A stretch of DNA of 64,000 bases from Lepidodermella squamata (lineage: Eukaryota; Animalia; Gastrotricha), in the NCBI GenBank assembly GCA_047495785.1, contig JBLDXI010000002.1:2232001-2296000 (forward strand), read 5' to 3'. Within the stretch, counting starts at the first letter, position 1. The number at the start of each line of letters is the position of its first letter. The notes beneath the pieces were generated by a model. It was not told the origin of the DNA and did no database searches. It saw nothing but the letters and a program-made list of their open reading frames with translations. Of the stretch, positions 1 to 64,000 are shown piece by piece. Position numbers and translations under genes: made by a program.

Positions 1-496
1 GAAAAACAGATGAGCTATAAATTCTTGCTGCTGTGTCGCGAAAGTGAGGAAAGTAAGTCAATCCCTAATCCCTCGAAAAGAAGTGTTTCACAGCCTTAAT
101 AAATATTGAAACGTCTGCTGCCGGCTATATGTAAGCCATATAATTCTTAATATTAAATTCCAATCAATGCCCAAAATGTCAGCGAACTGTGGAGAAATAG
201 CTACGGTCGACAATTCGACAGTTAATTACAACGAAAATCAGTTCGCCTAAACTTACTCGCTCAAATAATCGAAAAATAGTTTTCAGCATAAGATTTCGTT
301 AAGCTTTTTGTCCAACAGGTAAAAACTCAATTTTTGCTGAAAATCGTCAATGAAACCATGGTAGAAATTCTTAAAAGTGAAGTTGCCAAAAATTAACGCT
401 ACATTTGAAGAATTTTATGGGGGAAATCTTACACCGAAAAATTTGGCCGAAGATTTGGTCCTAACGCCCTCTTGGCCACACGAATTTCCGTCTGGG
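1..496 (+). mobile_element. Non-autonomous TIR DNA transposon family A, copy A1 (right-hand 496 bp; remainder outside window)
   Basis: Matches 8305-8800 and 10161-10655 by eye; ends in the TIR ...AATTTCCGTCTGGG. Confidence 0.9.
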
Positions 497-2869
497 ATGT
501 TGCAGCCGTAAATGAGACGGATTTCTTGAATTTGGTCCCTGTTAGTGGCTCAGATATTGGCTCCGTTTCAATGCAAAATGTTTCATCGAGTGGAAAATGG
601 ACTCAGATTTGTAGCGTTTATGACGGCAGAAAGATTCAAATCTTCCTAAATGGGGTTGAGTTTTTTAATCAATAATTAATTCCCTGAACTCAAAGATCTT
701 TTTAGACTTTAGCAAAGGCGATCTCGGCTTCGGGTGATTTGCAAATCGGCACCGGAGCATACGTCCTTGGGCATGATCCTATTTACGGCGGCTTCAACGG
801 CTCGATTGACAACGTTTTGATTTGCAATCACGCCCTCGGCCAAATCGAAATAACTGCCGTCGCTAATGGCGACCGAGAATCCATGACAAAAATGGGCCTT
901 ATACCACAAGCTTCAACGGTTTCGCCCGACTCCACCGGCATTTCATTGAGACGACAATCAGGATACGTGTCCGATTCGATTACTGACCCGATTGGCAATC
1001 TGATCAAACAGATCAGGCTGGAAATCAACTTTGCTGAGCTGAAGGATCTCATTTTTCACAACAAGTAAAATTGTTAAGGAGGATTTATTTTCACAAATTT
1101 TCGTTTCAATTCAGAATTTGCTGGAAAGCATTTGGGTTCCGAGGCTTGGGTCGGTCACCTACAACGTGTGGAGCTGGTAGCGAGTTTGACAAAATTACCG
1201 GGTTATGTTACCCAATTTGCTCCGAGGGTTCAAAGGGTAACGGACCCATGGTGAGAATTTTTAATTAAAATCTTCTTGAATTTACAAAATTTGCGACAGT
1301 GCTTTGAAGATTGCCGTTCGGGCTTTGTCGACCATGACGAATTTTGCTCTCGCGATTTTCTGATAGAAATGGCGAATAACACTGCCTGCCCTTGGGACGA
1401 TATCTGTGGCTTGGAAGAGGCAAATAAAGGCTGTTCATTTTGTCCTCCCACCAGCAACAATGTCACATTCACTCGAGAAGGTTGTTTTTGCTACCAGGCG
1501 GCTCATAGCTACGCAAAAACTCAAATCAGCCGCGGCTCTGGGGAACAGCCGAAATGCAGCCAGGATGAAGAATCTGACGCTGGGTTGTGTTATTCAAAGT
1601 GCCCCAAAGGTTACTTCGGGGTTGGACCTGTTTGTTGGGCAAAGGCCTATCGAAATCTCGGCTCTTTCGGCTGTTCGGACAATGGCTGCCAAAATTTCGT
1701 AAAAGAACTTGGCTCAGCGGTAACAAACGCAATAGCTGCTGCTGTAGAACGCGGCTCGAAACTAAATAAAGCTGTTGCGCTCATTCGAAATGCTATCGAG
1801 TTCGAAACCGATGAATATATTTCGTCATGCGATTCGCCGTATCTTTGGCCAGAAGATTGGCCGCATTCAGAAGAGCCTAACAACACGACAGACAATGAAA
1901 AATCAGCAACGCCGGTTGCTGAACAAAGGCTGCGAGCTAGCCCAATCGGTAAAAATTGAACTAGAGAATAATGTTGGTTCATTTTTCCATGTAATACTGA
2001 ATCCAGGTTCCAACTTAATTTCTGGTTACATATCCGCCCGCCAAGAAATTGAGCCAAAATCGGTATCGTTGTCGACTATCTCAGAGTCGCAGATTTAGTG
2101 AGTTTTTAATATTCCCGGGAATCGGTTAATAATTTCAATTATAAAGTGGTTCCAACATTTGCTGGAAAATGAGCTACGGCAGAGGTGCTGGGAAGGTCCC
2201 ATATGTCTGCACTGATGGGCTGGAATTCGACGCCAGCTTGTGCTACACACCTTGCCCTGAAGGCTTCAAAGGACGCGGCCCAATGGTATAATAACCAGGA
2301 ATTTTCTGAATCCCATCAGTCGATTTTTTTTATCAATTTAGTGCTGGGAAATTTGTAAAAAAGGTTATGGCGATACAGGTGCGTTCTGCGGCCGAGACAC
2401 CTGGATCAGATCGGCAGATACTTCTTCTTGCCCGTGGTTTGATTGCTGTGGGCTAACTATGGCTAAAGGTTGTTCACTATGCCCGAAAAACGATCCGACT
2501 TTCAACAACGATGGCTGCACGTGTCGCATCGATGTGCATGTGTACGCGAAAAAAGGGCTAGGACGCGGTGCTGGGGTGACGATGCGGTGCGGCCCGGATG
2601 AGGTCTACGACGCTGGGTTATGCTATCCACCTTGCCCGAAGGGCTATCGAGGCATCGGGCCGGTGTGTTGGATGAATTGCCCTCGAGTGTTGCCGCAAGA
2701 CGGCGGGGCGATTTGCTGTATTGATGAAGCTGCATGCAGGAGTTTACAGGGCGACAGTAGCCGTCGGGCGCCAATATCAATTGCGGCTGCCATTGAATCT
2801 GGACTTTCATATGATGATGTTATTTCTAAATCGGCAGATGATAATGTCAAGCGACCTTTATGCAGATAA
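497..2869 (+). CDS. Multi-exon gene (5' end missing or TE-interrupted): LamG/pentraxin-like domain followed by two Cys-rich modules
   Basis: LamG-like motifs WTQICSVYDGRKIQIFLNG...YVLGHD...FNGSIDNVLI. Two modules each carry CWK..xRGxG and two (G/S)LCYxxCxxGxxGxGPxC(W/F) units. GT-AG introns, including a phase-1 intron at about 1949-2005, join ORFs 472, 739, 1276, 1775 and 2459 into one frame. Confidence 0.7.
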
Positions 2870-4640
2870 CTGGAAAAATAAAACTACTAAAGATGCCAAC
2901 TGTTTTTGTGTGGGCGGGTCAAATGAAGGAAATGATGTCATATACCTCTACAACTTATTCCTAAAAAACAATGATAGGGATTTGGTTTTATTTGTTATGA
3001 CTGTTTTGAAGGGTAAAAACGTGTTTAAGCTTTGAAAAAGTTTGCTTTGATTCAATCATGTCTCGGTATGGTTTCTTTTGTGTGACAAGAATTCGACTCG
3101 GTTTGTTGCCGTTATTGTAGAATAATAGCCAACGAAGTTTTGCCAAGGTACAACTTTTCTTTCAAGTCCGCTGAAATTTGACCATGGCGAGGTCTGGCTA
3201 TATTCACTTATTCCTGTTCAACCCGTCAACCTGCACAAAAATCTTGCAAATTGTATACGCTTCAAAATTGAATAAGTGATTAATTGTGAAGTTTTACGAG
3301 AAATTGTGGAATTTCAGGAACCAAATTGAAATTTTATACATATTTTCCCTTTCCCGGTATTTCGGGTCAAAACATTGCAAGAATAATATTTAAGAGCTAA
3401 TAATACAAATAAAAACAATACAAGTTTTTAATGCTTGATGTTGAAAAAATGGAAAAAGATGCATGAATCACATGATTCCATGATTCCATGTGTTCACATG
3501 ACGTAACTACGTCTCACCATGATTCATGGAACTGCAAGATGAATAAGCTGTCTGCTTCGTTAGCTTGCAAATGCGCGCTTTTGTTTAATAGATAAAAAAG
3601 CTTGTCAACTGAAACGGGTATATTTAAGGACTTAATTGCCTGAAAAAGCGGCACTTATCATTTGACACAGCTACTACATGCTAACCTATGTCATAAAGCA
3701 TAGCGATAATAAAACCTGGATGCGCGCGAAATCAGGTATAAAAGGCGGGCGTCCCGTTAAATTTTTTGAGCGAGAGAGCATTGCCTGAATTTCATTTTGG
3801 TGTAAAATCCGAGGCTATATCTTTACATTTATACCTTTGCCGTCAGGTGAGCAGGTGAAATTTATAAGTTGCTGTTTTTGCGCCTTACTTTATCGATATT
3901 TTTTTAGATGTGCAAATGCATGTTTCGACCCTGTTCGAAAGCTTAAAAGAGCCTCGGAAACACAATGGTAATTAATATAATATATATAAGTAAAAATATG
4001 CTTTGATTTTAGGATGAGAAACGACCAACCATGTTTGCATTTCAAGTTACTTAAGAACTCGAGACAGCTATCGAACGGTCGAAGAGTAGCCAGAATCTTT
4101 ACTGCTGTACTATATATTCATTAGGACTTCCCGAATCATTGGAAGGCTTAAGCATCAGCAGTTTAGACTTCAGCTACTCATCAATCGTTTCATCAGCATC
4201 CAGATATCAACATGGCCTGTTTCAACGTCATCAGGATCAAGCATACTTAATAGGTAACATACATTTCTCGGACACACTTTATGATCACATTCCCAACATT
4301 TTCGTATTTTTACAGAAATCGGTGGATTTGATAAATGAATGGCGATAGCCTGGAATAGATGATGCCCGTGAAAAGCTCTCTTAGATCTTAGGGCATCGGG
4401 GCTGCGTGAACGTCGCAGGGGCTCGCGGAATTAGCCAGCTAACACGCGCAGGTGATCTCGTGGAAAATGAAATTGTTTCAGCTCATTTGTTCACACATGG
4501 TTCACACACTTTTATTTACAAATTTTGCCATCATTTTTTAAATTTTTTTATCATTCAGGACGATCAATTCAGAAAACTATAACAACAGTTGAGGCGATTC
4601 ACACCTTCATATTGATATGGACTGATGTCTCGCCAGTTGA

Positions 4641-5179
4641 TCAAGCTTTAGCGCCGTCGGCTAGCTCTCCACCGCTTCCCGCCATTATCATGGTTATAAA
4701 CTGTTTGAGAAAATCGTCAAGGCGTTCAGGCTGGCTAAAACAGTTGGGACCGGAATAGACTAAGAGAATGAATAACACAATCCAATATGGACTTACCTTC
4801 GAATCGTTTTACGCGCGAAATGCGCTGTCAGTTTCATTAGCAACTTCAGTAGAAAGTCTTTCTTGTATACGTAGACCAAAATGATGACGATTGCAATGGC
4901 TAGAACTACGAACGCAGTGGTCACCGTCGCTATTGCAACAGTCTGCTTAGGAGACGGCGAAGCAGTCGTTGCAGCAGTCGGACACGGAGGACATGCAGGA
5001 CAAAAATTGCAGGACCCAATTAGCGCAAGGCAATTCGCAACCGTTTTTTCTGAGAAAAATTGATTCAATGCTATTGCCTTGATGTTCGAAATTGAATTAC
5101 CATTTTTTACAACGCAACTTTGACAGTCAAGGAATCCGAAGTTGAAGGCTAGCGAAAAGAAAATTAATAAAAACATCAT
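4641..5179 (-). CDS. Small single-pass membrane protein, paralog 1 (signal peptide, Cys/Thr-rich ectodomain, TM); exon 2 frameshifted relative to paralog 2
   Basis: MMFLLIFFSLAF signal; TM AFVVLAIAIVIILVYVY; KKDFLLKLLMKLTAHFARK shared with paralog 2; 37-nt intron 4760-4796; premature TAG at 4735-4737, homologous stop at 4641. Confidence 0.65.
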
Positions 5180-6070
5180 GATTCTAAAACAGCGAAAAGA
5201 AAATAAAAAAGTTATTAAAATTGAGTATAAATTAACCCGTTTTGTAACTGATTCGATGAGTTCGGTAATAACAACTTGTGGAGCTACACTGCGTTTTAAA
5301 ATTATCTGACCAACACTTTTATGTTGGCGCAAACTAGCCAACAAAAACATACCTATTTTATTGCCACCCCATCATAAAAACGGCATTGCAGTCTCTAAAC
5401 TTTGTTTAGCGAGGGGCTCATTAGCGTTTTTTTCTCGCTCATTAGGAAACTTTTATGAAAACGAGCCGCTTATTAAGCCGCGATTAAACTTACCTCAATT
5501 AAATTTCAGTTCCGAATTGCTGAACGATGCGAAAATATATTCTCGTTATTTTACTCCGAAAGTGATTTCCTCCGAAGTCGGCGTTAAAGGCGTATCGGGC
5601 TTGCGCGATCGGGCTGTGAATTTGCAAGTCAAATTAAGCATCGGCAGTAGAGACTATAGTTACTCATCATCAATCGTTTCATCATGATCCAGCCATCAAC
5701 GAGACCTTTTTTTGCTATATTTTGCTATACGAAAATTTTTACAGACTCGAAAGGCTCGCTTCAAACGGTGGTCGCCCATTTTTTATTTTCGAAATTTTCC
5801 TCTTCGAAAGTCAGAAATGACGCCGGTGATTGTGAACGGCAATGTGCCAACTGCTGGGAAGCTAAAATGAAACGTGCCACTGTTTCGAAAACTATGCAAC
5901 TTCTTCGCATTCTTCATGACTTTATTCGAAAATAAATAATTTCGATATAACTGTCATCTGATTTTTTCACACGCTTTTATTTAGTATACAAATGTAAATA
6001 AATGTAACAATGCACCAGTAATGTGATGCTCAACACTCGGATTCGTTCGCATGGCTCGCCGAAGTTGATT

Positions 6071-6476
6071 TTAAGCTGGTGCGCCGTCCGCTGGCTCTCC
6101 ACTCTGCATGATGCGGTCCCGGAGCCAGTTGAGGAAATCCTCAACGAGGTCGGGGTTTCTAAACAGTTGAGAGCGGAATAGACTCGTATAGAAAAATACA
6201 CCATCTCATTTTGACTTACTTCCCAGTTATTTTGCGCGCGAAATGCGCCGTCAGCTTCCCCAGTATCTTGAGCAGAACGTCTTTCTTCGTTCGATAGCCT
6301 ACAACGATGGCGATGACGCCAATGATAACCAAAATAACGGGTGGCAACCCGAACTCGGCTATCTTTGTCAGTGTTCCAGCAGGTGAAGCAGTCGTTGTCG
6401 AAACGGTGACGCAGTTTTCACCGCTGACGACTGCGACATTAAAGGTTAAGAGAAACAAATTAATAAAAATCATCAT
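6071..6476 (-). CDS. Small single-pass membrane protein, paralog 2
   Basis: Signal peptide, TM LPPVILVIIGVIAIVVGY, KKDVLLKILGKLTAHFARK, 37-nt intron 6183-6219 (GAG acceptor), exon 2 LFRSQLFRNPDLVEDFLNW...ADGAPA*. Confidence 0.7.
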
Positions 6477-6589
6477 TTCTACAACAACGAATACAAAATT
6501 AATAAGGAAGCTGAGGTGTTGAGTACCTATTAAAGTATTCCTCGCCTGCCACTTTTCTAGATTATAGAGGGCAACATTTGAAGCGAACT

Positions 6590-7400
6590 TGCCCTGGAGG
6601 GGACATATCTTAGCAAGACCTTAGCCGCTCTTCGATAGATAAGGTATAAGATTTAGAATGCGGCCCGGTTTTCACGCTTTAGCAGGCGGTTGTTTTGAAA
6701 ATGAGGCGACAATTGAGAAGACAGAAATGATGAGAGGCGAGCAAAAACTGTAAAGAAAACGGCGCTTATCTCGTAAGATCTTTAAAGAAGCAAAAATCTT
6801 AGCAAATATGCTATATATCTTAGCAATATGACTTGGGCCCACTTGCGACAGATTGGACCCAAGTTTACGGAAAAACTCTACGGATTTCCGACAAGGTGGC
6901 CAAGTAATCAAACGTCAATCGGGCATGCGTGATACAATGTACAAAAACAATGAGAAAAAAGCTGAATTAATTAAAAGGGGCAGCCGTAACTATGAAAAAA
7001 TGCCAGGCCAGCCCCGTTTATATCGGGTACTTTCCCTTGGCAATAGGCAATAGGCAGTCGGAAAAATCAAGGCAGCGGTGATGTTCGCGCACTGGGCGAC
7101 AAATGGCAGCTTAAACGATAAGACGCGCATTCTTTATATGGCGTGTTGCGTTGGGGGCGGCCCACCCACAAAAGACAAGAAGCAATAGGCAACAGGCAAT
7201 AGCGAATATGCAATAGGAAATATCTTTGATAGATAAGCTAGGTGTAGGTAGGAAATTGTTGTTGATGATTTATGATCTCGCTATAATCTAGAAATTAAAA
7301 TCTTAGCTATTCTTTGCAAGATCATTCACGAATCTTCGCTGAAACCTGGAAAGATATGCTAAGATCTTGCCAAGATTTTTAATCATGCTGTTCAAATGGC
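6590..7400. repeat. Possible decayed element with (A)ATCTTAGCAA/AAGATCTT motifs near both ends and GCAATAG microrepeats
   Basis: ATCTTAGCAA-like words cluster at 6606-6625, 6770-6830 and 7295-7380; GCAATAG repeats at 7040-7220; termini not defined. Confidence 0.3.
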
Positions 7401-7403
7401 ACT

Positions 7404-8800
7404 CCCAGACGGAAATTTAAGACCAAAATCTCGGCTTAATGTTTCGGCTGTTTATTTGATACCCCCAAACTGTCCAAAAATTTTACTCGAAAATTGTGGC
7501 CAAATGGTCGAACGTTAAATTTGGGCCAATTTTTCGCCAAAAGTATTTCTGAAATTGTCATATTTCGGTGTAATCGATAGGTGAAAATTTCGGCGAAACT
7601 GCTATCCGAGTTAATAGATGGGCCAAATATATCATGCATTAGTTCCGATTCTTATATGCTGGGGTATTTACTCCATCGGCCGGCTTCGTGTTCCTCTGTT
7701 CTTTTAGTCATCTCAGATCCCATCAGCTTCTCAATTATATCGTATTTTCAATTTTAATTTGATTATAAATTTTTCATTTTAACATCACTATATAATTGCC
7801 TGCTTGGGAATGAACGCAGGTCATGTCGAACTTGGCACTTATTTTTTCCGAAGCGCCGAAAAGATACTGTCAATATTTCCATAGGCTTTGAGGTTTATAT
7901 AGGAAAAAATAACTCTCACTTTTGAGACCGAAAAAAATCAAATGAGAACTCTACTGGAGAAATTTGCCATTCCAATCTCTGCTGTGACGTGTGTGACGCA
8001 ACACAGCTTTGAGTTGCACAACAATCGCGCGGAATGAGGGCATGTCTCATTACGACTTTTTTCACTCTCATTTTAGATTGATTTGATTGCGATTCTGAAT
8101 TGGGTTCTTCGCAAGAATAAGCCTGACCCTAAATTCAAGGGCAATTTCATCCGATCTTAAAATTGATAAAACGCGAAGCTTTCCCGCTAGAGCGGAGATT
8201 TTTTACTATTCCTTTCGGGGCTGAAATCGAACGGAAATTGATGGTCATGCACCCATGAATCGAATCGAAATCATTTAGTTTAACTTGGTTAATTTTATAC
8301 CGTAGAAAAACAGATGAGCTATAAATTCTTGCTGCTGTGTCGCGAAAGTGAGGAAAGTAAGTCAATCCCTAATCCCTCGAAAAGAAGTGTTTCACAGCCT
8401 TAATAAATATTGAAACGTCTGCTGCCGGCTATATGTAAGCCATATAATTCTTAATATTAAATTCCAATCAATGCCCAAAATGTCAGCGAACTGTGGAGAA
8501 ATAGCTACGGTCGACAATTCGACAGTTAATTACAACGAAAATCAGTTCGCCTAAACTTACTCGCTCAAATAATCGAAAAATAGTTTTCAGCATAAGATTT
8601 CGTTAAGCTTTTTGTCCAACAGGTAAAAACTCAATTTTTGCTGAAAATCGTCAATGAAACCATGGTAGAAATTCTTAAAAGTGAAGTTGCCAAAAATTAA
8701 CGCTACATTTGAAGAATTTTATGGGGGAAATCTTACACCGAAAAATTTGGCCGAAGATTTGGTCCTAACGCCCTCTTGGCCACACGAATTTCCGTCTGGG
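7404..8800 (+). mobile_element. Family A element, full copy A2 (1397 bp)
   Basis: 14-bp TIR CCCAGACGGAAATT / AATTTCCGTCTGGG; no transposase ORF; CCC...GGG termini suggest (do not prove) a CMC/EnSpm-type element. Confidence 0.9.
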
Positions 8801-8827
8801 GAGATAATAACAGCCTGTTATTATCTC

Positions 8828-9165
8828 CCCAGACGGAAATTCGTGTGGCCAAGAGGGCGTTAGGACCAAATCTTCGGCCAAATTCAATATTTATTAAGGC
8901 TGTGAAACACTTCTTTTCGAGGGATTAGGGATTGACTTACTTTCCTCACTTTCGCGACACAGCAGCAAGAATTTATAGCTCATCTGTTTTTCTACGGTAT
9001 AAAATTAACCAAGTTAAACTAAATGATTTCGATTCGATTCATGGGTGCATGACCATCAATTTCCGTTCGATTTCAGCCCCGAAAGGAATAGTAAAAAATC
9101 TCCGCTCTAGCGGGAAAGCTTCGCGTTTTATCAATTTTAAGATCGGATGAAATTGCCCTTGAATT
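8828..9165 (-). mobile_element. Family A partial inverted copy A3 (right end, about 331-bp internal deletion, truncated)
   Basis: Matches 12779-12835 joined to 13167-13447. Confidence 0.85.
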
Positions 9166-9259
9166 CTCGGCGGTCAGATAAGGTTCTCGGCGGTAATTTG
9201 GCCTGCGACGGACATGAAATCGGCAAATAATCTATTCACGTCTTGTTCACTAACACGAT

Positions 9260-10655
9260 CCCAGACGGAAATTTAAGACCAAAATCTCGGCTTAATGTTT
9301 CGGCTGTTTATTTGATACCCCCAAACTGTCCAAAAATTTTACTCGAAAATTGTGGCCAAATGGTCGAACGTTAAATTTGGGCCAATTTTTCGCCAAAAGT
9401 ATTTCTGAAATTGTCATATTTCGGTGTAATCGATAGGTGAAAATTTCGGCGAAACTGCTATCCGAGTTAATAGATGGGCCAAATATATCATGCATTAGTT
9501 CCGATTCTTATATGCTGGGGTATTTACTCCATCGGCCGGCTTCGTGTTCCTCTGTTCTTTTAGTCATCTCAGATCCCATCAGCTTCTCAATTATATCGTA
9601 TTTTCAATTTTAATTTGATTATAAATTTTTCATTTTAACATCACTATATAATTGCCTGCTTGGGAATGAACGCAGGTCATGTCGAACTTGGCACTTATTT
9701 TTTCCGAAGCGCCGAAAAGATACTGTCAATATTTCCATAGGCTTTGAGGTTTATATAGGAAAAAATAACTCTCACTTTTGAGACCGAAAAAAATCAAATG
9801 AGAACTCTACTGGAGAAATTTGCCATTCCAATCTCTGCTGTGACGTGTGTGACGCAACACAGCTTTGAGTTGCACAACAATCGCGCGGAATGAGGGCATG
9901 TCTCATTACGACTTTTTTCACTCTCATTTTAGATTGATTTGATTGCGATTCTGAATTGGGTTCTTCGCAAGAATAAGCCTGACCCTAAATTCAAGGGCAA
10001 TTTCATCCGATCTTAAAATTGATAAAACGCGAAGCTTTCCCGCTAGAGCGGAGATTTTTTACTATTCCTTTCGGGGCTGAAATCGAACGGAAATTGATGG
10101 TCATGCACCCATGAATCGAATCGAAATCATTTAGTTTAACTTGGTTAATTTTATACCGTAGAAAAACAGATGAGCTATAAATTCTTGCTGCTGTGTCGCG
10201 AAAGTGAGGAAAGTAAGTCAATCCCTAATCCCTCGAAAAGAAGTGTTTCACAGCCTTAATAAATATTGAAACGTCTGCTGCCGGCTATATGTAAGCCATA
10301 TAATTCTTAATATTAAATTCCAATCAATGCCCAAAATGTCAGCGAACTGTGGAGAAATAGCTACGGTCGACAATTCGACAGTTAATTACAACGAAAATCA
10401 GTTCGCCTAAACTTACTCGCTCAAATAATCGAAAAATAGTTTTCAGCATAAGATTTCGTTAAGCTTTTTGTCCAACAGGTAAAAACTCAATTTTTGCTGA
10501 AAATCGTCAATGAAACCATGGTAGAAATTCTTAAAAGTGAAGTTGCCAAAAATTAACGCTACATTTGAAGAATTTTATGGGGGAAATCTTACACCGAAAA
10601 ATTTGGCCGAAGATTTGGTCCTAACGCCCTCTTGGCCACACGAATTTCCGTCTGG
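9260..10655 (+). mobile_element. Family A element, copy A4 (terminal G missing, abuts element B)
   Basis: Same sequence as A2 (same ORFs in the track, offset 1856 bp). Confidence 0.9.
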
Positions 10656-12760
10656 CCCAGATGAAAATTTACCGCGTAAATCTCGGCCTAAAATTTAGCT
10701 CATCTTTCTGATACCCCCAAATAGGCGAAACAGTTCGACCAAATTTCAGCGAAAAACTCTCGCGGCCAAAATTTCAGCTAAATCTTTTGCTGAAATCACC
10801 AAAGTTCGGCGAAACTGATAGATGAAAATTTCGGCGAAACTGCTTTCGGAGTTAAAAATTAGGCCAAAACCACCTTTGCTCTTCATTCAGGTAGACTACA
10901 ACCCTGTAATGCAACTGCTCGGCTTCATGTCACTTGGTTTCTCAAGTTACTCAAGTCAGAACAAAGTTATTTGCGTTTTTATTCTAGTAATTAATATCCA
11001 AGTTAAACTTCAGATAATCTTAATCATAGCAAAGTAAAATTTCGAATTCAAGTTCTACATGTTCGAGATGCATGCCTTTTCAAAGCCTTCCTGATGCCGC
11101 TCAGACTTGAATAGCCATGATAGCCATTAGCATTGGCATTGGCCGCATTGGTACGGCATTGCCATCGAACCATCGACCTATAAATTCAAAAAAAATTATA
11201 TTAATAATTTATTAAAATTCCGTAAAATTGAAATTTAATAATTTAATTTCAATTTTTCCTGAACCGCAATTTCTTGGGAATAACTTGCCTTGATTTAGAG
11301 TTTGAATTTAGTGACCAACCGGGCGATGAAGTCGCAGTCATCATGGCGCATTTCGAGCTCTAAAAATAGTAAGAAAATTTAATTAGGGTTGAATTATTTT
11401 TTCAAGGCTTGAGAAGCAATTTAAATAAAATCAGGTTTCAAGATTTTTTCGAAAATAGTAAAAAAAACAACTACGTTCAATGCGTTGCTGCTACCGCAGT
11501 CGATTGGCGCTAGAAAGAGAGTTGGCCAGACCACATTAGCGGCTGTTTGCCTAGCACCGGTGCTACTACAAAAATATCAAGTGCAGACAAATGATTTAAA
11601 GTTATAAATTAATTCCGGGTCAAAGAAAAGAAATAACTTGCTTTTGAAACTGAAAAAAGATGAAATGAAAACTAGACTGATAAAATGCGTCGGGCTGACT
11701 TCAGCTGTGGCGTAACACAGCTGTGTGTTGCACAACAAGGCGCAGTACGTGGTCGCGTCTCATTTCGACTTTTTCATGCTCATTTTATTTTATTTCGTTA
11801 CTCCGGATTTTTATAAATCTGCATGTGATAGCGTGTGATAGCATGTGATAGAGCCGTTGCAATAATTTCTTAATTAGCCCTGGAAACACATTAGTTCGAG
11901 GCGGTTTTTCTACATAACTTTCAGAACAACACATTTTCATAAATTAAATTTCTGGAATTTTAAAAAAATTTAAAATTTAAAATTTAAAATTTCTACAATT
12001 TAAGAAAATTCTCGTAAAATTATTACACTGTAGGGAAATGTCAGAAAGTTCAAATAACTTACATAAACAGCTCAATTTCTAATTTTAATTTTAATTTTGA
12101 TTTTAATTTTTGTTAACCAATTTTCAAAACGAGATCGAAATCTCGCATCCATCCATCCACGAAGCTGCTGTTTTGATAAATGCGCTCTCCGTTGTAAATA
12201 GCGTAGAATATCGAATCTGAAAACCAGCTTAGATGATACGGAAATAAATAATAATTAAAAATAATTGCGGTATAGTCACAAAGAAAGGTTCCGGAGCTTG
12301 GAGATGGCTGATGAAGGCTATTAACAACGGAAATCATAGCCGGATTATTACGATAGATTCTCTGAATCGATATCTGGCCAGGCTGTATTCTGTTTAAAAG
12401 CTGCGTAATTTTAAGTTGACCACTCTAGCCTTTCTGGCCGAAACCTTCAGTGTATTGCGATCGGCAATTTTTTGAGTGAATGGTAAATTATTTTGGAACA
12501 AACTTATTTCGCCCAAATAACTCAGCATATTCATCGCGAAGCTGCTTCAGCCAAATATTTCTCGCAATTTTTTAGCCAACATGTGCTAACTCGACTTTCG
12601 TCTAAAATTGTTGCTAAAACGATGGCTGAATTTCCTGAAAATGAGGTCGGTGAAAAATGGCGCCAAAATTCCACATAATTATTGTTGAATCCCTTCAACA
12701 AGAAATTTGGCCGAGGATTTGGCCAAAACGTGCATTTGGGCGGACGGATTTTTATCTGGG
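10656..12760 (+). mobile_element. Related non-autonomous TIR element, family B (2105 bp)
   Basis: TIR CCCAGATGAAAAT / ATTTTTATCTGGG (12 of 13 match); shares subterminal words with A (AAATCTCGGC, TGATACCCCCAAA, GAAAATTTCGGCGAAACTGCT) and an internal block of about 100 bp. Confidence 0.75.
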
Positions 12761-12778
12761 CCGGGCTGTTATTATCTC

Positions 12779-14175
12779 CCCAGACGGAAATTCGTGTGGC
12801 CAAGAGGGCGTTAGGACCAAATCTTCGGCCAAATTTTTCGGTGTAAGATTTCCCCCATAAAATTCTTCAAATGTAGCGTTAATTTTTGGCAACTTCACTT
12901 TTAAGAATTTCTACCATGGTTTCATTGACGATTTTCAGCAAAAATTGAGTTTTTACCTGTTGGACAAAAAGCTTAACGAAATCTTATGCTGAAAACTATT
13001 TTTCGATTATTTGAGCGAGTAAGTTTAGGCGAACTGATTTTCGTTGTAATTAACTGTCGAATTGTCGACCGTAGCTATTTCTCCACAGTTCGCTGACATT
13101 TTGGGCATTGATTGGAATTTAATATTAAGAATTATATGGCTTACATATAGCCGGCAGCAGACGTTTCAATATTTATTAAGGCTGTGAAACACTTCTTTTC
13201 GAGGGATTAGGGATTGACTTACTTTCCTCACTTTCGCGACACAGCAGCAAGAATTTATAGCTCATCTGTTTTTCTACGGTATAAAATTAACCAAGTTAAA
13301 CTAAATGATTTCGATTCGATTCATGGGTGCATGACCATCAATTTCCGTTCGATTTCAGCCCCGAAAGGAATAGTAAAAAATCTCCGCTCTAGCGGGAAAG
13401 CTTCGCGTTTTATCAATTTTAAGATCGGATGAAATTGCCCTTGAATTTAGGGTCAGGCTTATTCTTGCGAAGAACCCAATTCAGAATCGCAATCAAATCA
13501 ATCTAAAATGAGAGTGAAAAAAGTCGTAATGAGACATGCCCTCATTCCGCGCGATTGTTGTGCAACTCAAAGCTGTGTTGCGTCACACACGTCACAGCAG
13601 AGATTGGAATGGCAAATTTCTCCAGTAGAGTTCTCATTTGATTTTTTTCGGTCTCAAAAGTGAGAGTTATTTTTTCCTATATAAACCTCAAAGCCTATGG
13701 AAATATTGACAGTATCTTTTCGGCGCTTCGGAAAAAATAAGTGCCAAGTTCGACATGACCTGCGTTCATTCCCAAGCAGGCAATTATATAGTGATGTTAA
13801 AATGAAAAATTTATAATCAAATTAAAATTGAAAATACGATATAATTGAGAAGCTGATGGGATCTGAGATGACTAAAAGAACAGAGGAACACGAAGCCGGC
13901 CGATGGAGTAAATACCCCAGCATATAAGAATCGGAACTAATGCATGATATATTTGGCCCATCTATTAACTCGGATAGCAGTTTCGCCGAAATTTTCACCT
14001 ATCGATTACACCGAAATATGACAATTTCAGAAATACTTTTGGCGAAAAATTGGCCCAAATTTAACGTTCGACCATTTGGCCACAATTTTCGAGTAAAATT
14101 TTTGGACAGTTTGGGGGTATCAAATAAACAGCCGAAACATTAAGCCGAGATTTTGGTCTTAAATTTCCGTCTGGG
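12779..14175 (-). mobile_element. Family A element, full inverted copy A5 (1397 bp)
   Basis: Reverse complement of A2/A4; both TIRs intact. Confidence 0.9.
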
Positions 14176-14314
14176 ATCGTGTTAGTGAACAAGACGTGAA
14201 TAGATTATTTGCCGATTTCATGTCCGTCGCAGGCCAAATTACCGCCGAGAACCTTATCTGAGAAAATAGTACGTAACACCTTATATAACTGAGGCCGAAT
14301 ATTCACATAAAAAT

Positions 14315-17111
14315 TTAAAGAAAACCGTCATGGCGATAAATATTTATAATTCCCTTGAGCTTAAGGAAGCTGTTTAACTTTTTCACGCCGACTTTCTGTT
14401 CGAATTCTTCTCGACATGATTTCGGTAATAACAGCTCATCGAACTTGCTGAATTTATTGTGATATAAGCGGTTCACTTATCTTGAAAATATAATTATTAT
14501 CAGTTTCACAGCGGAGTTTTGATCATGTTCTTCATTTCGTTCACTATTTTCGCTCGCGTTTGACTGCAGTCGATGACATGCTGCTTGAACTTCGCATTCC
14601 GCTGGGCAACAGCCGCGATAACGATGCCGGCTAAAAGACCCATCATTTTCAGGAAATACGGCGTCAGGGCGTTGCTGCTGGCGTGATTCCTCCATTTTGT
14701 AGTTCCGCAAGCGTAGATCGGCCGGTCGACGAAGCGCGAAAGTCGCTGAAACAACAGCGTGATCGGGTCAGTATATCTCTTGGCAGCCGTTTTCAGAACA
14801 ACATCCAAAGAAACAACTTCGGGTTTTTCGGTGACCTTAAAAAATACATAATAAAAATGTTTTAAAATATTTCAAATTATTATTTATAACATTTTAATTA
14901 TTACAATTTTAAATTAAATTTTAAATTTATTAAACATTTTAAATGAGAAACAAAACAAAAATCTTATACCAGAGCGTGAAAGGCGTAGATCATCGCGATC
15001 CACTCGTCGATGAGAACCGAAGTCGGGCAAGAAAGGATGACGTCGAACAGAAAATGAGCCAATTTCGTTGCCTGCGGTCCATAGTACTCCCGCCAGCGTT
15101 TTTTCGTGTCAAAATCGGCGAATCGGATGAATTCCGACATTGTCTGGCAGGAAATAGCAGGGTTCGAGGCGACGAAGCCTTCCATGACGTAGACGCAGAC
15201 AGGATCGCCGGTTGGCGAGTACAACGCCTTGGCGAACAAGCCTCTCTTCGAGGCAACCTGCCAAGGCAGCGATAAACGATTGGTCAATTCAACGGCGAGC
15301 TTCGTTATCTCCTCCGAGCGGAAACAACCTCGAGCGATAAAGTTCCAATTCTTTAAAACTGAAGCCGCGTATAGATCGACAAAATCGCGGAACTCAGCCA
15401 ACTTGGCGTAGTCAGGACCAGAATCGCAGCAAGAACCACAGCTCATTATCGAAACGCAACCTTAAAAATTCAATTAATATCCAGAATAGTTATCTGAAAA
15501 ATCACCTTCAAGCTCCTTATCGCCGTCAGATGTGAGTTTCTTCGCCAAATTTCTGGTTAAAAACTCGACGCGCTTTGCAAAATGGCCATACAGCGGGAAA
15601 TGTTGAACCATAACGTGACGCTTAGTTTTGTTGAACAGTGTGTAACTGGTCAGGAGTAGAACCAACTCGCGGTCGTGAACCAACCCCAAGATTTTCTGAC
15701 TTGTGTAAGGCTTCAAAGAGTAGTCATCGTCACATTTAGCTCGAACGTAATTCGACCGAAATTCAGCGAAATTCACCGCCATAATTGCGAGAAGAACGTC
15801 GATGCAAGTCGTAAATTTTTCCTCAGACATTGCCATTAATTTCTCGCGGAAACTCGGCTTCGAGTTGAGCCCAGTTGCGAGACGTAGCATAGCCCCAGGT
15901 GGGTCGAACATTGCATCGAACGACTGCCCGAGTAGTGGTCGGTTTCGGAAGAAAACCAGCGCTGCGGCGTTGCAGAAGAACTCGAAATCGTCGAACGGCG
16001 GTACCAACTTGGAACCGCTGCGTTCGGCCGAGAAAATTATCGGCTGCGAGAATAGAAACCAGCAACCGAATAGAATGTCGAAAGACGCGCCACGTTCGGT
16101 TAGTGCGACCTTCTGATAGGCGTCCCTTGTCACGAAGGAATTAGCCATTCGGGTGATGAAGCTCCGATACCATGATCGGGAGCCATATTCTCGCATTGAG
16201 GAAGGATCCCTGGAGAAGTGATATGTCTGAGCTAGTCGCATCAGCCACGACAAAAACCGCAATTCTGGCCACGTCGACGTTTTGTAACTGGCTCGTTCGA
16301 TCAAAGCCATCAAAGCTGGGGTTGATTCGATTTTCGCGAGAAAATCAACCGTGCAATATTGAGATTTATTCGCCGTGAGATGGTGCAAAGCGTGAGTGAC
16401 TGGGTACAGATTTTTCGTCCAGTCCGAGGTCAGTGAAGCGAAAATTCGGGTCATGTTGTCCTTAAAATCTTGCTCGCTAAACGGTTTGCCTTGATCCAAA
16501 ATTTCTTGCTGAATTTTCGTCTTCACCTAAAAAAATATTGAAAAAATCCCGTTAATTTTAAGGTTGATAATTCAAACCTTTCTTGGCAAATCCTCGCAAA
16601 CCCTGTCCCAAATCGACGACTCCTTGTAGCCCATCTTCGCGTAAGCTTCATCATGGAGCGTGTAGAACGGAACTTTATCTTCGTAGGTGTACACCCCGTG
16701 GTACGCCAAAGCGGCTGCCTCTTCGTACCTTTTCGCTCTCAACAAACCCTGAATAAAAGAATTTTATTTTTTGTTTCAGGTGAAAAATTGGCCAAATTTT
16801 CGAACCTTGATGAAAGATTGAAGCAGTGATGACGTATAGTCTCCGCCTAGCATGTCGCTGGCCTGTTGAAAGGCGTCCAAGGCTTCGTCGACGCAGCGAG
16901 TTTCGTCGGCCAACAACGCGTTTCCTTGTTGTTCAAGCTCGGCAACCCTCGCCAGTCTTTTGTCGACTTCTGGTTTGCCACCGGCAGCTCGCCAACGAAT
17001 TTCGCTGCAGAACGCAGCAACATCTCGCCGGTTATTGATCTGCAGCAATCGGCGGCAAACTTCTGCCGAACCTGGGACAGCATCTTTGCCGTAGATAAAC
17101 TCAAATGCCAT
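14315..17111 (-). CDS. Uncharacterised multi-exon protein (about 800 aa) with N-terminal TPR-like helices; both ends approximate
   Basis: ORFs 16776, 15474, 14964 and 14506 plus an exon near 16580-16748 join through short GT-AG introns; ELEQQGNALL...VDEALDAFQQA...RYEEAAALA resembles TPR. Confidence 0.55.
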
Positions 17112-17617
17112 GACTCGTAGTCGATTTAAACAGAAAATCGCTAAAATGAGCCTAATCTAATAAAAAATTATATTATCGAATAAAAAAAGTAGGCACGTGC
17201 CATATTGCTGAGTACGCCATATGCACGCGCCTCATCGCGCAAAAAATTATTTTGCAGTCGGACACAATTTTTTCAAATTTTTGAGGCGGACTCCTAGCAC
17301 CCACTGTAAGAATCATGATTAGATGACGGTAGGTACGTGGAATTTCCCGATAGAAAGGTTTATCGGAGTTCAGAAGAGTTATTTACCGGACGCGGAATGA
17401 CCGGTTCAAAGAGCAAACACGCGGACAAAACGCGCGGTTGTGACCAGTAAACAAATTTTCGTCACATGGCGAACACAGATGGCACCCAAAGAGGAGCACA
17501 CTTAGCTCAAAAACGATGCTCATTCACTATTATTAACGACAAAAATTATTGTTGAGCTTGTTCTAAAATCAAAGACCCTAAAATTATTGTTTTGCTTTTG
17601 CTTTTCTCCCATAAAAA

Positions 17618-20600
17618 ATGGGAAGTATATTCCGCAGCCGAGATATGGCGTTTTGTGAGGTGTTTTTCCAATCGGAAACGGTTAAGCCATAATTGCCGAT
17701 TATTTTTCATAAAATTAATTGAAAAAAATTACAGGCTTTCAACTGCATCGCTGCTCTAGGTGAAGTAGGAAAAGTGCAATTTAACGACGTAATTTTTTCA
17801 ATCACCCAAAAAATGTGAACTAATTAGCAATTTTTGTAGACGAATGGGCCGGCAACCGCAATTCAGCAGCCGAAATTTTTACCTGAAATCCGGCGAATCG
17901 ACGAAATGGAGAGAAAACTCCGTAAGATTTTAGAGGTTCTAATTTTTTAATCATTAATTTCGGCTTTTTTATGAAGACTTTATTCAGAAGGAAATCGAGA
18001 AAGCTAGAATCAGCATACCTGAATTGGATTCGAATCCAGTTGTTCTTCAGCCTCGAGACATCACGAAGCTTGAGGTACAGCTTAATATTATTTAATTTGT
18101 TGATTAAATTTTTCTGTAGACTAAACTAGACGAACTGAAAGGAAAGCTGACAGAAATGGACTCTGATTTGAGTTCGATGAAAACTTGCCAACTCGAGTTG
18201 ATGGAACGCTTGTTAACCCTCGAAATGACGGCACCTTTTCTGACCGACGTGAACTTGGCCCATTTCCACAACACGAACACTGAGCCCCAGAGCCAACAGG
18301 TGCATGGCAGTTACGCAAGAGTTACCACCCCGGTCTCGCATAGCCAATCTGAAGCTCAGACCATGTCAAATCTGAAGTAGGATTTTATTGAAAAAATAGC
18401 CGAAATATCGTGAGTTTCTTTTCAGTTTTCTTGTCGGGGTTATCAAACGAGAACGAGTTGGGGCTTTCGAGCGAATGGTCTGGCGTATTGCGGGCAACAA
18501 CGTGTTCGTTCGAACCACAGCCGTCACCGATGCCAACCTAAAAGACCCGAAAACCGGCTGTAAACTCCTGCTCAATGTCTTCATCGCTATTTTCGAGGGT
18601 GAAATGATCTGCGAGAAAATTCAGACCGTTTGCAAAGCGTTAGTCGAAAATTAGCGCCCTAATTCTCCTGAATTATTTTGAAATTTTTGCCAGGTTTCAT
18701 GCAACGATTTATCCAAGCCCAGACCACCCTGACGATCGAAAGGCTCTCGCCGAAGAAATTCGGCCCCGAATCGGTGAGATGAACATTGTCCTGAAGGAAG
18801 CAGCTGGTCTTCGGCATCAACTGCTATCAACAGCCGCTCGCGACATTAGAATGTGGGCGGTTCAACTTCGAAAAGTTAAGAGTGTCTACTACACGATGAA
18901 TATGCTGAACCTGGACGTCACTAAGCGTTACTTCATCGGCCACTGTTGGGTTCCAGTCGAGGAATTGAAGCGAGTTGAAGACGCGCTGCGAGAGGCTACG
19001 AAATCTAGCGCTGGGGAGCTGCTCGTGCCTTTTATTATCAACCAAGTTCTACCGGCTTCAACGAGCGAAGTTCCGACGTATTTTCCATCAAACGACATCA
19101 CTTCCGGTTTTCAAACTATCGTTGACGCGTTTAGTGTCGCAAGGTCTGGAAATTCATAGAAAATTCGTCTTAATTTACGGGTTTTTTTAGATATCATGAA
19201 ATTAATCCGGCTCTATACACGGTCATCACCTTCCCGTTCTTATTCTCGGTGATGTTCAGCGACGCCGGGCATGGTATCGTATTATTTTTGTTCGGGTTAT
19301 GGCTGGTTTTGAAAGAGAAATCAATGCGGGACCTGGCTGAAAAGCACGAGGTCAGATTCCTATTTAGTCCCATTTTATTTTTACAAATTAAATTTTCAGA
19401 CGGTTGGAATGATTCGAAGTGGTCGTTATATAATTCTTTTAATGGGAATTTTCACGTTGTATTCTGGCCTGATGTTCAATGAATTTTTCGGACGATCCGT
19501 CAATTTATTTGGGTCAAGATGGCATAGCAATTACACGTAAATTTCTCGATTTTTTTAATTTAAATTATGAAATATTTCTCTTTCAAGTGACGAGTACCTA
19601 TACGAACACAGCCATAACGACGATCACTTGAATTTCGGACCAGAGCACCACAGAAATGTCGATCCGTTACCTTATCCTTTCGGTGTTGACCCTGTTCGAA
19701 TTTTCAAATTTTTTTGTTTTTTTTTGTAATTTATTTTTAATATCAGATCTGGTATATGGCAAGCAATCGAATTCTGTTCACCAACAGCTTGAAAATGAAG
19801 ATTTCAGTGATTTTCGGTGTTGCTCACATGTTTTTCGGCGTCGTCTTATCGCTCGGCAATCACCTGTACTTCCGCCACTACGCCAATATTATTTGCGAAT
19901 TCGTACCGCAAATTCTATTGATCAGCTGCATGTTCGTCTACATGGACGCCCTGATCGTTTACAAATGGGTCAACTTCAACGCCGATAACAGCGATCACGC
20001 GCCTTCGATCCTACTCGGCATGATCAACATGTTCATGCTTCAGTACCCGAATGAAACTGAGGCTGATCGATTTGTCAACAAAAATGTCAGAAAAATTATA
20101 GAATTTCGATTAAATTAAAAAAAGAAATTAATTTAATTATTTAAATTAATTTGAATTAAATTAAATTAAAATTAAATTTTAAATTTTTTATTCAGCTGAA
20201 ACCGCTCCAAATGGTTTTGGTCGGAATATGCGCGGTTTGCATTCCCTGGCTACTGTTCGCGAAACCACTCTACCTGTGGAAGAAATCGAAGCACCCGATC
20301 AGCTGTTCACCGACTGTTGGTCGACTCGGAAATAGCTCGGGTGACACAACCCCGATCCCGGTTCTATCCCGAACAGGCCCAGCTGGTTTGATGTCGCCTA
20401 CAACCCGACCTTTCCTTCACATCCCATCCGCCCCGGCTGAGATTATCGAATTAGCCGAGGTCGAACCTCATGCGCGAATGTTCACGATCTCACCGCGGCC
20501 GGGTGATGACTCATCGTCGACTAACACCGCGCCTCAGATGCGGAAAATGCCGTCGTCACCGCGCATGAAATTCGCAACTCTTTTCGGCGATGACGGGGCG

Positions 20601-21353
20601 GCTTCTGGCGCGGATACAACGTCATTTCGAGCTAAATCAACGTCAATCAACGAGTTGGCGAACCTTCGAAATCCGAGTAACGACACCATCATGCCGCAAT
20701 CTCCGCCAAGTAGCCAGCAGTTGAAGCCGAAAGTTGAGGGCAACAATGGCGTGAAGAAAGCTCACATGTCGGAACCGATAGTTCGAGAGCCGTCGCTGTC
20801 CTACAGCCCGTTCCCCGCCGCCCAAGGATACCGCGAGAAACTGGACGAATCAGCCTCGAAAACTGGAGAAATCGACTCGACGTTCGATTTCGGCGAAATC
20901 TTCATGCTGCAAGTTATCCATACAATCGAATACGTCCTAGGTTTGATCAGCCATACCGCGTCCTATCTCCGTTTATGGGCTCTGAGTCTCGCCCATGCCG
21001 AGCTGTCCGAGACGTTGTGGATGATGGTTTTACGCGTTGGCTTCGTCTACGCTGCTACTGATCCATATTTCGGGTTTATCTACATCACTATCGCATTGTT
21101 GGCCTGGACTGTTCTCACCTTTGCCGTTCTTATCGGAATGGAGAGCATGTCGGCGTTTCTTCACGCTCTTCGTTTGCACTGGTAGGGTGTTTAAATGATG
21201 GCATGGTTTTTTAGGCCAAATTTCTCTGATTTTCGCAGGGTCGAGTTTCAAAGCAAGTTCTACCTAGGCAGTGGCCGCGCTTTTCAGCCGTTTTCTTTCG
21301 AAAACTATCGTCTCCATTCGTCAACCTCTGCGTCAACCACGTCGCTGTCGTGA
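17618..21353 (+). CDS. ATP6V0A: V-type ATPase V0 subunit a, paralog 1
   Basis: MGSIFRS start; [26 protein letters not shown]; [10 protein letters not shown]; [16 protein letters not shown] (essential Arg); [16 protein letters not shown]; 12 short introns. Confidence 0.95.
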
Positions 21354-21426
21354 AGATGAAAAGTCGCGCGTCGTCGTTGTTGTAATTTTCGTGTTCACCT
21401 GCTTTTGGTTACAGCATGCGCATAAT

Positions 21427-21592
21427 AATCAACCCCGAGTTTTAATATCTACAACATCATCGTCACTAAACGGCCGCCATCTTGATGATAATGAGATATC
21501 ATGATGTTATATCATCAAAGCCCGCGTTTTTTAGCCTCCACTCTCGATTTTGTGACGTAAATATATACCGACCGTCAATTGCCTCAGGCGAA
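21427..21592 (+). promoter_or_regulatory. Conserved non-coding block upstream of V0a paralog 2
   Basis: Shares TTAATATCTAC, CTAAACGGCCRCCATCTTGAT, GATAATGAGATAT and GTCAATTGCCTCAGG, in the same order, with 26499-26660. Confidence 0.55.
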
Positions 21593-22316
21593 TCTTTTGT
21601 TTACATTTTCGTATTACAAGATAATAAAAGCGCAGTCTTGTTAACAGGTTTTTTTCGAAATTTTAATTAGGTGAACGCCGCAATCGGTGCAAGTAAGGCG
21701 TGCTCAAACCCTCTGACCAAATCGCATGAAACTGGGGAATTCTGAAAATATCCTGAAACCAGCTTAATATTTGTCACTTGATCGAATTATTGCGCAACTG
21801 AAAGCTGTTGCCTCTGTAATTGCATTACCACGATTTTGATTACTCGAACACAACTCAAGAATTTTGATGAACGCAACGCTGGTTTCGCATACAATTTTTT
21901 TCGCTTCTCAGAGAAAACGCCCGCTTTTACTATTTGACAGAGAGCAGGTTTCCACGATGGCGGGGCTTTGCAAGTCGTGCTGCGATAATATAACCGCGTC
22001 TCCGACTAACTCAATGGGTTATATTTGCTTTCAGTGTCGCAAGCGGGTACACATCACTGCGAACAAAAAGACCGCTCATCAGCGTATTGCTTGTGTTATA
22101 TACAATTTATAACCTAGCTTTACCACCCATCTTTCCTATATACGAGAATATAAGTCGCATTGTCTCCTCCGCATTTCCTGCCTTATACCCAGTGGCGTAA
22201 AAAAACAACCTGCATCGCACCTTGCGTGTCCCAAAATTCAGGACAATATTCTTCGCAATGTAACAGTTACATTTTATGTATATTTATAGGAGTTTTAATT
22301 GACTACTGGCCCGACC

Positions 22317-25300
22317 ATGGCTTGTTGCGGCCCAAATGTCGAGCAGGACAGTTTCTATCGCAGTGAGCACATGTCCTACTGCGAATTGTTCCTCCAAACT
22401 GAAACGTTAGTTCCAGCCAAGTTTCGGAATATTTTATAATTTTTTGTTTGTAGGGCCTATGCTTGCATAGCGGAGATCGGAGAGGCGAACATAACGCAAT
22501 TCACCGATGTAATTAATTTTGGCCTAATTCTTTGTTTTATTAATGAACTTCTGCTTTACAGCTGAACGAAGAAGTTTCTTCTTACCAACGGAAGGTAAAA
22601 TTTTAGAGACTTTCGACTGAGACTGGCCTTATTGCTGAATTTACCTAGTATATGAAAGAGATTCGAGAGCTGGACGAAACTGAACGGCAGCTTCGTAAGT
22701 AAAATATTAGATCCCTGGCTTGGGTTTAACTTGGAAATTGTACAGGAACACTTGAAGTTGAACTTAAGAAGGAAAACCTGAAAATTCCGTTCGATGTTGG
22801 AAATCCGCCAGCACCTCTGCCGAAAGATTTGCTAGCTTTGAAAGTAAGCACAATATTTTTTTAATTTCCTGTTATTATTGATGGTATTACTTTAGAAAAA
22901 AGTGCATCATGCTGTTAAGCAGCTTAATTACATCGGGACAAGTTCATTGGAGGTTCGAGCCAAAAAGTACGAACTGCTACAACGCGAGCAAGTTCTAAAG
23001 CTGACTGAATCATATTTTGCGGATGTAATTAATTCAATTTTTTCCCGAATTTTCGCCTATTTTTTCTGCTGTAGAATTCTTCGCCGCAAGGTATGTCAAA
23101 TGTTACAGCGGACCAGCCGCCGGTACGACCTTCAACTTCGGCGGCACGGGGCGACGAATCTACCGAGCCGGTTTTGGATCGAACGAGCCAGTTGCGTTTC
23201 GTTAGTGGCGTCGTTCCGCGTGAAAAAGCTGCCACCCTAGAACGCATGTTATGGCGCATAGGCCGCGGTAATATCCTTCTCCGAAGTTGGCCAATTGAAG
23301 AGGATTTGGAGGATCCTAAAACGGTGAAATTTATCTCTCGAGTTGTGCTGGGCTTCAACGTTTTTCGTTGTTATAGGGAACTACCGATAAACTGAACGCA
23401 TTTATTGCGATTTTCCAAGGCGAGGCGCTGAAGAATAACGTTCTGAAGGTCTGCGCGGCATTTCACGCCGTTATTTTCTCCATACCAGACACTGCCGAGG
23501 AGAGGATTGCCCTTCTAGCCACCATTAAGACCCGGCTCGAAGACATGAAAACTATTCTCAACGAAGCCGAGATGCACAAGATTAAGCTGATGGCTGGAGT
23601 TGCGAATGACCACAGGTCGTGGACTGTTCAGATTCGGAAGGCCAAGGCCGTTTACCACGTGTTGAACATGCTGAACCCTGATATCACCGATAAATACCTG
23701 ATCGGCGAATTCTGGTGCCCTACTAGAGATTTTCACCGCGTGGAAACCGCCCTGAATGCCGCCTGTACGAAGGTCCAAGGCAACCTGCAAATCGGCGTGC
23801 CTTACATTGTTCAAAAATTGGACCAACACCCGAAGAAAGTGCCGACCTATTTCAGGCTGAACAAGGTTACGAAAGCGTACAACTCAATCGTTAGTGCCTA
23901 TGGTATTGCCCGTTATCAAGAAGTCAACCCGGCTCTTTATACGACAATTACTTTCCCGTTTCTATTTGCTATCATGTTCGGTGACATTGGCCACGGTTTT
24001 ATCGTGCTGCTCTTCGGCATGTTTCTCTGCATTAAGGAGGAATCACTCGCTAAAGTTGCCCAGCGCCAAGAGGTGAATAATTTAAGGGAGATTATTTTAT
24101 TTTATCAATTTATATGTTTTTAGTCATTCAAAATGATTTTTGGCGGTCGATACGTCATTCTGCTTATGGGAATATTTTCGATCTATACCGGCCTGATTTA
24201 CAACGATTTCTTCAGCAGAGCCATCAATATATTTCAGTCGCAGTGGCACACGGATTATTCGTAAAATTAATTGTTGTGAAAAATATAAAAATTAATTTCC
24301 CCATTTTTACAGAATTGAAGAGTTGGTCAAAGAGGAGCATTTTCAGCTTACAGCCTTTAATAAGACAAACACGAGGGACTGGCCCTACCCATTCGGACTT
24401 GACCCGGTTTGAAATTTCGAGTTGGGATTTTTTGGAACTATTTTCGTTGCTTTCTCAGGTTTGGCTGATTGCTGAAAACAAAATTATTTTCATCAACGGC
24501 TTCAAAATGAAACTTTCGGTCATTATCGGTGTCGTTCACATGTTTTTTGGTCTTATCTTATCGTTGATGAATCACATGTAATTTTCGAAAAATTATCCAG
24601 TGCTTAATTATTATTTTTATTTTATTTATTTATTTCACAGCTACTTCAGAAATTGGATCAACATTTTTTTCGAATTCATTCCGCAAGTTCTTTTCATGGT
24701 GTGCATTTTCGGCTACATGGACGCGTTGATCATCTTCAAATGGATCTACTTCAACGCAAATAACGTTGGCGAAGCGCCGTCGATCCTCATCGGGCTCATC
24801 AACATGTGCCTTTTCAAATATTCAACCGATACACCACCTGATAAATGGATTAGTGATAATGTGAGAAAATTATAATAATTAATTAAAAGTTAATTAATTA
24901 ATTTAACTAATTAATTTTTAATATTTTAAAAATAATGTTAAATACCGAATTTTTTCCAGCTAATGACTCTCCAATATGCCCTGGTCGTTCTCGCTATTAT
25001 CAGGTATAATTTTAATTAAATTCGAACTTTAAATTTTAAAACCTTCATTTTTCGAAAAAGTATTCCTTGGATGCTGATGATCAAGCCGTTCTATCTTCGC
25101 TGGAGGCATAACATTGATCAACGTCGATTGAAGGAAGAATCACGCCGGTCATCTGTCGAAGCAGCCGCAGCAGCTACTATATCACCCACAAATCGACTCG
25201 ACAGCAGTGTATCCGCCCGCACAAGTACCGCGCCCGGCGGCCAGCCGCTCGACCCGTCTAATTTCGAACTTCGCCGGTTGCAGGCCCAGCAATCGGTTAT

Positions 25301-25922
25301 TTCTGTCACCAACCTGCCGATTAGGTCCCGTACAAATACAGTAACGTCACGAGCTGGTCGGAAATCTGTCATCTCGTCAATTTCCGAACACGTCGATAAC
25401 TACATACCTGAGAATGTCGCTGATTCGAGTGACGATGACGGGTCGAAGACGTCATTAGGCAGCAGTGACGACGAGGAAAAGTTCGAGTTTGGAGAGGTTT
25501 TCATTCACCAGACTATTCATACGATCGAGTATGTGCTTGGTCTAATCAGCCACACGGCGTCTTACCTCCGTCTATGGGCGTTGAGTCTTGCGCACGCCGA
25601 ACTCAGCGAGGTCTTGTGGAACATGGTTTTCGATCGAGCCCTCGGAATGGCCAGTGGTGGTTATGCTGGTTGCGTCGCTATTTTCGTAGGCTAACTTTTA
25701 CTAAATTTTTTATTTCTATATCTGCAATTAACTTTCTAGATCATCTGGGCCGCTTGGGCAGCGTTGACCATCGCCATCTTGTGTCTGATGGAAGGCCTTT
25801 CAGCTTTCCTCCACGCCCTTCGTCTGCAATGGGTCGAGTTCCAGAGCAAATTTTACGGTGGCGACGGCGTTGCATTCAACAACTTCAACTTTAAAGAGGC
25901 GTTCCGCGTAAAAAGCGATTAA
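22317..25922 (+). CDS. ATP6V0A: V-type ATPase V0 subunit a, paralog 2
   Basis: MACCG..DSFYRSE start; [26 protein letters not shown]; [16 protein letters not shown]; [16 protein letters not shown]; 14 introns. Confidence 0.95.
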
Positions 25923-26498
25923 GCGCGGCGTCACAGAAACTGAATTTTTCTCCTATTTTTGAATCTAAAACAACCAACTACTAGCAATATTCTGATTTAT
26001 AGTTTTACATGTTAAAGCTAGTTTTTCGAAGAGCATTATCAATGATCTGATTTCTGTCTATTTTTTCTCTCTGAACTGATTTCTTGTCTCGATGACAACC
26101 AGCGATAGAATGGCTCTATGTTTTCACTAATAAAATGGCTGAAGAAATTGATATTTCCAAATTAGAATGAATTAAAAGTTTAAAATTCGTGAAATATGCT
26201 AAAAATTTAGCAAGTTTATTTCCAAAATATTGCCGTCAATTTTAAATTTTGATAAGTAGCGGCAGATTTCTGGAGACAGTTGGACGATGGCAACCAAGGA
26301 TTCAAAGTCTGTTTTTTGTACTCATAGGCGTTGAAGCTGTGAAGAATCCAGAAAGTTTGAACTTTCTTCTCTCGAAAATTATTCCGACTGCCTTTGGCGG
26401 TGCCAGTAACGCACTTGGTATTGTAAAACACCGCTTGTTTTGTTCGCGGGCACTGTAAAATTTAGAAACGTGTTCATAATCATAATCATCATCATCGC

Positions 26499-26660
26499 AT
26501 CAACTCCGAGAGTTAATATCTACATCATGTTATTGTTGCTGTAGATACACACGAATTCAATTAGCTAAACGGCCACCATCTTGATAATGAGATATAATGA
26601 TGGTTAGCCGCCGCTAGTCTTGATATACGCACGACCGTGAGCGTCAATTGCCTCAGGACG
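26499..26660 (+). promoter_or_regulatory. Conserved non-coding block upstream of V0a paralog 3
   Basis: Paralogous to 21427-21592. Confidence 0.55.
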
Positions 26661-27173
26661 ATCCGCTGTTTATTTTAGAAAAGGTGAACTCGCTTGAAGC
26701 GCCTTATTTGCCAGTTGAAATCTCTCTTGAGTCCAAGCAAGCCTACACACATCAGCAAAAAGGCGTCAAAAACGCAATGTTTTAGCTTTTCAGTTTATTT
26801 TTAGTGGAACCTCAGACGCGTTTCTCTTTTTTCTTTTCAATTCTACCTAAATTAGTTAAACATACCCTGGCCTTGCTCAACATGCTGGATCGCATGTCAC
26901 GCATTTCTCCCCGCTGTTCGCATGCCTGAACCTGGAGAGATTCCCAAGTTTTCGTGACTTGCTTGGAATCTCACTTCAAGGAAATCCAGTAATGCTTCAA
27001 CGAAGAAGCCGCAATCAATATATGAAGCCATATATTAACAAGTTTGATTTCGCTGAACGAATGCGTCAGAAAAGTTAACATTTAGTGGCCACTTGTCCCG
27101 AGAACGAGGTTAAAATTGATACTCCTTATTTTAGGCTTTAACTTTTTGGAAGATCTAACCATTTTAATTGTTG

Positions 27174-30100
27174 ATGTGCTGCAAAGGTGAAGCAATCGAA
27201 CATGACAGCTTTTATCGTAGTGAAGAAATGTCTTACTGCGAAATATTTCTTCAAACTGAAGTGTAAGTTTGAAAATGGCCTCGAAGTTACAGTTCCAACG
27301 TCTACCTCTTCATAGGGCATACGCTTGCATAGCAGAAATCGGAGAGGCTAATATCACCCAATTTACTGACGTAATCTTTTCGCTCCACCCTAAATTTTTT
27401 GTTTACAAAAATATGCGCCGACAGCAAAACGCGGACGTTACAGCTTACCAACGCACGGTAAATATTTTTTATTCAATTGATGTCGTTTCTTCATTTTTTC
27501 CGTCGTAGTACGTGAAAGAAATCCGAGAGCTGGACGATGCTGAGCGAAATTTGCGTAAATTCTCGTTTTTAATACGAACTTGGGACAATGAATCACTCCA
27601 AAATAGGTGCCCTTGAAACTGAACTGAAAAAGGACAATATCAAGGTTCCACTGGAAGTTGGCAATCCGCCTACACCTATGCCGAAAGAATTGCTAAAATT
27701 GAAGGTTCGCTATAACCTCCGAGTGCGTTAGTCCCAATTAATAAAGCATGTTTCTCCGCAGGAAAAAATCGCCGACGCACTGAAGCAGCTTAACCACATT
27801 CGAACCAGTTCATTAGAGGTTGAAGTGAAACAATTCCTATTGCATCAACGTGGGCTGGTTCTTAAACTCACCGAGTCCTACCTGGCTGATGTAATTCCTT
27901 TCAATGAGGTTGAATACTTTAACTTAGGATGGATCAATTTTATAGAGCTCGTCCCACCACCATATGTCTAATTATTCTGAACCAACTCCAGCACCGAATG
28001 AGCCTCTGCTTTCGGCCCCGCGAACTGAATCGCTGCAAGCATCTGATATCAATCTATCAAGCCAGTTGCATTTCGTCAGCGGGGTGGTACTTCGCGAGAA
28101 GGCTGCTGCCTTGGAGCGAACTCTGTGGCGAGTTGGGCGAGGCCACATTTTGCTGCGAAGTTGGCCGATTGAGGAGGACTTGGAAAATCCTACTACGGTA
28201 AATCCTATTGTCTATTTCGGTTCCAGTAAAAAAAATCTCCTAATTTTCCAGGGCCTTCCGGAGAGATCAAACGCATTCATTGCGATTTTCCAAGGAGAGG
28301 CACTAAGGAATAATCTCTTCAAAGTCTGTGCTGCATTTCATTCGACCATCTTCGCCATCCCAGACACGGCTGAAGAACGAGCAGCGCTTCGGCAAAAGGT
28401 CAACACCCAGCTCGAGGATATGAAAACTGTTCTCAACGAAGCTAACATGCATAAAATGTCGCTTATGGCCGGCGTTGCAAAGGAGCATAGGACTTGGACA
28501 ATCAAAATACGAAAGGCTAAGGCGGTTTACCATGTTTTGAACATGCTCGATCACGACATCACCGATAAATACCTCATCGGAGAATTTTGGTGTCCGACTC
28601 GTGATTTCGAGAAACTTGGCACCGTTCTGGATACGGCTTGTACCAAGGTTCACGGTGATGACCAGATCGGAGTTTCTTACATCGTTCAAATAATGGAGCA
28701 TCAGCCGAAAAAAATTCCGACGTATTTTCGAGTGAATAAGTTCACGAAAGCCTACAACTCGATCGTTAGTGCCTATGGCGTTGCTCGATATCGCGAGGTG
28801 AACCCGGCTTTGTTTACGACTATCACATTCCCGTTTCTATTCGCCATCATGTTCGGAGATATTGGCCACGGAATTATCGTCCTCCTTTTCGGCATGTTTC
28901 TATGCATCAAAGAAAAATCGTTGGCCTTAGTAGCTCAGAAGATAGAGGTAAGAAAACGGGAGCTAGAAAAGCAGCCTTAAAATTTCAATTTTCAGTCCTT
29001 CAAAATGATTTTTGGTGGTCGATACGTTATATTGTTGATGGGAATCTTTTCGATTTATACCGGCCTGATTTACAACGACATTTTCAGCAAGGCTACCAAC
29101 ATTTTCCAATCGCAATGGCATACGAACTTTACGTAATATATTTTTAAGGAATATGGGCCAAGCTAAATAATTGTTCGCTTGCAGATCTGAAGAATTGATT
29201 AAGGAGGACAATATTCAACTCGCCGTAGTTAATAGGACTAGCTTGAATGACTGGCCTTACCCCGTTGGACTGGACCCGGTTTGCTCATTTTTGTCCATAA
29301 TTTTCCCATATTATAGGACATTTTTCAGATTTGGCTAATCTCCGAGAACAAGATTATTTTCATCAATGGCTTTAAAATGAAACTTTCGGTTATTATTGGT
29401 GTCGTTCACATGTTTTTCGGCCTCACACTTTCGCTGATGAATCATATGTAAATCATGCCTGAACTTCAAAAACATGAATAATTGTTGTTCTTGACAGCTA
29501 TTTCAAGCAATGGATTAATATCTTTTTCGAATTTATCCCGCAACTTTTGTTCATGATTTGCATTTTCGGCTACATGGATGCTTTGATCGTTTTCAAATGG
29601 ATCTACTTCAACGCAAATAACGTTGGCGAAGCGCCGTCGATCCTCATCGGACTCATCAACATGTGCCTCTTCAAATACTCTGCTGATACTGCCTCGGAAC
29701 GCTGGATCAACGATAACGTAATTTTGGCTAAATTTCGGATTTTTTCAATAAATATTTTCCGCATTTTAGCTGATGCATATTCAATACGGCCTTGTTGTAG
29801 TCGCGGTTATCAGGTTAAAAATTCATCAAATTTCAATCCATAGTAAATTAATTTTCCTTTAGCATTCCATGGATGTTGTTGTTGAAGCCTTTCTACCTCT
29901 ATTACAAGAATAACAAAGAACAACAACGAAAGATATCGGCACATTTTCGAGATTCAAAGAAAGAAGCCTCGCGTGAGCCGTCAGTCGAGGCAGCGGCGAT
30001 GATCCTGCCGAAACGTATGAGCAACGCTACAACGCGCTCGAGTACAACGGCCGCCCACGACATAGAAACTCGTCATCATCACCATCACCACCATGAAACT

Positions 30101-30909
30101 CACGAGCTGCGGCGCCTCCATCCGCAAACTTCAATCATTTCGTCGAATCATCTCGAAGTCCCTCATATGGAACATCGCCGACTTCAATCGCAGCATTCCA
30201 TAATTTCGTCCGATATTCCTAATTATGAAGCTCGCCGGTTGCAAACGCAACAATCCGTGATATCCATTAACAATTTACCGATTCGGTCCCGGAGAAATAC
30301 TGCAATTTCAATTACGGGCAGGCGGTCAATAGCCGTGCCAAAATTATCCGATTTCCATGAACAAGTCTACGCCCATATGACCGCCCCTGCGATTCCTGAG
30401 TCGGAAACTGAACCCGTCAGCGGCACTGTCTCTCCAATCGCCATTCATCATGAAGAGGAAGAAGAGAAATTTGTTTTCAGCGAAGTATTTATCCACCAGG
30501 CTATTCACACGATGGAGTACGTGCTGGGATTGATCAGCCACACGGCGTCGTACCTTCGATTATGGGCTTTGAGTCTAGCGCATGCTGAACTCAGCGAGGT
30601 GTTGTGGCACATGGTCTTCGCCCGAGCTATTCACATGGCAAGTTCCAGCTACACGGGCTGTATCGCAATTTTTGTAATTTTACCTAATTTCTAAAAATTT
30701 ATGAAATAATTAAAAATATCTTCCAGGTCGTTTGGGCTTTATGGGCTGCGCTTACTGTTGTAATTCTTTGCCTAATGGAAGGCATGTCGGCTTTCCTCCA
30801 CGCCCTGCGTCTGCAATGGGTCGAGTTCCAGAGCAAATTTTACGGAGGCGATGGTTTTGCGTTCAACAGCTTCAACTTCAAAGAAGCCTTCCTGATTAAA
30901 ACAAATTGA
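27174..30909 (+). CDS. ATP6V0A: V-type ATPase V0 subunit a, paralog 3
   Basis: MCCKG..DSFYRSE start; same motifs and intron positions as paralog 2; His7 tract in the cytosolic loop. Confidence 0.95.
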
Positions 30910-31300
30910 ACCTATAGCTAGAAATCAGGAATATTTCCTCAGTTTTTCACCTTCGAATTTTTTACTCATCTTGTAACTCCATGCTGGATTTATCTACCAA
31001 TGATATTTATTCCGAAACAATAATGTAGCTGCGAATTAAATGAAGCCTCGGAATTATTTTTCGTTTATTTTCGTAAAAATAGAAACAGGTAGACATTGAT
31101 AGGTAGTGTTTTTCATTAGAGCGAACGAAGAAGCTGTGTTGCAATGTAAATAGTTGCCCCGCAAATCGACATAATTATACTCGATCTCACAAAGAAAAAA
31201 AAGTTTGTTCAATTTCATGCTTTGCATGTAATAGAGAAAAATGTTAAAATACAACACATTATTTGGAAAATTCAAATTCAGATTTTTACGGCTGTCGACT

Positions 31301-32793
31301 TCAAGACCGTCGCGCACCGGTTTCTTTACCGAACTTGCCGAACTTTCCGACGTCGCGTTTGATCGCCTTATCGTTATCCTTGATCGCCTTCTTGACGTCC
31401 TTGTAGAAATCGTTCCTCCTGCTGCGATCTTTGCTGCGATTGAAGTCTTTCTTACGGTTGTCCCTGAAGAAGTCCGGTTTCTTTTCGTAATCCTTCTTGT
31501 GATGAGTTTTGAAATCAAGATTCTTGCCGAAATCGTGATTCTTCTTGAAGAAATCGGGCTTCTTGTCGAAGTCTTTCTTGTGATGCTTATTCTTGAAAAA
31601 ATCCGACTTGGTATCGAATTCTTTATCGTGATGCTTTCTGAAATCCGGTTTGTTGTCGAAATCTTTTTTGTGGTGCTTCTTGAAAAAATCCGATTTTGTG
31701 TCGTAATTTTTGCTGTGGCGCCTCTTGAAAAAGTGCCGCTTCTTATGATGCCTCCTTCTCTTGCTGCGCGATTCCGACTCGCTTTCCTCGGTGTCGCCGC
31801 TCTCTCCAGACTCACTGCTCGATCGGTCCCACAGCCTCGGCCCTTGCCTGAACCGACACGAGTTGAAGCAAGCTTTGTAGCGGCTATCGTAAAACAAATT
31901 GCTAGAAGTTGGCGTCTGCGGAATCGGGTAACGCTGATAATCAAAAAAAATTAAGGAAGAATTTTCAATAATCTAAATTGGCTTACGAAGACTTGAACAG
32001 TCAAGTATGGACCTGTTAAAAAATTCTAAAATTATTTTCATAGTTTAAATCATCCAGAAAACCTACTCCAGCAAGTCAGGGTCTGCAAAATAAAAACGGA
32101 AACCATTAAAAAAATTTCGAGAAAATTTTAGCCAGCTTACATCGAAACCAGGCGGGCTGCAATCCTCCCAGCGTAGAGTCATAGCGGCGATGCAGATCGC
32201 CCGGCAGTACGAATACGACTTTTGATCGCAGAATTGTTGAGCATCGAAAACTGGAAATTCGCAAGTATTGTTGACTGTCGCGCCGTTGCCGTAGGTGCAC
32301 GTAATAACAGGTCTGACTGATGTTGTCGTAGAAGTCGGCGACGGGGTTGTTGGGTTGAAATTTCCACCCGGTGTTGTAGTCGTCGAGCCACACGTCTTCG
32401 TCGTTCGTTTGCAGTTGCGAGGCTTGACATCGGAGTAAGATTCATCGTCATCGTAGCCGATCTTGATTTCTTCCGTCGAATCTCCAGCCGGTTTATCGCA
32501 ACCAGCTGGCAGGGGTGGTGGCGGCCTCTTGAATCCCGGCTTTCTGAAGCCAACCTCGCCCGATCCGCCAATGTTGATGTCGTTCAAGTTTCGATTGCGA
32601 TTTTTAATCGCTAATTTTATCTTCGTCGGTCCTTGGTGACCACCACTGTCATCTTGCGATCCGTCCTGAATTTCGACGCAAGCATCACCTAGCACTAAAA
32701 TTGATTCAAAAGTGACACTTGTAACTAAAACAATCAATCGCAAAAACCTTGCTGAAAGCCAAGAGCTATCAAAAATAGTACAGCGACCCGCAT
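31301..32793 (-). CDS. Secreted protein: signal peptide, Pro/Thr-rich segment, Cys-rich domain, acidic Ser/Glu patch, C-terminal K/H/D/F repeats
   Basis: Spliced MRVAVLFLIALGFQQ|VLGDAC...; two micro-exons (about 32067-32082 and 31987-32012) keep frame into ORF 31301; repeats (K)HHKKDFDxKPDFF. Confidence 0.7.
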
Positions 32794-33518
32794 CAGAGGT
32801 AAAAGTAAATCACCTAAAACAAACAATGAAGAGTCAACCGAGTAGTGGAATGATCAATGGTTACTTTGTAATGTGTCCGAAATTTATTTTTGAATGTAGC
32901 TGCTAATTTCTGAGTGGAATAAAACAACAAATTTTATGGTAAAATTGAACTAGAAAAATTACGTTAGTTGAAAATTTTAATTTCTGTGTTAAGGCACCAG
33001 GAAAAAAGTGAATTGGCGCCTTTCGTATCTGGTCTCCCGTCGCGTGCCCCCAGGAATTGTTGCGAAAATCGAAAGAATCAAAGCACGAGCCTGTTTTCAA
33101 CCTTTTAGTCACACGATTTTTTGATTGAACAAATATCAACAAATGCGCAAGTAATATTCTGTAGCGTGGTCTTATTTCGGACAAGGTAATTTCGGACACT
33201 TTTGGCTTTGAATATAAATTCCTCCCCGGCCCTGATAGGTATGAACACCGTTCAAAAAGCAAAAGATAGCCCTGAGTTTGTTCTTTCCATTAATGTCTGA
33301 AGCAGGAAAAACGGATCAGTCGGTCAAGAATGCTAGCTGCTAGCTCATGTTCCGTTGCCATTTCCAAAATTTTCTAGCATTTCTCTTTTTCGAAAAATTA
33401 AGGCTGATCAAAATATTCGTTTTTATTTTGGCAAAAATCAAGTGTAAAATACGATTTTTTGTATCATATCACAAAAAATGCGAGTATTATAATAAAATAT
33501 TATTAAGGTGGCACAAAT

Positions 33519-36500
33519 TTAGTATTGAGTGGAACTGTCCGCAAGATTAGATTCAGATCGCGTCGATACCGGCTGCGACTTGTTGGCGATTATCGGCGTG
33601 ATCAAACTACGCCGCAGCAAGGTTGACACCAAATTACCCGGCCACGACTGCAGCGATTTGTGCGACGTCAACGGCGCTGTCGTTGAACTTTTAATACAAA
33701 GCCGCCGCGCAGTGATGAGCAGCCACGTCGGAATGCGCCGCTGCGACTGCGAATCAGCCGCCCAGTCCGCGTCCAATGTCGCGAATAACACCGCTTTCGC
33801 CGCCTCGGGCGAATTATCCTCCTGTTTATGAGCCGGCTTAATGACTTTCGGAGGCTGCGGTAACACTATGGGCGTTACAACCGAGACGGACATGCGTTTA
33901 CTCCGCCTACGCGCATTAGCCGATGGCTCGCAGTTGATTATCTGCTTTTTCGAGTATTTAACGAATTGGTTCAATTTAGTGCGGCTATGCCCGATTGAAA
34001 TTTGATCGACATTCAGCAGGAGAATGGCCCATTTGAAGTTATGGCCGTGTTTTTCCAGAGTCTGCTCGACAAGTTGCGGCGCCGACCCGCCGACGCAGGT
34101 GATGTGTTCGAAGGGGTGAATGCTGGAAACGAAGGCGTTAGATGGTGTTAAGGCGGACGTTTCGCGGCGTTCACGCGTTGTTTTCGACGCAAGCCAACAC
34201 AGCGCATCAAAGGCCTGTAACGAATTTTCGGATTCAAGCACGAGAAATGCGGAGGATAATTTCGGCGATGGCGCGTAGTCTGCTGCCTGGAATAAATACG
34301 GGCCGTAATCAGCCGCGACCAGGCTATCGATGACATTCGCAGCCTGTTCTGGGACAACAATCGACCACAACAGGCACCGATCGGCCGGTTCGAGGGCTAG
34401 CATTGACGCGTCGACGGTCGTGAAAATCGAGGCGGCTGCTTCTCCGGAGAAATATTCGCGCCACAGGTGGAGCGAATTATCGTCAGCGCAGATTGATTCG
34501 AAAACATTGGCGAATTGGGGTAGAATTTTCGCGACGGCTGATAATAAGGCGAAACTGGATGGGTTCATCCAGGAACTCGAAACCGTAGCGTCATTTGATG
34601 AGCTATTAAACAGCTTCTCAGTGAATCCGAACAAAATTCGATATCTAAAAAAATTGAAAAATTTGAAATTAAAAAAAATATTTCAAAAAGTTCCACCTTA
34701 AAATTTTAAAAATTAAATTTTTTTTAGTTTTATGAAAATGAGTTTTTTCAATGATTATTGTACCTGGCTAGTTCGGGCGTAAACGGGTACAGATGATCAA
34801 ATGCGCTCCGTTTTTTGCGACTCGTTAGCCATGATTCCGGCATGGTCGTTCGGCAATGCATGCAGCTCAGAGTTTGCCTCAACAAATTGTCCGGCAAAGC
34901 GCTGTGAAGTAGGCCCATCATGCGGCACATGACCTGCCGGTAGATGCGCATGGACAGCAGCTTCAGCTGAGCAGTTGGGGTTCGGTTATCAGGCATGACC
35001 AAATCGGTGAGGGCCGAGTTGATAGCGTCGAAGAAGAGCGCCGTTGGCACGTGAACGACCGGGCTCAGGGTGGCCGAGTCGCAAATTGCGCGGTAGAAAT
35101 GGGTCAACTGGCGCGCGGCGTCGTTGAAAGGCCCCTCGAGAACGTTGACCAGGTGCGTCTGCCGATGAATGCCGAAGTAAGACATCGACTCAGCGTATCG
35201 ATCGATTTCGTCCAGGGCGAGGCGAACCGCGTCTAAAACGGTCGAGTCTGCTAGCAAATTTTCGGGGGCGTTCATAACCCGAGTACAAGTTTCGAACTAA
35301 AATAATTCGCAAAATTACACTAATTTTTTATATTTAAATTGATTAATTACTCGAATATTTCGCAAATTAAGGGCTTGCACGACCAGTTCGCGGGAATTTG
35401 TGTCTCGACTGCTGACAAGTTCCGGCCTCGGGGCGCTGACCATAAGATCGCGAACTGTGCCGAAAATGTCGAATCTCGGATTTAGGGTGATCATGCAAAA
35501 TCTGTCCAGATTAAACAGTGAATCCCAGTGAACTAAATAGAAGTCAATTAAAGCCGCACAACTGATTTTCAAAAATTACCTAAAAGATGATAGGGTAGCT
35601 CAGTTTGGAAGACAAACATCAGATTCCCACATCTTTTATTAAGGCGGTTGGTGTACGTCAAAATTTGCTCCAGTTGCATCGCATCCGACCCGTCCAGCGC
35701 GTTTTCGAGATCAGTCATCAGAACCACGATCGGAGTGGATGAGTAATTTTTCGCGGCTTCAATCGCGTTTTGAATAGAAAATTTGCTGTGGTCCAGGGCC
35801 GAGATTTCAATGACCCTCGCTGGCATCGAGCTATGCCACGGCAGAATGCTGGCAGACCAAGTATTTACCAGGTCACGTGCCAGCTCTGACGGGCCCAGCA
35901 ACATCGGCCAATTCGTGGCTGAATGCCGCAGACAAATATCGAGCGTGAGAACAAGTCTGACTTCGGTATCTGAAAGCTGTAAATCGCCGAATAAATTGTT
36001 CATCTCCATCTCGGTTAGCAAAAATGTCTCGATCGACGATTTGAATTGGCAATCGGGTGGCTTTTCCCCTGGCGCCAACCCAGCCGACCGCAGGCGGCTT
36101 CGATCTACAACGCAATTCTGCCAGTCGTAGACAAATTTTTCAGGCTCCTGTCGTAATTGAGCTCGTTTAGCTAGATTTTCCAGAAATTCGCTCGTTTCTC
36201 GGAAGCCTAATAGGCCGCCGAATTGAACAGCAGCGGCTGTTAACATAGCTTCGACTGATGTGTATTCAGCGGCTGATTTTAAATTATCGACTATATTGAA
36301 CTCGACATCGGATCGAAATTTGATGAGAACGCCGACAATCTCACGAGTTCGCAATAAATCTCTTTCAAGATCCTGAAAAATCGAAAAATCGCATTATTAA
36401 TATTGGAAAAATAATTAATTAAAGAATAATGCAAATAATTGCGCTAATTAAATTAAAAAATGCGCATAAATTAAAATTAAGGTGGAATAAATAAAATATA

Positions 36501-39500
36501 TAAAATTCGGAATTAATTAACAACTTTACCGGATTATTAGCCTGAGAATATTTAATTAGGTCACAAATAAATTTGAATAGAAGTCAGTAAATAAAGTCAT
36601 ACCCTAATTTGTTGCTCAAGCATTTTGGCCATTCGTTTAAGGTGTTTAGCTCTCGCGATTTCAGCATTTAAGGCAGCTCGGACATTATTAGCCGCAACTC
36701 GTCGCCTGCCGAGGAGTCGCTGAGCTTGTTCTGAATCCAACGAAGCTTTCCGCCGGTCAGCTATCAGCGGTTGTAATTGCCGGAAAACCGATGCGTATTT
36801 GTAGACTGACAGTATCCACGCTGTGATTGACCGAGCTGCTTTACTGACGATTTCGGCGATAGGTGGCGTGAAATCCGGGGCATTGACGTAGTTGCCGAGT
36901 CGGTCGAACATTTCGTCGGGAATATCGTTTTTCGGGTAAAATTCGAGCATTTCGAAAAAGTTGACACTTATCAACAGAAGCTTTCCACTCTCCCATCTGA
37001 AAGAAAAAATTTGGAATATTAGAAATTCGAAAAATGACCATATTAAAAGTGCTGATATGAAATTCGAAAAGTAATTAAAAAGCTGTATTATTCCAATTTC
37101 CAGTGGCTCTTGAGATTTTCCAAGGTTAGGCATCGTGGAACATCTGTCACTCTGCCTCACAAATTTTGGCGCGAAACCCACACCCTTACTTATGTTGTTG
37201 TTGTAGATAGAAACATTTCTTTTTAAATATACGAGAAATTCATTAGGTATAGCATCGAATTGACAAGATGCAAGTGCTAGAGGAAACTGACGATGGGCTC
37301 TTGTACAAAATTATGGACAAACGGCATAGAGATGCGGCATTAATAGCCATTTCCAGAGCATTTTGCTCTGAACCAAACGCCGCGGCTGCTGGAGAGGCGG
37401 ATCCCAAAATGAAAGCTAAAGTACACGACTGGGTCGAATACTTCGACCCTTGGATGGATTATTATTCGTCAAACGAGCTGAGTCTAGTGGTGCTTGACCC
37501 CCAAAATTACTATCGCTTAGCTGGCGTTGTGGCTGTTCGGGATTACACCTTTTCTCCGCCTGAATTCGATCATTTGTTCGACTCGAGTAACTCAACGAAA
37601 CCATTGGCCCCGTTCGAAAAATTAATGGAAGCGCTCGAAAGCGAGGCTGAAAAGAAATTCGATACCATGCGAGAAGCTCATAATTCCAACTTGAAAGGAA
37701 TTTTTGCGGACTTCTTCATTTTTGGCACAGATCCTGATTATCGCGGTAGAGGCGTACTAAACAAGTCGATCAAAAAGGTTCTACCGATTTTAAAATCAGC
37801 TGGTTTTAAATACGCAACAATCGGAGCATCAAGCGAGTTTTCTTCAAAAGCGGCCAAATCGTGTAATTTCGACGAGATTGCTTCAATCAACGCAAGGCAG
37901 CTGCTTTGGAGAAATGAAACAATTTTCGAAAAAGTCAAAGAGCCACATGGAATTTGTCGATTTTGGATAAAGGAAATAAAATAACCGATTTTTTTTCATT
38001 TTTATTCGTAAAATAAAACTCACTTTTCGGGTCGGTTGAACAAAACGCACAAAGCGTTGACAATATTGACAATATATTGAGGCGGATCGCGGTATGATCT
38101 AAACTCCTCAACATCCGCCTTATTCAGGTTCTGCAGAGCCGCAACAGCCGCGTCGTATTGCGGGCTGATGATAGCCATTTTCTTGTCCAGCTTATCCTGA
38201 GATTCGTCCTCAATTTTCTTCAACCTGAAAACTTCTTCCTCAGCTTCACGGCACAGCTTTTCAGCCTGGATCAAGTCCTCGCGCAATTTTTCAGCCAGCG
38301 CTTTTGAATTGTGAAAATCATTCCACGCCTTTTCGATCTGAGCTTTCACGCCAGTCATATCAGCCGTCATAGTTTCAGCCACGTGAACGCCGACACGAAG
38401 CCGTTCGAGGGCGGTCTCGTAAAATTTCAACGTTTCCAAATTTTTCGTCCGCATTTCAGCGTACAAGCTCTGGAAAATGTGGACGAAAGACGCAAAACTG
38501 AGGCGAGAAAACGTCCGCTCGAATGCGTTAGACGGCAAAAGCGGCAACTTCGCGGCTAAGAATTCAATAGCTGTCTCGTAGCATTCGACCAAAAACGGCG
38601 GGGTGACTGTGATTGAGGCGACGAGGCTTTCAGGAATTTCATTGGCGGCCATTACGCAATCGACAACTTGCGGCAGACAGTTCGGATCGAGTTGAGAATT
38701 TAACACGTATAAACGGTGTTGGAGTGGTCGGAATAAATTGGCAATATCGGCGTAATATGTGCTGACATTCTCTGCAGCAACTGAAAAATTAGAAAAAAAA
38801 TTAAAATTTTCGAAAATTAACAATAAACTACAAAATATTATTGAACTAAGAATTCACAGCAAATTGAAATAAATGGTTATGAAACCCTCTAACAAAGTTC
38901 ACTCATTACCCTGTAGCTTGTGGCAATCTGAGAGGAAAATGTATCGATTCAAATTTTTTACTAAAAATTCTAATTTTTTCTCAGGTTAAGGCAGATTCCT
39001 TACCTAGAGGCGTTAGACAGAAGACAAATCGGACGTTTTCACGAATTCTCCGATCCAGCCAGTCAACGTTATCTGTAGCTGGGTCGACATGATGAGTCAG
39101 CGAAACAATTTGGTCCCAATCACCCAGAATGCCACTCGTCGATGGGCACATTGCAACAGCGATAGCCAGCTTAAAAATTTCCGCGTCAGACGAGTGTGAC
39201 AATCGTATGACAAATTCGCGCCGCGTCGTTGCCGCGGTCTGGCAAACCGACTTCAACTGCGCCATGGCGTTAGGTAGAGCGATGGATAAATCGACGAATT
39301 CAAAGTTCAAGGCGGCTGAAGCCAACATAACAAGCGGCCGCCAGCCGGGTGCTTGGCGCTGATTGGTTGATGATAGAAGTAACAGCCTTGCATTAGGTCG
39401 ACTTATTATCATCATCAAACGCTCAAGGGTGACTGAAACGTCGTCCGATAATTGGATGAACAGTCGCTCTTGTAATTTTTCCTCCTTTTCGAGCTGCCTT

Positions 39501-42500
39501 AACAAAATATTCAACCGCTTTTTCAACTCAGAATGCGATATAACTCGGTCGCTGTTTTTATCCAGATTTTTCGAGGCTGTTTGGTTCGGCTCAGGGAGTC
39601 GAATATTCGCGAAAAGGAACGAGAGGAACGGCGGTTCTTGAAGGCCGTTCGAAACAACGTGTTCCTCAATTTCAGCATCGGCGGTTAAATTCACGTCATC
39701 AAACGCGTTTGTCGTAGATTTTTCCTTAGAAATCAAACCCGGCCAATGGGATAGCCGGGTTAGGATGCTTTGATTAACGACCTCGGTGAACCAGTCGCTC
39801 GTTTGGGTGACGTAACGCTGGCCGAAGCAAACGACAAGTTCATTCCGCCATAAATGGACAATCGACCGGCGAACGCAGGCGCATCGGTAGTGATCGCTGC
39901 AATCGTTGCTATGAACCGGCTTAGACGACAAGGCTCTGGCCGGGTAGGCGAGAAGGCGGTTGAAAAACATTGATAAATTCGCTGGGGTGAACGAAAACGG
40001 GCTCGGCTGCTGGGAGGCGGCAGTTCGTTGCCGAATTAAATCGAAAATTTCAGCGGTTGATTGGAGTAACAACTCGATTAATTGGCGAACTTTCGGCGCC
40101 TCAACCGCGTACCGCCCAGTGATAGCCGACATGCCCCACTGGATGGTCGGTGAAGCGTAACGCTCGCTTAAAATCGAGGTAGCCGGCGGGGTCGGTAACG
40201 CGATCGGGACAAAATGTCGTAGCAACTCGAACGGCATCGATCTACTCATCGCCGAGTTCCATAGCAGCATCAATTTCGCGAAATTTCGCGGCGAATCTTG
40301 AACACCTGGTAGCCGGTAAGAACTAGCGGCGATGTTGCGTAGCGACCGCACGACCTGCGGCTCATCCGACTCGCCTATCGCGCATAAATCATCGACGGCA
40401 AAGACGAATCGGCGATTTTTGTACGCGGATTTCATTGTTATCAACTTTTCAATGCCGTTCAACATGTGGGAAACAGCGATTCTAGGCGCGATTTTGTAGA
40501 TTTTTAAGATGATATTCGGGTTAGCCGAGGCTAGGCTATGCAGCGACTGGCGAATCGATAGGCCGGGTTCGAATGTGAGTAGTATATTTCCCGCGCATTT
40601 TCCGGCCTCGAGGAAGTCGAGAAGCCAGTAGAACGGCTGGTGGCTCGAATGAACGGTACAACGGGCCAGTCTCGTAAAAACATCCTCGGCAGTCGTGTGG
40701 TTACTAACAGGGTTGAAAATCAGGGGGAAATCCATCGGGTAGGCGCATGACCCAGGGCTCGGAAACGGGGTCAGCCCCACAAAACCATCGGCCCCCATTC
40801 GAAGCGTCAACACATTTAACTGGCTCGACTGAATTCCGTCGGGTAATGCCGAGGAAAATGTAGTTGACTGAAGTTTTCGTAGGGTGAATTCGGCTAATTT
40901 TGGCACGTCTTTGCTTTGAATGCTCTGGAGGAATGTGTGGACAATCGAAAAAACGAGGCACGCTTTGATCCTATCGCGATACCCAGGCAGCAACTGCTCG
41001 AATTTATCGCCTTCAATCGGGCAAATATCGCCGAATTTCGCGAACTGATCCACGAAATTTTCTTTCGGGATTAAATAATCGAAGCAGGTTGATAGGTAGG
41101 TCAAGAAATTCGACGCCTCATGCAGCCGGTAAGACACCGGCTTCGAGCCAGGCGCCGTCCAAGTTTTCGTGCAATGATGGGCTGAAAATTCGGAAATTCC
41201 CTCGAAAATCTCGGCGATATGCATGAACATCCACTCGAGTTCAGCGTCATTAATCAGCCAGCGACTGCTAGCCATATGACGCCAGGGTGTTAATAAGGCC
41301 GTCCAATTAGGCTGGGTGCAATTAATAACGATCAGCGACCCTAACGAGCCAGGGGACATTTGCTCGACAACCGGTTGGGACAGCTCGGCAATCAACCTCA
41401 CGCCCCCTCCCGCTCGCATTTGCAGCCTATCATCGCACCACGCCCGTAAAAATGGTTCAATATCCCCAGATGGGTACATTGCGTCCAGCTTAACCCAAAT
41501 TTGCTGTTGGTTAAGAATTCGTGGGAAACGCTGCCGGATTTCTCGAGCCAGCGTTGTCCCATCTTCCTCGGTGCAGCAGTCGAAAATCGATACAACAGAC
41601 TGGACCCCGGGGGCATAAGCGATGGTATCATCAAATGAACCGGCCGAGTCGGGGGTGACTGCAAATTTTTCATCAGTTGACACAGAATTCGGCGACCTCA
41701 ACGACTCGAGTGTTGTATACAACCCTCCAGCGAGAATTTGCTTCAATTTTTGAATCCTGGTGAAAAGGGTTTGCTCTTCGTTAGGAATAGACACGTCTTG
41801 CAGGACTCGAATGGTTTGTTTTGCTAGGCCAATCGGGTTTCGCATGCCCCAGGGCAGGCCCTTGCCGGGTTTCGCCTGGGTTGAATCGAGGCTAGCAACC
41901 TCCTTCCGCGTGTTCTCAACAACTGCGTTAACAACGGCGGCTAAAACCTGAATTAAGGTGGTTTTGCCAGACCCAGGCGATCCGGTGATAATCACCGGGT
42001 CGTAAGACTGTTTCGAAGCGGAATTTAAGGCTGCGTGAAGTTGGAGAATTTTGGCGATTTGTGAAATCTGGCACTCGAGATGTAGATGTTTCAACGCAGC
42101 TTCGACCTGGTCGACTAAGAACGGGTCGAACCCAAACGCCCCATTCGATGCTGAACCCGTAAAAACGTCTTTGATGATCTCCTTATAAGCCTCTTCATTA
42201 GCTTCACTGCCGAGTCGGCTTGATAAGAGGACGTGAACTGCGCGTAAAACGCAGAGTTCTTCCAAAGCCGCGTCAGTACTCACATCGGCTAATTTCAATT
42301 CATGAAGTCTGCGATTAGCTGAGATTGAAGAGACGATACTAGCGAATCGCCAGCTGTAAAGCAGGCCTCTAGACTCAAACTCTGGCAGTACAGCAGCTAA
42401 GCGTTGAATCACCGCCGCAGTTTTCCGACTCAGATCTTCGGCATTTGTGAACCCAGCCGAGGTCAGATTAACCGCCAAAACTTGTTGCATGTTAATTGCT

Positions 42501-45500
42501 AGGGTTGAGCCGGGTAGAACCAGTTGCCGAAGTGATAATCGAAGCCCGGACGTCACTGGTTTCGAAAACGTACAGAAAATTAAAGGCTGAGGTACGACAT
42601 TGATCGTAGAAGCGAGTAACAATCCATCGAAGTCTATCACCTCATCCGTATCTTGTATAACTGAATCAGCCTCACTCTCCGCGACGATGGAGAGGCGATC
42701 TCTTAAGGAGGCTGAAATCACCTCGGGCCTCAGTAACGAGTTCGATTTTTCACCCAAAAAAGATGGCGGGTTCAATAAATTCGCATTAGCCGAGGCTCGC
42801 CTAGACCTGGAGGGCGAGTTTGATCGGGCCGATTTTCGACCTGACCTAGGCCGGCTGACTGGCAATGGGGTCAACTCAGCCTTCGAAGCCGCTGAGAACA
42901 AATTTGAAATCGATAAGCGAAGATTTGTTAGCAGCGACGATAATTGGCCGTACAACGTGGCTGGTAATGAGTCGACCTCTCGAAACACAACCAACGACCC
43001 TAGGGTGACACTTGTCGCCAAAACGCTTCTAATGCTGTCGTACGTTTTCGGTACGGCACAATCAACGCTGTAAAAAGGCCGACCAGCTAAATTTGCCAAC
43101 GTTCGAATCGAATGAGTCCGGCCTGAAAATAGTTTCCCATCTATCATCGAAAATTGAGTCACATAGCTGGTTTGGACCAGGGTGACTGATAACGCCCTGG
43201 CAAGTTCCGGCGTCAAAAGGGCGGTTGATGACCAGCATTCCGCGCAGATCGGTTCGCATAGATACGGAATAGCCGGGGAAATCCCGCCAGTTTCCAGACT
43301 GATATCCGATATACAGATTTCGCCCTTTTTAACCGGCGTTTTTGCCGTGACTTTGCACGAATGGTACAACCCGGTAAATTCACCCAGGTTCTGGCTGGTC
43401 GACACGAAATCACGCTGGTAAATCAGCTGAGCCATCAAATTTTTCGCCTTTGTAAACTCGGCAGTTTGGCATCGAGTGTCGTTCAAAAACTGCCTGGCGT
43501 AATGATCGATTTCGAGCAAAATGTCTTTCGCTAGATTTCTCGAGCCCGATAACGGCCGGTTGCTTTTACCGGCGAATTTTCGCCCGAAACGCGTCGATTG
43601 CGCGATGGTCAAGCTTTGCGACGAATGCTCAGCGAGAAAATCTTTCGAGAAAAAGCCATTCGACTGCGATTTTTCCAACTCAACGACCGAATTTGAAATA
43701 TCTAGCATGACAGATTTATGAATTTCCTCCTCAATAGTCGCCATCAGAATGTCCGGGCTTGGCGAAACCGGGATGACATTGATGAAGCGGAGTTTCTCGC
43801 CGAAACAAAGCAAAAGTCCGTCGATTAGCGGAACGCTGGTGAATGAAGCGTTCGCATTTTCGTCATCGCTAACAATAAGAAGCCCGGTGACGTGTGGGAA
43901 ACATTTCGCTAGAAACGAGCCAACAATTTTCAGACCAGACGTACTGCCCCCGGCTTGGATATACGCGGTTAACATGACGATTTCCCAGTTCGATAGAGCG
44001 AATAGCCGATTCGATTTAACGCGGAGGAAATCGAAATATTTCCCGAAGTGATCGATAATTACGGTATTAATTTGATCAAAAAGCCGTCGAAACGAGTTAA
44101 CAACAGATTTTTGGTCATCAGCACTCCATGAGAGGAAACGAGGTTTATCGACTATTTTATTGACAATCTTCTGCCATTCGCCAACCGCTGATCGAGTCAT
44201 TTCAGCTAAATCTTCTTCGATGAACAAATTTCGCGTCGCCACATCGACCGAAGCGAGGAAGAACTGGCAAATGAATTGTAAACGCTCAGCCAGCGACATG
44301 AATTCGCTGAAATAGTCCAATTTTTGCATCAAAGGCTGAGCTTTTGCGATACGAATCGTGTCATCGAATGCCAGAACGTTAGAAACGATACTCTGAATTT
44401 CAGCCCGGGATTTTTCGACGGTTAGCCGGAAGCTCTCGAATTCGGCTAGGACATTGAAATCGAGAAATCTAGCGCCGGTACTTTGAACGCGGGCGGCTGA
44501 TGAGGATCGACGTGAGCCCGAGGATTTCCCGCTTCGAAGGGCTGATCTTAGGACTGATGAGCCGATTACGCAGGTCGAGACTTGAATACCGTATTCGTTC
44601 CAGAAATTCGATAAATGGTCGAGTTTTTTGCTCGCAGCGGCTTCAGCCAAAGCCTCGCTGTGAATGGCTTCAAGGCAAAGATTGATCGAATTATCAGCCG
44701 ATGATTCACCCGCTGCGATCCATAACGGCTCCCAGTCAGCTAAGGAATACTCGTCGCAACGCCAGTCGAAGCTCAGCGATAACCGGCCGTACAAACGGCG
44801 GAGAAATTTTTCGGTCATTAGCGGGGTTTGAAGCTTTGCGGCGAAGACCAGTAACCGGCGGCATCTATCCAGGCTTTCGATAAAACGCCGCAAAACTGTG
44901 TCGTCTTGATTCGGCAGTTGTTCCTCGATTTGCAGCGCAACAATATTCCATCCATTAAGCTTATCCTCGATAAGAACCAATGGCAACTGAAATACGGTAA
45001 ATTAAAAAAAATTGAATTTTTTCAAAAAATGATAACTTTTTTGATTGGCAATCGTATCCAATCTTCAATAAGGATTTCGGCTTGGAAGAGGTAGTGCCAC
45101 AATTCCCTGCGGACTTCAATCGCCTTCCTCCAGTCGACGAAGCAAGTCCGTTCAGTGTCTACTGGTGTTACTTTTTCCTCGATGGGTCCGGTTGATTCAG
45201 CGTTCCTCTCGGTAGTCGAAGCGGTGGATGGAGCCATGTTACTTAGGCCCTCTTCGGACATTGAATCGTGGAAAAACCACAACTCTTCAGTCTGGCAGTA
45301 AAACGCGTCGTAGTCTTTGATCATTTGCGCCAGTTTTTCGATCGAATTCTGAGCTTCGGACTCCGCCTCTAAAAATTCGCCCGAAGTAGCCGCTAAGAAT
45401 ATTCGATAGCACGCGTCCCTCAATTCCTATGAAAAATTCCTATATAAATATTAGCCGCCAATATTTTTCAAAAACTTACGTCCAATTTGCTTTTCACAGT

Positions 45501-48500
45501 CGTTAGGGTTAGATCAGTTTGTTTCGCAACGATTGGCACGCAATCCTGGAGTCGTTTGACGAACTTCTCGAAGGCTTGGACGGCACCCATTTCAAGTGCG
45601 GCGTCATCGCTGGATCCCGCAGCTCCAATCGTCCTTAACAGCGACATGTCAGCTCTCAGTCGAATGAGTTGAGCATCGAAATCTGCTTTTGATTTCCGGC
45701 ATTCGGCCACTTTTGCTGAAAAGTGGGCAAACAACGCCAATTGTTTGTCAGTCGAGCCCGATGGCACAACAGGTGGGTTATCGAGGATATTCGTCAAAGT
45801 AACCAGGGTATTTGTCAGACGGGCCAGCTTAAAGAAATTGGTTTAATAATTGGATCCCATTTTTACAAAATAATTCTACCTGTGAGAGCGTAGTCCCCTT
45901 GAACGTTTCTGTGAAAGACGAGTAAATTTGATCTAACCTCGCAATGGTATCGGCTGCCAGTTTTTCACACGAGACAAATAGCATTCTGTTCTCATTTCCG
46001 GCCGTGAATGAAGTCTCCACCCCGGAGACCTTTTCTCGATATTGATTGATTTCCTTGAAAGCTTCCTAAAAGTTAAAATACTTATGAAAATAAAATGAAA
46101 AATCAAGCATGAGCGAACCTCAATTTCTTTAGTAGAAAGAGTTAGCATTTTCTTGAATTTCTCCGGCGTCCAACTGTCGCAGAAAGTGTAGACAGCAGCC
46201 AGCCATTGATGTTGATCAACAAATCGGTTCACCTCTGCGAAGGAAGTCCGAATTGCTTTCGAAAACTGCGTGAAAGTCTCATCGAAAACAGAGCTTTATA
46301 AAATAAACAAAATTCGCACGGGTCTTATCATCAGGTGAATTAGCTAACTTTTGCATGATTTGGTACATGATCTCTTGGCCCCGCAACGTAGCCATCGACG
46401 AGGAGGGAATCCAGTCAGGGCATATGCGCAGTATTTCTTTCTGCATATTTACCATCATTTCGACGAAAAGCGGTTCTGTGTCATCTTTGACCCTTGGGTC
46501 GATCGGCACGAGGCAGGGGTAATGCGGCGCTCCGCCAAAGTCGCTCGGGAAATACGTGAGTTTCACGCCATCTGGAAATGTTGATAGCAACTGGAAGCCT
46601 TGAATCAGATGTTGGGTTGAGAAATGGAAAGGTTCCGCGCACTCATCGAATGCTTTTCCAACAAAATGCATCAAATTCGATACAGTGGTTAAAACCTCTT
46701 CCTCGGTTGGCGATGATATTAATCTCTCTATTAAAATAATATCACATAATTTCTGAATTTAATCATTGAGTCCAAGGCTCTTACGAGCTGAAATGTCGCT
46801 TGAGATTTCACAGAGGAATAGCCCACTGCTTGTTGACCGATCTTTTGCAGCAGCAGTAGTAACAGCATCGTTGTGAGATGAGCTATTTACCACTGATGCT
46901 TCAATAGAAACTGAATCATCTTCCGGCTCTTCCTGCGAACCCTGGGGGCTTCTCGTGAGTAAAAGACGCCTATCTTCGTGGTGGTGGTGTTCGTGTTCAT
47001 GGGCAATGTGCTTTTTTGGCCGGAAGAGCGCCAAGTTTAGAAAATTCACGACGTCGTCACGGATGAAAGAATACATTTGTCCAGCAATCACGTTGTCCAG
47101 CAAAGTAGCAACACTGACGATTCTGTAATACTCATACCAACACTTTGCAAGCCTGAAAGAATGTAAATCTGTTATCACGAGCCAAAGATGCCAAGCAGCG
47201 TTCGTCTTACTTTCCACGATATGACTCGAGGCGGACTCGACGAATGTGGAGAGACTCTTTTCCTGACTGGTAGTGCTGTATTCGTAGCAGCTCTGTCTGC
47301 GCAGACATCAGCTGATTGCACAGCTCTATTCGCAGCATATTCAATGCTTCTCCAAATCGCCTGACAAAAAATTGAAATTTTTAAAAGGGTATTCAAAAAT
47401 AAGCGAACCAGAGTGAAAATAATGCATAATATGTGACATTACATGCGTCCTGATATTCAAAAATCAAGGATCAAACCAACCATTAACAATGTATTCTTCA
47501 AAAATTCAAAGCCTTGATTAAACTCCCATCGTATATCATATTATTGGCATCTAAAATCTGTATGACTTACTGGTACAGCTGTTTTCCAGCGTAGCGAATT
47601 GTATCCACGGACTTTGTCACTCGAGATATCAGATTTTCAATTTTAAGCGGTTTGTCAGTGGCAGCATGGTCCATGAAAATGCCATCAATAACTTTCAGGA
47701 AATCACAGAAAAGTCGCTGGCAATGAAGCAATACCAAGGTGTATGGTGGTGTGCAGTATGAAAGACGGAGCGCAACATTCATTTTCGATCGAACGAATTT
47801 TAAGCGAGAAACATTATGCCTCCATCTAAGCAATACAAAATTTCGAGTGAATCAGCGTGAAAATACAACGCAAAACCTAACGCTTACCGCAAAAATGACT
47901 TTCTCAAATAGTAATGCTTGAAGAATGGAATTTTAGTTAGGATCTCCCATAGCGCAGCTTCTTTTTCCCAATCTAAGAGATCTAGCCTTTCCGCAGGTCT
48001 GTCAGCAAAAACCTGGAGGACTCCAAATGTAGAAAACAGGAAATGAGTAGCCGCAATCTGCAATGAACAATTATAGAAAAGAAAACATCGTTCAGCAACC
48101 TACGTCATCTTTCCGTACAGAAATGATATCGTAGGGGCGAAATTGATCATTTCGTGCATAATTGAAGTACGCGCAAGCTGGCTTCCTTAAATGGCGGCAT
48201 TTCATGAAATAGACCACTGCTTCACGGCCAGTTAAAGGCGCATCTTCGATGTCCTAAAATTAAGCAAGTTATTCAGGATGAAAGTTTGGCAACAATTCAA
48301 CTAACGAAGTTTGATCCCACGTCAAAGTTGAGATCCAAAGACGATGGCGTAGATGGTATTGGCGATGGTTCTTTGATCTCTTCCTGATAACAATAAGCGG
48401 ATTGAACGTAACAGCTTATCAGCATAAACTCACGGGCGCAACAAAGAAATCAGTGTCGAGAGCATTTTGAAAAAATTCGATGGCATCGGATCCTTGAATG

Positions 48501-48641
48501 TAGCACTCGACTGCAGAGAAAAAATAAAAAAAAAATCAACAGAAAATGTTGACACTTACGAGGAATGATTTCCACAACAGCTCGGGCGATAGCAGACTGA
48601 AGATCTTTGACGGTAAGCGGGGGTAGGACTATGCTTGTCAT
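33519..48641 (-). CDS. DNHD1: Divergent dynein heavy chain, DNHD1-like
   Basis: N-terminal LTGREAVVYF...FRPYDI; linker RLFALSNWEI; 6-kb motor exon with AAA2 GSPGSGKTT; stalk/MTBD LNKADVEEFRSYRDPP...WESGKLLL...SKAARSITAWI. Dynein identity is secure; DNHD1 orthology is inferred from degeneracy and N-terminus. Confidence 0.7.
37268..37984 (+). CDS. GNAT N-acetyltransferase (arylalkylamine NAT-like), intronless, nested antisense in a dynein intron
   Basis: 238-aa ATG-TAA ORF; motif A FIFGTDPDYRGRGV; ASSEFSSKAAKSCNF; FCSEP near the N-terminus; lies inside intron 36997-38023. Confidence 0.85.
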   Translation: MQVLEETDDGLLYKIMDKRHRDAALIAISRAFCSEPNAAAAGEADPKMKAKVHDWVEYFDPWMDYYSSNELSLVVLDPQNYYRLAGVVAVRDYTFSPPEFDHLFDSSNSTKPLAPFEKLMEALESEAEKKFDTMREAHNSNLKGIFADFFIFGTDPDYRGRGVLNKSIKKVLPILKSAGFKYATIGASSEFSSKAAKSCNFDEIASINARQLLWRNETIFEKVKEPHGICRFWIKEIK

Positions 48642-49713
48642 GATCTGAGATAATTTTTTATACAATCATAACAAATGAAACTCTACAAGCTGCGCACCCA
48701 ATACTCAAGACCCTGGATATCTATTTGTAGCGAATTCCACAAGCCAAAGGGCCACATGGGCGGGACGCGTTGCTATGTTTTATCAAAAATAATAAAATTG
48801 AAAATAAAAATTCTAACATTGTTTTGAAATATTTTAATAAATTTTCAATACATCTGTCACATTTAAAGCGCGGGCAATATTTAAATTTTTGGAATTTTTG
48901 GGCGTCGGCAAAAATGTGGGTCGCTGCCACAGCTTCTGTTTTCGAGCACCTCACCTGTAGAATTCCGTCCAAAATTATTCTCTGATGATCGGCAAGTTGC
49001 TTTCGATGTTGGCGCTTTTCTCTGACCGATGATTCAAGTTGATTCCTCGGGCATTCGAGGTTCCCAATTCCCAAGGTACGAGGGCAAGGCAGGCGTTGCG
49101 CCCAACGCACTGTTGCCTGATTTGATGCAACAACGATTTCGAGCTTCTGGTACGGATTTGCTTTTAGCCCGTAGGAGAGCAGCCATTCTCCTTCAGAATG
49201 CCCATATAGACTAGCATTTATATAACGTCCTCCCCTGCCAGATTCAGTTATCAGCGTTCAGAAGGAGAAGGGCTGCTATTCGGACTAGTCGTAACACTGA
49301 TTTATTTGATCACGTCGTTTAGTCGTTTGCGACACAGGCGACACAGTTGGTAGTCCACGTTTCCCTAATCCTACTGACCTTCATTATTTCTTTCTCTTAC
49401 ATATTCTCTCATCTATGCAATCTAAGCCCATGTGACCGATCACAACCGCTTTATCTACGCTCCGTATCATAGCCAAGCATGTTAGAGAGGCAGTGTTCGT
49501 CAGCTATTGACACGCTAAACAGCATTGCGTTTATCAGAATTTCTGGATTGTTCGCTATCAGGCATAGAAACTTATCATCTTCAAATTTGTAATTGCGCCA
49601 TATTTGCCACTGACAACATGCGCTGGATAAGTAACTGCGCGATCCTGCATATTATAACCTGCGCCGTTTAATTCGGCGATCCGACTCAACGCTTATCGGA
49701 TAGCATTACGGTT

Positions 49714-51098
49714 TTATTTCACCTCTGTTATTCCATATTTTTCCGCTACTACATTAATGGAAAAGTTGAACATTTCGTATTGGCAAGGTGCATGTTGATT
49801 ATAGCTATCCATCTCAACGTCTTTCAGGAATATTATGATGAACGTATAGCAAAAATAACCAACAGCTGTTAGAACGGAATACAATATCAAGCCAAATCTG
49901 TTTAGTTTCTCCGCATAGTCTCGTTTTTCGTCATTATGCCAAATGCGTCTGATTGCAGCAGCCGCGATAGTCACGCTTGTGGATAAAAATAACAGATAAA
50001 CGTAAAATATTGCCAATGTCGACAGCTCTGCGCTCGCTGGTATTTGATCGGCAAGCGTGAAAAGAAGAATGAACCAGCTCAGAACTACAGTCAACGCAAC
50101 AGCCACCTTATCTTTCTCTCCAGCTGGCGCTAAAAATGTGCAACCCATCAGGAACGACAACACGATCGTTGGTAGCATGAGTATGACGACATGATATGAA
50201 GATTTCCTTGCCATTCTGAAGTGAAAATATATGTTGGCTAATGAACTTTCTTGTTTGGATTCCCAGCAAACACCGTTGATTGTCCACATCGGATGCTGAG
50301 TCACCGACTCATCCACTAACTCGAATCCCGTGGATATGAAATTGAGTGAGAAATAATTTCTTGTGACTTTGCTGTCATTGGTCAGCCTTAGGAATTCCAA
50401 GTTGTAGTAGAGCGGTGATTTCATCTTCATTAAATATAATAAGGCCTGATATATCTGTCGAGTTCTTTTGCCTAAATACCTGTATCTCGCAAAACTGAGT
50501 GTCAAACGGGAACCATTTAACCTGGATTTGTAAAAAATTGTAGCTTATGTAAGTGATATACATGCCTACATACTTTCATGTGGCAAGAAATAGCCAGGGT
50601 TATTGGAACTCTCCAAATTACGAGACCAGACCTTTCGACGGCGACTGGAAACTTGGAGAGCAGGCTGTATTGATCTGCTCCAGATGCTGCGCCATTTGTG
50701 ATCAGAAAATGTGGAAACCAAATTTCGGCCGCACGTCGAACTCTCAAAGGGCTAAATTTGCAGTCTGTATCGATATAAGACAGCCTTTGATCGGTCCACA
50801 CAATTTCTGGCACCAGAGTTAACCATATTTCACCGGTTGTAGGTTCAACGTTGTTGATAGCATAGATTCTCATGGAAACGAAAACATCAGTTGATGATTG
50901 CGGGGGGCTAGAAACGTACAGTCCGCCAAAGAGTTGCTTGCTCACCTGTTCACATGACTGAAACTAAAATGATACATAATAACCGTATTTCTCAAAATAA
51001 CCGATACTAACCAAATTTGATGCATTTTGATTTGAATAGATTGAGGAAATCTGATTAGCGATGATTACAAGAATTACGGTTTGGAATGAAAAAATCAT
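49714..51098 (-). CDS. Cys-loop ligand-gated ion channel subunit (nAChR-like, no vicinal Cys)
   Basis: Signal exon; WTDQRL; IWFP; Cys-loop CHMKVKWFPFDTQFC (C-x13-C) across an intron; four TM helices; 3 exons. Confidence 0.9.
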
Positions 51099-51526
51099 TT
51101 TTAATTCTCGCCGCGGTGTTGTGCATCACTGATACTCTTATAAAATTGAATATCTCAGATTGAGCTATAGCGCAATATAATTTCCGGCGGTGAGTGCATT
51201 ATCGATCGATTTTCGGAAATCGCTGACTACTTATCTCTTATTGAGGCCATCTCGCTTATCACTGCTTGAATTTCAATTTTTAAATTCCAATCAATTTTCA
51301 TTTCAGAGCCTGGATCTGTAATATTATATTGCTTAAAATAACGATTTTTGCGTTACAGCACTGCCGGATAGAAATGGCGGTAGGATTTGATTTTTGTATT
51401 TACCAACCTGTGTTTGATATTAATTTATCTGTTTGTCTAACAGAACGCCAAGCAAAGAGAAAATAATTTCGGGTACGAAATCACTGGATACACCGAAGCA
51501 GGAGAAGAGTCGATGAGCACAGCAAA

Positions 51527-52124
51527 ATGACTTTGGATGATGATCTCGCAACTGCCAAGCCGAAGTTACACCCTAATTTCCCAGCCTGGCACGCTACTCT
51601 CTCGGAAGAAAATCGTCGGGACTTGGTTGAAAGAATCGCAAAGGTGGGCTTTGAATTCATTTCTATAACTTAATGTCACGGTTCAATCTGAGCAGGATTT
51701 GAAAACATCAAACTCAGAAACAGATGGCCATTTGCACGATCAAGCTGCAGGCATCGAATCAGAAGTGTTTTTGACAGCTTCTTCGCTTCAGCAATACTAT
51801 AGCCTAATTGCTGAGAATGTTCGAAGAGCTCGAAAATCGGATTTCTGCCAAGTTACTAAGCTAATCATCTCTCCGAAGCAAGCGCCAACGGTTATGGATT
51901 CAGGTGAGTCTTTTTTCTTGTTATCATTTCTGTATTTTCATCCTATTGTGACCTGAATAGGGACATCTGTGCCTGTGAAATTAGGCTGTTCCATCTGTCT
52001 AGATGAAATCGCACCGAGCCAAAGCCGGCGCTTGCTGAAGTGCGGTCACGTTTATCACCTGCGATGCATTTCAAGATGGCTTCGCGAAAAGCTTAACTGT
52101 CCTGTATGCAGGTCGATGCCATAA
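51527..52124 (+). CDS. KIX-RING-H2 fusion protein (162 aa)
   Basis: Exons 51527-51643, 51696-51903, 51961-52124. KIX: WHATLSEENRRDLVERIAK...AAGIESEVFLTASSLQQYYSLIAE. RING-H2: CSICLDE-x-CGHVYHLRCISRWL...CPVCR. Confidence 0.8.
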
Positions 52125-53050
52125 AACTAACTGTAAGAGGGATGCGCTAAAAAGACTTCTTTTATGGACACAAAAAAATGTTTGCAGAAACCGTATACCT
52201 TTCAAATAAATGGATTGATGTGCAAAATCTGATGTGAAGATCTTTTATTTCGTGATTTGAGATCGAGTCAAATGACGTGAAACAAAGCGGAACGAGACAC
52301 TTGAATCGGAAGTTGAAACTTCATATGGCTTTGGCCTGAGCCATTTCAGCTATAATGCTTCAATGATGTAGTTTTTTTTGAACAATATCAGCCTATTAGC
52401 CATGCAATGTTTTGAAAACAGTCGAAACTACTCATACACCAAATAACTACAATTTTAAAAGCCGTAATGAAAAATGACATCTTGAAATGGCAATATAAAG
52501 CCCGCTTAACAACATTGCTCAAACATACGAGAATTCGCTTTAACTGCGGCCCCTTGACGCATGTGTATAAAATACAGCACATGTATAAGCATGACATGTG
52601 AAAGGATGAAAAAAATAAATGTCGGTATATATTGGCATGCACTGTGTTTTAGTTGCATTGGTGGTGGTTAGTGGCGCTTTATCATATAGAGAAAGCTAGT
52701 TTAAGCTACAAGAATAGAATGAAAACAGAGTAATAGGAAAGATACTGTCAACAAGCGAAACTTCAAATTTCATAGTATATTCTATGCTATACACGTAATT
52801 TGTTCATGCATGAAAGGTTTTTATTTCACATCGTCATTTTCTTAATAAAATATACCTCTTATATTACGTAGTATTATCATCTTCAAAGCAATATTATAAT
52901 ATTTTCTCATGTAACTATTATTCACTCTTGATAACTCCGCACATACAGAGAGGGAACACAATTATTTCTGCCTTTTTTGCTTTTCCCCATATCTAGACCG
53001 CAAAATGAAATTTAGCCGGAGAGGTTGAGACAATTCTCTCTCACAACATC

Positions 53051-54192
53051 ATGTCAACTGCGTGTAACATTCAGGCAAGCGCAGCGAACAATATTCGGAT
53101 CGCTTTCACATTACAATATTATGGCATGCTTTTATTTACTACAGACCGCAACAAGCCCAGCTATTGCTGCAGTCGCTCCGCCTGCAGCACCTAGTGCCAA
53201 TATTGACAAAAAAGACATGGTGCAACACCAACTGATTCTGCTACTACACGCCTTCAAGTGTTCGAAGCGTTTGAATAGCCACGAGTGCCAACTTCCTTTC
53301 TGCACGACTATGAAGCAGGTGCTGGCGCACATGCAGGACTGTAGAATCGAAAAAGACTGCCCATGTTTGTCTCCTCGTTATACACTCGAGTTTAGATACA
53401 CTCAAATCGGTATTTTTTTATATTTGTTTGCAGACAACCACTGCACCTCGTCGCGGAACATTATCGAACACTATCGAACGTGTAAAAAAGAGGACTGCCC
53501 TTACTGCAAAGATATCAGGCGAGAGAGGCATAAGGATATGTCCCTACCCCTACCCGGATGCAGCCCTTCGTCATCTTCATCGTCAACATCGTCCGAATCT
53601 GCTGATTCTAGCAAATTTTGGCAAAATTGCGAGTGCAATGATCAAATACGCGCTTATATCATCTCAAAAATCGAAAGGGTAATATTTAAAAAAAGTTAAG
53701 GAGGATTTTTTTCAAACTCATTTTCCAGGACATGGAGACATTTTTATCTCAAACCAAATGGTACTCTTCGGTGCACTCCATTGCTGAGCAAATAGAGAAG
53801 GAGAGCTTCGAGACAACCTCGACGAATGAAGACTACTTCTGGGCAATTGCCCAACGCGTTTTCACGTTGAACAGGCAAAGCCGCTCGCAGCTTTTGTCTG
53901 ATAGTAGTAGCAAGTCGGGTAAGGTGAAGAACCGACTCAAGTCACAGAAATCCGGCCTGATTAAAGAGCGACGATCCATCACGGTGGAATGTGTAATATG
54001 CCTCGAAGACTTCCGCCAAAGCCGTCGTCGCAAGCAAACCCTGCCATGCAAACATGTCTTTCACACAACTTGCATCAAGGTTCGTTTTTTTTTCGCACAT
54101 TTTTATGACCCTCGCAATCTGGATCATCTCTGACTCAGAAATGGCTAAGCCGCAGTCCGGCCTGCCCTTTATGTCGAGCTCCTGGTAGCTAA
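53051..54192 (+). CDS. TAZ1-KIX-RING-H2 fusion protein (about 297 aa)
   Basis: Exons 53051-53074 (GC donor; alternative ATG 53121), 53145-53364, 53434-53678, 53729-54079, 54139-54192. TAZ QHQLILLLHAFKC...CPYC with three HCCC sets; KIX-like W...RAYIISKI...AEQIEKESFETTSTNEDYF; RING-H2 CVICLEDF...CKHVFHTTCIKKWL...CPLCR. Confidence 0.85.
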
Positions 54193-54519
54193 GCCGATCA
54201 AGACTTACCAAAAGCTTTACTCTTCGCTCGTTTTTGCTTCATATGATATATTTGTTGGCTGTTTCATAGCTAGCACATCTATTTTTTCCTCGAAGCGGAT
54301 TTGAAGAATTTTCTCTACGCATCACACGCGGTTTAATAATTCTATTCTTTATTCCGTTAAACACCTGTCACGAATGTCTGTGAATATTATATAAGTGAAA
54401 TAAATAATATTTCAGACAATAGCAAATGGGTTTAATACACATACAGCCCACGGCATCAACGAAATAATAATTTTCCCAGCGGAAGGTGATGATTATTTCG
54501 ACCTAATGTGAAAACATAA

Positions 54520-56467
54520 TCACGTGAATTTACCCGGTGTAAATTGCAGTATCTTCTCGCGATGTGTCGCGTAATGAGTTATTATCTCGTTGTAAAATGG
54601 GTTTGTAATGAGCAGCCCGTCATGCGCTGTCGTGTTGTTAGCAAAAATTGCCCTCAGGGCTGATCCGGCCGACGTCAAATTTTTTAACTCTACGTGTAAT
54701 CTGTCGACTCGCTCCTTCACCGCTGATTCAACTAGCGCAGAAATTCCACCGTAGCACTGGTCATAAATTTTAGCGTAGTCACGTGTTATGAAATCTTCGT
54801 AAGCGCTGTAGTAGGTCGCTTGAATTTTTTCGACGATTTCAGGCGAGTCGAGAAGGCTAGACGGTCGGAAGTACAACAAGCCAATCAATAGGCCGTATTC
54901 AACCACGCTAAGGTCAGCTTGTTTAAGGGAGCTTTCTGCGTCACAAAACAAATTTTCGTCCGCCTGGTAAAGATCAAAAAAATTTAATTAAAAATTTAAT
55001 TAAAAAAAAATTGCATACGCACTTACCTGATTTGATTTGAAGTCATCCGTCATGATGAATTTCCTGACCTGTGACTGACGTTTTTCAGAAAAAATGTCGA
55101 ATCGGCTGTTCAACGCGAATTGAGCTAAGCATATTGGGAAAAAAGCGTCGGCGAGCAGGCGTTTTCGATCTTCGAGGCCGACGTTTTTAAATCCAGGTAG
55201 AGCTCGAATGGTGTTAACTACGTGCTTCCCGGTCAATAGAAGATTCCTCCTTAATATTTCAAATTTTTCCGCCGAAGACCTTGCTTCGGAAAGCATTTGA
55301 ACATCCTGAAAATCAGATTCCTCAAATCTGAATAATTTATTTTTATCAAATTACCGATGCGATGTTTTGAAGGATTCTTGTGCAGCGGACGCTTCTCTTT
55401 AAGAATTCTTCGCCAAGATCGGAACTAGGACCATTTTCTTCTTGAATGAATCGCACGAGCAGGTTCAAAGGATCGTCATTTTCCGGGAAATTCATCATAC
55501 CAATGTCTGCTGTTCGGAAATACTGCCCGGCCGTTCCGTAGAGCCAAAAGTGAGGTGCCCTGTAATGAAAAAGACAAAGAATTCAAGCTGGAAAAATACT
55601 GGAAAATACTCACAATTCGCTATTGCTGTCATTCGAGTTATTCACAGCAAATTGGCTTTGGCCATCATCCATCAAGTCGACCTTTTCTTCCTTAGGCTTG
55701 ACATTGAATCCAAAACCTTGTTGACTGGAGAAGAAACTTGACGATGAGGAAGATTCACTCTTCATAGGTGGTAGTTTCCCTCTAATTTTCTCTCTGATGT
55801 AGTAGGAATGGCGGCCACGTCGGAAAGACGTAAGAGACATGCCAATAGCGACACAACGTCGAAAACGGCAATATTTGCACGCAAATTTCCCCGAAGCATG
55901 CGGTTGACATTGCGGCGCGGTATCGGGCAAATCGATCGGGTGCATTACAAGGACCCTCGGCACCTGTTTGATTCTGAAGTTCTTCTCGCATCGATAGATG
56001 TGATCAGACCTCAGTTGAATAGATCTGGCGAAGAAGGACTTACAACTGTCACAGGTTACTGCTCCATAATGGTGGCCACTGCTTGGCCGCGAGCAAACAG
56101 CACAGGGTAGCTGTTTGAAATCGATGGCCTCGCTGTTGGCTTTCGAATTCGAGGGAACGAGAAGGCCTAAAGTTTGGCACTTCTTGAAGCGGCAAGGGCG
56201 GCATATCAACGATTGCAATTGTTTAGATGAGCCTGATGGCGCGAAGCAAAGACAATGGAACTCCGCGTCAGATCTAGCGCCAGATTCGACAATTTTTGAA
56301 TAATGAAGGAACACATTCTGAAAATTGAAATTAAGACCTATATTTTTGGATCTTGTGTGGTTTTTTACCTTGCACGATGAGCAGATCTCAGGTCCGGCTG
56401 AGTTGCTCGGGGGAAATGAAAGAGCTCGCTTTCGTAAGCAAACTTGACAAACAATTTTGTCGTTCAT
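54520..56467 (-). CDS. Nuclear hormone receptor with a degenerate plus a canonical C4 DNA-binding domain and an LBD
   Basis: DBD-like 1: CQVC...CSSCK...CLC...CRPCRFKKCQTLGL. DBD 2: CAVC..SSGHHYGAVTCDSCKSFF...CKYCRFRRCVAIGM. LBD signature IRALPGFKNVGLEDRKRLL; AF-2-like PFYNEII. Confidence 0.9.
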
Positions 56468-57055
56468 TTTGCTCGTCAAAATCGTTAAATGACAGCGCAC
56501 GTGCTTCGCAGAGCGCCTTTTATATGCAGGGCGAGCGTCGCATGAGTCAATCGACACGGGTCGTGTGGAACAATTAATTTTCATCAAACACAGTATGGTG
56601 GCCTGAAAAAGTGTCGCTGACGCAATGATTGTCCCCGACCCTGCCACTACTCAACGTAAAAAGCGGACTTTTTCCAAGACCGAAGCGGGACTTCAAAAAC
56701 ATGGATTCTCGCACCTGACAAATGATTAATTAATTAAATAGATAACGTAATTTTGGCGAACGTCAGTCTCGCCGAGATGTCTCACTGTGTGATAGATGCA
56801 TATACAGATAAATACATATAAATGCAGATAGATTATAGACAGTCGCAATGTTTATCGCATGTCAGCTCGAGTTACAATCTTACGTAACGATTTAGTTAGA
56901 CTGACTTTGTCACTAGCGTGAAATCAATTACAAGCATCATTTATTGTTTCACGTCGACATGTACATGTACTTCAATTAAGGTATTCACAGGTAAATAAAT
57001 TCCTTGTAAATAATCAGCCTGTGTATTTTTTGCTCTATAACTCAAAGTCCTTTCG

Positions 57056-59712
57056 TTATTGCTGCACCGAATCTTGATCCCTCGAGTCGTTTCTATCAAT
57101 CATATTATTGTTATTCATGCTTGGGAAGGCAGGTAGGTAAAGATTCATCCGGGCCAACGAAATCGGCCACGTCCTCAACTCAGCCTCCGCATCCTCCAAT
57201 CGAGCCATACGGTAGTATAACGCCGCGTGTGAGAACATGTTCGATTGAGATAAGAAATGCGAAACAAACCGCCCAGTCGCCGGCTGATCAGGGCCGTCTC
57301 GTTGCCGGACGAGGGGGATGAAACACCGAGCGAATCCGTGGGTTCGATTCGTGACATTTGTCTGCTGGCCGCCTAGCATGACCATGGCGTAGAGATAAGG
57401 ATCGGCCGGGAACTGGCGGGGCAGGTCGTGTTTATATCGAACCATCGAAACCCCACGGGATTCGAGGGGTAACGAGGCGATGCCTGGAGGCTGTATGCCG
57501 TCGAGGACTCGAGAAGCATGAGAAACACCAGCTGGAGGTAGTTCTCCCAAATCGACAAGCAAACTAAAAATAGCAGACAAATTATGTGTGTCGTACGAGA
57601 AAGGATTTTTGGGGGAAACGAGGACTCTCTCGGTGACACATCTAATCATATTTACCCTACTTTTTGCTAATAAAGGGATGCAATTGACAATTCCCCACAA
57701 TGTCCTTCCAGCCCAAACTGTCAATATTGTCCATGTACGACAAAAATTAACATACTCAATGATTTCTTCTCCTCGTTTTCCTTCGGTTTTTCGAACTATC
57801 GAAGTGTGGAGGACGATTGAGTTCAAGCTGTCGTTCGGAATACCGCATACAAAGTCGTAAAATAAAACCATTGCAGGAAGAAGGCCGCTGAAAATAACAA
57901 ATAGATACATCAAATTGTCCGCAAAATTTAAAAAAGAACGTACAAAGTTGGCGGATCAATTGGAATCGGGGCTGGTACAATTGGTGCCGGGATTCGTTTT
58001 TGCGGTTGTAGCGGCGCTGCCTCAACGACCGTATGGGAATCGCTGTGGCTCCACAGCGTTTTCAGATGAGTCATCACCGACTCGTGTCGAATGAGGTTCG
58101 CCTCGCTTTGAATCTTACAAACGCGTCGCAGCTGGTCTTTGATCACCTGTAAAACATCGGCGACTGCACCAGTAGAGGCCGCGTCCAAGTTCGATTTGCC
58201 ATCGGGCTGAAGCAGTGCATTCACCCGGGCGAGGCTGACAATTTCGCGACATAGCCGCTCCTTTTCCAACGATAAATCAGCTAGCATCTTGTCAAGGTGT
58301 TGCTCTAAAAATGTCGAAAAATTAACGTTGCCGGATATTTATAAGAATTAAATTTCTCACCCGCAGATTTTGTGCGTTCTTTTATCAGGAGTCGCCGCCG
58401 TTCGCGGTCGATATCGTCGAGTTCTTGCTGAATTTCGCTGATAATCGACTGGACGTAAGGATTGTCATGGGTATGAGTCACAACCGGATTGCGATTTTTT
58501 AGCCGAAATCGCTCTGGGGGCGGAGGTCCAGGCGGCCCGGCAACGATGACGTCACCATCGTTGCCAGAGCCTAGAATGTGTACACCAGGCCCACTCGCCT
58601 GCCCACTCATACTCCCGCCCTGAAGGTTGTTCATATCGAAAATCGGGTAGCCATTCACCACTTGAGGCGATATCTGGCCCATCCCGGTTACGTAGGCGGT
58701 TCGGTGGGCTGCAGCTCGCATTCGAGCCTCATCGACGAGAGACACCTGGGTCGAGGTTTGATTTCGCTCCGGTTGCGCTTGGGTGCTAATTGTCACCCTG
58801 GCATTCATCTTATCTTTCAATTCCTTCTCCTTCTCAAGCGCCTTCTCTCGATCTTCGCGACGTCGCCTTCTATCTTCCTCCCTTAAAAATAATGGGTTAA
58901 GACACGATTTTTTACGTCAATTTTTCTCACAATGTTTTGTTAAGATCGATGATGTATTTGCTCAGTCGATCGAAGAACACTTCGGATTGATGTCGGCTTT
59001 TCTCCAGTTGTTCCTTGATCATCGGCATCAGCGAGTCGTCCTTCTTTTCGGTTTTTCTCGATTCATCGCGGTCACGCTCGATGCCTCGGTTCCGCTCAAA
59101 CTGTTTCTCAATCATTTGGTTGTAATCTCGATAATAGTCCATCATTGTCTGTTGGTACCTGTCAACCATCTGCGCCTGTTGAATTCAATTAATGCAAAAT
59201 TTAATAAAAAAGGAAAATCAAATACACGGATAAAATTTACATTCAGTTCGTCTTTGCTGTAGTCGAGATGTCTGATTTCTGGCGGTGGAGGCGTTCGCAT
59301 CCTGATGGTAATAGGCTTTGGCTGCACGTAAAATTTGTCAAATTGCGCAAATTGCGGCCGCATGTCATACAAATTCCGTCCGTCATTCGGATCGAGTCGG
59401 ACGATGTTAGCTGTCGGGGTTCCGTAAACTAGCAAATGCCTAGCATTTGCCGATGTATTCAAGGGCGCGCCCGTTGTAGCGAAAGCGTCTTGCTGGCCGG
59501 CGTTAACGTACTGCCTGGGTAACTGGCCTAGCCTGTCTTTGATTTCTATTGGCGAAAATTTGTCAATAAAGCAATCTAATTTCGAAATTTCTCGAACCTC
59601 CTTGAATACGGACTAGGTCGTCGCGTTTTCGCTGAATTTCCGCGACCTGCTGCGAATGTTTCTCGGCCAAGGCCTTGAAAATCGCGTCGGATTGCTGCTG
59701 ATTTATGCTCAT
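57056..59712 (-). CDS. Coiled-coil protein with C-terminal C2-like domain, CCDC17-like
   Basis: Spliced ORFs 59142, 58927, 58305, 57928 and 57056; coiled coils, Pro-rich segments, VLFYDFVCG and GRF-type motifs recalled from CCDC17; upstream X-box fits a ciliary gene. Confidence 0.5.
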
Positions 59713-59858
59713 GATATCTGCACGTGTGTTGTTTCAAAAAACTAGGTAGCTATCACAGGTTTCAGCTCGGCATCATTGAGTGAGTGCGTATAGAAGGGCG
59801 AAAAGTCGACTGACGAGCGAATAAGGTTCTTCTTCGTGTATTTTTCTTTCACTGAACC

Positions 59859-59871
59859 GTTGCTAGGCAAC
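59859..59871. promoter_or_regulatory. RFX X-box
   Basis: GTTGCTAGGCAAC fits GTTNCY-N(0-3)-RGNAAC; about 150 bp upstream of the ATG at 59712. Confidence 0.7.
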
Positions 59872-60066
59872 ACACTTTCATCTGGCGAGTGAAGCGAGCT
59901 ATTCATGTTTGTATTTGCACAGACATTAAAATAAGATACGAAAAGAACCCGAAATGTTACTAAAATTTTATTTTTTTTTCACATAAAAATGGACAATAAA
60001 GTGCCCTGAGGGCAGCAAAAAAGCTCCGGTGAGAAATGACGTGAAATTCCGTTTTCGAAATACCGA

Positions 60067-61289
60067 CTACTGCTTTCCGAAAGTCTGAAAAAAGAAAGCG
60101 TTTCAACGAGAGCGGACAAATTAGTAAAATATTTCATTACGTTGCTTTTGATGAGATTCGACGAATCTGCGTCTTTCTTATAGTTGTACGAGGCTTTGAA
60201 TTGCTGAAAAAAATAATCGATTATAAAATAAAATTGCCTTAATATAAAATCGAATGGGATGACTTTGGCCTATCAAAAATCGAATGTGATAAGGTAAAGA
60301 CCCCGTTAAATCCTTGGATAGCCCAAGAAACGGCCAGCCCAGGTGTGTAAAATACTCATAGATACAGCTCAGTTCCGGCTACACAATAAATACTAAAGTT
60401 GAAAGGAAACAATTCATGATTTTTGGTAGAACTTTGGTGACCGCTTAATGGAACCTGCCTCATCGAAATGGAAATCGTATGACATTTTTAGATTGCCCTT
60501 TCTCTAGGCTATCCAACGATACCCCACTCATGGGGTCTTTACCTGGCCACCTTCGATTTTTGATAGGCTAGAGTCACCATATTTGACGGGAAAATTAATA
60601 ATGCTCACATTTGGAGGGGCGTTGGTGCGCCCCACGATAGGGGTTGGTTTCGGCTGCGGAACCGGCTGTGGGGCTGGCTGGGCAGCTTGCCGTGGTGCCC
60701 GAGGCATTTGCGGCATCTGTTGCGGCATCTGAGGCATTGGCATTTGCGGCATTTCGAATTGCGGAGGCGGGAAAAACTATTGAAATAAATTATTGAAATA
60801 AAAATACAAATTTTAACGCAAATTTACGGGAAGCGGTGGCGGAGGCGGTGGCCTAAAACAAGATTTTATAAGATTGGCAACAAATTTCCCGAAAAATCTT
60901 ACGGCATTGGCGGTGGTGGAATGGGTGGGGGTCCAGGCATAATCGGCGGAGTTCTGACTCTAGGCCGATCGTCCAATAAAACAAGCCATCTATCGTCATT
61001 TTTCGGCTCTTGAGGAGCCCCGAATAAGCCACCCTGTTGCTGTTGCTGCGGGGGCTGTTGCACAATTATAGTTTGTCCAGCGACTGGAACCACATTGGAC
61101 CCGCCCCCGAATCCGGGGCAGAGGGCTATTGGCACCGAAATATTTGACCTGGAAAATTGCGAGAAATTTTTTACCTGATGTATCGCAGCCTCCTCCGCAG
61201 CAGCAAATGCAGATCAGAACGCCGATAAGCACAAGCAGGATGAAGAGAAGGACACCTCCGATAATCAGCCCCAAGGTTAGCGTGTCCAT
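60067..61289 (-). CDS. Single-pass membrane protein with juxtamembrane Cys cluster and Pro/Gln-rich cytoplasmic tail
   Basis: MDTLTLGLIIGGVLLFILLVLIGVLICICCCGG; six exons joined by GT-AG introns; PPIMPGPPPIPPPPMP and PQM repeats; 3' exons less certain. Confidence 0.65.
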
Positions 61290-61649
61290 TACGGCGGGAC
61301 TATACTAACTCGCTCGCTACTTTCTCATTCTCATTTTGAGAGAATTTTACGAATGCAATTTTTTTGCGTGTCTCCGCACCTACTTTAGGTACTACCATTG
61401 ATATCTCTACCACCGTCATGTTGCCAGGCACTTCCAATTCATTGATGAATGACTCGAAAACAAACAAAACAACCAGAATATTTTGTCATTCTTTATTATT
61501 CTTGTAGTAATAATTAACTTATTTTACCAATTATTATTAATATTCAGCACTTTTTTCGAGTTGGAAGATAATTTCACCAAAAAATCACTCATGGTCCCTA
61601 AAACGAGGTCATTTTCATCACAACAAAATAAATTATGTCGCTTGATCAA

Positions 61650-64000
61650 TTAGAATGCGTAGTTTGAGTACAGTGAAGTTATTGGGATCGTGCAGTGCCA
61701 CGGCGGCAAATGCTTGACGAACTCCGCCAATTCGCCCGGCAACTCGCGCATTTCCTTATTCGCCGTCGAACCGCGGAAATATTGGCTCGTCACCGCGATA
61801 TCGAGCAGATTTTTCCCCGAGGCAGCCGCGTGGCCTGACGCGCCGACTTCGATCGTTAGAACGAAAGACCGTTGCTGGAGACGAGTCATATCGGCCGACG
61901 AGCCGAATCTGACCAGGACGAACCAGGTAGGCCGGGGTTCGGTTTCGGTCGGTTTCGGCGGCGCGACCAGTTTATCGGCTGGGAATTTGGAGATCGCAAT
62001 CGATTGATTGCCAAAATGCCACTTCAATAGCGCGGTGTGGCTTTGCGGTGATATGTACAGTGAGCAGTGAGGCGTATCGCCGCAGTCGACCCGGTATTGC
62101 AGCAGCCACCGACCCGCTTTTACCATGTACGGTGAGGTCGGCATTTGGCTGATCGTTGGCCAATATACATTTTTCAGAGTTTCTTCCGATGGCTTGATAT
62201 CAATCCAATATGTCAAATCTTTGATGAATTCGTTAAGGGGGAATAGGAAAGGGAGACCGCAGTATGGTTTAGTAACCGGGTCGTCACCTTGACACGCTTT
62301 TCTCGCCCTCGACCAATAATCGTCCAATTTAGGCGATAGTCCCTTCAAATTCGAAATACCGGTGTAGTCAAGCGGGACGAACCATAGCCCGGATTGGATC
62401 GGGGCAGTTTCCGTGTTGTCTTGAGCTGAGATGAACCGCCTTAACGTCAATTGAGCACCTGATCGTTGAGGCCGGGCGCCGTCCGCTCGACCGGGTATAA
62501 TTTGGTACGGGTACCCGAATGGTGTTAAAACCACGGTGATTATCGTAAATGCGGTTATTATGCCGATCGATTTTACGATTGGAGAAACATGGCCGCCGCT
62601 CAAATAGACAATTGGAGCCTAAATTGAACGAAAGATAATAAAATAATAAATAAGTCCGTCTTAATTTTAGTTTATATAATATTGAATAATTAATTCGCTC
62701 AAAAATGCCTTTTCAAAATTTTGGGACATTTCAGATATTCGAGAAAATTCTATAAAATTACAATAAAATTCTACGAAACAGAAATTTTGAAAAATTTATT
62801 AATTTTTGAAAAATTCAAAAATATCAAATATTTCTGGAAACTTACATGAAAGAACAAAATAATTGAAAGCACAGCGAGGGATAAAATAGACAGCAGAACG
62901 TCCGGGTTCGTCGCATTGCCGATTCGCCCGGTTAGCGGGACGAAAATTTCGAAAACCGGATCAGTGATGTAGAAGAAATAAACGGTAGGAATTAGGGTGA
63001 GAAAAGCGTGGCGGAAAAGTAGAGTCGCGCCGCCATTTCTACGGCCTCGTTTACCGGCTATCGGGATCAACCGGTCCATAATAAGGGCGCCAATCAGCGG
63101 CATGCCGACCCAGAAAACGCTGAAAACGTACGACGCTGCTACTAGGTGGTAGGTCAGGTGGCAAATTGGTATCGAACAAAGCAGTAGAGCTGCGTCGAAT
63201 GAAATGTCGTAGGACGTTTCGCATTTTTGGGCGAAATTCGCTGTGGCGCATTTTGGCACCATGACGTATTTAAAGCAAGCAGCGTGAACTAGGAACGCCA
63301 CTGCAGTTGCGGGTAGGGCGAATAACGGGAATAACAGCCACGGTTTGCCGTACCAGGACATACTGGCCGGGCTTTTACTCAGCAGGGTGCCTAAAGCAAC
63401 AGAGACAATTCCAGCGGCTACGACCGATAAAAGATGGGCAAAAATCGCCGAGGCCAACATTTTCCCGTAGGAAATCCCATCTCGACGATGCTTATCGCTG
63501 AAAAGAAGGCCGAAAATCCGGTAAAGAGTACCAGCCACAGCTAGAAAATTGGTGGCGAGTCCAACAGTCCGAAATGGGTACACGACAAGATACTGAAAAA
63601 TCCTCCTTAATTTTGGCTTAAATTCAATGATTGATTTTACTTACCATCGAAAAAATGTCGAAAAAGACCAATTTTTCGCCAGATCGATCGTTAGGATCTT
63701 CAACCGGAGGTATTTTAGCCAGGTCCATATTCGCCAGGGTTCGAACCAGCGCCAAAATGTTAGACCCAGCCCGTTGAAGCGTGCCGTCCGAAATGCGATC
63801 AGGCGTGTCGAATCGATTGTGGTAGACATAACCATTCGCGTAGAAGGCGAAGTCAACGCCTGGCAAATGGCCGTGGTCTCGGAAAATTCGAAAATCAGTG
63901 TCTGATGGGATGACCCCGGATTGGAACACCTCCTGCCCGCCAACACTCGCGTAAGGATACGGCGCCGATTCGGCGTAGGCGCGGACTAAAATTGGCGTGG
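61650..64000 (-). CDS. ERMP1: Endoplasmic reticulum metallopeptidase 1 (M28 family), 3' part; 5' end beyond window
   Basis: FQSGVIPSDTDFRIFRDHGHLPGVDFAFYANGYVYH..D; multi-TM region with FVPLTGRIGNATNPD; C-terminal domain with PYCGLPF. Confidence 0.9.

What the first reader, a model, noticed from the sequence alone, without database searches (positions are those of the whole stretch)
51527..54192. Tandem 'coactivator-decoy' E3 ligases: CBP/p300-type KIX and TAZ1-KIX domains fused to RING-H2
Seen: two adjacent same-strand spliced genes encode KIX-RING-H2 (162 aa) and TAZ-KIX-RING-H2 (about 297 aa). All 12 TAZ Zn ligands are present. Both RINGs have C3H2C3 spacing, the E2-contact Trp and the linchpin Arg (CPxCR). 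An intron sits at the same KIX position in both (RRDLVERIAK|D vs RAYIISKIER|D), marking them as paralogs. No bromo or HAT domain is present. Known: in CBP/p300 the order is also TAZ1 then KIX, and these domains bind activation domains (HIF-1a and CITED2; phospho-CREB, Myb, MLL). Inference: the TF-docking part of CBP was exon-shuffled onto a ubiquitin ligase, giving proteins that could capture activated transcription factors and ubiquitinate them instead of co-activating them. I do not recall this architecture being described; plant BTB-TAZ and KIX8/9 proteins are analogous but different.
Basis: partly seen in the sequence, partly recalled or inferred. Interest (0 to 1): 0.88.

Follow-up and report, generated by a model that had tools for sequence, protein, structure and literature searches.

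The report
CBP docking domains fused to RING ligases
Two neighbouring, expressed genes of an unidentified invertebrate join the transcription-factor docking domains of the coactivator CBP (KIX alone, or TAZ1 plus KIX) to a ubiquitin-ligase RING finger. This points to a ligase that picks its targets by their activation domains, a design I found described in no paper.

Summary
RNA contigs of a public run show all six introns, including a GC..AG first intron in gene 2.

- **Domains:** TAZ is of the TAZ1 type (CBP TAZ1 E 2e-16, TAZ2 about 1e-3) with all 12 zinc ligands. Both RINGs are C3H2C3, closest to RLIM/RNF13. Gene 1's KIX passes Pfam's cut-off. Gene 2's KIX falls just under it, but it is homologous to gene 1's and models as a KIX bundle.
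- **Origin:** The TAZ1 intron of gene 2 has the same position and phase as in CBP genes of a sponge, a fish and C. elegans. This supports DNA-level descent from CBP.
- **Constraint:** All 8 variants seen in gene 2 are synonymous.
- **Function:** Ubiquitination of transcription factors captured by their activation domains is inferred, not shown.
- **Novelty:** No paper describing the architecture was found. Database models show independent look-alikes: TAZ(-KIX) plus an 8-Cys RING in blenny fishes, and RING-TAZ-TAZ in amphioxus. C. elegans cbp-2 is a known RING-less TAZ1-KIX mini-CBP.
- **Earlier scan notes:** The scan noted a third member, unverified, about 70 kb before the window's start.

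Verdict: a new variant of a known kind.

The parts
51527..52124 (+). Gene 1, KIX-RING-H2, 162 aa. Exons 51527-51643, 51696-51903, 51961-52124. The cDNA 3' end lies near 52220.
   Evidence: Splice joints in RNA contigs and a SMART-oligo loose end at 52220. Translation.
51575..51842 (+). Gene 1 KIX domain (about residues 17-88), interrupted by the phase-0 intron 51644-51695.
   Evidence: Pfam KIX_2 32.8 bits, above the cut-off. CBP-KIX HMM 35.6 bits. AF2 model with pLDDT 82.9 whose top 8 PDB matches are CBP/p300 KIX.
51987..52112 (+). Gene 1 RING-H2 (C3H2C3, Trp, CPVCR).
   Evidence: zf-RING_2 56.2 bits. Best solved relatives are RLIM (E 4e-11), RNF13 and EL5. Motif found by regular expression.
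53051..54192 (+). Gene 2, TAZ1-KIX-RING-H2, 297 aa. Exons 53051-53074, 53145-53364, 53434-53678, 53729-54079, 54139-54192. The first intron is GC..AG.
   Evidence: All four joints appear in RNA contigs. Translation.
53220..53507 (+). Gene 2 TAZ1 zinc finger (three HCCC sites), interrupted by the phase-1 intron 53365-53433.
   Evidence: zf-TAZ 49.1 bits. CBP/p300 TAZ1 chains at E 2e-16 to 7e-15, against TAZ2 at about 1e-3. Ligands listed. Intron position and phase identical to CBP genes.
53598..53878 (+). Gene 2 KIX domain (about residues 137-213), interrupted by the phase-0 intron 53679-53728.
   Evidence: Pfam KIX 25.0 bits, E 2.3e-5, with KIX_2 and Med15_N also hit. CBP-KIX HMM 24.6 bits. 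AF2 model with pLDDT 84.7 whose best PDB matches are all KIX domains.
53990..54174 (+). Gene 2 RING-H2 (C3H2C3, Trp, CPLCR), interrupted by the intron 54080-54138.
   Evidence: zf-RING_11 41.4 bits and zf-RING_2 33.1 bits on the first half. Full motif in the spliced protein.
53567..53971 (+). Eight single-base variants in gene 2 coding sequence, all synonymous. Five are heterozygous in both RNA and DNA (53567, 53585, 53588, 53609, 53627). Three are fixed differences in the RNA run (53929, 53962, 53971).
   Evidence: Variants, codon effects. About 21% of random changes would be synonymous, so P is about 4e-6 (1.6e-4 if all were transitions).

Best explanation
These are two functional, tandemly duplicated genes for small single-chain RING-H2 ubiquitin ligases. 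Their only other folded modules are the activation-domain docking domains of the coactivator CBP/p300: KIX in gene 1, and TAZ1 followed by KIX in gene 2.

Shown:
- The gene structures and their expression.
- The domain identities.
- Paralogy of the two genes after the KIX-RING fusion.
- Descent of the TAZ1 part from a CBP gene at the DNA level, through a retained intron.
- Absence of bromodomain and HAT domains.
- Purifying selection on gene 2.

Inferred: TAZ1 and KIX act as the substrate-recruiting part and bind the disordered activation domains of transcription factors that normally dock on CBP. The C-terminal RING, of the RLIM/RNF13/Arkadia kind that works as a monomer or dimer with UbcH5-type E2 enzymes, then transfers ubiquitin to the captured factor.

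The logic is that of MDM2 on p53: bind and mask the activation domain, then ubiquitinate. The reader modules, however, are borrowed from the coactivator itself. The likely net effect is to shorten the life or change the activity of activators in competition with CBP.
For: - **Splicing and expression:** all six joints appear in RNA contigs only, at depth about 12-27 (gene 1) and 56-111 (gene 2).
- **Domains:**. KIX fold models have pLDDT 83-85 and match only KIX structures at the top.
- **Fusion not dependent on one splice model:** exon 53434-53678 holds the TAZ1 end, the linker and KIX helix 1. Exon 53729-54079 holds KIX helices 2-3, the linker and the first half of the RING.
- **Paralogy:** collinear homology through KIX, linker and RING, E 4e-17, with a shared phase-0 KIX intron.
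- **CBP origin:** the TAZ1 intron is phase 1 in the codon after C-x and two residues before HC(A/T)SSR. The same holds in Amphimedon, a blenny fish and C. elegans cbp-2.
- **Constraint:** 8 of 8 variants are synonymous.
- **E2-binding features:** the Trp and CPxCR are present.
- **KIX groove:** the residues of the pKID/c-Myb groove are largely kept in the alignments. W591, R600, L603, Y649/Y650, A654 and I657 equivalents are kept, and K662 becomes K or R. CBP numbering is from my own knowledge.
- **Recurrence:** independent TAZ/KIX-plus-RING fusions in blennies and amphioxus suggest that the combination is useful.
Against: - No binding or ligase activity was tested.
- Gene 2's KIX is below Pfam's curated cut-off (25.0 against 27).
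- The KIX models were guided by CBP KIX rows in the alignment, so the fold match is partly circular.
- The phosphoserine-contacting Tyr (CBP Y658) is Arg in gene 1 and Phe in gene 2. The helix 1-2 loop that forms part of the MLL site is 6 residues shorter in gene 1. The ligand range may therefore differ from CBP's.
- No ortholog was found in any other organism, so long-term conservation cannot be judged.
- The whole spliced proteins were never folded or searched as one piece.
Confidence: 0.55

Rival explanations
1. They are competitive mini-CBPs. The TAZ1 and KIX modules sequester activation domains away from full-length CBP, as proposed for HAT-less CBP paralogs. The RING serves mainly to ubiquitinate the protein itself, keeping the inhibitor short-lived and tunable. 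Bound factors are not its targets.
For: RING-less TAZ1-KIX and TAZ1-only paralogs (C. elegans cbp-2 and cbp-3) exist, and their knock-down changes promoter activity although they have no HAT domain. Short multi-TAZ or TAZ-KIX proteins occur in many invertebrates.
Against: A complete RING-H2 that looks able to bind an E2 has been kept in both old paralogs, which share only 29% identity. It was reportedly kept in a third member as well. That is more than self-turnover would seem to need. RINGs of this type usually modify bound partners too.
Confidence: 0.2
2. They are ligases recruited by transcription factors but acting on something else. DNA-bound activators recruit the proteins through TAZ1 and KIX. 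The RING then ubiquitinates neighbouring chromatin or cofactor proteins (histones, CBP itself, Mediator), so the proteins act as co-regulators and not as degraders of the factor.
For: The domain logic is the same as in the best explanation. CBP's docking domains normally serve recruitment to promoters. Gene 2 has a basic linker (K/R-rich, residues about 226-247) that could act as a nuclear localisation signal or a DNA/chromatin contact (sequence).
Against: There is no histone-, DNA- or nucleosome-binding domain. The proteins are very small, so the nearest lysines would be on the bound factor.
Confidence: 0.17
3. They are young chimeric genes without a selected function, that is, expressed by-products of a lineage-wide scrambling of CBP pieces.
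For: No ortholog was found elsewhere. Unverified scan notes report many degenerate CBP-derived domains in this genome.
Against: The reading frames are intact. All zinc ligands are present. 8 of 8 variants are synonymous. The two paralogs have diverged to 29% identity yet keep both domains. Both are transcribed and correctly spliced.
Confidence: 0.05

Closest known systems
CBP/p300 N-terminal region (TAZ1 then KIX)
   Same: It has the same two domains in the same order. The TAZ is TAZ1-type (E 2e-16 to CBP TAZ1 structures). The TAZ1 intron has the same position and phase. The KIX core residues are kept.
   Different: There is no bromodomain, CBP-type RING/PHD, HAT, ZZ, TAZ2 or IBiD. The TAZ1-KIX linker is only about 30 residues. 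A canonical C-terminal RING-H2 has been added, which is unrelated to CBP's own atypical RING (PF06001).
C. elegans cbp-2 (NP_499201, TAZ1-KIX, 322 aa) and cbp-3, and similar mini-CBPs of Meloidogyne and Heterodera
   Same: These are partial duplicates of the CBP 5' region that keep only docking domains. They are expressed and affect promoters without a HAT domain. They share the TAZ1 intron.
   Different: They have no RING, so they cannot recruit an E2. They are independent duplications in another lineage.
MDM2 (p53 activation-domain binder plus C-terminal RING)
   Same: The functional logic is the same: an N-terminal domain grips an amphipathic activation-domain helix, and a C-terminal RING ubiquitinates the bound factor (established knowledge).
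   Different: The binder fold is different (SWIB/MDM2 domain against KIX and TAZ1), and there is no homology. MDM2's RING is C2H2C4 and acts as a dimer.
Plant BTB-TAZ (BT) proteins and rice KIX-F-box proteins
   Same: A TAZ or KIX docking domain is placed in a ubiquitin-ligase context. KIX in rice F-box proteins is cited in KIXBASE (PMC5668377). BT proteins are from my own knowledge.
   Different: Those are substrate adaptors of multi-subunit cullin ligases (BTB or F-box), not single-chain RING ligases. They are plant lineages. TAZ and KIX are never together there.
Blenny-fish 'p300-like' / 'CREB-binding protein-like' models (Salarias fasciatus, Ophioblennius macclurei) and Branchiostoma XP_066300612
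   Same: TAZ (with or without KIX) and a RING-type domain lie in one predicted protein. This appears to be convergent invention of the same combination.
   Different: The blenny RING is an 8-Cys variant from an unrelated gene family that also exists without TAZ/KIX. The amphioxus RING is N-terminal C3HC4 with two TAZ domains and no KIX. All are automatic models with no study behind them.
RLIM/RNF12, RNF13, Arkadia, RNF38 (C-terminal RING-H2 ligases)
   Same: These are the closest solved RING relatives (E 4e-11 to 1e-7). They have the same C3H2C3 spacing, Trp and terminal CPxCR.
   Different: Their substrate-binding regions are unrelated to KIX or TAZ.

Membership tests
KIX domain (Pfam PF02172 / PF16987) | Profile score at or above the curated cut-off | tested here: inconclusive
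   Gene 1 passes KIX_2 (32.8 against 25.6) but not KIX (18.7 against 27). Gene 2 is just under both (25.0 against 27, and 20.2 against 25.6; E 2.3e-5). A CBP-KIX HMM gives E 9e-9 and 2.4e-5 at Z = 20000.
KIX domain (Pfam PF02172 / PF16987) | Three-helix bundle fold | tested here: met
   AF2 models have pLDDT 82.9 and 84.7 with three long helices. The top Foldseek PDB matches are CBP/p300, RECQL5 and Gal11 KIX at TM 0.6-0.77. Caveat: the alignments that guided the models contained CBP KIX rows.
KIX domain (Pfam PF02172 / PF16987) | Binding of activation-domain peptides | not testable with these tools
   Only residue conservation could be inspected.
TAZ1 zinc finger of CBP/p300 | zf-TAZ profile above the cut-off and three HCCC zinc sites | tested here: met
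   49.1 bits against 25. H43 C47 C56 C61, H70 C74 C80 C85 and H94 C98 C103 C106 are present.
TAZ1 zinc finger of CBP/p300 | Closer to TAZ1 than to TAZ2 | tested here: met
   TAZ1 chains score E 2e-16 to 7e-15. TAZ2 chains score 8e-4 or weaker.
TAZ1 zinc finger of CBP/p300 | Gene-structure mark of CBP descent | tested here: met
   The phase-1 intron is at the identical codon in Amphimedon, a blenny fish and C. elegans cbp-2.
RING-H2 E3 ubiquitin ligases | C3H2C3 ligand pattern and RING profile above the cut-off | tested here: met
   Gene 1 scores zf-RING_2 56.2 bits. The first half of gene 2's RING scores 33.1 and 41.4 bits. The full pattern is present in both spliced proteins.
RING-H2 E3 ubiquitin ligases | E2-contact Trp and terminal basic 'linchpin' residue | tested here: met
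   RWL/KWL and CPVCR/CPLCR are read directly from the sequence. Their roles come from established knowledge of RNF4/RNF38-type RINGs.
RING-H2 E3 ubiquitin ligases | Ubiquitin transfer with an E2 | not testable with these tools
   This needs an in vitro assay.
CBP/p300 (KAT3) coactivators | Bromodomain and KAT11 acetyltransferase core | tested here: not met
   No such Pfam hit appears on any exon. The proteins are 162 and 297 aa long. They are derivatives of CBP, not members of the family.
Truncated mini-CBP paralogs (cbp-2 type) | Only the N-terminal docking domains and no catalytic module | tested here: not met
   Gene 2 has TAZ1-KIX like cbp-2 but adds a RING-H2. None of the 150 best TAZ relatives has a RING-H2.

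The most novel reading that the evidence does not exclude
Fusing a coactivator's activation-domain reader (TAZ1 and/or KIX) to a RING may be a recurrent natural invention. It appears in this invertebrate family (two members here and reportedly a third with a pseudokinase domain), in blenny fishes and in amphioxus. If so, it defines a class of 'activation-domain-directed' ubiquitin ligases that compete with CBP for the same motifs. That would physically couple activator potency to turnover. It would be a natural counterpart of engineered binder-E3 degraders, and a direct handle on the old observation that activation domains and degrons overlap.
Probability: 0.3. Interest if true: 0.8.

Novelty: new variant of a known kind. 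Interest (0 to 1): 0.62.

Why it matters
Activation domains are short, disordered and hard to recognise. CBP's TAZ1 and KIX are among the few folded domains known to read many of them. A ligase that uses exactly these readers would mark for ubiquitination the same set of factors that CBP activates. That gives a simple built-in antagonist or timer of transcriptional activation.

It would also offer a compact natural scaffold (162 aa for gene 1) for studying how activation-domain binding is coupled to ubiquitination. The apparent independent origin of similar fusions in fishes and amphioxus makes the idea testable by comparison. All of this rests on activities that have not yet been measured.

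Tried and rejected
- **Word-indexed protein searches:** searches with the stop-free TAZ stretch and with the KIX-RING exon gave nothing. The genome's own proteome and close orthologs are therefore not in that collection.
- **Exhaustive HMMER search:** the search with TAZ1-linker-KIX helix 1 returned 696 relatives, of which only 150 are listed. None of those 150 has a RING-H2. The unlisted 546 were not seen.
- **Metagenome scan:** the scan with the KIX-RING exon found only RING-only matches.
- **ESM Atlas:** it gave only generic RING clusters.
- **Rfam:** there was no hit in the window.
- **Further family members in the window:** tblastn found none.
- **Organism identity:** it could not be established. 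Run labels are coded, and the Atlas taxa for a V-ATPase exon were uninformative. Short 50-70 nt introns, about 42% GC, and the neighbouring Cys-loop receptor and two-DBD nuclear receptor genes indicate an invertebrate animal.
- **Pseudogene or mis-splicing:** rejected on the RNA joints and the synonymous-only variation.
- **'Not a KIX, just any helical bundle':** rejected, because three KIX-clan profiles and only KIX structures match.
- **Shared KIX intron as a CBP mark:** rejected, because it lies 7 nt from the ancestral site, and the second ancestral KIX intron is absent.
- **Whole spliced proteins:** they have no reference, and I did not type them in. Only the two KIX domains of about 79 aa were typed. 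Whole-protein folding and full-length searches were therefore left out.
Full report
**Observation.** I rebuilt both genes from the sequence.
- Gene 1 has three exons (51527-51643, 51696-51903, 51961-52124) and encodes 162 aa.
- Gene 2 has five exons (53051-53074, 53145-53364, 53434-53678, 53729-54079, 54139-54192) and encodes 297 aa.

A public RNA run (X1) and a DNA run (X2) hold this stretch. When both were laid on 51300-54500, the RNA contigs showed a joint at every predicted intron and the DNA contigs showed none. The first intron of gene 2 is reported as 53071 to 53142 with a 3-letter ambiguity. A SMART-oligo loose end at 52220 marks the 3' end of the gene 1 cDNA, just after an AATAAA. Word depths are about 12-27 for gene 1 and 56-111 for gene 2.

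**Domains.**
- **TAZ:** Exon by exon, Pfam gives zf-TAZ for gene 2. The stop-free read-through scores 49.1 bits, and the two exon pieces score 39.2 and 19.8 bits, against a cut-off of 25. Against solved structures, the TAZ matches CBP/p300 TAZ1 chains at E 2e-16 to 7e-15. TAZ2 chains reach only 8e-4 or weaker, so it is TAZ1. All twelve zinc ligands are present with CBP-like spacing, apart from a 4-residue shorter first loop.
- **RING:** Both genes have a RING (gene 1 zf-RING_2 56.2 bits; first half of gene 2 at 33-41 bits). Both RINGs fit C3H2C3 and have the Trp and a terminal CPxCR. The gene 1 RING is closest to RLIM, RNF13, EL5, RNF126, RNF38 and Arkadia.
- **KIX:** The KIX domain is split by an intron, so half-domains score weakly. 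Even so, the only PDB sequences they touch are CBP KIX. Gene 2 reaches 25.0 bits on KIX (cut-off 27, E 2.3e-5) and also hits KIX_2 and the Med15 KIX.
- **KIX, further tests:** An HMM I built from 14 CBP-type KIX domains scores the full proteins at 35.6 and 24.6 bits. AlphaFold models of both KIX domains are confident (pLDDT 82.9 and 84.7) three-helix bundles. Their best PDB matches are exclusively KIX domains. These models were guided by CBP rows in the alignment, so they show compatibility rather than independent proof.
- **Absent domains:** No bromodomain or HAT is present.

**Relationship of the two genes.** The proteins align collinearly through KIX, linker and RING (29% identity over 147 aa, E 4e-17). 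They share a phase-0 intron at the aligned K39|D40 and R163|D164. They are therefore old tandem paralogs that diverged after KIX and RING had been joined. The RING-side introns differ: gene 1 has one before the RING, and gene 2 has one inside it.

In gene 2 the fusion does not hang on any single splice. One exon carries the TAZ1 end, the Ser-rich linker and KIX helix 1. The next carries KIX helices 2-3, a basic linker and the first half of the RING.

**Origin.** I fetched three CBP-derived genes and mapped their introns. In a sponge (Amphimedon), a blenny fish and C. elegans cbp-2, the TAZ1 domain is interrupted by a phase-1 intron. It lies in the codon that follows C-x and precedes (A/P)HCASSR. 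Gene 2 has its phase-1 intron in exactly that codon (DCP-Y-NHCTSSR). This is good evidence that the TAZ1 part descends from a CBP gene by DNA-level duplication and not by retroposition or convergence.

The KIX intron does not give the same evidence. The ancestral site (phase 2 in the Leu of HKL^VQAIFP, in sponge and fish) lies 7 nt upstream of the site used here. The second ancestral KIX intron is absent.

**Constraint.** Five heterozygous sites (seen in both RNA and DNA at about 1:1) and three fixed differences in the RNA run fall in gene 2 coding sequence. All eight are synonymous. Only about 21% of random changes would be synonymous (34% of transitions), so P is about 4e-6 to 1.6e-4. Gene 1 showed no variants.

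**Relatives elsewhere.**
- Word-based searches found nothing.
- The exhaustive search with the TAZ1 region found 696 relatives, with the best at 114 bits and 47% identity.
- The top hits are short multi-TAZ or TAZ-KIX proteins from a bryozoan, a spider, a tick, a leafhopper, a mussel and cyst and root-knot nematodes, together with C. elegans cbp-2.
- HAT-less mini-CBPs are therefore common. For C. elegans they are documented as partial duplications whose knock-down changes promoter activity (PMC10320766).
- None of the 150 listed hits has a RING-H2.

Two cases are convergent look-alikes.
- **Blenny fishes:** They have several 'p300-like' / 'CREB-binding protein-like' models. In these, TAZ and KIX are followed by a conserved 8-Cys domain whose profile matches TRIM37, RBBP6 and other RINGs. 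That C-terminal domain also exists alone in other fish proteins, so this is a separate fusion.
- **Amphioxus:** It has a C3HC4 RING followed by two TAZ domains.

Five literature searches found no description of a KIX- or TAZ1-RING ligase. KIXBASE mentions KIX in rice F-box proteins.

**Same genome.** Unverified scan notes report three further features:
- a 'pseudokinase-TAZ1-KIX-RING-H2' gene about 70 kb before the window's start;
- expansions of stand-alone, degenerate CBP HAT domains;
- C2H2 proteins fused to such HAT domains.

I could not read those stretches. If the notes are right, the two genes here belong to a larger family in a lineage that has taken CBP apart and reused the pieces.

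**Mechanism.**
- **Shown:** two expressed, constrained genes that combine CBP-derived docking domains with a canonical RING-H2.
- **Inferred:** TAZ1 and KIX recruit activation domains, and the RING ubiquitinates what is bound. This is the logic of MDM2 on p53.

In the alignments, the hydrophobic pKID/c-Myb groove of KIX is largely kept. The phosphoserine-contacting Tyr is Arg in gene 1 and Phe in gene 2, and K662 becomes K or R. The loop forming part of the MLL site is shortened in gene 1 (CBP numbering from my own knowledge). The range of partners may therefore differ from CBP's.

The rival readings are a self-limiting competitive decoy, a factor-recruited ligase acting on chromatin or cofactors, and a functionless chimera. 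The last is made unlikely by the evidence of selection.

**Verdict.** The function is plausible but untested. This is a new variant of known kinds (RING-H2 ligases, mini-CBPs), with a recurrent-fusion angle that raises its interest.

Noticed in passing
P0042, P0139, P0046, P0158 (loci L030; alignment A2): Blenny fishes (Ophioblennius macclurei, Salarias fasciatus) have a small family of compact genes in which CBP-type TAZ and KIX domains are followed by a conserved 8-Cys RING-type domain. The same C-terminal domain occurs without TAZ/KIX in Salarias LOC115402855 and Alosa LOC143116552. This is an apparently independent TAZ-KIX-RING fusion.
   Followed up: partly
P0114 / P0151 (Branchiostoma lanceolatum XP_066300612 and isoform): An uncharacterised amphioxus protein has an N-terminal C3HC4 RING and two TAZ domains.
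   Followed up: partly
window 53567-53627: Five heterozygous synonymous sites lie within 61 bases of the Ser-rich linker of gene 2. They appear at about 1:1 in both the 2015 RNA run and the 2024 DNA run, while the rest of the 3.2 kb has almost none. The same two haplotypes are present under two organism labels. This could reflect a clonal line, a balanced pair of alleles or a gene-conversion tract.
   Followed up: partly
window 52252-52477: RNA contigs show 'opposite strands' joints (52252/52361 and 52363/52477), and DNA word depth doubles at 52370-52476, downstream of the gene 1 poly(A) site. No inverted repeat was found in 52100-53060.
   Followed up: partly
window 38981-44986 (-): There is a 2001-aa open reading frame without introns. 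It has only a weak match to the dynein AAA_6 ATP-binding region and generic AAA profiles.
   Followed up: no
window 20211-21182 and 27964-28977 (+): There are two V-ATPase a-subunit pieces. The earlier one matches the C-terminal end of the profile (682-795) and the later one matches the middle (152-422). This suggests two tandem genes and not one.
   Followed up: no
window 49714-50945 (-) and 54520-56647 (-): The flanking genes are a Cys-loop ligand-gated channel (LBD 56.5 bits, a weak TM region) and a nuclear receptor whose zf-C4 profile matches in two stretches, as an earlier scan note says.
   Followed up: partly
L029, L030, L031: The phase-1 intron inside TAZ1 (before HCASSR) is conserved from sponge to fish to nematode. 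It is a handy mark for recognising CBP-derived TAZ1 copies.
   Followed up: yes
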